A stretch of DNA of 63,634 nucleotides, the filler included, from Hausera hauseri (taxonomy: Eukaryota): NCBI GenBank assembly GCA_046269625.1. It is 12 parts of 12 records of this genome, joined end to end, with 100 filler letters (N's around TTAATTAATTAA, not from the genome) between each part and the next. Parts side by side here need not be neighbours in the genome. Positions count along the whole stretch, not along the records: positions 26,545 to 35,419 come from JBJURY010514348.1; 11 more parts are not named here. One strand, written 5' to 3'. Shown here piece after piece: positions 1 to 63,634 of this stretch (positions within the stretch are counted from its first letter, which is position 1; the number at the start of each line of letters is the position of its first letter). The position numbers and the translations under genes are program-made. The notes beneath the pieces are model-generated. The model ran no database searches. It was given only the letters and a program-made list of their open reading frames with translations, and was not told the DNA's origin.

Positions 1-3000
1 CTATTCTAACCCTGTTTGATCTGCGATGTTTTTTCGTACGAACGATTATTTTTATTACAAGCGCTAACGTAGTTAAAAAAATTATGGGACACAGTACTTT
101 TTATGATTAGCTGTATTCGGGAATAGGTATAACTCGTTTTCGGTAGTTGTGGACTTTTACTTATACCCACTCTTTTATTATCTATTGTCTGCTTTCTTTT
201 GTTTTTCGTTGAAGCTGTCAGTAACTTAGTAGAAATTATCGTATTATCGTCGCCATATAGTTGCAGTGTAATCGTATACTTCGTGTTTGGACTCAAGTCG
301 GCACGCGGCACTACGGTGTTATCCGGTGTAATTGTGCCTTTTGTTATAATCTTTTGACCTAGTTTACAAGTGAACTTAATTTTATAGAAATTTAAATCAG
401 GTTGGGTGGCTATAATTAAAGAAGTAAGCGTGAAAGATATTGTAACATATTCTAATACGGAACGCTTATAACGATAGAATGAGGCACGAGGTCGAATAAA
501 AATGGTCGTTTCTCCGACATTTGTCTTTATTTTATTGGATAATGTAGGATTCGCAAGAGGTGTTGTTACATGGGGCTTCTAGTCAACGTCATATTCAATG
601 ACACTTTTGAGTGGAACATGTATTCTGGGCCTTTGGTGAGTTAGACTTTTAATATCCTCTGGATCCTTTCGTACTAAGATAAATTGTACATCCTAGGTTC
701 TTCCTCGTAAGGCGTTACAGCAGACACGGAGATGCTTGTTGGTCAACTGGCAGATAGTTGTTATTCTTCGTCTCTTTTCTACATCCATAAGTCTTATACT
801 TATTACTCTATTCTCTTCCAATTCCACCATTGTTTTAATTTCGATGGAGCTTTGTCCACCTTTAAATTCTAGCGGCCTAACAGTGAGTTGAGTTAAAATT
901 ATCTCGTCTAATTTAGTTACGTACATGATTCGTCTAGTAGGGATCTGTATGATACCTCAGCAACTAGTATATTGCCATTGATAACGGTTCTTATGTCACT
1001 TGATTACAGTATAGTATATGAGATAATTGCCAGAGTCATTTACTACACATTCCGTTATATTTCGCCAATACGTAAGACCGCAATGATATTTTCGTTGTTT
1101 CGGGTTTCTTTCGTAATCATGCTCGTGGATCGCCTGAATTCCTATCATATACTGGTTGGGTAGTCTTTTGAATACCATAAATCTTATACATTTTTGGCCT
1201 TTCTTTGTATAGATTATAGCATGACAAATACTTTTTATCAGGCTATTTTCTAACGTTTCATTGGAAGGGAATGTTCTCATCCATGGATCCAGTGGTTTTG
1301 TTGTTTGAGCTAACAGGCCTGGTATCCCTAGAAGAACCAATAGACATAGGTATTTGAATGCTTTATAATTCGGAGTTTTATTATTTCTCTTTTTAAAATT
1401 GATGGCCCATACTAGTTCTTGTTCGTTGTTTCTTAATTCACTTTTTTTAGACGCCGGTTTACATCTTTTATTATGTACTTTAATTTTAGCGTTATTTTGC
1501 TTTAAACATATTTTCGGTAAATCCACTTTTTCTACTTCGTAAGGTCCCTTATAGGATCTATCCAGCTTGGATGTCTTGCCCTTTTTATTTAACGGTGTGT
1601 ATAGCATCATTTTATCTCCCAGTTTAATTATCGGTTGATTTGCCTTTTCATCATAGTACTTTTTGTATTTCATTTTGTACTCCTTCTGATTATCCTTTAT
1701 TATTGTATACTCTAATTGGAGACGTTCCAGCATTAACTGCTTGTATTCCTCTACTTCCATTAACTGAAATATAGGCCGTACATTGAAATCCAAATCGACT
1801 GGTAATTTGGAATCTCTTAAATACATCATATAAAAGGGTGTCTCTTTAGTAGCTTTATGCACAGACGTTCGATTCACAAAGAAACATGCAATAATGTACT
1901 CATCCCAGTCATCTTGTCTTACATTAACTACTGTTTGTAGCTTCTCTTTCAGATCTCCTATATACCTTTCAACCATTCTGTTGTTCTCTGGATGACCCGA
2001 AGTTGACCTCAGCTTTAATATTTTCATAATATCGTAATTGCTTGCATTACATTAGCGGTTAGATTAAATGCTTATTCTTTTAACACAATTCGAGGAGCTT
2101 TATAATTAAATATGATGTTTTCTCTAAATTTTTCGGTTTTCGTTTGAGCTTTTATATCTGGCATGGACAGTGCGACGACCCATCGGGTGAAATAATCTAT
2201 AAGCACCAGAATATATTTATTTCCGTTTCTTGTCAATGGTAAGGGCCCGTTATATCCATTGCTGTAAATTCAACCGGGGCAGGTGGATTGTCTCATATTT
2301 TCAGGGGAGCTTTAAATTTGGATCGCGTATCCTTTCGTGTGGCACAAAGTTTGCAGCTGTCACACCAATCTTGGACATCCTTGGCTATAGTAGACCAGAA
2401 GTATTTCATTTCTAGTTTGTTCATCGTTTTTCTTACTGATTGATGTCCATCTAGTAATCCGTCATGATATTGGATCAGTAGTAATGCTATATTCCTTTTT
2501 GGAAGTACTAGTACGGGTCCACTTTCATGCATATAATATAGAAATCCATCTTTTTCTTCGTACGCATCGCTAAATCTGGTTAAATGAGGAGCCAATTCTC
2601 TATCCTTTGGTACAATTTTATATTGTATATAAGCTCTAATGGCTTTTATTTCTTCATCTTCTCGTTGATTCTCTTTTATCCTCTCTACGGATCCATCCAT
2701 ACTCCATACCGCTGCAATTACCTCTTTCTTTTCTACCTCTTTCTGCGGCATTCTTGATAAATAATCCGCGTTCGCATTTCGTGTGCCGTGCTTGTACTGG
2801 AAATCTAACGTATAAGGTTGAAGTTCTAAAGCCCATCGTAGTAGTCTACTATTGGGGTTCTCATGTTTCTTTAGCCATTTCAGTAGTCGATGGTCTGTAT
2901 AGATTACCAACGTGTATTCTCACTGATATAAGATAAGAATACTTCTAAGGCTAATATTACCACCAGCAGTTTCTTTTAATAACGGTATATTTCTTTTGAT

Positions 3001-5461
3001 GTTTCTTTAATTTTCTCGGCGCATAAGCAAATGGATGTTCCTTGCCGTCTTCGCCCTTTTGTGATAATATCGCTGCTACTCCATAATCGTTTGCATCCGT
3101 TACCAGTATGAATGGTTTAGTCATATCTGGATAAATCAGAATGGGGGCGTTCAATAATTTTTCTTTCAGGTCCCCGAAGGCCTTTTTGCACTTACCTGTC
3201 CATATCACCTTTTCTAAGTCTTCACGTAATAATTCATATAATGGTTTGGCTATCTTACAAAAATTCTTTATGAATCTTCGATAATAATTTGCGAGTTCTA
3301 AAAATCTGCATAATTCATTAACAGTAGTGGGTTTTGGAAAATCTTTAATTTTGTTCAATAGTCTATCTTGAGGTTTCATAACGTGTCCGAGAAAGTCAAC
3401 TTCGGTTTGAGCAAATGAGCATTTCTTCAGGTTTATGTTTAAACCCATTACTTCACATCTATCAAAGAGTTCTTGCAGGCCCTTAAAATGCTGTTGGAAA
3501 TCCGATGATGCTATGATTACGTCATCGATATATACCATAACATGTGGTGCATCTAGAAATAATAATTCTGTTCCTCTTTGAAAAGTCGGGGGCCCATTCT
3601 TTAAACCAAATGGCATTCTATTGAATTTCCATAACCCTTCCCCTATGGAAAAGGCCGTTTTCGGCTTATCCTTTACTTCTATTTGCCAATATCCTTTCTG
3701 TAGATCAATTGTAGTGAATATGGTTGAGCCGTGCAACTTTTCGAGTATTTCATCAATCCTTGGTAGTGGATGTGTCTGTTTCCGTTATTTCGTTTAACGC
3801 TCTATAATCTATACAGAATCTCATAGCTCATTCTTTCTTTTTCACCATCACTACTGGAGCCGTCCATGGGAAACAGCTGAGCCGTATTATTTTGTTTCCT
3901 CTCATTTCATTTATAATTTACGAGCTTTTTCATTTTTGTTTTATGCCAGTCCGTATGGTCGCTTCTTGACGGGTTTGTTTTGTCACTCTTTCAACTTGAT
4001 CACATGTTGTATTACGTTCATTGTTTCTAAATCATAATCATTTTGAGCGAATCGGTTATTGTTTTTTTCCAACAACTGGATGAGCATTCTTCTTTCTTCA
4101 CTGGATATATTACAATCTTGTAGCATTTCTTCCCAATTAATGCGAGTAGTGTCTTTCTCTATATTTTTATTCAGCCTTCCTCTTAATTTCTTTATCGTCA
4201 ATTTCGAAATCTCCTCCACTTCGGAGATCACCTAATTGATAGTTTCTTTTGGTACTTCTTCGACATCTATCACTTGTCCAAGTCTCGTATTCTTTCTCAA
4301 CCATTTTTCCTTAGTTTCTGTATTAAAAAGTCTTAGATGAATTTTCTGTCTCTTATCCTATGTACATATGGTGCGACAAGAATGTCATGTTTCTCCATTA
4401 TTTGCGGAAATGGTTCAACGTGTACATAATTCGTTAATGGTCTGTATTCTATTTTACCGGGTACTACTACTTCAGAACGTGGCAGAATTATAACGCCTTT
4501 AGTTAGTGAGACTGATCCTTCATATTGATTTTCGTTAAACATTTTGAGTTGGCCAGTTTTGACGTCTATATACACGTTGTCTAATTGATGCAATACATCG
4601 CATCCAATCAGTATTTCATTAGTTAAATTTTTAGCCACTCTTATGGTATGGTTTATTGTCTGGCCACAGATTTTAATTTTTGCATCTAAAACCATCTTTA
4701 TCTCTTCCTCCATACCAAATGCTCCGACGTTAATCAATGTTTCTTCCGGCTTTCGTAATTTACTCACTAATTCTTTGGGTAATTGGCTTTTCCCCATTAT
4801 TGTGGTAGTGGATCCCGTATCTATTAGGGCCGTTAAAGTATGTCTATGTACATTGATGTCTATTTCTTATCTCAATGCCGACTGGAGCCCGTTATTATCG
4901 CTCGTTTTGAACGTAGGCTGACGACTATGTGGTGCTGGATTTTCTTCGTAATCCTGTTTTAGGCGCAATACCTCATACGTGGGACACATTCCTCCATGTT
5001 TCACATATTGAGGAGCTGATGGACTTAACATTTGTTCATTAAATATTTGTTTGTGATATTTGTCTGCAGAGTCTAACTGAGGTAAATCAGTAACCAGTTT
5101 TTGTTTATACTTCTGTCTTCCTGATTTTAATGAAAATCGTCCCAGTTTTCTTAAATTTCTAGCACTTCTAAATTTGATATTCGAATCATTTTAGTCCTCA
5201 TCATTTTTATCGTTTAGAGTACTATATGGCGAATTCTTCTCGATATCGTTATTTCTTTCTTTAAGTTTTTTCCTTTTCCATCTTACGTCATGATTTGCTA
5301 GGAAACAACTAGCAGCTGCTGGTATTACCGCTATGACGATTTTCGATAAGCATCTGACTGCTGCATGTATTCCGTAAGCTTTACCAAGTGCAATGAATAT
5401 CGTCCATAGGGCACTGATGATGAAATATATTGCTAATAATCCTGAAGTAGCCTGACCAAAA
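1..5461 (-). mobile_element. Decayed Ty3/Gypsy LTR retrotransposon pol (PR-RT-RH-IN) with in-frame env-like 3' extension; no LTR within contig
   Basis: Protease LIDTGS (~4810-4825); RT (MPFGLKNGP, VYIDD; ORF 2957-3736); RNase H (LVTDAND, YTDH); integrase HHCC (YHDG..GH..CDSCKLC) and core (DYFTRW, HPENN..VER). Several stops and frameshifts. Confidence 0.93.
6..1365 (-). pseudogene. env-like extension fused to integrase: signal peptide, Cys-containing ectodomain, FN3-like modules, RYKR furin-type site
   Basis: ORFs 996-2027, 693-926 and 6-311 are all in one frame, separated only by point stops. Signal-like AFKYLCLLVLLGIPGLLA at ~1305-1362; RYKR/S at 462-473; FN3-type DLSPNTKYTITLQLY at ~258-302. 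Confidence 0.6.
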
Positions 5462-5561
5462 NNNNNNNNNNNNNNNNNNNNNNNNNNNNNNNNNNNNNNN
5501 NNNNNTTAATTAATTAANNNNNNNNNNNNNNNNNNNNNNNNNNNNNNNNNNNNNNNNNNNN
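5462..5561. other. Artificial contig-joining spacer (first of 11)
   Basis: Exact 100-bp N44-TTAATTAATTAA-N44 (stops in six frames). Repeats at 12327, 16836, 21399, 26445, 35420, 42337, 46883, 51042, 55121 and 59420. Confidence 0.99.
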
Positions 5562-8200
5562 AATGACATCCTGCACAGCCTTACCAACACTAACACGTAC
5601 TCCACAATTGACTTGCATAAAGCATATCATCAAATTCCTGTTACACATGATAATATTCCAAAAACTGCTATTATTACTCAATTTGGCTTCTACGAATATA
5701 TATTTATGCCATTGGGTTTACGTTGTGCTTCTCAAACTTTCCAACGGCACATTCATACCGTACTGTCAGGCCTAGACTTCGCCCATCCATACAATGATGA
5801 CATATTAGTTGCCTCTACGTCTGCCAGACAACATCAAGAACACCTTTGTATCATCTTTCACAGATTACATCATAGCAATTTGCAAGTCAACTTCTTCAAG
5901 TGTCATTTCTTTCAAAATCGTGTTAATTTCCTGAGTCATGTCATCACTCCTCACGGCCACTCTCCACAACCAGATCAACTACAACAATTGAAGAACATAA
6001 CTTTACCAACCACTACCACAGACATGAGAAGTTTTTTAGGAACACTCCACTTCATCCACAAATACGTACCGCATTGTTCTGAGCTTGCAGCACCTTTCGC
6101 ACATCTATTATCCGAAAAAAAGAGGCAATTGATCCACTGGACTCCTGTTTTGGTAACCAATTTTTATCACTTGCGCGATGGTCTTAAAACGGTAGAAATA
6201 CTGGCTTATCCGAAACTCAAGGCAGATCTTATTCCTACAACCGATGCCTCAACGACAGCTACTGGCGCGGTACTACACTAGGTCTCTAATGGCGTCGACG
6301 AGCCATTAGAATTTTATTCTAAGAAGCTTAAACAACTCGACAGCCGTTACTCCACATTTGACCGTGAGTTACTGGCCATAGTTCTGGCAGTAAAACACTT
6401 TAAACACTTACTTCTCTCTCGTCCATTCGTCATTCAAACTGACCATAAACCTCTGCTGCACATCATGTCGTTAAAAGAGCCATCACCGAGGCAAGAGAGA
6501 CATATTTCATACCTTTCTACGTTCAGTTTTACTTTGGAATATATCTCAGACACGGATAACTTGGTAGCTGACTTTCTATCGAGGTGGGTTGGATCCATTA
6601 CAGTTCAGCCGATTTTCTCATCTGAAGTCTTAAAGTCCAATCAACTATCTGCTGATTTCCTCAGTTCCTTCAAATCCTACGAGATCATTGATGTAGTAGC
6701 TTTTGATACATCTAATACAGGTAATAAAAAGGTCATTCTAGCACCACCTTTACAAAAACCAGCTTTTGTTCATACGCATTCACTCCATCATCCAGGTTCG
6801 AAAGAAACCTTTCGCCTGCTTCAACGTCATGTAGTATGGCCATTAATGCGCAAAGATGTACAGGACTGGGTTAAAGAATGCATAGCCTGTCAAAAATACA
6901 AGATCAACGAACACTTTAAACTACCACTTTACCACTTTCCCTGTACATTACGCTTTCATACAGTTCATCTTGATTTAGTTGGTCCTTTACCTGCCGACAA
7001 CGGGTATCAACACATATTTACTATGATGGATCATGCTTTTCGTTGGCCTAAAGCCGTTCCTCTTCGTTCGACAAACACAGATTCAGTAGCAGACGCTTTT
7101 ATTAAAATCTGGATCAGTCGCTTTGGTTCCCCACGCTACATAATAACGGATCAAGGTCCACAATTTGAGTCTGAGCTTTTCAAACACTTGTCAAACGTTT
7201 GGGGATATCCCATTTTCACACTACACCATATCATCCTCAAGCAAACGGCCTTTTTAAAAGGTTCTATCGTACAATGAAAGTTTTATTAAAAATCTTGGCT
7301 GATACTAATCGTAATTGGACGTCCATTCTACCATTTGTTCTACTAGGTTGGCGCAACACACCTTGGACAACTACCGGTTGCACTCCAGCCGAAGCACTCA
7401 TTGGGACTCCAATTAGAGCCTTATTTGAGCTTTCTGATCTTGACGACAATCTTGCAGACAAAACCATTCGTGCAGCACAATCTCACTTCGTAGAGGTCAG
7501 CTCAGATTCTTTCTGCCGCCTCTTTAATAACAACAAATCCTGCATTCCGAAGGATTTATACTGCGCCAAGTTTGTGTGGTTAAAAGATCAATCTCCTTCT
7601 GGTTTTAGACCTTAATATGTTGACCCGTACAAACTGCTGAATCTTTCACCTCACACAGCAACAATCTTACGCAAAGGTAAACCGTACAACGTCCACATTT
7701 TGAATCTGAAGCCTGCCTTTTTCAGTGACGATATTTCTGGTAACAATTCTACATTCAATTCAGACTCGGCTAGCACTTCTACTGACTTTCTAAACGATTT
7801 TGCGCCGGTGCAGCAATCACTACTCGATTACACTCAATCATTATCATTTCTTCCATCCGTCTCACTTCACTCTCCATCATCATGCTCACAACCTTCATCT
7901 ACTTTCTTGCTTGACTCATCTTTGCTATCATCCCCATCACAAAATATCACATAACAGCCCAGCGCAAATCCATCGAGTAAGGTACGTAGAGTGACATTCA
8001 ATACGTACAGCAGAGAAAAGTTCTTTAATGGCACACAACGCCTGACCCGTACTAAAATTGAATATGAACCAAACCTTATTCTTTGTTGCGTTTCGTTGTT
8101 GTCACTCGTATTATCTTCATCATTCTTTTTTCATTACATAGCTTCTTTTCTGCCGCGCGGGGGGGGGTTGATGTGGTGCCGTGGTCGTGGGGGCGCTCTG
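5562..8200 (+). mobile_element. CsRn1/Kabuki-like Ty3/Gypsy pol (RT-RH-IN), copy A, with PPT and start of 3' LTR
   Basis: KAYHQIP, MPLGLRCASQTFQR, YNDD (defective YxDD); TTDAS; HSLHHPG..CIACQ; VHLDLVGPLP, TDQGPQFES, YHPQANG; S/T/P-rich tail. G-run PPT at ~8159-8167, then TGTGGTGCC at 8172. Confidence 0.92.
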
Positions 8201-9067
8201 TTTCGTCACCAGATTTGCAAATCATCATTCTCCAATTTCTCTCAATCAATACGAATCCTATCGGCAAACACTGATTATGAAATCAAGTATAATCAGATCA
8301 AATCAATCAACCGATGAATGCAATTCTACTTCAATGCAAACAGCATAATATTTACTTTTCTTCAACATTGAAGCCAATCCGACGAAAGATACCTGTCCCA
8401 TAGGTTACTGCTACGCCAGTACCTATCAATTTTATATCAGAACAGCGAGTGAAAAGAACTGTTAGAATGACGTATGAGATCCATGAACGCGAAATGGATT
8501 TGGAAATGTATTGAAGAATTGTGTAGATTCTGCTGAGTCTTGATGAAACCTGTAATTGAAATAAAAAATAATTTTAGACAATAAATGTAGAAATATGCTC
8601 ATTCGATATGGCCATTTAAGTTCCTACAGTCATATAGCCAGAAATTTAAAGGATTTCATTAAGCTCCCATTGGTGAAAGTAGCTATGATGATTTCAACCG
8701 ACATTCAAATGAAACCAAAGAAACGTTTGATTCTCTGACAATTGAAGCAATTAGGGCAAAAGCGTAGAAACGAGCTATTCATCAAGCACCAAATGCATTT
8801 CAGGACCGTAAAAAAAAATTCGATGCACTTTGATAATACACTTTAATTATTATGCACTTCTTTAGATGAATTTTGTAAATGACTGTCGTTTTGGATTTTT
8901 TTAATGTGATATGTTTCCGTTATATTTGTTCGTTATGCTGTTTAATGACGACAAATTGTTGTGTGGTAAAACATAAGATAATGATTAATTGATTTTTTCG
9001 AAGTAAACAATATAACATATTACCGTAGAGACTTTTTTCTTTTTAATTTCTGATTTTTGCTTATCTC

Positions 9068-11069
9068 ATGATGATAGAACCAAATTGGTGTCAGAAATAC
9101 AACAGTAATGTGGATACTCAACGAGCATTGTCAATCTTTTATAGTTTACGAAACGAATTACAGAAAACATATGACACGCAGAAATTGAAGCCAATCAATC
9201 AGATTGCAGCTATTTTTGAAATTTCTTCCTTTTCGAAAATTGTTGGTATCCATAAATTAATCAACGATTTACAACAGCACAAAAATTTGAAACTGGATGA
9301 TATTCAAGTTAATGAACATTGTACTATAACTATTTCAAAAAAAGTGTCGATTCAAATGACAATTCACTTTCTTTAGAAACAATTTCACCCCATCAAACTC
9401 TTGTTTTTTCCGTAAAATGCACTGGAATTTTTGTTGAAAATATTTCAAATGATTCACGCTTTAAAGCATTTGAAGACAAGTTCGATCATTTACGTGACCT
9501 GAACATGAGTATTAAAACCGTACCATTTTGGATTGACTTAATAATGGGAAATAACGTTTTATTAATAGTTTTTCATTTTGCCAAAAAACTGGATGTAGCC
9601 ATTAAACATATTGATATTTCAGTATCTGTTGCACAACTAATAATGAGTCTGAAATATGCGTATACTGCTGCAATTGTTGATGGTTTGTTATTGTCAACTT
9701 ATGAAAATCGATTCATATGGAAATTATTATCTTCCTTGCCACAGTCGCATGCATTTTTGGTAATTTCGTTGATACATACTCTTCTAATATTGATATTTTT
9801 AGCAAATTACATCGGTGATTGTTTCTGTACTGATTTTACCTGTTTCTACTCTAATACAATATCTATTATATCAATGATTCTGGCATATTTATTTGCCAGG
9901 GGTGAAGGATTAAAACATGTTTAATACATTATTTACCAATATATTTCACATTTACATCTGAGTTTTATTTGTATGCATCTACCGCATTTTTTGGTTTTCT
10001 TAATTTTTACTTGTTTCCGAAAGCTCTGAATGAACGTCAATCGAGATTTGGTATTTCACCAAAGTTTGTTTACTTTTAGTTTTTCCGATGACTTTAAATA
10101 CCTCCTGATTATTGTTATGTGTCAATATTTAACAACAATACCAAGTTTTGTTGTCAGCAACGACAGACCAATTGATTTTAGTTACGTTGTCAGCAATGCA
10201 TACTGGACTTGTACATCAAGTTTTGCCCTTTTTACGCATTCACCATATGAAAAAATTAAATTACATCCAGATGATCACGTATGTCATGATAAAGGCTGTA
10301 AAAAATTCCAGTTAAGCAGCTGTATGAATTACATCCACATCAGTATTCATACGAATCAATTTGAAAAAACTGGCCAAATTTACTTCTTATTTTCATTGAT
10401 CCCTGTAGAAATTCTGATTTTGATTCTAATAACGTAAAATTGAATTGTGCCACTGCCGTTATGACAGTATTTTTTCATACTCCCAGATATTCTGAGGAAG
10501 AATATCAATATAAAAACTTGCGAAGGCCTAACCGATTACTTTTTGAATCAGTTACCAGTGACTTTTTTCGCCAGAAACTTTCGAGAAAAGTACCTTTTAA
10601 TCCTCATTATTGTTTTGAAAGTTCATAGTGGCGATTCACCGTTGGGGCACTCAAATCCTACCTCTCATTGCTCGACCAGTTCCGACGAAATAACACAAGG
10701 TAATTATGACAGTTTTTCATACACTCAATCATTTAAATTATGGGACGAATATAGACTAATCCGCTTAGTTAGTCTGTCTTCCTCAATCAATTTTTTAAAC
10801 TGGTTGCCCAACGTTTATGCTTCATATTTTGGCAAACCAGCTTTACGTATTGTACTATCATCTGATAATATTGAATTTCGCGAAATTGACTTTAAACGGG
10901 TGAAACCGACTGCCACCTTAATCTAAATGGTCACATTGCATCGGTTTTTCAACTGTCCATCTCTCAAAAATCATGTTTCATAGCCAGTGGCTGCAGCAAC
11001 GGTTGGATTAATGTTTGGCACATCAAAAATAGCTGCCTGTTAATCCATCGTTCAAATTTAGACAAAAAT
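9068..11069 (+). pseudogene. WDR81: Degenerate, internally reduced BEACH/WD40 protein, WDR81-like
   Basis: LKLDDIQVNEH resembles the WDR81 N-terminal region; PFWIDLIMG matches BEACH WIDLxFG; WD40 segments SFKLWD..LSSDNIEFREID and LNGHIASVFQLSISQKSCFIASGCSNGWINVWHI (10923-11025). Frameshifts present. Confidence 0.55.
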
Positions 11070-11270
11070 ATGACAACTGTATCAATTGGTGAACTCAATT
11101 TGCGACCCACCATTTCAAAACCAAAATCACGATTCGCAATCAGTGAATGTTTGAAGTTGTCACCGCTTACAATGTATCGAAGTACTGGTCTGCCTACGAC
11201 GATGATCACTCATACAAGGGATTCTCTGGTTGAGGGCCCGGGCGTGCCCGCCCCCGTTGCGCCATGTCCC

Positions 11271-12326
11271 CTTTCTTTTCTCATCTTTACTAATACTAAA
11301 CATGTCCACACATTAAGGGTTACACATAGACAAACAGCTCATATTCTTTATACTGAATTGTCCTCTTATTTCGGCTCCTCTGGTTTTTATCTTATGCACA
11401 ACGGTCTAACTTTGCAACCTTACAACTCTTTCATCCTTTGCACCCGAGAAATACTCCATCACTCTCACTGTCCATTTTCGCATCCGTGGTGGATCAAACC
11501 TTGACCCTTCTACCGAACACTTAACAAAAACTAGATCTGGTCGTCATCCTGTCGACACCACACCAATAACTTCTCCAAATCTCCCCTGCACGGATCTTTT
11601 TCTAAACAAGACAAACTCTAGTCGTACCTGGCTGCAGTTCCATTTGCAATGGCTTAAAGCTAATCATATTACAGATCCCTTTCTGCGGGCTAACAGTTTT
11701 CTGCTATGGCTCCCAGCCAATTTGGCTGACATACTCTCCTCTTCAAGCCCGTATGATATGCTGTACGGATCGGTTCTACATATCACCTTCCCTTCCATCG
11801 ACAGCATAATCCAGAAGTACTTTAACGAACACGCCATTGGAAATTAAAAACTATCGGATTTCCTTAAAACGACCATCTCACAACTGAGCTTTTTAGGCGT
11901 GACTCCGACGAACAATGCTGATCTTCTTTGTCGGTACTTTCTCTCATCTCTGCCAACCTCCATCCGAGCGCTGCTTACTGCAGTAGATAACTCTACTGCC
12001 CTCGAAAAGCTCTCCTTATTGGCAGACAAAAGCTTTGATATTCTGCAGTCCAATAACTCGCAGCCTGTAGCCGCAGCAACTACTCATACACTGCCAGACA
12101 ACACTTTATTTGCACAACAACTAAACATGATGCAGAAACAATTCAATACCCTCCAACAAGCCATTTCTGCAATCACAGCCCAACTTAGTGACTTATCCGT
12201 GCCTCGAGGAAGTGAAAATCGTATTTCTCGCAATCGCAGTCTTTCCAGGCACTCTTCTCGTTCTAAATCTAGAGATGGTAGAATGACGTGCTTTTATCAC
12301 AACAAATTCCGCAAAGATGCAAGGAA
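11271..12326 (+). mobile_element. Ubiquitin-like domain-Gag fusion (copy 1)
   Basis: LIFTNTKHVHTLRV..FYLMHNGLTL, one frameshift, then TLTVHFRIRGG ending 11493. Continues in frame with Gag (SSRTWLQFHLQWLKAN, LLCRYFLSSLP, LEKLSLLADK) and the start of a CHCC knuckle (CFYHNKF). Confidence 0.85.
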
Positions 12327-12426
12327 NNNNNNNNNNNNNNNNNNNNNNNNNNNNNNNNNNNNNNNNNNNNTTAATTAATTAANNNNNNNNNNNNNNNNNN
12401 NNNNNNNNNNNNNNNNNNNNNNNNNN

Positions 12427-13025
12427 ATTTTATCAGTCACGCAACTCCCTTTGACATCCGCAAGAACAAGAAGGGAATAACAACAATAATCCGTAATATT
12501 AACGAAACAACACATTATATCATTCACTAACTTTTTCTTCTCCACATTCACAGTTAATCTTTCCATCATAATGTTACACATCTCCATAGGAAACTCCGTC
12601 AACGTATGTATCATCTCTATCACAATTTCCATAATTAAATATTCTTCATCTATCTCTTGATCGTTCCCTCTTTTCGGCTTATACTTCGATAAACGTCTAA
12701 ATATGATTGTCAGCTTATTGAACTTCATTAGCACAAAAATATAACAAACAAGACTATACCATCTTGCATTTTCATTGAGCATGACAAAGTATGTAATTGT
12801 TTTCACTTGAATATAACGTCGCATTTGCTGTTGAAAATAAAGCGTAAGGGACATTTTAATTTGGCAATGTTTTAGGAGCCTTTTTCTATCATTCTTCGCC
12901 ATATGTCCAAGGGAGATTTTACATGTATAATCTCCGAATCTTTCTCTGTTAATAGAGACGTAAATCGAACGATTTCGTTTATTATAACCCACAAAATAAG
13001 TATCTTTCAGAATCTTGTGTATCAT
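12427..13025 (-). CDS. Hypothetical protein, 3'-truncated by contig end
   Basis: ~200 open codons in AT-rich DNA; no recognisable motif. Confidence 0.3.
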
Positions 13026-14063
13026 AATTTATTGAACAGACTTTTGAATGTTTTATTTTTGGTTATTTAATCGTTTTTAGTGATCTTATATCACTAGGCT
13101 TATTATTACATTATATTGATATATATAATTATATATAACATATAAGCTAATATATTTTTATACATTCATGTCTCCATTAAACACAAATTAATCTTCGACA
13201 AGTTCCTGTTGTAATAAGGAATTTCACAAATTTAATTTTTTATGTTGTTCATATGACGCCTAGTAATCGAATATAGTTCGTAAAGCTGGGCTTTTGAATA
13301 TTCTAACGTCATTTTGCGTATACTTTTGGTTTGCTGTCTTAACACCCTTTTTATCATTTAATACAATTGTGTTTGGCTTTTGCGTACAATTGAAGCTTGC
13401 TGTTTTATACATCCGTTGTTTAATTTTGTTCTCTGTTATATACAAATTTTCGGCGTTTAACAATTTTGAGTTCAATTTGCAAACGGGCTTTTGAATATTT
13501 CTCGTCATTTTTTATACAGTTGTTTTCGACACCTACCTTTCGTCATTTTGAATATGATGTCGCTATTATATGTATAGTTACAATTTGTCGTTTGGCTTTT
13601 GTTGTTTAGATATTTTCTCATGGAGTATATCTTTTATTCATCGAATTCTCTTGGTATTGTTGAGATTGAATGTGGGCACTATCAGATGTAAGATACGCCT
13701 CGCGTGATCTATTTGGGACGGATCGATTCACATTAAGTCGAACGCAACACTGTTCCCCTTCATCACCTTCCAGAAATCCATTTACCTCCCAAATCCCAAT
13801 GGAGTAACTACTTCATAATTTTGACTTTACTTATAGCGTTCTATTCGATTTCAACTCATTTCTGTATGGTATGACTTTTTATTGTCTTTAAAGGACGCAC
13901 GATATGTGACGAGTGAAACATGTACATCATAATTTGTGATCACTTTTAAGTTAGTACTTTCTCAATTCTGAGTAGCAACTGGACTATTTTGGTGGCTTCC
14001 TACTTGAATTCAGAATACCAAATTCGTCGCCATTTCCAATCGTTTTTGACAGCTTTCTTGTCG

Positions 14064-16835
14064 TCACGAGTTTTCAAATTTCTCTTTCTTTTCGTTGTCT
14101 TTGGTATCACGGTCGACATTCTTCATTGCAAAATGACTACAGCCTCGTTGGATTCGTTTATTTTTATGCGACGGTCGAAGTTGAGAGCTACTAATCGTAG
14201 ACGTTTGTACTTCTCCGTCTTCATCAGGACTAACAAGAGCCTGTGTTTGTGAATGCTTAATGTCGTACTGAGTCTTCGTCGATTTCAATGAAGTCGACTC
14301 TGTCTGCAAACCAATACTTTGTAAACCCGATGCATTTTGATATTGTTCAAGAATATAGTTCAAACCTCGGTTTTCGACGATTATTTCAAATAAACCATCC
14401 GTTCTAGAAACTTGGACCTCCTGTTCTTTAACAAATTTTAATTTGGTCATTCTCTGATATATTTCATAAATCTCTTTATCATCGAAACAAAATTCGAATT
14501 CCGTTTGGTTTCCTGACTCTCGTAAAGTCGTTCCGTTCCAGCTTTCAGTTCTTGAATTACACATTTTAGTTCGGAAATCGGTAGAGACAGACGAAAATGC
14601 AGATTCTTCCTTTCCATCTGCGAAATCATTCGAAAAATTGGGAAGAATTTCGTGTTTTGTTGTAACTACCGATCGCGATTTGACACATTCGAAAACGAAA
14701 TCTTCTTCGAAATTAGCTTCACTGCTTATTTCGTTGAATAGTTTGGAGTACGTTGAATGATAGTGCTTGGTACGTTCAATATTTGAATTTGGAGACAGAT
14801 TTGAAGTCGATATCAGAGGTTCGTAACTGGTGAACTGAACTCCGCGATCAGTCTGTTCTATAATCGTTTGAACTTCTTCGTTATATTGTTGTGGAGCATA
14901 TATCTGGGTGCCCATATTTACTTTCTCGACGAACTCAGCTGTCGAGGTTGTTTTATCCGTTTGTATCGATTTTAGTCCCGTATGTTGTCTACTGGGTGCT
15001 TCCAAAGAATCTTTCTCGATCAGATTTACGTTCTTTTGAGTCAGTGGTTCAATGGTATCTTCATTTACACTACCAAATTCGAGATTTTTCGCTGAATCAA
15101 CACCGTAACGTATCCAGTCCTTTTCTGTTAACTCCGTTTCGGTGAGTAAAGAAGCAAATAGTTTACTGTAATTAGATTCAATTATTTTTGGTGCCAAACT
15201 AATATCGATATCTTTTTCGTTAGATAAAAGGATCTTTTCATCACTTTCCTTTAATCTACCCGTTTTTTCAACTCCTGCAGACTCTGTGGATTTTAAGTCA
15301 ATAAACTTGGGTGCAAGACTAATTTCCATAGGCTCTTTTTCATCCACAACTAGAGTTAGCTGTTTCGTTTGGTTATCAGGAATCTCGCTAGAATTCACAC
15401 TGTCAAATTCAAACAATTTATTCGTCACGGTTTTATCGGGTTTATACCACGCATATCTGTCTATCAGTTTTGATTCAGGTTTCAAATTAGCACATGTTAA
15501 TTTATTACTAAATACTATTGCCTGTTTAACATTTTGCCGTACAAAAGTATGTACGTTACTGTCCTCTTTTTGAATTTCAAACACTTCATAGGTACCACGC
15601 TCGTGAACCCTCTCAGATGCTATATCTACTTGCTTGTTGAAGTAATTCAAAAACAAATGGGCTTCTTCTGCGGGTTTACACACCTTAGGAGATATCTGTA
15701 AAGATACCGAGTGGGACAACACTTCAAAGGTCTGTGTTTCTTGTTCTTTCCAACGTAGATCAGACTTTCCATGGTCTAGTAACATATTACATTGAGCGCC
15801 AAAATTCGACAGAGGTGGTGAAAAACTGAACTCAGTTGATATGAATTTTTTATCTTTATTCAAAAAACTACGATTGGTACCAATACCTGAATCAACAAAG
15901 GTACTAGAATCTCTAAACGAATCGCCATCACCATAGTCCGACATAAATCCTGGCAAATGAGATGCAGAACTTCCAATAACGAGATAATCCAAGGGGTCGA
16001 CTTCTTTACGAATGCTACTACCGGTGGGTTTTAAAACATATTGAATATCTTTATCAATAAGATCAGACGACAAATATTCATGGTCAGTTTTATTACGCAA
16101 ATTAATATTACCCACTGCGGTCAAAGTTGTTTGATTCAACTTACTTTCCATTGGAGTATGAGAATCACATCCGGTATCAACGTCATCACTAAGTCTTGTC
16201 AATCCGACTTGAATGTCCTTTGAAACTGAAGGACCCACAACCAAACGAAGATCTGACTGTACTTCGTTGTCTACGAATTCTTTTATATCGATATCAGGTG
16301 ATGCACGTTCTGCTTCTATGAATGAACTTCTTATTCTTTCATCAATTTCGAATGTCACATCCGTCTGGCATACCTTCTCTGAAATCATGTGACCCACTTG
16401 ACATAAAACATCCACATCTTTGAACAATTTCGATGAACCAACTTGCAATTTCTTTCCCTTTGCTTCTTTCTTTGTGTCCTCTAATTCATATTGAACATCT
16501 TCATCAACCAAACCAATCTGAATTGGCGCTAATTCTCTTTCACTTCTCAAAGGTTTTACAAATTCTTCTTCCACTTCTGTCTGACTGGAACTGCTTGTCA
16601 TTGATGTATCAGACCCGCAACCAACATCAACATCATCATTAAGTCTTGTCAATCCGACTTGAATGTCTTTTGAAACTGAAGGACCCACAACCAAACGAAG
16701 ATCTGACTGAACTTCGTTGTCTACGAATTCTTTTATATCGATATCAGGTGATGCACGCTCTGCTTCTATGAATGAACTTCTTATTCTTTCATCAATTTCG
16801 AATGTCACATCCGTCTGGCATACCTTCTCTGAAAT
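14064..16835 (-). CDS. Large intact exon of an acidic, S/T-rich, probably disordered repeat protein with many LC8-type TQT-like motifs
   Basis: 914-codon uninterrupted ORF that stays open to the contig end; recurring QT-type motifs (SQTE, CQTD, ETQT, IQTD, VQTI, NQTE, LQTE, VQTS). Confidence 0.85.
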   Translation of the reverse strand: MSEKVCQTDVTFEIDERIRSSFIEAERASPDIDIKEFVDNEVQSDLRLVVGPSVSKDIQVGLTRLNDDVDVGCGSDTSMTSSSSQTEVEEEFVKPLRSERELAPIQIGLVDEDVQYELEDTKKEAKGKKLQVGSSKLFKDVDVLCQVGHMISEKVCQTDVTFEIDERIRSSFIEAERASPDIDIKEFVDNEVQSDLRLVVGPSVSKDIQVGLTRLSDDVDTGCDSHTPMESKLNQTTLTAVGNINLRNKTDHEYLSSDLIDKDIQYVLKPTGSSIRKEVDPLDYLVIGSSASHLPGFMSDYGDGDSFRDSSTFVDSGIGTNRSFLNKDKKFISTEFSFSPPLSNFGAQCNMLLDHGKSDLRWKEQETQTFEVLSHSVSLQISPKVCKPAEEAHLFLNYFNKQVDIASERVHERGTYEVFEIQKEDSNVHTFVRQNVKQAIVFSNKLTCANLKPESKLIDRYAWYKPDKTVTNKLFEFDSVNSSEIPDNQTKQLTLVVDEKEPMEISLAPKFIDLKSTESAGVEKTGRLKESDEKILLSNEKDIDISLAPKIIESNYSKLFASLLTETELTEKDWIRYGVDSAKNLEFGSVNEDTIEPLTQKNVNLIEKDSLEAPSRQHTGLKSIQTDKTTSTAEFVEKVNMGTQIYAPQQYNEEVQTIIEQTDRGVQFTSYEPLISTSNLSPNSNIERTKHYHSTYSKLFNEISSEANFEEDFVFECVKSRSVVTTKHEILPNFSNDFADGKEESAFSSVSTDFRTKMCNSRTESWNGTTLRESGNQTEFEFCFDDKEIYEIYQRMTKLKFVKEQEVQVSRTDGLFEIIVENRGLNYILEQYQNASGLQSIGLQTESTSLKSTKTQYDIKHSQTQALVSPDEDGEVQTSTISSSQLRPSHKNKRIQRGCSHFAMKNVDRDTKDNEKKEKFENS
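16191..16835 (-). repeat. 450-bp (150-aa) period coding repeat
   Basis: 16191-16385 is nearly identical to 16641-16835; the contig ends inside the repeat. Confidence 0.95.
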
Positions 16836-16989
16836 NNNNNNNNNNNNNNNNNNNNNNNNNNNNNNNNNNNNNNNNNNNNTTAATTAATTAANNNNNNNNN
16901 NNNNNNNNNNNNNNNNNNNNNNNNNNNNNNNNNNNTAAATGTTATATCAAACAAAGTACTTATTGTTTTTTACGAGAGAGTAAATTATA

Positions 16990-17284
16990 TATAGAAGAGA
17001 GAATAAATGGTGCAAATAAATGTCTAGACAATGTAAAGTGCGAATAAATGTTATAAATAAAAATGTCTAGACAATGTCACGTGAGAATAAATGTTAGTCT
17101 AAACAGTGTCACGTGAGAATAAATTTCAGTCTAGACGAAGTCATGTGAAAATAACTGTTATAAATAAAAAATGTCTGGACAATATCATGTGACTTTCTAC
17201 ACGCATCGCGTGACCAATCACGTGATGCGTGGGTGGACCCCCCTCCACTCCTTTGTCCCAGAATCCCCCTTTTCCCCCTACTAC
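16990..17284 (-). repeat. Putative Polinton-type terminus with subterminal short tandem repeats
   Basis: Minus strand starts GTAGTAGGGGGAAAAGGGGGATTCT, similar to 18791-18813; hairpin at 17200-17231; repeated AATGTCTAGACAATGT/CACGTGAGAATAAAT units. Confidence 0.45.
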
Positions 17285-17713
17285 ATATATTTCACAAAAG
17301 TGATTGTAATGTAAGGCACAATAAGCAGTAATGTCCACATAGTATAGTCATTTGATGTTTACAATGGACTCAATTATATTCAACACGGTATGATGATGAT
17401 AATTGCCGTTCAATTTTAAAAACTATCGATGACGGATAGTAAAATCCCAGCGGATCGAATACTCTGACGACGTTGGTCGGATGCACATACACAACAATCC
17501 AATGTTCGCCCGGCAACGATGAGGTTTGTGTATTGACAATAAAGCCCCGTCGCCACCAGTTTGTCGTATATCATGCGGCACGCAGTCTAGTTGAAACACG
17601 CTGCGAAATTTCACGCCCAAGAGCAGTTTTCCATAGTGGCTGAGCTCGGTGGAGCTAAATGTGAAAAATGTGATTTAAGTAGAGAATAAAAGGTGAGTCA
17701 CAGCAAATTTTAT

Positions 17714-18790
17714 CTATACAATGACAGTTCCATTTTTTGTTATTTCAACCTCGGCATCAAATATACCGTAAATGTACATCACGGTAAATTGCTCCAACGC
17801 TTTAACAAGAGGAACCGTCAGTCGTAGGCTTCCCTGATGAGGTAGTTGAGCCTGCTCAACGTCATAGTCTGGAGTCAGGACAAAGGTGAAGAATGAATAG
17901 GTGGACTTGAACAAATCCATCGATATGCCATTGTTGACATTTCTGTTCAGCAAACCCATGTTGCGCACGATAGATTGCATATATGTACAACCGTAATCAA
18001 TAGACTCAAAGTCTTGTTTGTACGTTAGAACGAAATCCGCATTCCGACCCAAACTGATGTAATTCACATTGCTATAGGTAAACGTTTCCGAATCGGTCGT
18101 ATAACTGCCTATTTGTTGAGCAGTCGTTCGAAATGTAACGATCACAAATTTTGGCAATCGCATGTCGCCAAACAGTGCATCTTTGTCAAACGTAGTTGAA
18201 CCTTAGGGTATGGTGTAAAAGACAAGTTCTGTGCTTTGCAATGGGTAACAGGCATTTTGCGTTTCCAAGCCCAATGGACATCCCATGAGCACCAGTGGTT
18301 CTACCTTTACACGACGTACTAATAATCGTGTCTCAATAATTTCCACTATGAGATTGAGATTTTCAACGGTGGTTTTGAAACAAAAGACATTGTCACTGCA
18401 TTTGAGCCAAATCATGGCTTTAACACTGGGTAGTAGGTATTTAGGATGATCGAAAAAGTCAAAGTACAGCAGTTCACATATGGTAAATGCTTTTGATTCT
18501 GTCACCCATACCTGACGTTTTGCCTCTGTGGCATCGAATCCGATGGTGTTCGTCAAATGATTCGTTTTCGTGTCTGCGCTGTAATTCGAGCTGTATAGGC
18601 TGGCGTTGCCTTCGATTTTGATGCTGTTTAGAGTCCGTGAAGCCTCCTGGAACAGTGTGAGGTAAAGGTAATTGGCCGGTGCGACAGTGTCTGTTGCAGC
18701 GAGAACCGTTGATACATCCTTTTTAACAATGACTTTTACATAGAGTAGCATATCGTTCAAATCCAGGTATTCATTATCCGACGCTATAAT
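17714..18790 (-). pseudogene. Polinton/Maverick major capsid protein (double jelly-roll, F54H12.2-like), 5'-truncated
   Basis: EYLDLNDMLLYVKV, VAPANY..TLF, DFFDHPKYLLPSV, LLVRRVKV, YPLQ, LPKFVIV, FFTFVLTPD, GSLRL; one in-frame stop at 18203-18205. Confidence 0.85.
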
Positions 18791-19010
18791 AATAGGGGAG
18801 AAATGGGGATTCTAACCCACTCCCGGGGGTGTGCGCGTCGATAAATCGATAGTGCTAATCGATAATGCACACTGTGCACTATCGATCTATAGTGTGCAAG
18901 GCGACGGTGCCGCTAGGTACCGTTGCTAAGCACATTTTTGCACATTTGACAAATCGATCGCTGTATAGTGGAGCATTTATCGAATCTATTGGGACAAAGT
19001 GCTAAACTCG
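18788..19010 (+). repeat. Polinton-associated terminal/ATCGAT-rich repeat, homologous to 50119-50320
   Basis: Shares CTAAGCACATTTTTGCACATTTGACAAATCGATCGCTG and flanks with the contig-9 copy. Confidence 0.75.
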
Positions 19011-19019
19011 TACGGGATC

Positions 19020-21398
19020 AAAAACATGCAGCAAATTGAATTTGGCTATATAATGATTTGAAGCACAACCATGACTTCCAATGTGTCACATTTCCTCCAT
19101 CCTTAGATGAAATTAAGAAGTTCAGCCAAATTAACAACATATCCATCAACATCATTGTATTGGATGAGGAGGACAAATTCTATCCCCTGCAGATATATGA
19201 CACTGAATTGGAAGATCATAGGGATCTGCTCCTACTAGACGATGGATAAAAGAAACATTATGCTTGGATCAAGAATTTTGAGCGTCTAGTCAGATCCCAA
19301 ATTACGAAACATAAGGAAAGTATAGAAATATGTAAGCGCTACCTGTTTCATTTCAGTGGCGATACAGCAGTGGTCAAGCTTGCAGAGCACAAAATGTACC
19401 TCAACAACAATTACTGTGTAAGACTAGAATTTCCCAAGGAGGACTATATTGAATTCACATAGTTCGAGAAGAAGATCAAGGTCCCAATAATTATCTATTG
19501 CGACTTTGAAGCAATTCTCCGGCCAATTCACAGCTGCACTCGCAGTCCTCAACATAGCAGCACAACGGCATACCAATATCACGAACTCTCATCGTATTGC
19601 ATATATGCCAAAGGACTGGACAGTGAACAATTTCTATTCAGAGGTCCAGGTGCAGCAGCACATTTCATGAAACGACTTGAAGATATGGCTCATAAGCTTG
19701 AAAACATGCTTCAGCAGCATAAGGATACAATGACTGTCGTGAAAACAAGCTGAAGAATGGCACAGGGCAACAACATGTTACATGTGCTCCAAATCATTCA
19801 CCAAGGAAAATCATAAAATCAAGGATCATTGCCATTTTACAGGCACATATCGAGGAGCAGCATGCAGCAACTGAAACTTACGCTCCAAAACATGCACATA
19901 TGTGCCCGTAGTGTTTTACAACCTTAGTGGTTATGATTCCCACTTCATTGTTCAGGAACTGGACAACATTGAAGGAAACATTGATGTCATTCCAAATAGT
20001 GAGGAAAATTACATTACTTTCACGAAGCATGTGGGATGCATTAGACTTCGATTTATAGACAGCATCCGCTTCATGAACTCGTCACTGGATAGTTTAGTGA
20101 AGAACATTCCTGAAGAAGAACTTAAGGAGACGAAGCGGTTCGTCCCCACTAACTTTGACCTAGTCAATTAAAAAGGAGTGTGGCCCTAAGACTACATAAC
20201 ATCATGGGAAACATTGAATGAGACATAATTACCACCCAAGGATGGCTTTTATAGACAGCTATCGGACTATCATATCAGTAATGAGGAGTACCAGCATGCT
20301 CAGAATATCTGACAGGCATTTCAATGCCGGACAATAGGGAATACAGCGACATATACCTCAAGACGGACGTGCTGCTGCTCACAGATGTCTTTCAGAGCTT
20401 CAGGGATTTAACAATAAAGAGCTATGCTTTGGATCCGACTCATTTCTTTACGGCTCCAGAGATGAGTTGGGCAGCAATGCTGAGATATACCGGCATAAGG
20501 CTGCAGATCATTTAGGATTATGATATGATGCTTATGATCGACAGAGACATTAGAGGCGGAATATGCCAGGCCATTCACCAGTATAGCGAGGCCAACAACA
20601 AGTATATGGCCCAGTATGACTCATCCAAGGAATCCTCATATATATCACACCTGGATGCCAGCAACTTTATGGATATGCAATGAGCGCCCCATTGCCGTAT
20701 GATAACTTCAAATGAGTCAAGAATCCTGAAGACATCCCTATATTGAACCCGGATTCCGCTGGAGATCCGGGCTACATACTGGAGGTGGATATGGAATATC
20801 CTGCTTCCATCCACGCAAGGCATCAACAGCTGCCTTTTCTCCATGAGAGCAGGCCTCCGCTCCATGCAAAGCATAGAAAGCTGCTCTGTCATCTGGGTAA
20901 TAGGGAGAGGTATGTAGTCCATTACATGAATCTCCAGCAAGCTGTTAGACATTGACTTATTATTACCAAGATCCATAGAGCCCTGCAGTTCAGCTAGTCC
21001 ATGTGGCTGCAGTCATACATAGATCTTAATGCGAAGCTGCGAACAAATGCCAAGAACAACTTTGAGAAAAACCAGTTCAAGCTTTACCACAACTCGGTCT
21101 TTGGCAAGATGATGGAAAATATCCGCAATAAGATCAACATTGAGCTAGTATGTGACTGGAAGCGAGCAAAGAAGCTTATTGGCAAGCCTAACTTCCACAG
21201 CAGCACCATATATACTGAGAACTTGGTAGGCATCCATATGCTGAAAACAGCGTTGGTATTCAACAAGCCCATATATGTGGGTATGGAAATCCTCAACCTG
21301 TCAAAGACCCTAATGTGCAGATTCCATTACGATATAATGGTCCCCAAGTTCAAGTCCATGCAGCTGATGTATATGGATACTGATAGTTTCATCTATCA
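19020..21398 (+). pseudogene. Protein-primed family B DNA polymerase of a Polinton/Maverick
   Basis: HYAWIKNFERL, IYCDFEAIL (ExoI), KDHCHFTGTYRGAAC, YNLSGYDSHFI (ExoII), YLKTDVLLLTDVF, IRGG, LDASN, KLYHNSVFGK, YMDTDS. Many stops. Confidence 0.93.
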
Positions 21399-21989
21399 NN
21401 NNNNNNNNNNNNNNNNNNNNNNNNNNNNNNNNNNNNNNNNNNTTAATTAATTAANNNNNNNNNNNNNNNNNNNNNNNNNNNNNNNNNNNNNNNNNNNNAC
21501 AGAAATGGTGGAGATACCCATTAGGGGGTTTAACAAAGTCAAAAACAAGAAGACGTTTACATATGTACAAGGATTCATTACTTACACAAAATATTCACAT
21601 TGTTATAGTCAGATTTATTTGTACTGAACAATTTCGGATCACAAAAATGTTATTGTTAATGTTACTGCTTATTGAATCACGAATAGATGTCAGTACGTAT
21701 CATTTTTGATTCGGTTCGATTTCTCTGAATTTGGATTGAATTATTATTCCATTTTGTGGTTGGTTTATTTTTATTTAATTTGATTCGAATCAATTTAGAA
21801 ACCCTAACAGCAGCATAGTAGCACACATGGCCGTAAATACAAGATCTGAAAGTTACGTCTATCTGAATCATGACACAATACGTGGACAAAGAATGAAGCT
21901 AAGAGCACAAAAGTTTGCATATTTAAAGCACGAGTTTGTATGTGATGAACGCTAGTTGTTCATTGAGATAGTAAATTAATACTAGATCT

Positions 21990-23069
21990 GAAGGGCAAAG
22001 AACAGACTGACCGACTTCCGGCAATCGTTTCAGGAAAAGGAGTTTCCAAATAGCTTAACGTTGCCAGGCTACTGGCATGAACAGGTGAGTCTCAAGCTGA
22101 AGCTGTGTGTAAAGCAGTAAAGGACTGGGGTAACAGTGATAAAATTCGAGCAATGTCTCTTAATACTTTAAGCTCTAATACCGGCAGAATTTCTGGTGCT
22201 TGCATAATGTTAGAACAAAAGCTTGGTAGAGAATTCCCATCACTGGCATCCAGGCACCGTATTATGGAACTCATTGTTAGTGCCGCACTTGAAGTCTGCT
22301 TTGGTACTGCTACATCACCTCCAGAAATTCCCCTTGTCAAGCACTTCAAAAAATACTGGAGGTCTATTGATGTCAAAAACTACGAAACAGGAATGGAAAA
22401 TGTTGAAGTTTCCAATAATATGAAGTATGCCCGAAAAAGAGCATTATCGATTTCTCAAACAAGCATTTAGAAGGTTATCAGCCAAGAGATGATTACAGAG
22501 AAGCTTTAGAACTGGCTATTCTCTTTCCTATGGCAGTTCCAGTGAGGTGCGTACGATTTATTGAGCCTGGAGCGATGTCAGAATTCATATACAGCTTCAT
22601 GATCTGGACGTTTCGAAAGCAGTTTATTTTGACACCAAGACAAAAATATGTAGGAATTGCATTTTCTCAATATACATATTTACTTCCGAACATGGATAAC
22701 TGCTACTGACCCTGCTGGGCTCCTAGTAATGACTTCTGGTTGTTAAAGTCACTTACACAATGCACTGGTATCCATCATACAATATCAAAAGCTACTTCAA
22801 ACGCGTTCTACAATCATTTGTAGTATATTTCGCCAGAATTAGTTGGCTTGGAATTTTTGATTGCCATATCAGTACATCAACAAAGAGACTAATGATAAAT
22901 GCCCTCACTATCAGCATAGATGATGGCACTGCTGGTCACACAAAGCGGATCACAGTTGATTTGCAATCCTTTCAGATAAAGAATCTAGAAAATTTCTTTT
23001 CACACTTTTATGGGGTCAGACCAATATAATTGGGGAAAAAAATTCTCAATCACTTAAGCTCCACCCTAA
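21990..23069 (+). mobile_element. hAT-superfamily (hATm-like) transposase remnant with right terminus
   Basis: SNTGRISGACIMLEQKLGR..LASRHRIMEL, PEIPLVKHFKKYW, QPRDDYRE; terminus CCACCCTAA at 23061-23069. Confidence 0.75.
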
Positions 23070-23149
23070 TCTACATTCAGTTTCGTTTTAAGATACATTT
23101 CAGATACAAACAATTTCGGCGCGGATTTTCTGTCAAGGTCGGTTGGCTC

Positions 23150-24620
23150 GATTACAGTTGAGGCGATTTTCGCATCCGAAATCTTAAAGGCCAATCAATC
23201 ATCTACTGACATTCTTAGTTCCTTCAAATCCTTTTGGATTATTGATGGAATTGCATATGATGCGTCGACTTCCGTTAATAAAACGATCATTTGCACTCCA
23301 CCTTTACAAAAGCCAGTTTCCTTCATACGTATTCAGTCCATCAGCCGGATTCGAAAGCAACTTTTTGCTTTCTTCAGCGCCCTATAGTTTGGACATCATT
23401 GCGCAAAGATGTACGGAACTGGGTTAAGGAATGTGTAGCCTGTCAAAAATACGAAGTAAACAAACAACTTAAACCGCAGCTTTACCATGTCCCCTGTACA
23501 TCACGTTTTCATACCGTTCATCTTGATATAGTTGACCCATTACCTTCTCATAACGGGTATCAACAAATTCTTACTATGATGTATCGTGCTTCTCGCTGTT
23601 TTGAAACCGTTCCTTTCTGTTCCACAAACATGATTCAGTAGCCGGTGCTTTCATTAAAATTGGGATCAGTCGCTTTGTTTCTCACGGTATATCATAACGG
23701 ACCAAGGTCCACATTTCGAATCAGAATTCTTCAAGTCACTTGCTAAACCAATGGGGATATCTCATCTCCATACAACACCGTACCAACCCTAAGCAAATGG
23801 CCTCCTTGAAAGAAACAACGAAAATTTCTTTAAAAATCTTGGTAATTGGACGTCCATCTTACCATTTGTTCTACTCGGGTGCGTAACACATTCAAAAACC
23901 CCTACGGGTTATTCTCCGGCCGAGGCACTTTTTGGAACTCAAATACGGGCTCTTTTTGAACTTTCGGACCTCGACGACAATCTGATAAACGAAATCTTTC
24001 GCGTAGCACAGTGTCACTTCGTTCAGGTCAGCTCAGACTCGCTATGTCGTCAACTTAGCAATCACAAATCGTGCATTCCGAATGATTTGTACTCCGCAAA
24101 GTTTGCATGCTTGAAGGATCAATCGCCTTCGCGTTTTTGACCTCAGTTTTTGGCCCATACAAACGTCTTTATCTCTTATCTCATACAGCCACCATCTTAC
24201 TCCAAGACAAACCTTACAACGTCCAAATTTCGAATCTTACTCTGGATTCTTTAATCCCGGATGCCAATTCTTCTTCCTATTCGAATTCAACTCTTACTCC
24301 TTCCATTCCGTCCTGAAACATTCTCCATCACGTTGCTCCGTTGCAGCATTCACTTTTCTCTCACACTCAATCATCCTCATTTCTTCCATCGCTTACTTTA
24401 CCTACAATGCCTAATGTCGCTCAACGATCAAGCACAAAGCAATCAAATAAGGCAGACAGAGTGATATTTAGTACGTATAGTAGGAAAAAACTCATAAACG
24501 ACATGCAACGTCTGATACATACTAAGACCAAATAGGCATTAAACATTGTTCCTTTTGTTGAGACTATTTTTTTCCTTTTCTTCAAACTTACATAGTTTCT
24601 ATTTTGCAACGGTGAGTGCC
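23150..24620 (+). mobile_element. CsRn1-like Gypsy integrase/3' end, copy B
   Basis: Colinear and highly similar to 6580-8150 (RKDVRNWVKECVACQK, RFHTVHLDIV, TDQGPHFES); more decayed. Confidence 0.9.
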
Positions 24621-25789
24621 AATAGTATCGGCGCCATCAAAATTTTAATTTGGCGCTCAGAATCGTTAGGCCGGCGTGTTCTTCCATCTTGGTTTTGATT
24701 TCGTAATTCTTGCTCGTGTAACAGTCGGAAGTCACTCCCTGAGAATCAATTAAACTGAGAATTTATGCTCTAGTTCGCCAACTTTAAAATCCGATTTTGA
24801 TGCCGTAAAATTTTCGATTACAATGCTAGAAGCTCCTAATCATAATTATAAATGAATTTACTTTGCTGCTGAAAATTTACAAAGAAATATGTTCATGTTT
24901 CCAAAAAATCATGGAAAATACTGTGAGTAGTAAGATGGTAACAAAAGTGATAAGATGTTCATTAATGAAACTTAAATTCAGGAACCACCTAGGTCTCAAC
25001 ATCATGGTGTTTCAATGAATACAGTTAGACAATCTGTGCTTGGGGACATCGCATTCTGGAATCTGGCTTTGTGTACGTGGATGGATTAGGTTTTTTCTCA
25101 CTGATACCTCATTGATTTAATTTTTTTAATTCCAACCGTAATTCTCATACGGTTTTACTTGATATGTTAACTTTTACATGGTTCAAGCATAAATGAACTG
25201 TATTATTTACGTAATATTTTATATTGACTATGCACTTTATGGCAAAATGTTCAACAATTTTCATAATAGTAAGTGGATGTTTTAATATAGTCAACCTGGT
25301 TGTTTATTGTTAATTATACACCGTGTATGCATGTGTCCGATAGATTGTAAATATCTTTCAAAGACTTCATTCTATGGTCTGTAGAAATTTTAATATAATT
25401 CCTTCTTAGTCTTAAAAAATAATTGGTATGTTTAATTACATTTGCACAGTCATTTTATCCGACATAGTTGTGTTTAAAAAATTTATTGTGAATTACACAA
25501 TTTGTTTAAATTTATTGATGTAAAAAAAACGTTGTAAAACTATGGAATGAAACGGTTTCTGGAATACATAGAAGTTATCGATCTGTTTCATTAAAACAAA
25601 ATCTTTGGCTAAATCTCGTTTGTTCTGAATTTCTTAAGTTTAAAATGGCACGATTAATGTCGGGTTTACTGCCGAAGAAACTAAGATATTTCCACTTGGT
25701 GTCGGATATCTTGATCTACCTAGATCAAGTCCGACATCCACAAACGTTGGTTTCTTGCGAGATAATATTTTTTATTATTATTTTAAAGT

Positions 25790-26203
25790 AGTGACAATGA
25801 AATGTCTTATGGGACTACACGCACGGATGTATGTGAACATCATTGCCTCATCTGTTTCGTATATTGGGGAAAAATGAAACAATCCTGTCCGGTGTGCAGA
25901 AACGAGAATAAAAGGTGTCAGTTTTCAATAGCAACGGAAAATTCTTATCAATTTTCCTCATACCGGAATTGAAAAAACATTGGCGATAACACATGCACAT
26001 TATGCATGAATGAATCGAATTCATTTGCCGTGCGCCTGGTTAGATGTTATGAATTTCACCATACCTGTGTAAACTGCATTGTTGATTTGGGACAGAATGA
26101 ATGCCCGAAATTCAGCTCAGCCAGTGACAATATTTTGATACATAATGCTGACCGAAAATCAGTCTCAGTTTCCAAAATTCGCAACTTGAAGAAAACGGGA
26201 TAG
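25790..26203 (+). pseudogene. Two tandem RING-finger domains (E3 ligase-like), degenerate
   Basis: DVCEHHCLICFVYWGKMKQSCPVCR (~25827-25900) and TCTLCMNE..RCYEFHHTCVNCIV..ECPKF (~25991-26115). Confidence 0.65.
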
Positions 26204-26544
26204 GGCAGTTGGGAAGATTCTGATACGAATAATGAATTTTAATATTATCTACAGTGTATTAAGTTTTTGTCTCATGTGTTTTTTATATGTATTAATGGTT
26301 TTTTCACGTTTGTTAAATTTTTCTCTCTTATGTTTTAATATGATGTTTGTTGCTTTTTATAAGATGGGTTTATAAAATTTTTTTATAGAATAATTTAGAA
26401 AACAAATTTTAAATAAATTTATTTGGTAGCAACATAATTCTGACNNNNNNNNNNNNNNNNNNNNNNNNNNNNNNNNNNNNNNNNNNNNTTAATTAATTAA
26501 NNNNNNNNNNNNNNNNNNNNNNNNNNNNNNNNNNNNNNNNNNNN

Positions 26545-26890
26545 CGTTTGGTTAGTAAGAAACGCATTTAACTTTTCATGATCATTTTTCCATGCAAAAT
26601 AATGCACAGGATACGACTTTTCTATTTCTGGTTCTCGCATGAATGCCATGGCGGCAATGTTTACATTCGTACACTTTGCCGGACTTTTTGGTTGGTCTTG
26701 ATTGCCTGGTGATGAGGAACTAACAGACGGACTGCTATTTGCAACAGTGATTGGAAGACGTCCTTTGTCATTATTGGAAGCATATGAATTGTGAAAATCG
26801 AAATTGATAGCGTTAATTGAGTAATCGGTAATGACTGTCGAGAATGAAACTTTATTCAGGAGATGGTTTTCGCTTTTGAATTGATGACAT
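26545..26890 (-). CDS. Ankyrin-repeat protein N-terminus (ANKRD13-like), truncated by contig end
   Basis: Frame open for more than 110 codons, ending MAFMREPEIEKSYPVHYFAWKNDHEKLNAFL, resembling the ANKRD13 P-L-H-x3-W-x-N start. Confidence 0.45.
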
Positions 26891-26932
26891 ACTAAAAATG
26901 GGAATCTGATTGACAGAATAGAGTATAATAAA

Positions 26933-27081
26933 TGTTCGGACCTTCAGCTATTAGAATTTTCTTTATTTCGGCAAAGAGTAGGAATATCGGAGCCCGCCTA
27001 TGTGTCCGACGCGCCGGCAGCAGACGCCCGGCCGTGCCCAACCGAATAGGCCAGAGGGCGACGGTCGACGCGGGCACCACA
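26933..27081 (-). repeat. Candidate 3' LTR (~150 bp, TG...CA)
   Basis: Starts TGTGGTGCC directly after the PPT, as in copy A; AATAAA at 26962-26967; ends CCGAACA. No second copy in the contig. Confidence 0.5.
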
Positions 27082-30000
27082 TCACCCCCGTGGCAAAGTT
27101 AAAACTATGAAGAGTAAAAGGATAGAAAGAAAAAATCGTAAAACGAAAAGTGTTTGTGTCAGTTGAGCTTAGTGTGAATTAGACGTTGAATACCTTTGGC
27201 TTATTTTTCCGTGCTATACTTGCTGAATGTGACTCTGCGTGTTGTGTGTTTATGCGATGTGTTTATTTGCAGAGATTGAGGTTGGGGAAAAATTGGTAGA
27301 TTTTGGTGTAAATTGTGTCGTGCGAAGATGAGTCGGAATAAAGAGAAGTAGGTGATGAAAGAGGAAGAGTGATTGTTGAAGGCGGATAGTTAAAGGTGTT
27401 GAAAAGAGTGTTAGCAGACGAAGGAGTGATGACAGGTGTAGTGGAGGATAAAGGAAGAGAGAAAGAAGTTGGAGTAGAGATTGGAATTGTGCTGAGTGAA
27501 AGAGTAGACAAGGAAGATGATACAGACTGAGTGGTAGGAATAGAGGTAGAAAATGTAAGAAATGATGGAGCAAGAAAAGGCGTAGAAGAGGAATATGGAA
27601 ATGATGTAGCAATAGATATTGGGATAGCAGGGAGTGACGGAATGAGAAAAGATGTTGGCGTGTCGGTTGGTAAGGTGTCGTTTTTAAATAAAGCGGGCAT
27701 TAAATTGGTAACGTGTACTGTAAGGTCTTTGCCGACTTTAGAGATAATGGCGTTATGTGAGTGCAGCTGTATCAGTTTATAGGGCCCCAGGTACCGTGGT
27801 TGAAAACCGCAAGGAGCTTGATTCTTCAGCCATACGAATTTAGCCATGTACAAATCTTCGGGTAAGTATGTTTTGTCTTTGTGGAGTATCCTGCAGAACG
27901 AATTTTTACTGACCTCGACGAAGTGATTTTGCGCCACCAATATCGCCTCATCTGTGGGAGTGTCGTCTAGGGAGGTTAGTTCCAATAATGATCGTACAGG
28001 AGCTCCGAATAAAGCTTCAGTAGGTGAGCATCCTGTAGAAGTGGAGGGAGTGTTCCGCCAGCCAAGCAGAACAAACGGAAGAAGATTCATCCAACTAGTG
28101 TTGGACTCTGCCAGAATTCTTAGTGACATTTTCAATGTTCGGTGGAAACGTTCTAGAAGGCCATTCGATTGGGGGTGATAAGACGTAATATGCATGTGAT
28201 GAATCCCCAATCGGATAACAAGGGATTTGAACAGGTTGGATTCAAACTGTGAACTCTGGTCCGTGACGATGAAGCTAGGTGATCCAAACCTGCTAATCCA
28301 TGTACGAATGAAAACGTTAGCTATATTGTCGGTATCTGTGCTCTGCAGAGGGATGGCTTCTGGCCATAGCGAGGAACGGTCCATCATGGTGAGGATAAAT
28401 TGATGTCCGTTGTCTGGAGGAAGAGGGCTAACGATGTTGATATGAACGGACTCAAAACGCGATGTGCAGGGAAAGTGGAATAGTGGTGGTTTTAAATGCT
28501 TAGTTGTTTTGTATTTTTGGCAAGCCACACACTCCTTAACCCATACCTGCACATCGGAACGCATTGACGGCCAAAATACTTGTCGGTGGAGTAAACGAAA
28601 AGTGGCTTTAGCATCGGGGTGGTGTAGCGAATGTATATTGTGAAATGCTTGATTTTTTCAACGATGGTGCAAGAATTATTACGGAATGACCTGGTTTGGA
28701 AGTGTCTAAAGCCACGCCGTCAACAATTGTACAAGACATGAAAGAATTAAGCATGGCCTGAGGTGGCTGGTTCTGTTGAAGCTGAGGTTGCGTAAAAATC
28801 GGCGAAAAATTAATCGAACTAACCGACCTAGATAAAAAGTCGGCATCCAAATTATTAACCCCGTTAATATGTTTTATGTCGAAGTTAAATGTCGACAAGT
28901 ATGATATTTGTCGTTCTTGGCATGTGGAAGGATGTTTCATAGCCATGATGTTAAGTAAGGGTTTGTGATCGGTTTGTATAGTAAAATGACGAGCGACAAG
29001 TAGGTGGGAGAAATACTTTAGAGCAAGGACAATGGCCAACAACTCTCGATCGAACGTTGAATATCTAGTTTAAGGGGATGTTAGTTTGCGAGAGAAAAAT
29101 TCTAGCGGTTGATTTTCTTCGTGGATTTGGTGAAGCACAGCACCTACTTCAGTGGTTTAAGCGTCTGTAGTAAGAATGGGTTGCGCGTCAGGCTTGGGGA
29201 AAGCGAGAATGTCGACGGTCTTAATTCCTTCGCGTAGCTTATCAAACTTATCAACCTATTCAGGTGTTCACTGAATTGGCTGATGTTTTCACCACCGCTT
29301 AAGTGTGCAAATGGTGCTGTCAATTCAGAGCAATATGATACATTTTTACGAACAAAGTGTAATGTGCAAAGGAAACTGCGCACTTCGGTGGTCGTACGTG
29401 GTAACTGGATAATTTTAAAGGCTTCAACTCGGTCTGGTTGGGGAGAGTGGCCGTGCAGTGAAATAACGTGGCCAAAAAAGTTTATGCGTTTTTTGAAGAA
29501 ATGGCTTTTGTCAAAACTGACTTGGAGATTATGGTGGTGAAGGCGTTGGAATATTGCGCGAAGGTTTTCCTTAAGTTGTTTGGCCGAAGAGGAAGCGATC
29601 AGAATATTATCAATGTAATGGTGCGCAAACGGAAAATCTGAGAGAATTGAGTCGATATGTCGCTGGAAAGTCTGGGTGGCATTTCGCAAACCGAATGGCA
29701 TAAACAGGTACTCGTAGAGGCCAAAAGGAGTGGTGACGGCAGTCTTTTCTATGTCTTCGGGTGCGAATGGTATTTGGTGATATGCTTTGACCAATCAATG
29801 GTCGAAGAAATTGCGGTTGAATTAAGGCGATGCAAGATATCCTTGATGAGTGGCAGGGGGTACGCATCCATAATTGTCAAGTTGTTCAACTATCGGTAAT
29901 CACCGCATGGTCTAAAGGTACCCTCCTTTTTTGATCAACGTGTAAAGGTGAAGACCAAGGAGATTTGGAACGGCGTACAATGCCGGATCGTTTTAGTTCA

Positions 30001-32215
30001 AGAAATTCGGCTTCGACGGCCTGCCTACGACAAGGTGATAGTGGTCGTACCTTTTTGTGTATTGGCCGTTTAGGCTGTGTAATTATGTGATGTACAGTGC
30101 TGTTTGCAGGAGTAAACGTACGATCTTTTTTGAGTGCTCGTGAACATGATTTGTTAACGAATTGCTGTAAAGTTGTAGGCAACTGTGAGAGATTCGGTGA
30201 TGGTGATGAAACAGCTTGAGTAATAGCAGCTGCAATTTGTGAATTGTTTGGTGATGTGCAGTCAAGTGGTATTTGGTGCAATAAGGTCGAATTGAAAATG
30301 GTGTTGGATGCAGTTATTTCGTCAAGTGAATTAACGTTGGTGACAGTACCACAATTAACGACATCGAACCTCGACTGAATGTCAGTACTATGATTGAAAA
30401 ATTTTCGAAATAAAACATTGTTATGGAAATTCGAATTAGTTTTTGATTTTCTCAAAACTGATATCCGCGTGTCGATCGACTGCGCGGCAGCCGAAATGCT
30501 ATTTATATGCTCAGTAACGCTGCCAGTTATACAGCTCCTGAGACATCGTTGACTGCAGTCAATCAATAAATTATAATGTGATAGGAAATCGGACCCTAGT
30601 ATTGCCGTTTGGACGTTAGCAACTGTGAATGTCCAGTGGAAAGGTGAAGGAAATTTTGGTAAGATAAAAGATAGTTTAGTCATGCCAGAAATGTGCAGCA
30701 TTTGACCTGAAGCGGTGTATAAGGATTTAATTCTGAATGGTGAATTTTGTACAGGAAAGATTGTGGCAATAAGGAAATCGCTGCACCTGCATCAATGAGG
30801 AAATAAACGGATTGCGTTGTAGGAGCGGTGATTGCAGCCTTTAGAGTAAAGATGGCAAAAGAGGCGTGTAGGCATTCAGAAGGTGTAGTAGTGCCTTTGC
30901 CAGAGTTTGCCGTGACTTCTAGCTGAAAATTTAGTTTTGTTGAAAGGATGAACTAAGACGACTATTAGAAGAATAGGTGGCACGTCCTTTGCTCGTATCT
31001 GTTTTGAAAGTGCAGCCTAAAATGCATTTACGAGCTTGTTTTTAAACTTTGCATGGTAGATGCAAACAACGGTGTCTGAGAAAAAACCTTTATTATAAAA
31101 TTTGCATCCTAGGCAGCATTTTTGGCACTTTTGTTGAATCTGCTGTGTATTATAGCAGATTGACGACTGCGCAGGCGATGGCGGCCGGTTTCTAGATGCA
31201 GAATAGGCGACGTCAGAGACAAAATCCATTCGACGGGACAGGAAAAGTTCATTTAATTTGTTGTTAATGTTGTTAATTGTTGCGTGTAGTGCTGTATTTT
31301 GGCACGTAACTGATTTAGCTGTTGCTCTATTCATATGTTGTTGCTTTGAATACCATTAGCAGCAACTGCCACCGAAAGGATTGGTGGGTAGTTTAAGTGT
31401 AGAACGTCGTGTGTCTTGTCGGCTAATTTGGCCAGTTTCAAACGAGCGGTAAGTAGAGCCAGAATTTGGATGGGTAACGCGTTGAGGAAGTAGTGGCGCA
31501 GTAGTTCTGGGTTGTGTTCTTTAGTGACGCCGAAAGTGTGTATATGTGGCGAAGAAGTGCGTAGAAGGTTTGACAGTCGTTGTGTGCCTATAGCATTGTC
31601 GTGAAAGAAGCGTTGTATGATCGTATCCATTGAGGGTTCTGTGATTTCAAGAACAGCGTTGAAGAGTTGTGAATATGGATCAGGGAGTTCGAAGATTTCA
31701 ATAATGTTGTGAATTCATGTTTTGATATTGTTAGGTAGTAAGACGAGGAGGTTATGTGCTTTAGCTAAGGAATCGGTAACATTATTGGCTTGTAGTCACA
31801 GTTGGTGGAATTGCAACCAAGTTTTGCTGGAGCCTTGGTTGTCGATAAAGAATTCAGTGCAGTGAGGGAAAGGAGCGGAAGAGGTGGTAGGCGAAGGGTT
31901 ATTAGCAGAAGTAGAAGTGGGTTTTTGAAGCAGTATAACAGATTTTGGTTTCGTGGTGGTTTTATCCGTGGTGCCTATGGTTGGCGACGAATTCGTGCCA
32001 CCACGGATGCGGAAGTGTATATGGAGGTGGATATAAGTTGAAGTAAATTGTAGGGTTTCAGGGATAGGTACTGTAGAGCCATTGTATGTGATGTAAAATT
32101 CAGATGAACGAAGAATAGTGCACATGGCGTTGTAGAAATCTGTAGTGTTTACGTGTGTTGGTGCAATAGTGTAAATATGTTTGTTATTTAAAAAAGGAAG
32201 AGCGAAAACAATGTG
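26933..32215 (-). mobile_element. Near full-length CsRn1-like Gypsy (copy C): Ubl-Gag (2x CHCC)-PR-RT-RH-IN-PPT-short LTR
   Basis: Ubl ending HFRIRGG at 31997; Gag 31996-30990; protease FLIDAGA ~30790; RT (SKSPWSSPLH, MPFGLRNATQTFQR, YIDN); RH; integrase ORF 27263-28564; PPT GGGGG at 27085-27089. Confidence 0.93.
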
Positions 32216-32376
32216 GATGTATAGCCAGGTGCGTGTCGCAGGGCGCCAGCGAACGATGCCGTCCGACTTAATGGCATAGGCTGAGCGGCCGGGACTTCAG
32301 CTTAGCCGTAGCGGATCCCAAACTTCTGTGTGACCGTGTTCCGTGCATGCAATGTTTCTTCATCAGTATTTTTATT

Positions 32377-34050
32377 TTACACATATTTTGCAATATTGCC
32401 CATATTAGAACCATTTCTCAGATTATCCAGAATTGGTTCTTTAAATGAGACTGAATCGGCCCTTTTACATTCACAGTGAATGTAAGAATATCTCTTATAT
32501 TTCACGTAATATTCCTCAGTCTCGGTCTCCTTATTTTCTGTAGGATAGGGTAAATCAGATTCACTAACAACAAGAGTGCCAAGGATTTTGGGAATAATTT
32601 TTCTACCGCTATTCAGATTGGGGCGGAAATCGAATCGAGATTTTTATTACTGCTGCTTGATGACGAATCATCCATTAACTCCGCGTCTGCGTTAATATCT
32701 TTTACACGTTTTTTAACCTTATTTTTTCGGGGTCTTGTTTCGAATGTTTTGGCATCAAATAGGGATTGGTCAGCAGTCGATGGATGTGCAGTATGCTGGA
32801 TAAAATATTTAATTTCATATTTACAAATTGGACAATATGGCATTGTATTTGCTTGGGATCGAGCTCGATCTACACAATATAGACATAGCATGCGTAGGCA
32901 AGGCGTAAGTCTGTACACTACATTGAGAATTACTCGGCATTCCATACATTCTGAGAGATCTGAAAATAAGTAGAATTAATTGAGATTTAATTCAATTGTA
33001 TTAAGATCTATACAATTATTATTGTCTTCAATATACGGTGAGGTCGACAGATAGTTATACAGTCTAAGTAGGTGAGCTTGTACTAATTGTGAAGTACACG
33101 TAGGAATGATAGTGGTATATAGTAATTGCTCACTTAAACGAATTATGAGTATGGGGTTTGTCGAGAAGTTTGCAGCAATAGGTTGACGGCTAAGATTGAA
33201 GAAGCCATTGGTATTACTAATAGGCAGCTTATAGAGCATAAGAGTAGATCTAGTTGTGTTGTTTTAATGAATCTATACTTTAGTATATCTTGTATGAGGG
33301 GTAAGAAGTCTTCATTTTCGATTTTATTTAGGGTACGTTTGTCGGTTATGCATGTAAAGGGTGTTCTCCAGTCGATGACTTTATGCCTGGGGTACATTTG
33401 TTTCTGTAATAAAATTTCACCTTTATAGTCTAGTATAGCGATATCAATGATGGTTTGCTTAATAGTTGTAGGATTAGATTGAGTTGTGACGTAATTATAG
33501 GATACGAAGATGAATAGGAGTTCTAAATCTGATAAAGATAACCCTTCTGGTGCTGAAATGTACTCATTTACTGGTAAAAGTGGCTTGGGTGTATGTACTG
33601 ATTGGATATAGTCTTCATTGTGGGTGTATATACGTTTTGGATGAATTACTTCCACAGCGTATATACAGTTGGTTAGAGAAGAAATGGTAAAAGATAATAA
33701 TTCCACAGGAGGAATAATGATAATCACGCTAGAGTTATCAAGTAGGTCGTGATTAATATCAAAAATTGGATCATTATAGTTAATACTGATAGTCAGCTTG
33801 CCACTGGTGAGATGAATAGCAATGATATCGACCTTTCATGGTCGGTCGATAAGGACCAATTGGAATAATTAATTGTTTACGTCGGTTAACGTTTGTTGAA
33901 TACACATTTGTCTGGGATAGAGTTGGAGTTTCTCAGACTTTAGGTTATTCGGAATAGCTGTTTGATTAGGGAAAATGCGATACAATTGATTTACCCTCAA
34001 GTAAGACGCCAGTGCTTCATAAAAAGTTTGTGATTCAATATAGGACTCCA
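32377..34050 (-). pseudogene. Multidomain accessory ORF: unknown N-domain, catalytically dead DEDDh exonuclease (REX4/ISG20-like), RING finger, CHD-type chromodomain
   Basis: ORFs 33869-34147 and 33143-33727 share one frame; 32976-33239 and 32613-32945 share the next. Motifs IDIAILDYKGEILLQKQMYPRHKVIDWRTPFTCIT; CMEC..PCLRMLCLYC..CPIC; IIPKILG..EEYYVKYKRYSYIHCE (32467-32598). Confidence 0.7.
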
Positions 34051-34298
34051 TTTTCAGCTTTAATACGAAACATAATGATAAAAGTTTATTTACATGAATT
34101 GAATGTAAATTACACAAAACAATAGCATGCACTACTATATTAAGCATGAATTATATACAATGGTCATAAGATACAGAATGTCAATAGTTATTTGAGATAG
34201 GGAATGTCAGTGACAAGATAACAATAATATACAGAATTAAATAGTCATATCAGAATATATACACACGTATAGAAAGTTAATAAAATGTCTAAAAATGT

Positions 34299-35419
34299 TT
34301 ACACCACGATTTCTCGGCGCACAGTAGCTAATAGGCGTTCATGTTCGAAGGAGCTGATCAATAAGTCACGTATCAGAATGTCACTGATTGTTAGGTTTCG
34401 ATAATTGTGAGTCTCTGGATGAATATCTGGTCGTCGCATCAGGATGGAAACTGATCCATAGGTTCGAGTCAAAAGCACAGTTATAAGGGGAGTCTTCTCA
34501 CATGAACCATGAGCATAGGTTACGTCAAATCGGTAAGTTCCGTTATCGAATTTCTTATTTAGGAAGGTTTCCAATAGGAGAAATTGTTTGAATACTTTTG
34601 CGTGATGTAATGGTGTACTACGTAATTGTGGTTGGAAAATGGCTTGAAATACTTTGTTATCGTAGGCATAATCGAATATCTGTATTGCAAGGTTATGTCG
34701 ACCATGGCGTATAACGAGTAATAAGGGAATATCCCCATCTACGTTAGGTATGTGTAAAGGTGCTTTTGTTTAAATGAGCATGAGTATAAAAAAAATCATG
34801 ATATTCACTCATAATGGCTAAATGAATGATGGTATTGCCATTTGAATCTTGGAATTTTAGCGTTTCCTCTGCTTCATCGCCTAATTGAGTTATAGCTTCT
34901 TTAGCTCTTTCTTCGCTTCTTGATGCTACTGCTAGCATTAATGGAGTTGTTTCAGCGGTATTTACTGTTGTATAGTCTATTGGGTCAGCTGGTAATTGTT
35001 GCTATAATAAGTATGACGCTGATTGGTACTACTATGACGATTAGCATAAATAAATTATAATTTATTTGAAATTGTGGTATTGTTTGAACTGACAGTGATA
35101 TGATACTCAGCGTTTCATTGCCTTTGGGAGAATTGGTAGATATTTTAATCATAAATTTTCCTTTTTTCATTATTTTATTGAGTGTTGGTAATTTAAATTG
35201 AATTTACTCCCCTTTTGGGCGTAGTGACTTCTAATAACGCGATCGTTTTTGGTTTTTGTAATAGGTCATAATAAGGTAACTGAATATTGGCTAAATAAGG
35301 ATAACCAGATATCAATTTTGTGCATTCAACGTACGTACTGGTAACTAGACAACAGCCGTCGTTAGTATTTTTCAATATAACGATAAAGTCAGGATTTGGC
35401 AAGCTAAACATTACAAGGT
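34299..35419 (-). pseudogene. Receptor-like protein: FN3-like ectodomain, TM helix, ankyrin repeats
   Basis: TM LFMLIVIVVPISVILIIATI; ankyrin ETTPLMLAV, NGNTIIHLAI, DGDIPLLLVI, KTPLITVL. The FN3-like motif CTKLISGYPYLANI is weak. Confidence 0.55.
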
Positions 35420-35688
35420 NNNNNNNNNNNNNNNNNNNNNNNNNNNNNNNNNNNNNNNNNNNNTTAATTAATTAANNNNNNNNNNNNNNNNNNNNNNNNN
35501 NNNNNNNNNNNNNNNNNNNTAGAAGAATGATTTTCGACAGATATAAAAATCCAATAATAATAATGATAGTATTATTATACACCGAAAAAATAAATCAAGT
35601 CTGTAAATTCAAACGTTCAGAGGAAATTTATATAAGGTGTGAGGCAATTAAAAAGGTGCATATTTCACATTTATACATTTTCTGTTTT

Positions 35689-36171
35689 TTACACATAATT
35701 ATAAGATGGTGAACTATCATCTCCTTTTGAGATAATCGGCAGCTGAGTTACTTGATAATCAGATGGAATAGTACTTTTCTCATAAGAACCGTCTACCGCA
35801 TATGCAGCTGCTTGCACTGCTACAACGTTCTGGTTCTCATATGACTGATTCAGAGTTTTTTGTCGACGTTTAATACCAGTTCTTTCCGAACAAATGCATC
35901 CAAGACACAAAAGAATCAAAACTACAATTATCATCACAATTGTGACACATCCAATAATTCCACCAATTATCCCAGCAATGGGATAATTGAAAAGATAGCA
36001 AACTTTTCTAAGGCTAAGTTTGCAACGATTGCAGCAAAACTGATTATCTGGATTGGTTTTGTATGCACAACAGTAGTTCGGACAGGTTTTGTAAGGGTAC
36101 GTTGTGCACTGTTCCTTACCGTAAGTTTCCCAAAACCATACAAACATCAGTACCATTGATACGATTACCAT
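35689..36171 (-). CDS. Small Cys-rich single-pass membrane protein (Shisa/CYYR1/VOPP1-like architecture)
   Basis: Signal peptide, CPNYCC..FCC ectodomain, TM IAGIIGGIIGCVTIVMIIVVLILLCLGCIC, C-terminal SPSY; intact 160 codons. Confidence 0.65.
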   Translation of the reverse strand: MVIVSMVLMFVWFWETYGKEQCTTYPYKTCPNYCCAYKTNPDNQFCCNRCKLSLRKVCYLFNYPIAGIIGGIIGCVTIVMIIVVLILLCLGCICSERTGIKRRQKTLNQSYENQNVVAVQAAAYAVDGSYEKSTIPSDYQVTQLPIISKGDDSSPSYNYV

Positions 36172-36404
36172 TCGTTTATTCTGTGATGAAAAGTGAGTAA
36201 TTAATTATAGGCCTTTGTTTTCAATGCAATTGGCAAGGTCATTCTACCAATTGTACAGCGTGTTACTTTGTAGCCATTTACTTGACTGTTTACGTGGTTT
36301 TTGTTCAGCTGCTGAACGACTTTTGAACAACTAGCAATTTTATTTTGCTCTAAGTTGAAAGCCATTATGAATAAAAACTCAGACTGTGCCACAGGATTCT
36401 CTAG

Positions 36405-36671
36405 CAGTGGTTCCCAAAGTTAGGGTCAGGACCCACAGTGGGGTCCTAAAACATCAATGTGGGGTCCTGAAAAAATGACAACTAAGAACATTTTTTTCTT
36501 CTGTTTTTACAAAATAAGATTAGTTTACTTAAAATGGACAAAAATAATGTAAGAATTAATGTTACTTTGATCTTGATAATTTGACTTGAAAACAACCAAC
36601 AACAGCTGGGGGCACAGGTCTTTGCTTCTGTTTTTTTGAGGGTCAAAAGCTGAAAATTTTGAGAACCACTG
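36405..36671. mobile_element. hAT/Charlie-type MITE, teleost-like
   Basis: TIRs CAGTGGTTCCCAAA ... TTTGAGAACCACTG. Confidence 0.75.
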
Positions 36672-37059
36672 CTAAAGCATATACCCGCCGCCCCCCTTTT
36701 TTCTCCTTAAGTCCATAATGAACATAATGTTAAATCAAAAATATTAATATTAATGTTGAAAACTTTTGAATTAACTGACTAGACTACTTGTTTCAGCCAA
36801 GATCATCTTTATTCTAGGCTACATGCATCTGCTACAGTATGTCCTGCTGGAATGTGATGTGATGTGTGTCATACAGGTGTGATGGAGTGAGTTCAATCCA
36901 ACAGGATGTCAGAATGGTTTATATTTACACTTCCCATCAAACCACAATCAGATTCATTCTATCCAAGGGCTCCATGTATCTGGATAGATTTCTATTTTTT
37001 TTTTTTTTGAACAATGAAAAGATAAAAACAAGTCATAGTTAAATAGAAATTAAATACTT

Positions 37060-37230
37060 TTTGCATTTTTAAAAAGTAAAGAGTAGAAAGTAGAGATAAT
37101 TGAATTAAATTGTAAGAAGTAGAAGTAAAAAGTAGGCTGAAAAATAATTACTCCACTAAAGTATAAATAACCAAAATTTCTACTTAAGTAAAGTAACAAA
37201 GTATTTGTACTTAGTTACTTGACACCTCTG
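37060..37230. repeat. Teleost-type AAGTA-rich DNA-transposon end
   Basis: AAGTAAAAGTAGAAGTA-type array ending GTACTTAGTTACTTGACACCTCTG. Confidence 0.5.
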
Positions 37231-39407
37231 CTGGCAACTAATGTACATTCTTCACTTATACTTCCATATGTATCATGTTGTGTGGAAGTGTGGGGTTCCA
37301 CATACAAAACAACAATAAATGATATAGTTCTTTTACAAAAATGAACCATATGTGTTATTAATAAGTCTGGTTACTATGAACATACAAGTCCACTGTTTAT
37401 TACATCTGGTATCATGAAATTCTAGGACTTGGTTCACTACAAAATAATGCAACTAATGTATAAAGCAAAATCAGGTGTGTTGCCTGTTGGGGGGCAAAGA
37501 TTTTTTTTATATTATATGAATCTTGGTATGATCTGTGACATGGTATTAAATTTATAAAATGACATGCTAAAAAAGGAATAAAAAGGTCTTTTTCTAATTA
37601 AATTGTGGAATGATGCAAGCATGAACTTATGAGAATGTAGTTCATTATGGGTTCTCAAAAAAATTCTAAAAAAATATATGTTTGATGATTATATGGGGTA
37701 GTTAAGTTTAATTGGTATAAATAATAACAGGTATAAATATGAGCCTTGTGCTTCCGCCTGCACCTTTTCAGTCAAACTGTTTACATTTTTGTAATGTTTG
37801 ATTTGTTGCTGAACAATTTGATCAATGACTGAATAAATAATAATCAATCAAATCAATCTATAAAGGTAATTATTTAATATGTCTCCTGCTGATTTTTATC
37901 AGAATACCACAGATGTATATTTTGGTATGTTTTGGTCATATTAAGATATTTTCAGCCTAAAAATCCCAACATTAACTACTTTAATGCTCCACTCAAATAC
38001 AGAATATTGCTAATGTGGGTGACTTTACTCAGATGAAATAAACAGTCCTAGAAACATGTTTGTGCAAGTTAAAGAACATCTTGATCAACAATAACTCCAA
38101 GGTTTCCCCACACTATTACTCGAGTCCAAGGTAACACAGCATCCAGAGCAAAGTGCTTTCAGTCTCTAGGGGAGAGTGCCAGACAGCGTGTCCATTATCA
38201 GGGATTAATGGATAACTGTTTTCTCTTTGCTGTCCATTAATGCCAGATTACAGACACCTCAGAGGACATTATCACGAGTATACAGATAAATATAGTTCTT
38301 AAAGAACCATATCTCAGCTTGGAGGTAGGTGGAGGGTTTCCTCCTTCTCTCCCCCCTTTGCCCAACTGGCCCAATTTGGATGGTTTTATTTTTACAACTA
38401 AAGAAATTTATTCATGTATTTATTTATTTAATTTCATATATTTTAAAATATTTACAGATTTTATTCATTTTATTTCTGTGGACTATAGTTTTGTGTTCAT
38501 TTTGTACTTTTTCCCTTTTCCTGATTTTTCCTATCGATTCCCACTGTTATTATTATGTAGTTATTTTCTATGTTTGTTTTCCTGTTTGTGTTGCTTGTCA
38601 GAGTTTGACACTTACCTGTTCCTCTTTTGTCAAACAGCATATACTCCCTGTATATCAGCTGTTACTCAGTCGCCGTGTGTGATCACCTGTTTTGGTGGGT
38701 GCTCTGTCTGTTCGGGGTTTTTCCCTTCTCTTGTGCTGTTAGTTTTTTCACAATAAACCCCAGGACCTGGAAATGTTTCGACTCACATCCTGACTTTGTG
38801 AAAGACCCACTGTGGCTTTGCTTCATGAGCTGTAGGGAACAACAAAAAAAGAAAGAAAAGAGAGAAAACATGAGGGTTCTTTAGAGAGTGAGTTCAGGGG
38901 TTGAGGGAACCCTGCTGTGTCACCTAACCTCAAATGCTGCTTTAGGCAGTGCAAGACCCCTTGAGTCATTGTGCTGTTTTAGGAAATGGTGCCATTATAA
39001 TCACCACTGTCTGGAATGGGGAAGGAATAAGAGGATGTAGAGGCCAAATAAAAACAACTAGCTGACCTTGATGGAGCTCATTAGCATAAATCAACCCTGT
39101 TGACTGTATGAACTATGTTGGTGGGGATGGTGACTGAATGTTTACTGCAGCTCTGTGTGCAATTTATATGCTTTATAAACCAGAAGGAGCTAAATTTCAA
39201 AGTGTAATTTATAGTTTCTGATAAGAATTTTTCCACACTGAAAAACCCATCAGCTGTAGAAGAGCATATCTTTCAGGTCACGTTTCTTTTTTAATTTCTC
39301 ATACTTTTTCATTAGGCACTTTTTAAAATCACACAAAAAGTACCACTGTCAAAACATGAGCATACAGCAACAAACAGGGATCCAACCAGCAGAGCTTGAC
39401 TAAAAGT

Positions 39408-39734
39408 TGTGAGGTTGTGGTGGAATGACCCTGAGCGCAGGCAAACTCCAAAAATAAACGGTTTATTAAACAAAAGAAGGCTGTCGTGGCAGCAAAACTC
39501 TAAATCTCAGGGAACAAGGAGTACAACCACACTGACTGATGAGACAGTACAATGATCCGACGCAGACTGAGGACAAGACACCAAAGATAAAGGGCAACTA
39601 ATTAGGGACAATGAACACCTGGGGAAGACACAAGAGGAATCAGGTGAGTATGGGCGGGGCTGGAGCAGGGCCGAGATACACAGGGGAACACAGAAACACC
39701 AGAAAACAGAGAAAAAAGAACACAGACCATGACA
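39408..39734 (-). mobile_element. Solo LTR with 5-bp target-site duplication
   Basis: Minus strand TGTCATGG...CCTCACA with AATAAA near its 3' end; flanked by AAAGT at 39403-39407 and 39735-39739. Confidence 0.85.
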
Positions 39735-40292
39735 AAAGTGGGCGGAACACCAAATTTAACATAGCCTGTACTATGCTTTATTAAAAAAACAGAAGTAGTT
39801 TTATGCTGAACCTGGTGTTCATATCTGTGTCTGTCAAAGTCTACAGCTTCTCACTCACCAAACAACAGCTGCAGAAACCTACAGGATGAAGAAGGTTTTC
39901 TGAAAATAAAACATCATTTTTAATACCTTTAAAAAATTAATATGAAAACAAAAATATGTGCATAGCAAGTTAAGAATCCTTGAATTTACAATGAAAAATG
40001 AGAAAAGTTGAAACCTCTTACATGAAATAATTTAGATCATTTTTATAGATTTTTTTCTGCCAAACAACTTTCAGGCCTAGTTTTTTGATGAATGTTATAA
40101 ACTCCAAATTCTAAAGGATTATGTATGGTGGTTTGTGGGGTTGGAAAAGTATTTGCTGGACATTAGATCACAGATATGCAAGTGGTGGTCTGTAAAGTGT
40201 TTTTTAAAGTTTTTTTTGGTGAGGTAGACTATCTGTTCTCAAAATTTCAAGGCAAACCTTTGGGTTTAGTCTGGTTAGTACGGAGCCCACCA

Positions 40293-41798
40293 AGGGTCAG
40301 GGGGAGAAAAAAAAAACAGCCGGTGGAAATCTGTGCGCTCGGATTACTAAACCGTGCGCACAGATTACAAAACTGTGCGAACAGATTACTAAACCGTGCA
40401 CACAGATTACTAAACCGTGCGAACAGATTACTAAACCGTGCGCACAGATTACTAAACCGTGCGCACGGATTACTAAACCGTGCGCACGGATTACTAAACT
40501 GTGCGCTCAGATTATTAAACCGTGCGCACAGATTGTTGACATCTGGAGAAGTTAGATGGTAACCATGGGTGTTTGTGGGAACTGTGTTGTTCATCAGCTC
40601 AGAAGTGCGTAATGGAGCGGTTTTTGTTCACTGAAGTCAAAATACAGCACAAAAAGGGTTTGAATTTGAGTATGTTCTACAGTTTTTGCCCCTCTGTCAG
40701 ACAGTTTTGGAACAGGGTCCCCTCCGATCGGATCATCACAGGAAGCCGCTCCGAGCCTTTCGGAGTCCGTGGTAACCGGACTCCGGACTTTGTTTCCCGG
40801 CAACGAGGAAGTTTTGCTAATGTTATCAATTTGTCTTCTCAGGCTTATATCACAAAATGACTGAATAACTTCATTTGGAACTTTTAGGAAATGTTTATTA
40901 CTCTTTCAAAAATGTTTATTGCACCACAGAGAACAGTTGAATAAAGTTTGAAACATTTCAGAGAACAAGGCTCCTGTTATTCTGCAGACGAAGCGCCACA
41001 CGGGGACATTTCTCAGCAGCATGCCGCTCGGAGGTGTTCTCCAGCGGTTCTCAGATGTTTATTCTATTTCATAAACAACAGATGGGGGGACGGGAGGGCG
41101 GAGGAGGCTAACATCGGTTGCAGGAATCATTTGCCTGTAAAATATGAAATGAAATAAATCACCACCTCAGATTTTGATAAAACTTTCAGGGAAATTCTGT
41201 GGCCAATAACATCAATTTAATGGACTGGCAAGGGAAAAATGATCAAGTAAATGATCGACATTTTAAAAGTTTTATATCAGTGTAACAGCCTAAATATAGT
41301 CATATGGTCATATTGTATAGTGTGCTGATGAAAGCAGTGCTTTAAGTTTCTATATGACAACAGATCCACTGAATTTACCTTGCTGGTGCGCGCGCCGCAC
41401 CATGATCCAACCTCTCGACAGATCAAAGCAATCTGCGCTCCTGGATTGCTGCAACTGAGAGCACGGTTTAGTAATCTGTCCGCACGGTTTAGTAATCTGT
41501 GCGCACGGTTTAGTAATCTGTGCGCATGGTTTAGTAATCTGTTTGCACAGTTTAGTAATCTGTGCGCACGGTTTAGTAATCTGTGCGCACAGTTTAGTAA
41601 TCTGTGCACACGGTTTAGTAATCTGTGCGCACAGTTTAGTAATCTGTCCGCACGGTTTAGTAATCTGTGCGCACGGTTTAGTAATCTGTGCGCATGGTTT
41701 AGTAATTCATGCACACGGGTTTTAGAAACTGAGGGCACGGTTTATTAATCCGTTTGCACAGATGTCAACGGGCTGATTTTTTTTTCACCCGCTGACTC
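40293..41798. mobile_element. Non-autonomous foldback-type DNA transposon; long TIRs built of 21-bp tandem repeats
   Basis: (CCGTGCGCACAGATTACTAAA)n at ~40330-40535 and inverted at ~41460-41760; outer ends AGGGTCAGGGGGAGAAAA and, on the reverse complement, AGAGTCAGCGGGTGAAAA. Confidence 0.85.
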
Positions 41799-42077
41799 TT
41801 CTGTACAATCCTGAATCAGATTGACTCCAAATATATTCAGCTGTGTATGCATATTGAATGATCAGTCCAGCGGTTCATATGATATTTTGCTAACAGACCG
41901 ACCAAGTGATTTTAATAGTACTTATAAAAGGTTTAGAAATATTCAATGTGACATATTAGGACTCAGAATATATGATGAGGATGACTAATTTTATTTCAAT
42001 ATCTGGAGATTCCTTTTTAGCAACGATTTATGTTGACTAACAATATTTTTTTTGATGAACGGAAACTGAAACTCCAG

Positions 42078-42336
42078 AAACGCTGAAGACTACAAAAGAT
42101 CTAGATATAACCTGTGTAGATCTATAAGACAGGCTAAGAGACAATACAGGCTAAAGCTGGAGCGCTACTACACCACCGCAGACCCCCGGGATATATGGCA
42201 AGGACTGCAGCACATCACCAACTACCAACAGAGGAACAGGGTAGTAACAACCATCCACTCTACAATACCTGATGAACCAGAATCAGTTTTATGCTCGCTT
42301 CAAGGCCCTCAACCCTGGCCAACTGAAAGAAGTTGC
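42078..42336 (+). mobile_element. Rex1/Babar LINE ORF2 fragment
   Basis: RYNLCRSIRQAKRQYRLKLE..DPRDIWQGLQHITNY..PDE..NQFYARF. Confidence 0.85.
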
Positions 42337-42789
42337 NNNNNNNNNNNNNNNNNNNNNNNNNNNNNNNNNNNNNNNNNNNNTTAATTAATTAANNNNNNNN
42401 NNNNNNNNNNNNNNNNNNNNNNNNNNNNNNNNNNNNCGTTTATTTACGGTGCTATATTCTCCCGCTGAAGCATTAAGCAAACACACAGAAGTCTGTGTCT
42501 TTCATCATCTGAGCGAAACTATTCTCTCCTTGTTGCAATTAGCTTGTTTTCAAACGGAAAAGAAAAGCAAGATCAAGCAGGAGACCCAACAGACGAGCTG
42601 TGCATGGCGTGCAGCAATTATGCTCAACTTTCAAGAATAGTCTGTGTATCATTTATGCTATCACAACAAAGAGAAACATTTTTACTTTCAATCTTCTCAA
42701 ACCACTCTTGCATATTTATAATGCCATCTCCCACGTCTTACATTTGGCTTCTTTTTTATCTCGCCCTAAAACATGAATATTCAAAGCAG

Positions 42790-42990
42790 CTGGAGAAAAA
42801 GTCCAAAAAAATCACTAACAGAACATCATTTACAAACGATCAAATTTTATTACTTGAAAAAGAATTCGAAAGAACTCACTATCCTGATGTATTTTATCAA
42901 TAAAAATTATCTCCAAAGCTAAAAGTTATAGAAACACGAATCCAAGTTTGGTTTTCGAACTGGAGAGCAAAATGGGGAAGAGAAGAAACA
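42790..42990 (+). pseudogene. Pax6: Pax6-type homeobox, intronless, with premature stop
   Basis: [56 protein letters not shown]; Ser50; stop at 42901-42903. Confidence 0.85.
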
Positions 42991-43197
42991 TCCGACGAAA
43001 ACACAACACCAAATGTCACTATCCGATCAGATCTCCTGATAATTATCGAACTGTGATCACTGATTCAAGAGTTGCATAATGAAAATATAAGAAAAGTTAA
43101 TAACAATTTCGTCTCCAATTGTTTTCTGGCGGCTTTATGCGTTTCTTGGAGGCACTGGATTTATGTTGTTGGAAGGTGTAGAATTTGATGAATTAGA

Positions 43198-44400
43198 TCA
43201 GTTAAAGAATGTGCAACCTGTAACGCAGTTCTGTGCTTTAGAATTGAATTTATTTTGGTAAATTCAGATAATATAGGATCTTTTGAAATGGGGAGCATAA
43301 AATCTGCAACCTAAGCAGCATATAGTCGAGTTGTTTTTGAATTTGGTGTGGTAGTAACACACCAATGATCGTGTAGGTGACCTTGCATGCCTTGAATTTT
43401 GAGACAAAGTGCTGCTATGGTTCTCATCAAAACGATTTCGTCTAGGCATGGTCAAAGCTTCGATTTTTGACGTGGGTGCAGAAATTGCTTGATATATGTT
43501 GGCGTTTTTGGAACGTAAAGAATTAGCTATATCGCTAGCTTGTTGAGTTGTTGGTGCTTGTAACATAGCGGCTACTAATGGGGCCGTATGTGCATGTAAT
43601 ATCTGTGGCTTTTGTCAGCCAATTGTGCTAGTTTTTGTAGTGATCATGTGCACTCTACTATGGTTAGCAGCGCACGTATGTCTCTGGGTAAAGACAGCAG
43701 AAAATATCTGCGTAGTAAATCGGCGTTGTTTGCTTGATTAACGCCTAGAGTACTCAATTGAGTTAATGAGGTCTAAAGAAATTCTGAGGGTTTCAATGTG
43801 CCTATGGTGTTGTCATTAAAATATTTGTGGATAATGTTATCCAGAGATGGTTCCGTGATTTTCAAAATTGAGCTAAAAAGTGTTTCATATGGGTCACTGC
43901 TTTGGAAAATTTCCGATAAGTTGGGAAGCTGCGACTTAATGTTGGAAGGCAGAAGTATAAGCAAGCTGTTTGCTTTAAGAAACGAGTCGACAATATTATT
44001 TGATTTCAACCAAGCCGCATGAAAGTCCAACCACGTCCGGCTAGAGTGTTCCTTGTAGACGAAGTATTCTACTCAAGGTAGATTTACAGTAGACGACGGA
44101 GGTAGAGGTGAATTTAACGGTACACTTTTAGTAGGAATATCGGCAAAGTCCTGTTGGTCGTTAGATGAGGCTTTTGGATCAGATTCACCTGGCAGACGGT
44201 AGTGTACGGTGAGTATAGGTGTTGAAGATGAGTGGGTGTAACTTGTTAGTGTCGGATTGTCGGAGAAAACTTCCATTATAACTAAGGCGGAAATTAGCGA
44301 GGGTTGTTTGTCGTTGTAACACATCAGACACTGTTGCAATTGTTGTTGATTTGTGTATGTAGTAGGTCTGTGTATGCTTGTTTCGAATAAAAAGACAAGT
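43198..44400 (-). mobile_element. Ubiquitin-like domain-Gag fusion (copy D), pol absent
   Basis: CLFIRNKHTQTYYIHKSTTIATV..FRLSYNGSFL, frameshift, then ILTVHYRLPGE (GGT GAA at 44184-44189); Gag SSRTWLDFHAAWLKSN; two CHCC knuckles. Confidence 0.85.
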
Positions 44401-44798
44401 GGGACAAAATTGCCACATAAGTGGGTGTGCAGTGTGGTGCATAAGACAGCGGCGCGCCCAAAATCCCTGCGATGTAACAGTCGATTTGCGCGACCTGAGT
44501 GGTAAACACTAGAAAAGGCGTCCTGTTTGGTTGATGTTTGACGTCTGTTTCCTGTAAACTTTGTAAATGTCTTTCCATAAATTCCTTCTGCATCGACTCA
44601 GCCAGCATGTCTCCAACCGACGATGTAGTACTGGGATGTTTACCACTGGCATTAAGGTAATTCTGGAGAAATTGTGAACTGTTCTCAAAATAAAAGGCAA
44701 TCAATTCTTCGGATAAAATTATGTTAATAATTTAGTAGATTCATTAACATATGTATAAGAAATATGAAAAATTCACTGACCTTTTTTATGTATACCTT

Positions 44799-45560
44799 TT
44801 AATCATCTGAGACTCCAATGATAGACTCCGATAACGGTTGACATAATAATGCATGGTAATTGATGAAATCAGAAAAATCATCCCACAATAAGAACGTTGT
44901 ACTGACGGCGCTTTTATAGACTATTTGAATAAGTTTTTGTAGGTGGAGATTATCGAGATACGGATGTAGAAATGAGAATAGATCACAAAGTAATTGCTTG
45001 TAGAACTCCTGTGTGTATTCCATTGTTATATTATAGAGCATTTTGGAAATGAACTATCGATGGGAAATGAGTTCTAATCATGAGAATACGAATGATGGAG
45101 CACATTTTAGTCTGATGACATTACAGTTATTTGAAAATGCAGTCAGAGCATGATATTGGAACTCTACCATTTGTTCTTCATCATCAAGATGCTGTCTATG
45201 ACATTTATAAATGAGACTACATACTAACATTGCATAAACATCAATTTCCAGATATCCGGCACTACGATTTACTATGAGTAATGATTTCAATTGTTTATGT
45301 GCTCGATCAAGAACGTACATTGATACTAATCGTAGGAATCTCACAAAGACCTCATCATTATGGGTAAGTTGATGTTGCGTCATAGTGTTGACAACATTTT
45401 GTACGGCAACATTTCGTTGATTACTTGAGAAATTACTCTCCATTCATAGACGCAACATAATTTCGGCCTCCTCTGCCATTGATGGTGGCTCATCAAATCC
45501 CCGTGACGAACTAATTCCATTGTACAAATAAATTGATGACGGCGATCTCTTCGGACAACG
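44799..45560 (-). pseudogene. CNOT1: CCR4-NOT subunit 1 C-terminal domain fragment with internal deletion
   Basis: Three same-frame ORFs: FDEPPSMAEEAEIMLRL*, DEVFVRFLRL, ALTAFSN..CAPSFVFS*LELISHR*FISKML, YKQLLCDLFSFLHPYL..DFSDFINYH. These match CNOT1 DPPGLREKAEYLLREW, APGFVYAWLELISHR and QLLIDLFKYLAPFL. Confidence 0.85.
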
Positions 45561-45600
45561 ATTACATAAATGCGTTGGAGCATTTATTCGACAAAGCATA

Positions 45601-46882
45601 CTCCAGAGTATTTTTAATAAGATGCTCAAGAGCCTCGTGATTTCTGTGATTAAAATGTGCCAACATCTCATTAACTGCTCCTGAAACAGTGTCGCATTTC
45701 CTTTATTTTCTTTTTAGAATGACTACCGTGGTTTCCTGCGTGAAGTTTTGAATGTTGTGAAGAGTTTGTTTAATAGGGAGAGCATTAGGAGTTTCTGTCT
45801 TTTCCTCAGCTTCCTCAAATGCATCGTCAGGATTCATGATTTCATCCTCTTCGCCACACATATTTATTAGTTCATTCACGGATTTTTCGACATTATGTGA
45901 TTTTGTCTGGAGTATTTTTGCAGTCTTGATACACAGTTCCTGAGTGCGATCTACGAATTCATCAACTGCCACCGGGATATAATTGGGCAATTCTCATAAT
46001 TGCACATTACTAAGGTCTTCAAGAACCAAACCAATACGATACGTTCTGAGATCCCTGACGCGATCAAGGAGTAATTCCATTTTCGTCAGACCTGCATACA
46101 CAGAATTTGTGTATTCTTGTAATTTCGTGCTTGTCCAGTTATTCGTAGTAAGACCCGGCTTGATTATTCTTTTCAGTTTGTTCATCTTCAGTACCATAAG
46201 TGTTTCGTATTCGGGTGGAATGCTATTGATCACATATTTGATATGGTCCACCATTAACGTCAATTTATTGTGAAAATCTTTTAATGCTGTCTGTTTAAGT
46301 TTCAGATTTATGGCTGCAGGGGAAATATCCATATTTAGTTTAATCATAAGATCTGTCTCTCTGGCCAGCGTTAAAATATCGGGATCAAATATGACAAAAA
46401 GTTATTTTGTCTCCGGATGACGCACGATCAAAGATGACTTAAGACCGGCATGAGTTGCATTTACTTGACGGACCCAAGCTTCATGGTATACAAGCTCAAA
46501 CGTCATTAATGTTTCCGCAAGTTTGTTGTAGTTCTTTACAATTAATCGACCTTCCGTGATTTGCAACATTGCTGAATGTTCTCGATTGAATAATTTCATT
46601 GGTTCTTCAATACATCTAAACAAATGTCGTACCCATGCAATTTTGCCGGCGATTGGTGGATCATCTTTCTGTCGTGTATAATGTTTCATTAACGAATCAA
46701 GGTCACGTTTGTAATGGTTCATTATCTTCATATATTTATCTTCAATTCCCAGATCTGGTATATTTAGCTTTTCAAACCATCTCAACATCTGAAGAGCTCG
46801 TGTTGTGTTGTTTACCCGATCAAATATTCCATCCATAAACGCTATAATGCTATTATGAATGTCTTGAATCTGTCGAGTAAAA
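45601..46882 (-). pseudogene. DNAH5: Axonemal outer-arm dynein heavy chain (DNAH5/DNAH8-type) tail fragment
   Basis: Same-frame ORFs with 3 stops: FEKLNIPDLGIEDKY, PPIAGKIAWVRHLF, YNKLAETLMTFELVYHEAW, VRHPET, PGLTTNNWTS, LLDRVRDL, HFNHRNHEAL..NTLE. About 7 aa are deleted between two PP motifs. Confidence 0.88.
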
Positions 46883-47384
46883 NNNNNNNNNNNNNNNNNN
46901 NNNNNNNNNNNNNNNNNNNNNNNNNNTTAATTAATTAANNNNNNNNNNNNNNNNNNNNNNNNNNNNNNNNNNNNNNNNNNNNATGGAACGAAAACAAAGC
47001 TCATTACAGGACTAACTTTCTTTGATTGCGTATTTATTAATGTTGAATAAAATTTTATGTCTTCTGTGTTCTTAGTTGTAAAAAAATAACAAGTCACTGA
47101 ATACCAAATTTATTACAAAAATCATTGTCGATATTTAGAAAAGTCAATAATAACATTGCTTAGCTGATTCTAGGTATTTTGCAATTCTTCCGTCATTCTG
47201 AGTATTTTGTCTACCATCGGAGTAACCTGAATTAGTCTAGTTCGTATAAACTCCAACAGCATCTCTGGTGCAATATATGCAATATCATCTTGTTTCAAAT
47301 GTATCAAGGAAAACAGTAGCATTCGCAATTTCAAGTTTTCTGAACCATTCGCCTGGGACTTTTTTTTCATAATTGACATTTTAA

Positions 47385-47793
47385 CATGGGTATTTATACC
47401 AAAAATGCGGAAATATGGGTACCCTGGTGGGGGAGTAAATTTTTTCCCCGAGGAGGTCCATTTTTCTTCCGAGGGGCCAATTTTCTCACGAGGGGGTCCA
47501 TTTTGAATGGGGCATTTGTTCTAGAGCCCTTGTTCCGGAGTGGGAATAGTGGAACCCTAATGAGACCACAATTCCTTTGTTCTGGGATGGGAATAGTGAA
47601 ACCGTACTGAGGCCAAAATTCCTTTGTTCCACCGGAGGGGTCTACCGAATACTGCTCTGATTGGTCAATTCCCCTTATCCCCCCCGATGGTGTGGCGCTC
47701 TCCCATTGGCCAGTTTCCCTTACCCCGATGACGTGTCCATCTCTGATTGGCTGAATCCTGGGGGTTGGCCTCATGTCCTCATATCTATCTACT
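47385..47793 (-). mobile_element. GC-rich insert resembling a Polinton-like terminus, flanked by a direct repeat
   Basis: Minus strand starts AGTAGATAG; three ATTGG (CCAAT) boxes and TGACGT; TGACATTTTAA at 47374-47384 and 47793-47803. Confidence 0.45.
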
Positions 47794-48199
47794 GACATTT
47801 TAAAAGAAATTGCTTCACAAAATTAAATGACCAGAAGTTTTGGTCAGCAAAAATGTCGGAAAACGGATTCAGAATATATGTTTATCTGGGGCTGCTCGTT
47901 TCCCACCATTATTCGTCTTCCATGAGTATTGCTGTGTTAAGTGAGAAGGTGATAACATATAAGAAACTTTGTGTTTTAAATATAGAAGTATCTGGCATTC
48001 AGTTTTAACTTTTTGACTGTGTTTTTGCACATTCGCTTCCCGTACAGTGTTTACTTGGTATGGATTTCGTTTGGGCGGTAGGAGGAATATCTGTCTGTTG
48101 TTGCAACGATCAATAGTCCAATAAATAAAAAGATGTGTTCTTAGAAATGTAAAAAATCTAAACATCATCTTTCGGTCAATCCTTGAATTACTTAACAAT

Positions 48200-59849: not shown

Positions 59850-62800
59850 AGGACAGGATAAAGACAGGCCATAAGCAATCTGCAAAGTGATCTCTTAACC
59901 ATTGTTAGTACCCCTCAAATTTAATTTACGGATTATAAATGAAGTTTCTTCCTTTAAATTGTCGGAAACTGACAATCGGTTTAGCGACACATCTGGGGAT
60001 TTATTAATTTCAATATGCTGATTTCAAAAATGAACTTTATTTTTTGATAAGGTAAAAGGAACACCCCCTGTTTGACTTCGAAAATACCAAAAATTGCCGT
60101 TTTTCACGATTTTTCAAAAAATTCGTCCCCCGGTTTACTTATCAGTTTTACTGCAAATAAAACAAGCTTTTGCTTAAAATTGTTCAATATTTACTTAAAA
60201 CTCCATAACGTATTACAGTACAAGAAAAGTTAGTTACAATGCTTTTCATACCAATTCTAAGAGGTCCACATAACGACCATTTACACGTGAAAGTCCTGCT
60301 TAGACTTAAAGGAAGGTATCAGTTCCCTGGACTTCAGTATTGATCTAATATAACCGTCTCTCAGCTCCATACCATAACGGTGAGAAGACGCCTCTGTCAT
60401 CATCTTCACACAACGTTCAGCACTCTGTGAGTGGCATGGTATCTCGAAAATTATGGGTTGTTGAGCGAATATTTCCAACTGTTCAATAGACAACTTCATG
60501 GTGAGCAAAGGTTAACAGACACCTTCTGGTGAAAATAGATCTTGTAGTATATCGACAGATTCGTTGACCTTAGGAGACACGAACTATCTGACTTGTTGCT
60601 GACTGGATGACGGAGATTGTCGGATTGACGTGATTCTGTCGATGATCGCCTGACGAGTCGACTAGTTTCCAACCACCAACATTTCCAACAGAACTTTCTC
60701 TTCGTGAGCCCACTGGGCATTCTTCTGAATGACGGGACAAACGATGTTCTTAATGTCACTATGGAGCGTTCTCTGTAACTGGACTGATGCGAGAAAGTGC
60801 CGTCATGATGTGCATGGTGGACGACACTAAATATCGAACCACATCGGTGGTTCGAACTTGGTCAGGAAGCAGAATTCTAGACTCGGTTCTTCTGTCGACA
60901 CATACAGACGACAGAATTTGCTGGCTGTTGTCACTAATCTTGTCTCTGACAGTGGTCCTGGCTTTTCATGCAAGAGACCGTTACTGATGGCGCCATTATG
61001 TATTGCTAAAATCATTCTGTACAGGTATGCCTGGTCACAGCTGATGTCATCGTAGTCGATGTCTGGGAAGGTAATATCGATGGCCTGAAATCTTTGACAA
61101 AGACAAAAGCTCACACGAAGACAGCAACTTGCCGGCGGAACCCTTCCACAGACTTGATCTTTGAGATGGGCCAATGAGCCTCTGGCACAAGTGCCGGAAA
61201 GGGAGCTCATTTAAATGCAGACTACAGACAAACCAATACAAAGGAAATCCAAGCCCACGTTTCACTAGACGAATGTCTCCTGTTTTATGTTCCCTGTTAA
61301 CTGCCGTGCTGTCAGCACTTAGTGCGACGACTTTACTAGTGATTTCCACTTCTTCTAAGGCGTGGTAAAGTTCATCTGAAATGACAGCACCACTTCCTCG
61401 TTCTAGTGTCCGATGGCTAAAATAGTAATCTCCAGGTTCTCCGACTAGAATGTAGTGATCCTCAACTTACTTTGTCTCATACCGTTTTTCATCAATCTTC
61501 TCCTTCACTAAAGTCTGGTCTTTTCGTTCACCAAAAATACAAGTTAATTTTCTCATCTGCAAATGACACTTCTTTCAAATCCTTTCGCCCTTTCCAATGT
61601 GCCCTCCATACTTTAAGATGATCAACGATGTTTGTTCGATCATCTGCCGTGACGATTCCAAAATCGATCAAGGTAGCAGCACTGATGGCTGCAGCAGCCC
61701 TGTTGCAAACACCATAGTAATCGGCCTCTAGAGTGACTGTTGGAATTTGTGTGAAGTTCCTCTCGGTAGTGTTATTTTCGTCATCGCTATCACCTTTCCC
61801 ATCATGAACTCGCTCGTCTTCTGACTCTGATTTCACTTCGCTTAACTCTATTTCATCAGTAGATGAAACATCTTGGTCCGTTTCTAGCTTTCTTCTTTTT
61901 TGCCCTCCCTGTCTTAACGCTGCCATCCTCTCCTGTAGTGATCTTCGTATTTCCATCAGTACAGTCACCCTTTTGTCCATTTAACCGATCTGTATCTTTG
62001 ATCAGTCAAAAAATCACGTTCTCGCCGTGGAACTTTCATGTCTTTCTCACGCGAACATTCCGACAAGTCCTCACACTTACAGCCAGCAATATCAAACAGA
62101 CTGTTGAGACTTTCTGTGAACTTCTTCGTCTTTCCTGCCACTCTGCCGTGTCTTGTTGATGTTGACCCTCCTTCTTTTAGTCGACGTAACTTGGTTTTCA
62201 CGTTATTCAGCAATTGCGTTGGAATGCCTGATTGATTCCAAAGGTGAATAATGGCCTCGGCTAATTGAGGAATAACTGTTTTGTTACTGGCGTACTTGTT
62301 TTCTTTTAAAAGGAAATGTCTCACAGCTTGAGAGCGTTTCGGTGATTCAGTAAGCAGAAGCTCAGGTAAAGGGCTTCCGTAGACGCTATGACTGGCAACC
62401 AGACGTGTCTTCGGTTTACTGTTATTCATTCGTGAATCTGATCTTGAACATCAATTATATTATTACAGTCTACAACATTATGTAATTATAAGAATAATGA
62501 GGGAATCTAGTCAATATGAGAAATATTTAAAATAAATTTAAGTTGAAATAACTGATGCTCCAATAACTGTTTACTTTGTACACTACACAATTCCCATATT
62601 TGTAATGTGGGCGATTTTGAGGCACATCTGAGAGTTTCTTTACTTAACCACACTGATTTCAAAAATAAACTTTATTTTTTGGTAAAACAAACGGAACAAA
62701 TGGACATTCTATTTGCTAAATTTTAATTAAGGCGCCATCTAGTGAGTATATAAAAAGCTATTCAGCGAAAACTACTCACGCAATTCACATTTGTGATTTT

Positions 62801-62935
62801 GAAGTAAAAACAGGGTGTGTTCCGCTTGTCATGGAACATTTTAGAGTTCATTTTTGAAATCAGCGTGGTCGACTGTACAAAACCTCAGCTGTGCCTCAAA
62901 ATTGGAGAAAATGTAATATATATCGCTACGCCCTA
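59850..62935 (-). mobile_element. hAT-superfamily (hATx-like) transposon, near full length, decayed
   Basis: DSTAVN..WFVCSLHLNELPFRHL, DQAYLY, PGPLSETRLVTTA, PCHSQSAERCVKMMTEAS; terminus TAGGGCG at 62935; subterminal CTGATTTCAAAAAT at ~60018, ~62653 and inverted at ~62850. Confidence 0.85.
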
Positions 62936-62949
62936 CTTAACTATTATGG

Positions 62950-63634
62950 TATGGGTGAGTCAAAAGTTCTTACGGGCAAAGTTTAAAATTTAGAAATTAC
63001 TATTTAATAGTTACTGCGGTATACACGGGAAATTTGACTCACCTTGATTCTGTTTTGATTATTATATGTCTTTAGATAAATTGACATCGCATTTATCTTT
63101 GAGGAGAAAATAATGGCAACGAGTTGGGCTATAGCATTTGACAATAATGAAAAAAGCCGCCGTCTGTTTGTTGATAGAATTAATAAAGCAGCTCGTCCAA
63201 ATAGAACAATCGCATTTTGGAAAAGAAAATTAATTGAATCTGGATCACTGGCAGAAGATGGAACCAGAAATGAAAGACCCATTACCGCTTCTGATGATGA
63301 TAAAGTCGTAGATATTGTTCATTCAGTTTACGCTGATTCAACATTGTCCATGCGCAGATTATCCGAAGAATGTAATGTTTCTCATTCCCCAGTGTTTCGT
63401 GTTCTAAAGTAAAATATCACCCATACAAACCTGCCTATTCACTATTTCTAAGTGATGGGGATGATGACAGGAAAAGTGAATTTGCTAAATCATTCAGCGA
63501 AAATTTAATGAAGATCCAGCTTTTTATCGGTAGCTAACCTTTTCTGATGAATGTTTGTTTACCCTGACTGGTTCAGTCAATAAGCATAATGTGCATTTCT
63601 GGGGTTCAGAGAACCCACATACCAGGTATCGTAA
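62950..63634 (+). mobile_element. Tc1/mariner-superfamily transposase (DUF4817-type HTH), truncated by window end
   Basis: ESGSLAE..RP, SMRRLS, HPYK, TFSDECLFTLTGSVNKHNVHFWGSENPH; TIR-like GGGTGAGTCAAAAGT. Confidence 0.85.

Follow-up and report, generated by a model that had tools for sequence, protein, structure and literature searches.

Host gene fragments ahead of a ubiquitin-like domain and Gag in a retrotransposon family: a possible cleavable polyprotein

The capture of host sequence by a long terminal repeat (LTR) retrotransposon usually cripples the element, or the captured piece sits beside its genes. In cytopathogenic pestiviruses, an inserted ubiquitin-like domain (Ubl; ubiquitin, SUMO or LC3) acts as a cellular cleavage signal. 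The divergent Ubl of SDE2, according to the available text of PMC13572447, is cut after its Gly-Gly by USP5, and di-Gly products are cleared via KLHDC2 (available part of PMC8013793). Species differ in whether the accessory domains of the Burro/GYPSM1 elements belong to the polyprotein or have frames of their own (PMC6431247, in its available portion). The CsRn1 clade (CsRn1, PwRn1 and AgCR), as described in the available sections of PMC2582038, has in common with the family reported here the CX2HX9CX3C Gag knuckle, the order reverse transcriptase (RT)-RNase H-integrase and a polypurine tract. The N-terminal Ubl with Gly-Gly and the variable host fragments upstream of it, seen in the present family, are not mentioned for CsRn1 in those sections.

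The window, that is, the whole stretch of DNA analyzed (63,634 nucleotides of Hausera hauseri), joins 12 contigs with spacers of the form N44-TTAATTAATTAA-N44 between them. It holds four Ubl copies (A-D), and the finding lies inside the contig at 5562-12326, whose Ubl-Gag copy is copy A (Table 1). Together with database relatives, which are known as predicted proteins and not from their DNA, these copies point to a CsRn1-like Ty3/gypsy family whose active members would have made a cargo-linker-Ubl-Gag polyprotein, cut after Gly-Gly by a host deubiquitinase that freed Gag. The probability of this reading is put at roughly 55%.

Table 1. Coordinates of the features discussed, in window positions.
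Feature	Position	Strand	Basis or remark
Decayed pol (RT, RNase H, integrase) of the same element kind, upstream of Ubl-Gag	5562-7950	+	Pfam; identity with copy B
Polypurine tract (G run)	8159-8167	+	Read in the sequence; copy B has a counterpart after its conserved 3' region
Putative LTR start, with TGTGGTGC common to copy B after its G run	8172-8640 (right end provisional)	+	Inference
First cargo frame; Met at 9068; weak likeness to the N-terminal L27 of DLG1/SAP97 at 9113-9256	9047-9376	+	PDB phmmer E 0.002
Three more long sense frames (9316-9924, 10030-10437, 10465-10926)	9316-10926	+	Frame scan
Single WD40 repeat, host-type cargo fragment	10911-11024	+	Pfam PF00400 and PDB matches
Stop-free linker; in-frame Met at 11070, 11172 and 11202	11025-11261	+	P 0.024
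Leader-like motif PLRHVP, in the Gag frame rather than the WD40 frame	11254-11271	+	Best of 9 comparisons
Ubl, first part, WD40 frame	11262-11423	+	BLASTP to P0009 (E 3e-10) and P0016 (E 1e-9); row of alignment A7
Ubl, last part, ending FRIRGG, Gag frame	11422-11493	+	Profile match to ubiquitin 2-76
Gag; stop at 11845; Cys-His knuckle from 12289 truncated by the contig end	11494-12326	+	Gag of relatives
Copy B: Ubl 32206-31997 (Gly-Gly intact) and Gag; RING frame 32613-32975 ahead	31100-35419	-	pol continues to 27263
Copy C: Ubl ending Pro-Gly and Gag, after a dynein heavy chain N-terminal fragment	43327-46882	-	Pfam DHC_N1
Copy D: heavily decayed Ubl end (FRCRGG) and Gag	53850-55030	+	Sequence comparison

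The initial annotation described a frame open from 10896 through a WD40 repeat and a linker into the N-terminal half of the Ubl, and this holds. The stop-to-stop frame 10896-11504 on the plus strand (202 codons in a frame scan) contains these three elements in order, and its residues 123-183 align with the Ubl of the relative P0009 (E 3e-10). The Pfam WD40 match covers residues 6-41 (E 8e-4, under the curated cut-off), PDB WD40 proteins match the stretch with E as low as 5e-12, and the ESM Atlas places the frame with WD40-plus-NLE clusters at 0.89-0.90, a value to be taken as a lead only. Across the 79 linker codons at 11028-11264 there are no stops in the WD40 frame and five and four in the other two. 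Judged against dinucleotide shuffles, a linker open in the WD40 frame has P 0.024 and one open in any frame P 0.087, so the figure of about 1 in 3 first offered for accidental in-frame joining is too high. The GC-rich core of the family starts near 11200 (73% GC at 11222-11270), and depth and contig counts climb at 11192-11237. The Gag of copy A shares 58% identity with that of P0016 and 51% with that of P0009.

Copy A itself can no longer encode a cargo-Ubl-Gag polyprotein: its frame is broken just before the WD40 repeat (the upstream frame is 10465-10926) and a second time within the Ubl, near 11425; a stop interrupts Gag; and no ATG of the frame precedes residue 59, which lies downstream of the WD40 repeat. 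Gly-Gly (11488-11493) and Gag lie in another frame than the WD40. Copies A and C lose the frame at similar points, which raised the possibility of programmed frameshifting within the Ubl. The possibility was set aside, as copy B and eight database proteins keep the frame across this point and contigs of both runs (X1 and X2) vary in length there. The ATG at 11264 was likewise rejected as the true start, being out of frame with the Ubl, and the relatives extend beyond that point. In three intact relatives a leader motif stands 8-9 residues ahead of the first Ubl strand. Its best match in copy A is in the Gag frame and not in the WD40 frame (p 0.011, uncorrected for nine comparisons), so the open frame may cross a shifted junction, and the phase of the WD40/Ubl junction in this copy may be accidental.

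Such a position of the motif would suit a reading in which the cargo is passive in the leader, Gag arises from its own nearby AUG, by splicing or by reinitiation, and the open frame of copy A is an accident of decay. The reading is unlikely, and part of what speaks for it comes from the window. Three copies have readable cargo, which, as the copies stand, is in phase with the Ubl in one (copy A; not in B or C), the value expected by chance. The RING frame ahead of copy B (Pfam E 0.015) closes with its own stop. Two further upstream frames of copy B, presumably exonuclease-like and ankyrin-like by eye, have no Pfam match. The dynein fragment of copy C is intron-free and contains stops (Pfam DHC_N1 E 1e-38 and 2e-18). 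Against passive cargo, the Gag of copies B and C is no less broken than the DNA ahead of it, which leaves their phase with little weight, and the linker of copy A is open at the P value given above. Downstream of its Ubl-Gag, copy B continues with a protease-like frame (by eye, with no Pfam match), RT, RNase H and integrase, in keeping with the Ty3/gypsy order of Gag followed by protease-RT-RNase H-integrase.

The database relatives lend independent support to an uninterrupted frame in the family. P0016 is predicted as one protein of 900 aa that joins a CARM1 fragment (E 4e-80; 473 residues ahead of the Ubl) to Ubl-Gag, and P0009 and P0013 (996 and 1051 aa) are single predicted proteins in which fragments of DIS3L1 (E 2e-25) and CNOT1 (E 7e-15) occupy the 626 and 628 residues ahead of the Ubl. 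The latter two come from two contigs; their alignment shows 16 differing positions, among them a single indel of two residues. Host fragments in frame with Ubl-Gag are thus present in two of five Ubl-bearing clusters, and in both of the two that are at least 50% identical to the Gag of copy A; in four of the five, some member has at least 90 residues ahead of the Ubl. Under passive cargo, these long proteins would be the minority that happens to be in phase and is thereby visible to a protein search, and the search that yielded P0016 covered proteins of 547-1743 aa. P0011 has merely 11 residues ahead of the Ubl, and P0012 and P0014 begin inside it. An in-frame Met lies 10-25 residues ahead of the Ubl stretch in P0016, P0009, P0011 and copy A, so Gag could start locally, and LTR-mediated capture of mRNA pieces, including two-gene pieces, is common according to the available part of PMC5131818. 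However, passive cargo requires an open frame across both junctions and both linkers (each about 70-80 residues) in P0009/P0013, and across one more in P0016. Searches that were weak for this purpose turned up no close relative combining an intact Ubl with a short N-terminus: the short-protein search returned two matches, both without a Ubl, and was insensitive, since it missed P0010. The general proposal that the Ubl tolerates interchangeable cargo gains support from the CARM1 and DIS3L1+CNOT1 proteins, which are in one frame with Ubl-Gag, and from the ubiquitin fold considered below, but the junction of copy A is weaker support than first stated.

The CX2HX9CX3C knuckle occurs in the Gag of all nine relatives scanned, doubled in eight and single in the truncated ninth, and four relatives match DUF7041 weakly. 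P0018 fuses a bacterial barrel domain to half a Gag, which means that chimeras occur in its source collection and counts against the polyprotein reading. The frame 10896-11504 as query found none among 176 candidates of 355-2000 aa, eight window frames had no exact-sequence match in the protein collection, and related loci were absent from the JGI metagenome contigs and IMG/VR searched.

A profile of eight Ubl members aligns to ubiquitin residues 2-76 with Gly-Gly on Gly-Gly (single-domain E 3e-4). An AlphaFold model of the P0016 Ubl, made with an alignment that includes window rows, reaches pLDDT 71, and Foldseek matches it to ubiquitin, ISG15 and SUMO with TM about 0.7 and 14-24% identity; as modeled, the domain is a beta-grasp ubiquitin fold with Gly-Gly in register. 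From single sequences, the copy B Ubl folds at pLDDT 33 and a PDB search does not recover ubiquitin. The best Pfam match is Sde2_N_Ubi, the cleavable Ubl of Sde2 (E 5e-4, under the cut-off, in two of eight members), a likeness that need not mean descent from SDE2. The Ubls share 16-46% identity with the first sequence of the alignment, and Gly-Gly, retained in 11 of 12 copies (8/8 database proteins that reach the Ubl end and 3/4 window copies), is nearly their sole fixed feature, directly ahead of a disordered linker and Gag. In the favored reading, the Ubl is likely a host-cleaved release site for Gag. Alternatively, the polyprotein may be real and the Ubl not disposable, either staying on Gag or being released to act itself, as a decoy for host deubiquitinases or as a conjugated, cargo-bearing modifier. 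The low identity to the Foldseek matches and the Pro-Gly of copy C would fit such a role, as would the internal Ubi2/SUMO-like domain of the Burro polyprotein, for which the available text of PMC6431247 reports no cleavage. Yet the near-exclusive fixation of Gly-Gly at that position, and the cleavage of the equally divergent SDE2 Ubl (PMC13572447, available part), make it improbable.

The region upstream of the Ubl in copy A looks like a mosaic. Frames of at least 100 codons cover 94% of 9047-11264, against a shuffle mean of 4%, and six breaks suffice for the 2.2 kb (2.7 per kb; shuffles 22.6), compared with break densities on the same contig of 1.3 per kb in pol and 1.9 per kb in Ubl-Gag. The first frame has no Pfam L27 match, searches including Pfam found no parent genes for the three that follow, and the ESM Atlas has no match to 10465-10923. 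The WDR81 parentage suggested at first finds no support: none of the four upstream frames matches BEACH or WDR81, with sensitivity reduced by decay, and the first is weakly L27-like.

Farther upstream, the pol segment matches Pfam RVT_1 (E 1e-20), RT_RNaseH (E 3e-20), Integrase_H2C2 (E 3e-14) and rve (E 4e-7), is 64% identical in DNA to copy B pol, and is putatively a tandem neighbor or the product of a permuted assembly. Copies A and B have in common the polypurine tract and a TG start, with TGTGGTGC at 8172 (+) and 27081 (-), a 16-base match that alone is not above shuffles, and no second LTR copy lies inside the contigs. In line with the initial annotation, no LTR copy or CsRn1-type primer-binding site was found between the WD40 repeat and the Ubl: 0 of 12 comparisons (the sequences after the polypurine tract of three elements against the upstreams of the four Ubls) exceeded the shuffle maximum, and the CsRn1 primer-site pattern given in the available part of PMC2582038, allowing two mismatches, is absent upstream of every Ubl in these decayed copies and occurs twice in the whole window (5.7 expected). 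Nor did the LTR-likeness comparison lend any support to reading the linkers as translated LTRs.

That the WD40 repeat is part of a host gene lying where the element inserted, joined to the Ubl when the 5' LTR was later deleted, or is cargo within a very long LTR on a collapsed or permuted contig, is very unlikely. The order pol-polypurine tract-unknown-Ubl-Gag would suit a shared or collapsed LTR, neither the primer site nor the LTR end is placed, and at 8640-10270 the summed depth, which does not equal copy number, is low and the contigs of run X1 are near-identical. On the other side, the three readable copies carry sense, intron-free coding DNA upstream of the Ubl without an LTR copy (over 3.2 kb in copy B), and the cargo is mosaic in P0009 and probably in copy A. 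Several versions of the WD40-linker stretch are present across the two runs, which argues against a one-off loss of the 5' LTR after insertion: one contig of run X1 has a nine-letter length difference within the linker, one contig of run X2 spans 10970-11178 with 9 gaps, and contigs with other letters number 6-13 there and 1-2 further upstream. The nine best-supported substitutions (four silent, five not) are uninformative, being mostly private to copy A. A joint between 10743 and 11212, seen in one contig with a 28-letter side, was too weak to count.

In the polyprotein reading, reverse transcription would switch templates and so take up host mRNA fragments between the 5' LTR and gag, and translation would start at an upstream AUG acquired with them. 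In P0009, P0016 and, weakly, copy A, the first fragment starts close to the N-terminus of its host protein, and a start codon of this kind would favor captures that leave the frame open to Gag. A cut after Gly-Gly would give Gag an identical N-terminus regardless of the cargo upstream, and the freed cargo-Ubl piece, with a di-Gly degron at its end, might then be broken down. A broader proposal, advanced tentatively and at somewhat less than even odds, is that a host-cleaved Ubl before Gag accepts any host mRNA fragment, borrows its start codon and releases a uniform capsid protein, which would make the element a sampler and shuffler of Ubl-tagged host fragments. If true, a cleavable Ubl ahead of Gag lets an element keep making capsid with changing in-frame host fragments, offers a built-in route to exon shuffling and accessory-gene birth, and links retrotransposon biology to host deubiquitinases.

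The full-text literature searched yielded no Ubl-Gag arrangement of this kind. From the CsRn1 clade, as the available sections of PMC2582038 present it, the family also departs in that the tRNA-Trp primer site was not found upstream of any Ubl and the knuckle is doubled in the relatives. The giant Burro/GYPSM1 family of planarians likewise has a gypsy polyprotein with RING, ankyrin and Ubi2/SUMO-like domains, but in the available account (PMC6431247) its Gag is N-terminal with CCHC and the Ubl internal, whereas here the knuckles are CHCC, the Ubl directly precedes Gag and the cargo varies by copy. SDE2/Sde2, FAU and the ubiquitin-ribosomal precursors likewise encode a divergent Ubl with Gly-Gly before a protein that needs a defined N-terminus; as far as the available parts of PMC13572447 and PMC8013793 show, these are host genes with the Ubl at the extreme N-terminus, no variable cargo and proven cleavage, whereas here cleavage is predicted. 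Cytopathogenic pestiviruses also carry a host-derived Ubl in a polyprotein, there between NS2 and NS3; these are RNA viruses with recent, near-identical inserts that arise per animal (PMC12908451, available part), whereas the Ubl described here is old, diverged, inherited and fixed in a retrotransposon family. Finally, LTR-mediated retrocopies and transductions likewise place sense, intron-free mRNA fragments, sometimes of two genes, in LTR elements. In the portions of PMC5131818, PMC7264820 and PMC5408684 available, those fragments break up the element, take its place or have frames of their own, whereas in this family a complete Ubl-Gag follows them and, in several relatives, is in frame with them.

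Copy A, in which a WD40 repeat precedes a ubiquitin-like domain (Ubl) and Gag, lies in contig 5562-12326, one of the 12 contigs of the window; these are separated by 100-base artificial spacers (N44-TTAATTAATTAA-N44), and adjoining contigs are not genomic neighbours. The order is a decayed pol (RT, RNase H and integrase), a polypurine tract, ~3 kb of variable sequence, the Ubl, and Gag to the contig end. The sequence after the tract has a TG start common to another copy. Three further Ubl-Gag copies (B, C and D) are each located outside this contig.

The frame at 10896-11504 is stop-free throughout (frame scan) and does contain a WD40 repeat (Pfam E 8e-4, with PDB matches too), as the initial annotation had read it. 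The linker of 79 codons contains 0 stops in the WD40 frame versus 5 and 4 in the other two (P 0.024, shuffles). Between WD40 and Ubl, neither an LTR-like copy (sequence comparison within the window) nor a CsRn1 primer site (pattern search) was found, in agreement with the reported absence of an LTR or recognisable PBS. The first ATG is codon 59, downstream of WD40. The frame shifts immediately upstream of WD40 and a second time near 11425, within the Ubl, so that Gly-Gly and Gag are read in a different frame from WD40, and Gag has a stop at 11845. Due to the late ATG, the two frame changes and the Gag stop, copy A encodes no polyprotein today. Copies A and C (~44260) change frame at an almost identical Ubl position and in the same direction, probably by independent decay.

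WDR81, the proposed parent of the cargo (host-gene fragments upstream of the Ubl), is not upheld: Pfam gives no BEACH match among the frames upstream of the copy A Ubl, the first of which instead has a weak similarity (E 0.002) to the L27 domain at the N-terminus of DLG1, and the sequence likeness points to a mosaic. Of the 2.2 kb ahead of the copy A Ubl, 94% is covered by long sense frames (4% in shuffles). Reading through it takes six breaks, about as many per kb as in the adjacent decayed pol and gag, which fits a frame that was once continuous; out-of-phase junctions may be among the six.

Summed depth in run X1, which is no copy number, is 11-39 at 8640-10267, 302-670 at 10564-11155 and 1546-12202 at 11156-12326. 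X1 contigs with other letters number 6-13 in the WD40-linker versus 1-2 at 8690-8835, and several WD40-linker versions clearly exist in both X1 and a second run, X2. A nine-letter linker difference in one X1 contig and 9 gaps in an X2 contig across 10970-11178 are compatible with the frame being kept. At both frame breaks and at the Gag stop, too, there are contigs that depart from the window sequence, so these lesions are not common to all versions. The DNA upstream of copies B (RING and others) and C (dynein heavy chain, E 1e-38) is likewise sense, intron-free and coding, and the post-tract sequence of copy B has no second copy within 3.2 kb upstream of its Ubl. Given the many versions, the coding cargo of B and C and the lack of an LTR-like copy upstream of B, loss of the 5' LTR in a single deletion is unlikely to have produced the junction. 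The RING-like patterns at 25790-26140 raise the possibility of cargo within a long LTR; this, an insertion-site gene and LTR deletion are together improbable.

Features of the window and side observations
Feature	Position	Strand	Observation
Polypurine tract	8159-8167		Contig 5562-12326
Second gypsy element	996-4866	-	Unrelated, decayed; 25-31% identity to contig 5562-12326 pol; integrase frame runs on into hydrophobic env-like stretch (by eye)
Long frame	14064-16883	-	939 codons, uninterrupted; 450-base duplication inside
Polinton-like remnants	17714-21450	-	Capsid and B-family DNA polymerase frames, by eye; two capsid-like frames without Pfam match
RING-like Cys patterns	25790-26140	+	Two, decayed (by eye); ~1.2 kb past another pol 3' end, same strand
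End of open frame	26545-26700	-	Past copy B polypurine tract; putative start of an ANKRD13-like protein, unmatched in Pfam and PDB
Frames upstream of copy B Ubl-Gag	32613-35000	-	RING (weak Pfam match, the only one there); DEDD-exonuclease-like and ankyrin-like by eye; look like separate accessory genes
21-base repeat arrays	40310-40561, 41413-41769	opposite orientation	~1 kb apart
Dynein heavy chain N-terminal region, upstream of copy C	45680-46882	-	~1.2 kb, intron-free, with stops; second host-like frame follows

In three intact relatives, an HxP leader precedes the first Ubl strand by 8-9 residues. Its best match in copy A, PLRHVP, lies in the Gag frame (p 0.011 uncorrected, best of 9), and thus the WD40-Ubl continuity may cross a shifted junction; a rival register in the WD40 frame (PCPLS vs PRPFS) scores no better than shuffles. 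On balance, we favour this continuity being original. The leader is likewise out of frame with the Ubl in copies B and C. As the copies stand, cargo is in phase in copy A and out of phase in B and C (1/3, the chance value), and Gag is broken in all three too. Cargo may instead be a passive leader passenger in accidental phase, a less probable but appreciable alternative; in several relatives, in-frame Met codons close to the Ubl would permit translation to begin locally.

A profile search over 1.84 billion representatives gave 4 matches. With cluster look-ups and two word searches added, the set grew to 10 proteins from 7 clusters, of which 8 proteins from 5 clusters extend to the end of the Ubl. 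P0016, a 900 aa predicted protein from a search restricted to 547-1743 aa (a short-protein search missed P0010), comprises a CARM1 fragment, ~75 residues, Ubl and Gag, the last 58% identical to that of copy A. P0009 and P0013 (996 and 1051 aa, predicted; Gag 51% identical) consist of a DIS3L1 N-terminal fragment, ~70 residues, a CNOT1 fragment, ~80 residues, Ubl and Gag; the P0009 contig has 3554 bases for its 996-residue product, leaving little space for introns. In P0010 and P0015, 90 and 128 residues without recognised domains precede the Ubl; P0011 has 11, P0012 and P0014 begin within it, and P0017 is a Gag fragment. P0018, in which a bacterial DUF5777 barrel domain reads in frame into the C-terminal half of Gag, is probably an assembly chimera. 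Sequence comparison gave no significant likeness among the relatives' linkers. Recognised host cargo is thus in frame in 2/5 Ubl-end clusters and 2/2 of the closest (predicted proteins only). Within residues 215-375 of P0016, several motif positions of the CARM1 fragment do not match the rat protein, yet no stop interrupts it, as expected if selection acts only on frame openness. The suggested cargo-Ubl-Gag polyprotein holds better for the family than for the copy A junction; the original observation is partly confirmed and its interpretation partly supported.

Aligned to ubiquitin, the Ubl profile (8 members) spans residues 2-76 and places its Gly-Gly on that of ubiquitin, and the P0016 Ubl model (pLDDT 71) matches ubiquitin, ISG15 and SUMO. 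The top Pfam match, below cut-off, is the cleavable Sde2 Ubl. Gly-Gly is present in all 8 database proteins reaching the Ubl end and in 3/4 window copies, and is retained although the domains share only 16-46% identity with the first member of the alignment. An uncleaved or independently acting Ubl is doubtful. The likeliest mechanism, with a probability of roughly 0.55, is captured host cargo, polyprotein translation and a deubiquitinase cut after Gly-Gly, for which we infer four steps. Template switching would capture host mRNA pieces upstream of gag, as has precedent (PMC5131818, excerpt). A captured AUG would start translation running from cargo through linker to Ubl-Gag. A host deubiquitinase would then cut after Gly-Gly, as in SDE2 (PMC13572447, excerpt), giving Gag a fixed N-terminus, and the cargo-Ubl piece would end in di-Gly, a terminus described as a degron (PMC8013793, excerpt).

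Searches of article main texts yielded no Ubl-Gag element with exchangeable in-frame cargo; annotations in Repbase could also be relevant here. The Gag shares the CX2HX9CX3C knuckle, a CsRn1 signature (PMC2582038, excerpt), and the Trp primer site of CsRn1 was not found in the present element, which is therefore labelled CsRn1-like rather than a CsRn1 member. As excerpted, the sources describe extra frames of rotifer and plant elements mainly downstream of pol (PMC5408684, PMC7264820, PMC6338049) and ubiquitin-type inserts gained between NS2 and NS3 in pestiviruses (PMC12908451). Burro carries its own SUMO-like domain within a Gag-first polyprotein (PMC6431247, excerpt), whereas in the present element the Ubl stands ahead of Gag.

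Follow-up and report, generated by a model that had tools for sequence, protein, structure and literature searches.

Separate multi-copy accessory ORFs and a likely captured chromodomain fragment upstream of the ubiquitin-like-Gag ORF of a decayed CsRn1-like Gypsy element

On balance, the region upstream of the ubiquitin-like (Ubl)-Gag ORF in contig 26545-35419 of the Hausera hauseri window is read here as the 5' zone of a decayed CsRn1-like Gypsy element, which carries separate multi-copy accessory ORFs and a chromodomain piece likely captured from the host, and in whose sister copies other host fragments precede the Ubl spacer. The zone of capture is probably a multi-kilobase LTR lying just 5' of the Ubl. 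The window, that is the whole stretch of 63,634 nucleotides that was analysed, consists of short contigs chained with N spacers, and the contig ends at 26545 and 35419 leave paired LTRs and target-site duplications out of view. On the minus strand this contig holds, in order, an ORF fragment, an ankyrin ORF, an exonuclease-like ORF, a RING finger, the chromodomain piece, a leader, Ubl-Gag, pol, a polypurine tract (PPT) and the head of an LTR. Contigs of two public runs, X1 and X2, were aligned to the window at 80% likeness and 28,994 (X1) and 1,306 (X2) of them were placed; the summed depths given below are not copy numbers.

The exonuclease-like ORF (32976..34051, minus strand, about 357 aa) runs from an ATG at 34051 to a stop of its own at 32978-32976 and is interrupted by two in-frame stops and, near 33250, by one frameshift. 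When its longest open stretch was used as the query, three unnamed intact proteins were obtained from 205 candidates, with 349-357 aa and 56-67% identity, and tblastn of P0001 matched the window ORF over its whole length (68% and 62%). Since all three homologs span the distance from the ATG to the stop and end at the same residue, the ORF is a separate gene. The original prediction had described one decayed reading path through a pseudo-exonuclease, a RING finger and a chromodomain, encoding an RNA-binding, chromatin-targeted E3 ligase that works with the Ubl of the element. The decay is evident from the stops and the frameshift, whereas the single path is broken both at 32978-32976 and by a further frameshift which parts the RING frame from the chromodomain frame. 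The order and strand of the domains are indeed as described, a single frameshift separates the RING from the chromodomain piece, and stop readthrough or splicing could join the parts. Nevertheless the stop of the exonuclease is conserved in 3/3 homologs, no RING or chromodomain was found in the exonuclease-family homologs scanned (P0018 left out), a search for homologs of the RING at 65-209 aa gave none, and the chromodomain is partial, poorly covered and replaced by other fragments in the sister copies. A single fused ligase of this kind is therefore very improbable.

The ISG20/REX4-like DEDDh fold that had been proposed for this ORF was recovered in its C-terminal half. In an AF2 model of P0001 (22 sequences, pLDDT 78) residues 178-344 matched ISG20 with a Z of 18.8 and an rmsd of 2.7 over 158 aligned residues, and ISG20L2 was matched with a Foldseek E of 7.5e-10. 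Residues ~5-139, modelled within full-length P0001, matched cupin barrels (Z 9.2-9.5, rmsd ~3, 91-100 aligned residues, Foldseek E 1.1e-5). The metal site of cupins has the motif HxH..E..H; in alignment A6 one conserved His before a Gly and no HxH were seen by eye. Reading the N-terminal domain as AlkB-like was rejected, since plain cupins gave higher scores and a catalytic motif could not be seen. Neither this N-terminal barrel nor the ankyrin ORF upstream had been noticed in the first reading of the sequence.

The claim that the catalytic motifs are replaced also stands, as none of the five D-E-D-H-D residues is kept in P0001-P0003, with which the window copy shares its ExoI and ExoII residues. 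The register of ExoI is ambiguous, with MAFFT agreeing with the original prediction and HMMER against PolC placing it one residue later, and neither residue is acidic. A profile search with the exonuclease family among 1.84 billion representatives yielded 26 proteins at E<=0.001, and Pfam RNase_T was found at E<=0.01 in 18 of the 24 family proteins scanned. All five catalytic residues are kept in 13 of 22 aligned proteins but not in the other nine; two of the 13 are REX4-like proteins without the cupin. P0005 is a protein with these residues intact. An accessory family of this cupin-DEDDh type, in which some members are dead and others intact, is new relative to the papers compared, and no description of a Gypsy retrotransposon with a cupin and an exonuclease was met in a literature search that had most subscription papers and the repeat databases outside its scope. 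The exonuclease, which is predicted to be dead, may serve as an RNA-end-binding shield or decoy, probably against host restriction.

The one family member with DNA context retrieved is P0014, which is also catalytically dead and directly follows, in L001, a Gypsy polyprotein of 3184 aa that comprises Gag knuckles, a fusion domain of mononegavirus type, PR, RT, RH and IN. On the evidence of this one context the cupin-exonuclease family is associated with retroelements. An origin of the accessory set in a DNA virus was considered and dismissed, the viral structure matches being generic exonucleases and cupins. Confirmed relatives were found neither in viral contigs (scans with the exonuclease alignments, P0004 and the RT) nor in metagenome contigs (alignment A2) or prokaryote genomes.

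Read cover indicates that the accessory ORFs exist in many variants. At the variant sites listed (40 of 1,544) the exonuclease is crossed by 15-89 X1 contigs. Contig counts of this kind agree qualitatively with the summed depths, for which X1 gives 3,548-14,366 across the exonuclease and ankyrin, 6,799 in the RING bin and 2,251-5,408 across Ubl-gag; relative to the Ubl-gag bins the accessory ORFs are covered ~2-17 times more in X2 and ~1-6 times in X1. The dozens of variant X1 contigs per listed site, together with the three intact homologs and the L001 member behind a Gypsy pol, uphold the earlier claim of an element-encoded accessory protein as against a single-copy host gene.

Base composition bears on which element that is. 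The strong C>G skew that had been reported for the exonuclease as for pol was confirmed (0.31 in the exonuclease ORF and 0.19-0.25 in pol). At fourfold sites the C:G counts of the accessory ORFs (64:31) are close to those of the Ubl-Gag family (209:120, p 0.54) and differ from those of the other Gypsy in the window (51:58, p 0.005) and of host-like ORFs (69:91, p 0.0003). When all four bases are taken the accessory set differs from the family (chi2 p 0.004) and is more A-rich. The exonuclease alone fits the composition of the Ubl-Gag family (p 0.53), not that of the other Gypsy (p 0.004). A further point against the element-borne reading is that in L001 the exonuclease is C>G (26:9) and its pol is not (63:76).

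These data can also be explained if the accessory set is the 3' end of a different Gypsy element, comparable to L001, which was captured by or inserted beside one Ubl-Gag copy; the capture zone would still be real. The exonuclease ORF of L001 lies 3' of pol, X2 covers the set more than gag, and at fourfold sites the ankyrin and the RING are rich in A, as is the other Gypsy in the window. Moreover, when other copies linking the ORF to Ubl-Gag were looked for, as had been suggested, the ankyrin/exonuclease/RING set adjoined Ubl-Gag in only one of five, the present copy; the four others, which are divergent subfamilies, show no ankyrin, exonuclease or RING of this kind in their visible upstream sequence. 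None of the contig joints listed (15 of 108) links the RING to the Ubl. Against such an origin stand the composition of the exonuclease just described and its cover in X1, which is about that of gag, as well as the fact that no PPT or LTR is seen after the RING. In addition the multi-copy ORF fragment at the 5' end (35196..35417, minus strand, the 3' part of an ORF cut by the contig end) was compared with L001 and with window contig 1-5461 and resembled neither. This fragment has no credible Pfam or NCBIfam match and is crossed by 15-58 X1 contigs at listed variant sites between 35062 and 35350. We consider a foreign 3' end rather unlikely and retain the reading of the set as part of the Ubl-Gag element.

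The ankyrin-repeat ORF (34299..35001, minus strand) has a frameshift near 34750 and a match to Pfam Ank_2 with an E of 7e-5, below the cut-off, and within the 5' zone its summed depth is the greatest in both X1 and X2. The RING-HC finger (32780..32960, minus strand) is a separate multi-copy ORF in which, as predicted, a RING is recognisable: seven of the eight C3HC4 ligands are present in the window copy and Pfam RING models match with E of 0.015-0.048, the best being zf-C3HC4_3 (0.015, below the cut-off). At the position of the altered ligand other copies differ from the window copy, and 78-83 X1 contigs cross three listed variant sites of the RING. The first cysteine of the RING precedes the first ATG. 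Between the stop of the exonuclease and the RING, the 16 bases at 32960..32975 (minus strand) form a polypyrimidine tract followed by AG which resembles a splice acceptor, ranks second of 119 YAG/AAG sites by pyrimidine count and is retained in the loose end of a divergent X2 contig. Judging from these sequence features, the RING may be reached by splicing at this site. It is predicted to be a stand-alone or spliced E3, probably directed against host restriction.

The chromodomain piece (32467..32760, minus strand) is of a different character. It consists of a basic/acidic linker and part of a chromodomain and is frameshifted. A motif as claimed is present at 32535-32473 (Pfam Chromo E 0.002, below the cut-off), but the domain is partial, with 20 of 53 profile positions matching, it has no PDB match at E<=10, and its C>G skew is -0.03. 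The piece may resemble the first chromodomain of CHD6-9; a search of the literature for the motif gave no match. Summed depth over 32465-32760 falls to 79 in X1 and the same dip is seen in X2 (0.7), whereas the flanking ORFs have thousands and tens to hundreds, respectively; over 32169-32464 the X1 depth is 342. Because the cover dips over the chromodomain and is high over the RING, the piece does not regularly accompany the RING. It is likely a scrap captured from a host chromatin gene. By eye, it ends at a GT, a possible host intron donor.

Downstream of the leader, the Ubl (31997..32221, minus strand) ends in Gly-Gly and is in frame with Gag. A profile of the Ubl copies (A8) matched ubiquitin, SDE2 or eS30 in 17 of 18 PDB matches, these being driven by the tail and having weak per-domain scores; ubiquitin clusters in the Atlas (0.79-0.81) are a lead only. 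The Ubl has no Pfam match, and a PDB sequence search with a single Ubl returned nothing relevant. The C-terminal Gly-Gly is retained in four of five copies. Gag itself (31020..31996, minus strand) is decayed and CsRn1-like, with a DUF7041 match at E 0.011 and 39% to P0004 over 281 columns. The signature CX2HX9CX3C, which defines the CsRn1 clade in the available text of PMC2582038, occurs twice in P0004 and once in copy 3 and is not intact in the main window copy. The decayed pol (27266..30900, minus strand) comprises a protease region, RT, RNase H, integrase and an S/T/P-rich tail, recognised by Pfam (RVT_1 E 1e-20, Integrase_H2C2 E 1e-13, rve E 4e-7) and, for protease and RNase H, by motifs seen by eye. 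No Env match was found in the window element. From these sequence signatures the best reading of the Ubl-Gag family is that of a CsRn1-like Ty3/Gypsy. Nothing relevant on Ubl-Gag was found in the literature, most subscription papers and the repeat databases lying outside that search.

Besides the main copy, Ubl-Gag occurs three more times in the window, as copy 2 (11186..12324, plus strand, from tblastx and alignments), copy 3 (43267..44450, minus strand, with its Gly-Gly altered) and copy 4 (53820..55035, plus strand, with its Ubl truncated at the 5' end), and once more in P0004, an intact relative of 900 aa obtained from 8,000 scored candidates. Four of these five copies have recognisable host-like pieces upstream, and all the pieces are different. 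In P0004 a CARM1 fragment (E 4e-80) is fused in frame to Ubl-Gag, and in copy 2 a WD40 fragment is in frame with the Ubl. Copy 3 is preceded by a DNAH5 fragment and then a CNOT1 fragment (together 44802..46881, minus strand), both sense and intronless as judged by unbroken alignment to homologs; the former is decayed, matches DNAH5 residues 540-900 without a break (E 2e-89) and has two in-frame stops, and the latter has a Pfam Not1 match at E 3e-9. With axonemal dynein sequence of this kind the host is an animal-like eukaryote. No cargo was recognised upstream of copy 4. Including the chromodomain, 5/5 pieces lie in the same orientation as the element (binomial p 0.03). Scanning all six reading frames (88 frames) gave a weaker result, with matches in 6/51 sense and 1/37 antisense frames (p 0.23, or 0.04 without a mariner match); the lone antisense match is that mariner transposase. 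A cargo slot that is bounded by the Ubl and whose contents change from copy to copy is new relative to the papers compared.

It might be objected that elements inserted next to host genes, whether ordinary or dead, or next to short contigs that were mis-joined, and that nothing was captured. The short contigs strung together in the window are unplaced, no contig aligned to it spans the whole stretch, and the GT at the end of the chromodomain piece could be a true intron donor. The in-frame fusion of CARM1 and WD40 with Ubl-Gag is not expected on that account, nor are DNAH5 and CNOT1 fragments that are intronless, truncated and adjacent, cargo pieces that are all sense, or an exonuclease, ankyrin and RING of which each listed site shows dozens of variant contigs. 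Chance neighbourhood is thus clearly improbable as an explanation, and capture by the element remains the preferred one.

Where the captured pieces lie in the element depends on the extent of its LTR. A polypurine tract at 27089-27085 is followed by a conserved LTR head with a TG start at 27081 (26935..27089, minus strand), and an X1 contig joins a variant of this head to other sequence. No copy of the LTR head was found directly before the Ubl in any of the four window copies (best p 0.09). The leader of the main copy (32222..32379, minus strand) has AATAAA at 32376 and then a GC-rich stretch resembling the leader of copy 2, with which it aligns at p 0.005. The GC-rich 170 bp before the Ubl were also considered as a short diverged 5' LTR, which was unsupported (p 0.09). 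No internal direct repeat was seen in contig 26545-35419 and an LTR would for this reason exceed 3.6 kb. Beyond the LTR head, 26545..26934 (minus strand) is multi-contig sequence of low depth (summed depth 143, with 12 X1 contigs at 26718) without a Pfam match; it presumably holds an ANKRD13-like start and is possibly further LTR cargo. Low cover with 12 contigs remaining after the main-copy LTR head is what would be expected of further cargo.

A sister structure is found in contig 5562-12326, where 3.0 kb of fragments (8170..11185, plus strand) lie between a PPT and LTR head at 8170 and a site at 11186 that resembles a primer binding site (PBS). In this candidate shared long LTR, the PPT and LTR head of one element lead to the WD40 fragment and on to the PBS-like site of the next, and the WD40 frame passes through that site into the Ubl. 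The site at 11186 ranks first among 79 TGG sites, with a score that 0/100 shuffles reached. The match, to the 18-mer before the ATG of L001, which we take to be a tRNA-Trp primer site, was significant in one of the three copies tested; no significant match was obtained in the main copy, where 60/100 shuffles score as well, or in copy 3. No tRNA genes were found in the window. A cargo-bearing long LTR of more than 3.6 kb is a candidate that would agree with all of these observations.

Taken further, and tentatively, the LTRs of this family could be multi-kilobase gene cassettes in which U3 holds selected, spliced counter-defence genes (the ankyrin, the RING and the cupin-pseudo-ISG20) and host mRNA fragments are swapped near the PBS, with release from Gag by a cleavable ubiquitin. 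In the preferred reading itself, spliced RNAs would serve to express the accessory ORFs. A position in U3 would place these ORFs behind pol on the genomic RNA, and the order seen in the window would then agree with that of L001. Host mRNA would be captured by template switching during reverse transcription. Host deubiquitinases would likely cut the Ubl off Gag after the Gly-Gly, by analogy with captured viral ubiquitin, and this cleavage would give Gag the same N-terminus whatever cargo is fused to it, making the slot tolerant of cargo. We infer that a cleavable spacer before Gag is a better reading of the Ubl than a partner of an E3, contrary to the pairing that had been proposed. The capture of host genes by LTR elements is known from isolated, accidental cases; if a cleavable Ubl permanently separates a cargo slot from Gag throughout a family, capture would become cheap for the element and a mass route of domain shuffling would open. 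If the cassette reading were true, the family would be a natural, high-copy exon-shuffling vector whose fragments are translated as N-terminal fusions of Gag.

The likenesses and differences of this element with respect to known systems are drawn from the parts available of each published source. Burro, a giant Gypsy of planarians (PMC6431247), also has RING, ankyrin and Ubi/SUMO-like domains and an upstream accessory ORF; it has Gag first in a polyprotein of ~4,900 aa and env before pol. L001 resembles Burro in its single giant polyprotein with Gag first and env between gag and pol. Unlike Burro, the window element has the Ubl before Gag, no env detected, separate accessory ORFs and a Gag of the CHCC type. 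The latter it shares with the CsRn1 clade (PwRn1 and AgCR; PMC2582038), in which Gag carries CX2HX9CX3C and pol has the order PR-RT-RH-IN. The available description of that clade is without an N-terminal Ubl, cargo or accessory ORFs, and the signature is duplicated in P0004. A term search of PMC13524379 found no mention of exonuclease, ubiquitin, ankyrin or cupin.

An exonuclease fold in an accessory ORF of LTR elements is known from ORF3 of the bdelloid Juno and Vesta, and such folds are common to unrelated retroelements (PMC5408684). However, that ORF3 is an RNase D-like DEDDy protein with its invariant residues intact, whereas the window ORF is ISG20-like and DEDDh, has a cupin at its N-terminus and retains none of the catalytic residues. 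The reason for exonuclease folds in the bdelloid elements was left open in the text available (PMC5408684), and the question why retroelements carry such folds can be tested directly with the cupin and DEDDh family, in which the active site is intact in some members and dead in others. Exonuclease folds without catalysis are also found in Maelstrom and EXD1 (PMC5408684) and in Exuperantia, where they are kept for RNA binding, and P0001 has a structural match to Exuperantia (5l80, Z 10.6). Those proteins are host silencing or RNA factors, whereas the window protein is element-borne, fused to a cupin and closest to ISG20.

The predicted release of Gag from fused cargo is modelled on pestiviruses, in which a captured ubiquitin before NS3 acts as a signal for host hydrolases and frees a protein with an authentic N-terminus (PMC8310069). 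There a near-identical ubiquitin occurs in sporadic strains of an RNA virus; in the window a diverged Ubl is kept across a retrotransposon family and its cleavage is proposed by analogy.

The closest precedent for the cargo is LTR-mediated retroposition in animals, by which sense mosaics of host mRNA in LTR elements are established (Tan et al. 2016, PMC5131818). As in the available account of that work, host mRNA pieces lie inside LTR elements, form mosaics of at least two genes, are biased to the sense strand and are read in frame; CARM1, DNAH5 with CNOT1, and WD40 are such intronless, sense and sometimes multi-gene pieces. In that account the cargo is found between discontinuous pieces of the element, whereas the family in the window keeps its pol and has one cargo position, 5' of Ubl-Gag, at which the cargo varies.

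A contig of the public sequencing run X1 fuses a variant of the LTR head (window position 27057) directly to the 5' ORF fragment (window position 35303), a joint which is likely to represent a nested insertion. A contig of this run that is 98% alike to the window over 34997-35306 diverges from it at 34997, where the ankyrin ORF starts. This departure is a hint that the accessory ORFs have been exchanged as modules. The CHCC Gag knuckle is present twice in P0004 (residues 832-880), an intact relative of Ubl-Gag, and remnants of two such knuckles were found in the main copy at 31020-31355.

Two RING-like fragments in sense orientation (25787-26200; Pfam E 0.002 and 0.067) lie 1.2-1.6 kb past the LTR head of another copy and are possibly further cargo. 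The start of a homeobox (42469-42900; E 2e-5) is placed opposite the truncated copy 3, and a fragment of a mariner transposase (52044-52373) upstream of copy 4.

The contig at 35520-42336 has a CpG observed/expected ratio of 0.5, against 0.75-1.2 in the other contigs of the window, suggesting that the window is a mixture of two organisms. Pieces at 17400-21400 appear to resemble a Polinton/adintovirus polymerase and capsid; the two frames scanned there gave no Pfam match. The 923-aa low-complexity ORF at 14067-16835, which contains an internal repeat of 258 nt, had no match in a Pfam scan either.

A second, A-rich Gypsy family occupies positions 1-5461, with membrane-protein-like ORFs 3' of the integrase. 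By comparison of reverse transcriptases it is 43% alike to L001, the locus of a cupin-exonuclease family member, and 31% to the main element. L001 itself holds an intact giant Gypsy (380-11758) encoding a polyprotein of 3184 aa, which combines Gag knuckles and a UBX/Ubl-like domain with a fusion domain of the mononegavirus type (E 1e-90), PR-RT-RH-IN and a TM tail. The polyprotein is followed by a cupin-exonuclease ORF that is predicted to be catalytically dead and that is accompanied by an acceptor-like tract near 10080. Among known systems, the L001 element is Burro-like.

Follow-up and report, generated by a model that had tools for sequence, protein, structure and literature searches.

Fused DNAH5 and CNOT1 pieces upstream of a ubiquitin-like domain and Gag in a probable dead Gypsy-type retrotransposon copy from Hausera hauseri

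Gene capture by LTR retrotransposons is regarded as a rare mishap that in most cases disables the element. In animals, LTR-mediated retrocopies and multi-gene chimeras were described by Tan et al. (2016, PMC5131818), and the parts of that paper used here report partial pieces cut at both ends, joined from two genes, lying in sense orientation and copied further, with the cargo replacing internal ORFs between LTR remnants. Ty3/Gypsy elements of the CsRn1 clade (PwRn1, AgCR), in the portion of PMC2582038 considered here, have a Gag with a CX2HX9CX3C motif and the pol order RT-RNase H-integrase. The giant planarian Gypsy elements Burro/GYPSM1, according to extracts of PMC6431247, carry host-like domains including RING, ankyrin and ubiquitin/SUMO-like domains, and bdelloid LTR elements, according to extracts of PMC5408684, have an extra ORF3 and thus acquired accessory ORFs that include DEDDy exonucleases. 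Among RNA viruses, cytopathic pestiviruses carry ubiquitin inserts that, in the sections of PMC8310069, PMC13517609 and PMC2850149 drawn on, are host-derived and often mosaic and place the ubiquitin-like domain (Ubl) directly before a protein needing a defined N-terminus; cutting of ubiquitin by cellular hydrolases frees the authentic NS3 start (PMC8310069, in part), and for the mosaic inserts non-replicative recombination is favoured over template switching (PMC13517609, in part).

Here, we analysed a window of Hausera hauseri DNA (the whole stretch under study, 63,634 nucleotides with filler) in which one contig carries a piece of a DNAH5-type dynein heavy chain gene fused to a piece of CNOT1, upstream of a Ubl and a Ty3/Gypsy Gag. 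Like the retrocopies in the parts of Tan et al. cited above, the pieces on this contig are partial, lack poly(A), lie in sense orientation and were copied further. In contrast to those retrocopies, the cargo stands upstream of a full-length Gag behind a Ubl, and this layout recurs across a clade; the flanks are Ubl-Gag downstream and the contig end inside DNAH5 upstream, and repeat and alignment searches of the contig found no LTR pair. The CX2HX9CX3C motif of the CsRn1 clade is also present here, the relatives have a DUF7041 Gag, and the same pol order is found on contigs 2 and 6; the Ubl-Gag family differs from that clade, as far as the cited portion describes it, in its N-terminal Ubl ending in a di-glycine (GG) and in mostly having two CHCC motifs. 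In the CsRn1 clade a tRNA-Trp primer binding site follows the 5' LTR; an 8-base motif for it had no match in the window, where no 5' LTR was located. Whereas Burro, in the extracts cited, has a CCHC Gag first and a fixed domain set after it, the Ubl-Gag elements have variable pieces before a Ubl and a CHCC Gag, and whereas the bdelloid ORF3s are described in their extracts as intact, family-specific and common to retroelements, the pieces here are host gene scraps before gag. The pestivirus inserts of the cited sections are sporadic and sit in an RNA virus, whereas a diverged Ubl, with putative cleavage, is fixed in a retrotransposon clade; a Ubl ending in GG directly before Gag was found at the family level but is broken in the copy described here.

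Layout of the element-bearing contig

The window consists of 12 contigs of 4-9 kb each, joined by N-linkers, and contigs that are neighbours in the window need not be neighbours in the genome. Contig 8 holds, in order along the minus strand, the DNAH5 piece, the CNOT1 piece, a linker of ~400 bp, the Ubl and Gag (Table 1), an arrangement that we interpret as a dead Gypsy-type retrotransposon copy with fused host gene pieces before Ubl-Gag. The copy shows no sign of function. No pol follows its Gag, and a decayed Pax6-type homeobox piece occupies the expected pol start; we take some residues of its homeodomain to be flatworm-like. Because contig 8 carries both Pax6 and DNAH5 pieces, the host is an animal. 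Contig 7 likewise has an intron-free frame, of 171 codons, for a membrane protein. No terminal inverted repeats or Helitron ends were seen among the 25 of 90 inverted repeats listed; the contig is short, and the gene adjacent to the cargo is Gag.

Table 1 Positions of the features discussed, in window coordinates
Feature	Position	Strand	Remarks
Contig 8, bearing the fused pieces	42437-46882		4.4 kb
Sequence ~98% common to contigs of public runs X2 and X3	42437..42801	.	those contigs diverge into other DNA at 42801
Pax6-type homeobox, decayed, intron-free, antisense to gag	42814..42990	+	best match Pax6, E 8e-22
Ty3/Gypsy Gag, CHCC type	43135..44183	-	50% to P0155 and P0007
Ubiquitin-like domain, two frames, break near 44250	44184..44412	-	Pfam ubiquitin E 0.023, below the curated cut-off
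Linker without family match	44413..44816	-	open for 103 codons up to Ubl
CNOT1 fragment, start of C-terminal NOT-module region	44817..45559	-	Pfam Not1 profile 6-130 of 372
DNAH5-type dynein heavy chain tail fragment, human 540 to ~990	45560..46882	-	protein alignment, Pfam DHC_N1
Contig 2 copy: WD40 piece, Ubl start, RIRGG, Gag	10896..12326	+	
Contig 6 copy: weak RING and chromodomain pieces, Ubl ending RIRGG, Gag, then pol	31000..33000	-	
Contig 10 copy: fourth Ubl-Gag, without recognisable cargo	53700..55050	+	

The DNAH5 match (46881-45595, minus strand) corresponds to residues 540-981 of human DNAH5 with an E value of 4.5e-95, and the piece runs off the end of the contig. It is colinear with the protein over ~1.3 kb without an intron-sized insertion, lacks 7 codons by an in-frame deletion and contains three stops (46404, 45996 and 45705) and a frame break near 45600. 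The CNOT1 match (45533-44817, minus strand) corresponds to positions 271-350 and 440-564 of chain 4c0d_A (E 9e-27); it too is colinear, over ~0.75 kb, without an intron-sized insertion, with ~47 codons deleted in frame and stops at 45446, 45080 and 45056. A CNOT1 search at near length gave no match. The absence of introns, the internal deletions, the stops and the shared orientation with gag had all been claimed in the preliminary description of this DNA, and they hold here. What had been called C-terminal CNOT1 homology is the first third of the Not1 domain rather than the C-terminus, and the claim that CNOT1 abuts Ubl-Gag is contradicted by the ~400 bp without CNOT1 likeness between them. 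The DNAH5 homology had been placed up to the residues NTLE at ~45601, with CNOT1 beginning within ~100 bp; both homologies stand, but the gap does not, as the joint lies near 45560 without a spacer. We set the 5' edge of CNOT1 by loose ends of contigs of public run X1 at 45559, and assigned 45600-45560 to DNAH5 on these ends and on likeness to the residues that follow NTLE in fish DNAH5 (P0001), an assignment left undecided by a shuffle test confined to the window. A reading of 'RINA' at 45590 as CNOT1 was rejected on the same loose ends and the post-NTLE likeness to P0001.

The last 103 codons of the linker are stop-free up to the Ubl (as long in 23 of 2000 shuffles), and this frame had no match in Atlas or PDB, no family match and no CNOT1 likeness beyond that of shuffles. 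Near 44800-44720 the linker is AT-rich (GC 0.21-0.25). Two stops in the CNOT1 frame between 44817 and 44720 count against a single-frame reading, and no variant removing them was present among the rows listed (40 of 643 for differences, 12 of 37 for indels). A small intron at 44795-44707 was considered and rejected, as the joined candidate ends give no open frame. The contig-8 Ubl matches the profile of its relatives with an iE of 0.011, and its terminal di-glycine is broken. The Gag is full-length but dead, with several stops and a frame break near 43604; one CX2HX9CX3C motif is intact and the second is broken.

Copies of the DNAH5-CNOT1 joint

Three public runs (X1, X2 and X3) match part of contig 8, none of them recorded as RNA. 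Two X1 contigs bridge the joint: one is identical to the window over 173 nt, while the other differs at 17 places, with 4 gap letters, over 214 nt and is ~92% alike. Because it is bridged by both an identical and a ~92% alike contig, the DNAH5-CNOT1 joint is real, not a misassembly, and has been copied; X1 may share its source with the window, but the diverged second copy of the joint holds regardless. Misassembly, which the preliminary description had named as a possible refutation, is countered by these same contigs, and its call for a copy count of the chimera is answered only so far that at least two versions of the joint exist. Near-identical X1 contigs tile 44968-45301, 45354-45519, 45520-45692 and 45806-46276, a single layer of X1 contigs covers 46148-46730, and no single X1 contig spans CNOT1 to Gag.

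Three X1 contigs diverge from the window at 45559, so other CNOT1-bearing copies have different upstream DNA. Variant contigs in X1 numbered up to 10 at one position in CNOT1 and 9 at one in the linker, compared with a single contig at each of six listed positions in DNAH5 (above 46300), and these counts indicate that the CNOT1-linker segment comes in many versions and the join to DNAH5 in two or more. No contig of the DNAH5 parent continues past the joint, which bears on any microsimilarity at the switch point, and among the X1 contigs of DNAH5 listed none had an intron-like loose end or joint; these records are filtered and therefore uninformative on the parent gene. The summed depth, which is not a copy number, was ~10-13 for DNAH5, 77-156 for CNOT1 and the linker and 2000-5500 for gag, a pattern compatible with amplification.

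Five frame breaks lie between DNAH5 and the end of Gag (near 45600, 44720, 44420-44380, 44250 and 43604), and short indels were present in other X1 contigs at all five (among the 12 of 37 indel rows listed), as expected if the breaks are private to the contig-8 copy. Between the two copies of the joint, 6 of the 8 listed DNAH5 differences fall at second codon positions and 7 of the 15 CNOT1 differences at third codon positions. By these counts, both joint copies are decaying.

Related Ubl-Gag elements in the window and in databases

A profile search found four Ubl-Gag copies in the window, each on its own contig. Three Gag copies with three unrelated sense cargos had been described before; the cargo does differ between copies, but there is a fourth, on contig 10, that has none we could recognise. 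In best local protein alignments the other copies are 42-48% identical to the contig-8 copy, and their leaders and post-pol regions share no DNA beyond that of shuffles, which makes them separate families rather than copies of one element. The GG is intact on contigs 2, 6 and 10. On contig 2, the WD40 piece and the start of the Ubl share one stop-free frame of 124 codons (as long in 19 of 2000 shuffles). Upstream of the Ubl on contig 6 there are weak ankyrin, RING and chromodomain matches, all in sense orientation and all below the Pfam cut-offs, and the chromodomain piece had no PDB match. On contigs 6 and 10 the Ubl is not preceded by a long open frame, so that such a frame is present in only two of the four window copies. 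Sense host-like pieces also occur on contigs 5 and 6 downstream of pol, beyond the polypurine tract, and the capture site is accordingly not fixed.

To place the family, we searched the contig-2 Ubl-Gag against 1.84 billion representatives and used the 150 of 311 matches that were listed; the query itself thus carried a Ubl. The relatives are gene predictions known from protein alone, in which the predictor may have joined neighbouring exons. A Ubl was assigned to 27 of the 150: the GG motif identified 19 on inspection by eye, a profile added 7 of the other 131, and Pfam added 1. The closest relative among the matches listed, P0005 (E 2e-85), is predicted as 996 aa on a 3554-nt contig and has the order DIS3L 45-343, CNOT1 CAF1-binding piece, Ubl-GG and Gag; its CNOT1 piece differs from that of contig 8. 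Together with its cluster mate P0155, it is predicted as a single protein on two contigs. Among the 150 listed matches, 17 of the 27 Ubl-bearing predictions but none of the 123 others have at least 180 residues before the Gag core, the remaining 10 of the 27 having fewer. A host domain precedes Gag in 6 of the 27 (DIS3L with CNOT1, histone H2A, 5'-nucleotidase, RING, cohesin SA and HSP90), compared with 0 of 21 others scanned. Two tandem CHCC motifs are present in 21 of the 27, and a single one in 106 of the 123 others listed. Pfam ubiquitin was found in 8 of 36 relatives scanned, two of them above the cut-off, and in the aligned relatives the first glycine of the GG is invariant (23/23) and the second at least 90% conserved.

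A quick tree was built from 141 Gag cores, excluding 12 short matches (midpoint root, no clade test). In it, the three window Gags tested grouped with P0005-P0007 in a 6-row group with support of 100, and 27 of the 29 Ubl-labelled rows fell in one 36-row group with support of 98, the other two lying elsewhere. Scans for close-family DNA in metagenome and viral contigs gave no match, and three JGI loci of the wider clade have a plain Gypsy Gag. Taken together, the predicted proteins indicate that Ubl-GG-Gag marks a clade, often with long unrelated N-terminal extensions.

Origin of the cargo and its place before Gag

Our preferred reading, to which we give a probability of roughly 60% as a whole, is that an LTR element captured pieces of host mRNAs into a slot before a putatively cleavable Ubl tag. 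Host mRNAs would have been co-packaged with the element RNA, and pieces of them copied in by a template switch at reverse transcription, CNOT1 probably before DNAH5, because it is at the joint that most of the contigs with CNOT1 depart from the window sequence. The cargo, Ubl and Gag may once have been read in one frame as a single protein, from which host deubiquitinating enzymes, cutting after the di-glycine, would have freed Gag with a fixed N-terminus. With such cleavage, upstream capture would cost the element little and the cargo would drift until it decayed; a Gag left unharmed by what stands before it would explain both the variety and the decay of the cargo. The sense orientation of the host coding pieces, the mid-gene fusion, the second, diverged joint, the many versions of CNOT1 and the same layout in relatives all support their capture by the element family. 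The RNA route by template switching is likely, and the union of two internal pieces, of DNAH5 and CNOT1, with poly(A) lacking, agrees with the multi-gene chimeras in the cited parts of PMC5131818. Serial capture by template switching was the mechanism suggested in the preliminary description; its capture component is supported by the second joint copy and the layout of the relatives, but no LTR was found around the cargo on this contig. That description left out of account the di-glycine Ubl between cargo and Gag, which is the likely cause of the pattern.

We consider it unlikely that the arrangement arose at the DNA level, with rearranged DNAH5 and CNOT1 duplicates of an intron-poor host joined by deletion or repair beside a Gypsy element, or swept up by it, without any RNA step. 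The window offers no intact gene by which to gauge host intron density, other host-like pieces in it are also intron-free, the AT-rich DNA following CNOT1 may be genomic and non-coding, and the Pax6 piece is antisense; the intron-free Pax6 piece and the contig-7 frame count against capture, as an intron-poor host explains them equally. However, separate families and database relatives show the same order of cargo, Ubl and Gag, linker variants occur in as many contigs as CNOT1 variants, and Pax6 homeobox introns are conserved in many animals (PMC2222250, in the part consulted), so that an intron-free copy suggests an RNA step. The intron-free, decayed state of the coding pieces would also suit L1-type processed pseudogenes of DNAH5 and CNOT1 that later received a Gypsy insertion, but both pieces are internal, cut at the 3' end and joined mid-frame, and the sequence has no poly(A) tail, which makes such a history very hard to credit.

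That the joint is an assembly artefact between repeats has been largely refuted for DNAH5-CNOT1 and strikes us as highly improbable: the contigs are short and repeat-rich, no X1 contig runs across the whole stretch and X1 possibly derives from the same source as the window, yet the diverged copy has the same joint and near-identical contigs tile the region. The cargo could also have travelled as passenger DNA in a long leader or LTR without ever being translated along with Gag, behind which a Ubl with its own AUG boosts, tags or turns over Gag. The 10 Ubl-bearing predictions with short leaders, the sense host-like pieces after the polypurine tract and the stops that persist between CNOT1 and the linker frame are all in keeping with such an arrangement, which we nevertheless regard as improbable given the open frames into the Ubl in two of the four window copies, the contig-2 WD40 piece among them, and the prediction of P0005 and P0155 as single proteins on two contigs.

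That LTR elements capture host sequence is already known, and the Ubl-insulated slot before Gag would be the new part of the reading that we prefer. The literature searched held no description of a ubiquitin-GG before a retrotransposon Gag, although subscription journals, Repbase or supplements may hold one. CNOT1 recurs, with DIS3L, in P0005; these are two cases, and they may reflect a long, abundant mRNA. A once-adaptive capture of CNOT1, as had been proposed earlier, finds no support at this locus, where both joint copies are decaying. A bolder and, in our view, doubtful interpretation is that the Ubl before Gag is a repeatedly evolved device (two Gypsy origins on the tree), that the N-terminus is a free test slot and that the catches of CNOT1 (two domains) and DIS3L are selected decoys against mRNA decay or silencing. 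If this were true, host fragments would be translated at Gag levels, released by deubiquitinases and kept if helpful. On the capture reading itself, a clade in which a cleavable Ubl shields Gag would make capture cheap and continuous, and such continuous capture, if true, would provide steady material for exon shuffling and perhaps for anti-silencing decoys.

Host-like pieces and element order on contigs 2, 5 and 6

The order of the parts on contig 2 (Table) possibly reflects an element that was permuted through collapse of one long LTR, and at position 9086 of the same contig there is a putative primer motif of tRNA-Leu type. On contig 6, the N-terminal host-like piece resembles ANKRD13, and a frame on the minus strand within 33143-34950, upstream of Ubl-Gag (a ubiquitin-like domain fused before a Ty3/Gypsy Gag), appears exonuclease-like; a Pfam scan of this piece and this frame returned no match.

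Table. Features located in the window
Positions	Strand	Feature
8159-11330	+	Contig 2: pol, followed by a polypurine tract and TG; next, a 3-kb mixture of coding-like DNA; last, a WD40 piece and then Ubl-Gag
14064-16835	-	923-codon frame without stops, with an internal repeat
25781-26200	+	Two RING-finger pieces, sense, ~1.2 kb past the end of contig-5 pol
26546-27085	-	N-terminal host-like piece, sense, 3' of contig-6 pol and polypurine tract
within 33143-34950	-	Ankyrin-repeat pieces upstream of contig-6 Ubl-Gag
35689-36204	-	Small cysteine-rich membrane protein, 171 codons, intronless frame
40310-41769		Two mutually inverted arrays of one 21-nt unit, ~1 kb between them (repeat search)
51900-52450	-	Mariner-type transposase piece, antisense to contig-10 Ubl-Gag

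Other mobile-element-like sequence and open frames

The inverted 21-nt-unit arrays resemble the ends of foldback elements. Frames within 17714-21398 resemble a Polinton capsid and a piece of B-family polymerase, and neither these frames nor the 923-codon frame had a match in the Pfam scan.

The left end of contig 8

When contig 8 was compared with contigs from three public sequencing runs (X1, X2 and X3), its leftmost 365 bases, from 42437 onward, showed ~98% likeness to X2 and X3 contigs, which diverge into other DNA at 42801, and were almost missing from X1. Next after those bases (within 42437-42990) lies a decayed, intronless Pax6 homeobox, antisense to gag.

Ubl-GG-Gag proteins outside the main group

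Two predicted database proteins, P0048 and P0096, have the Ubl-GG-Gag arrangement with only one CHCC motif and fall outside the main, 36-row Ubl group in the Gag-core tree. They may represent a second origin of the ubiquitin-like tag.
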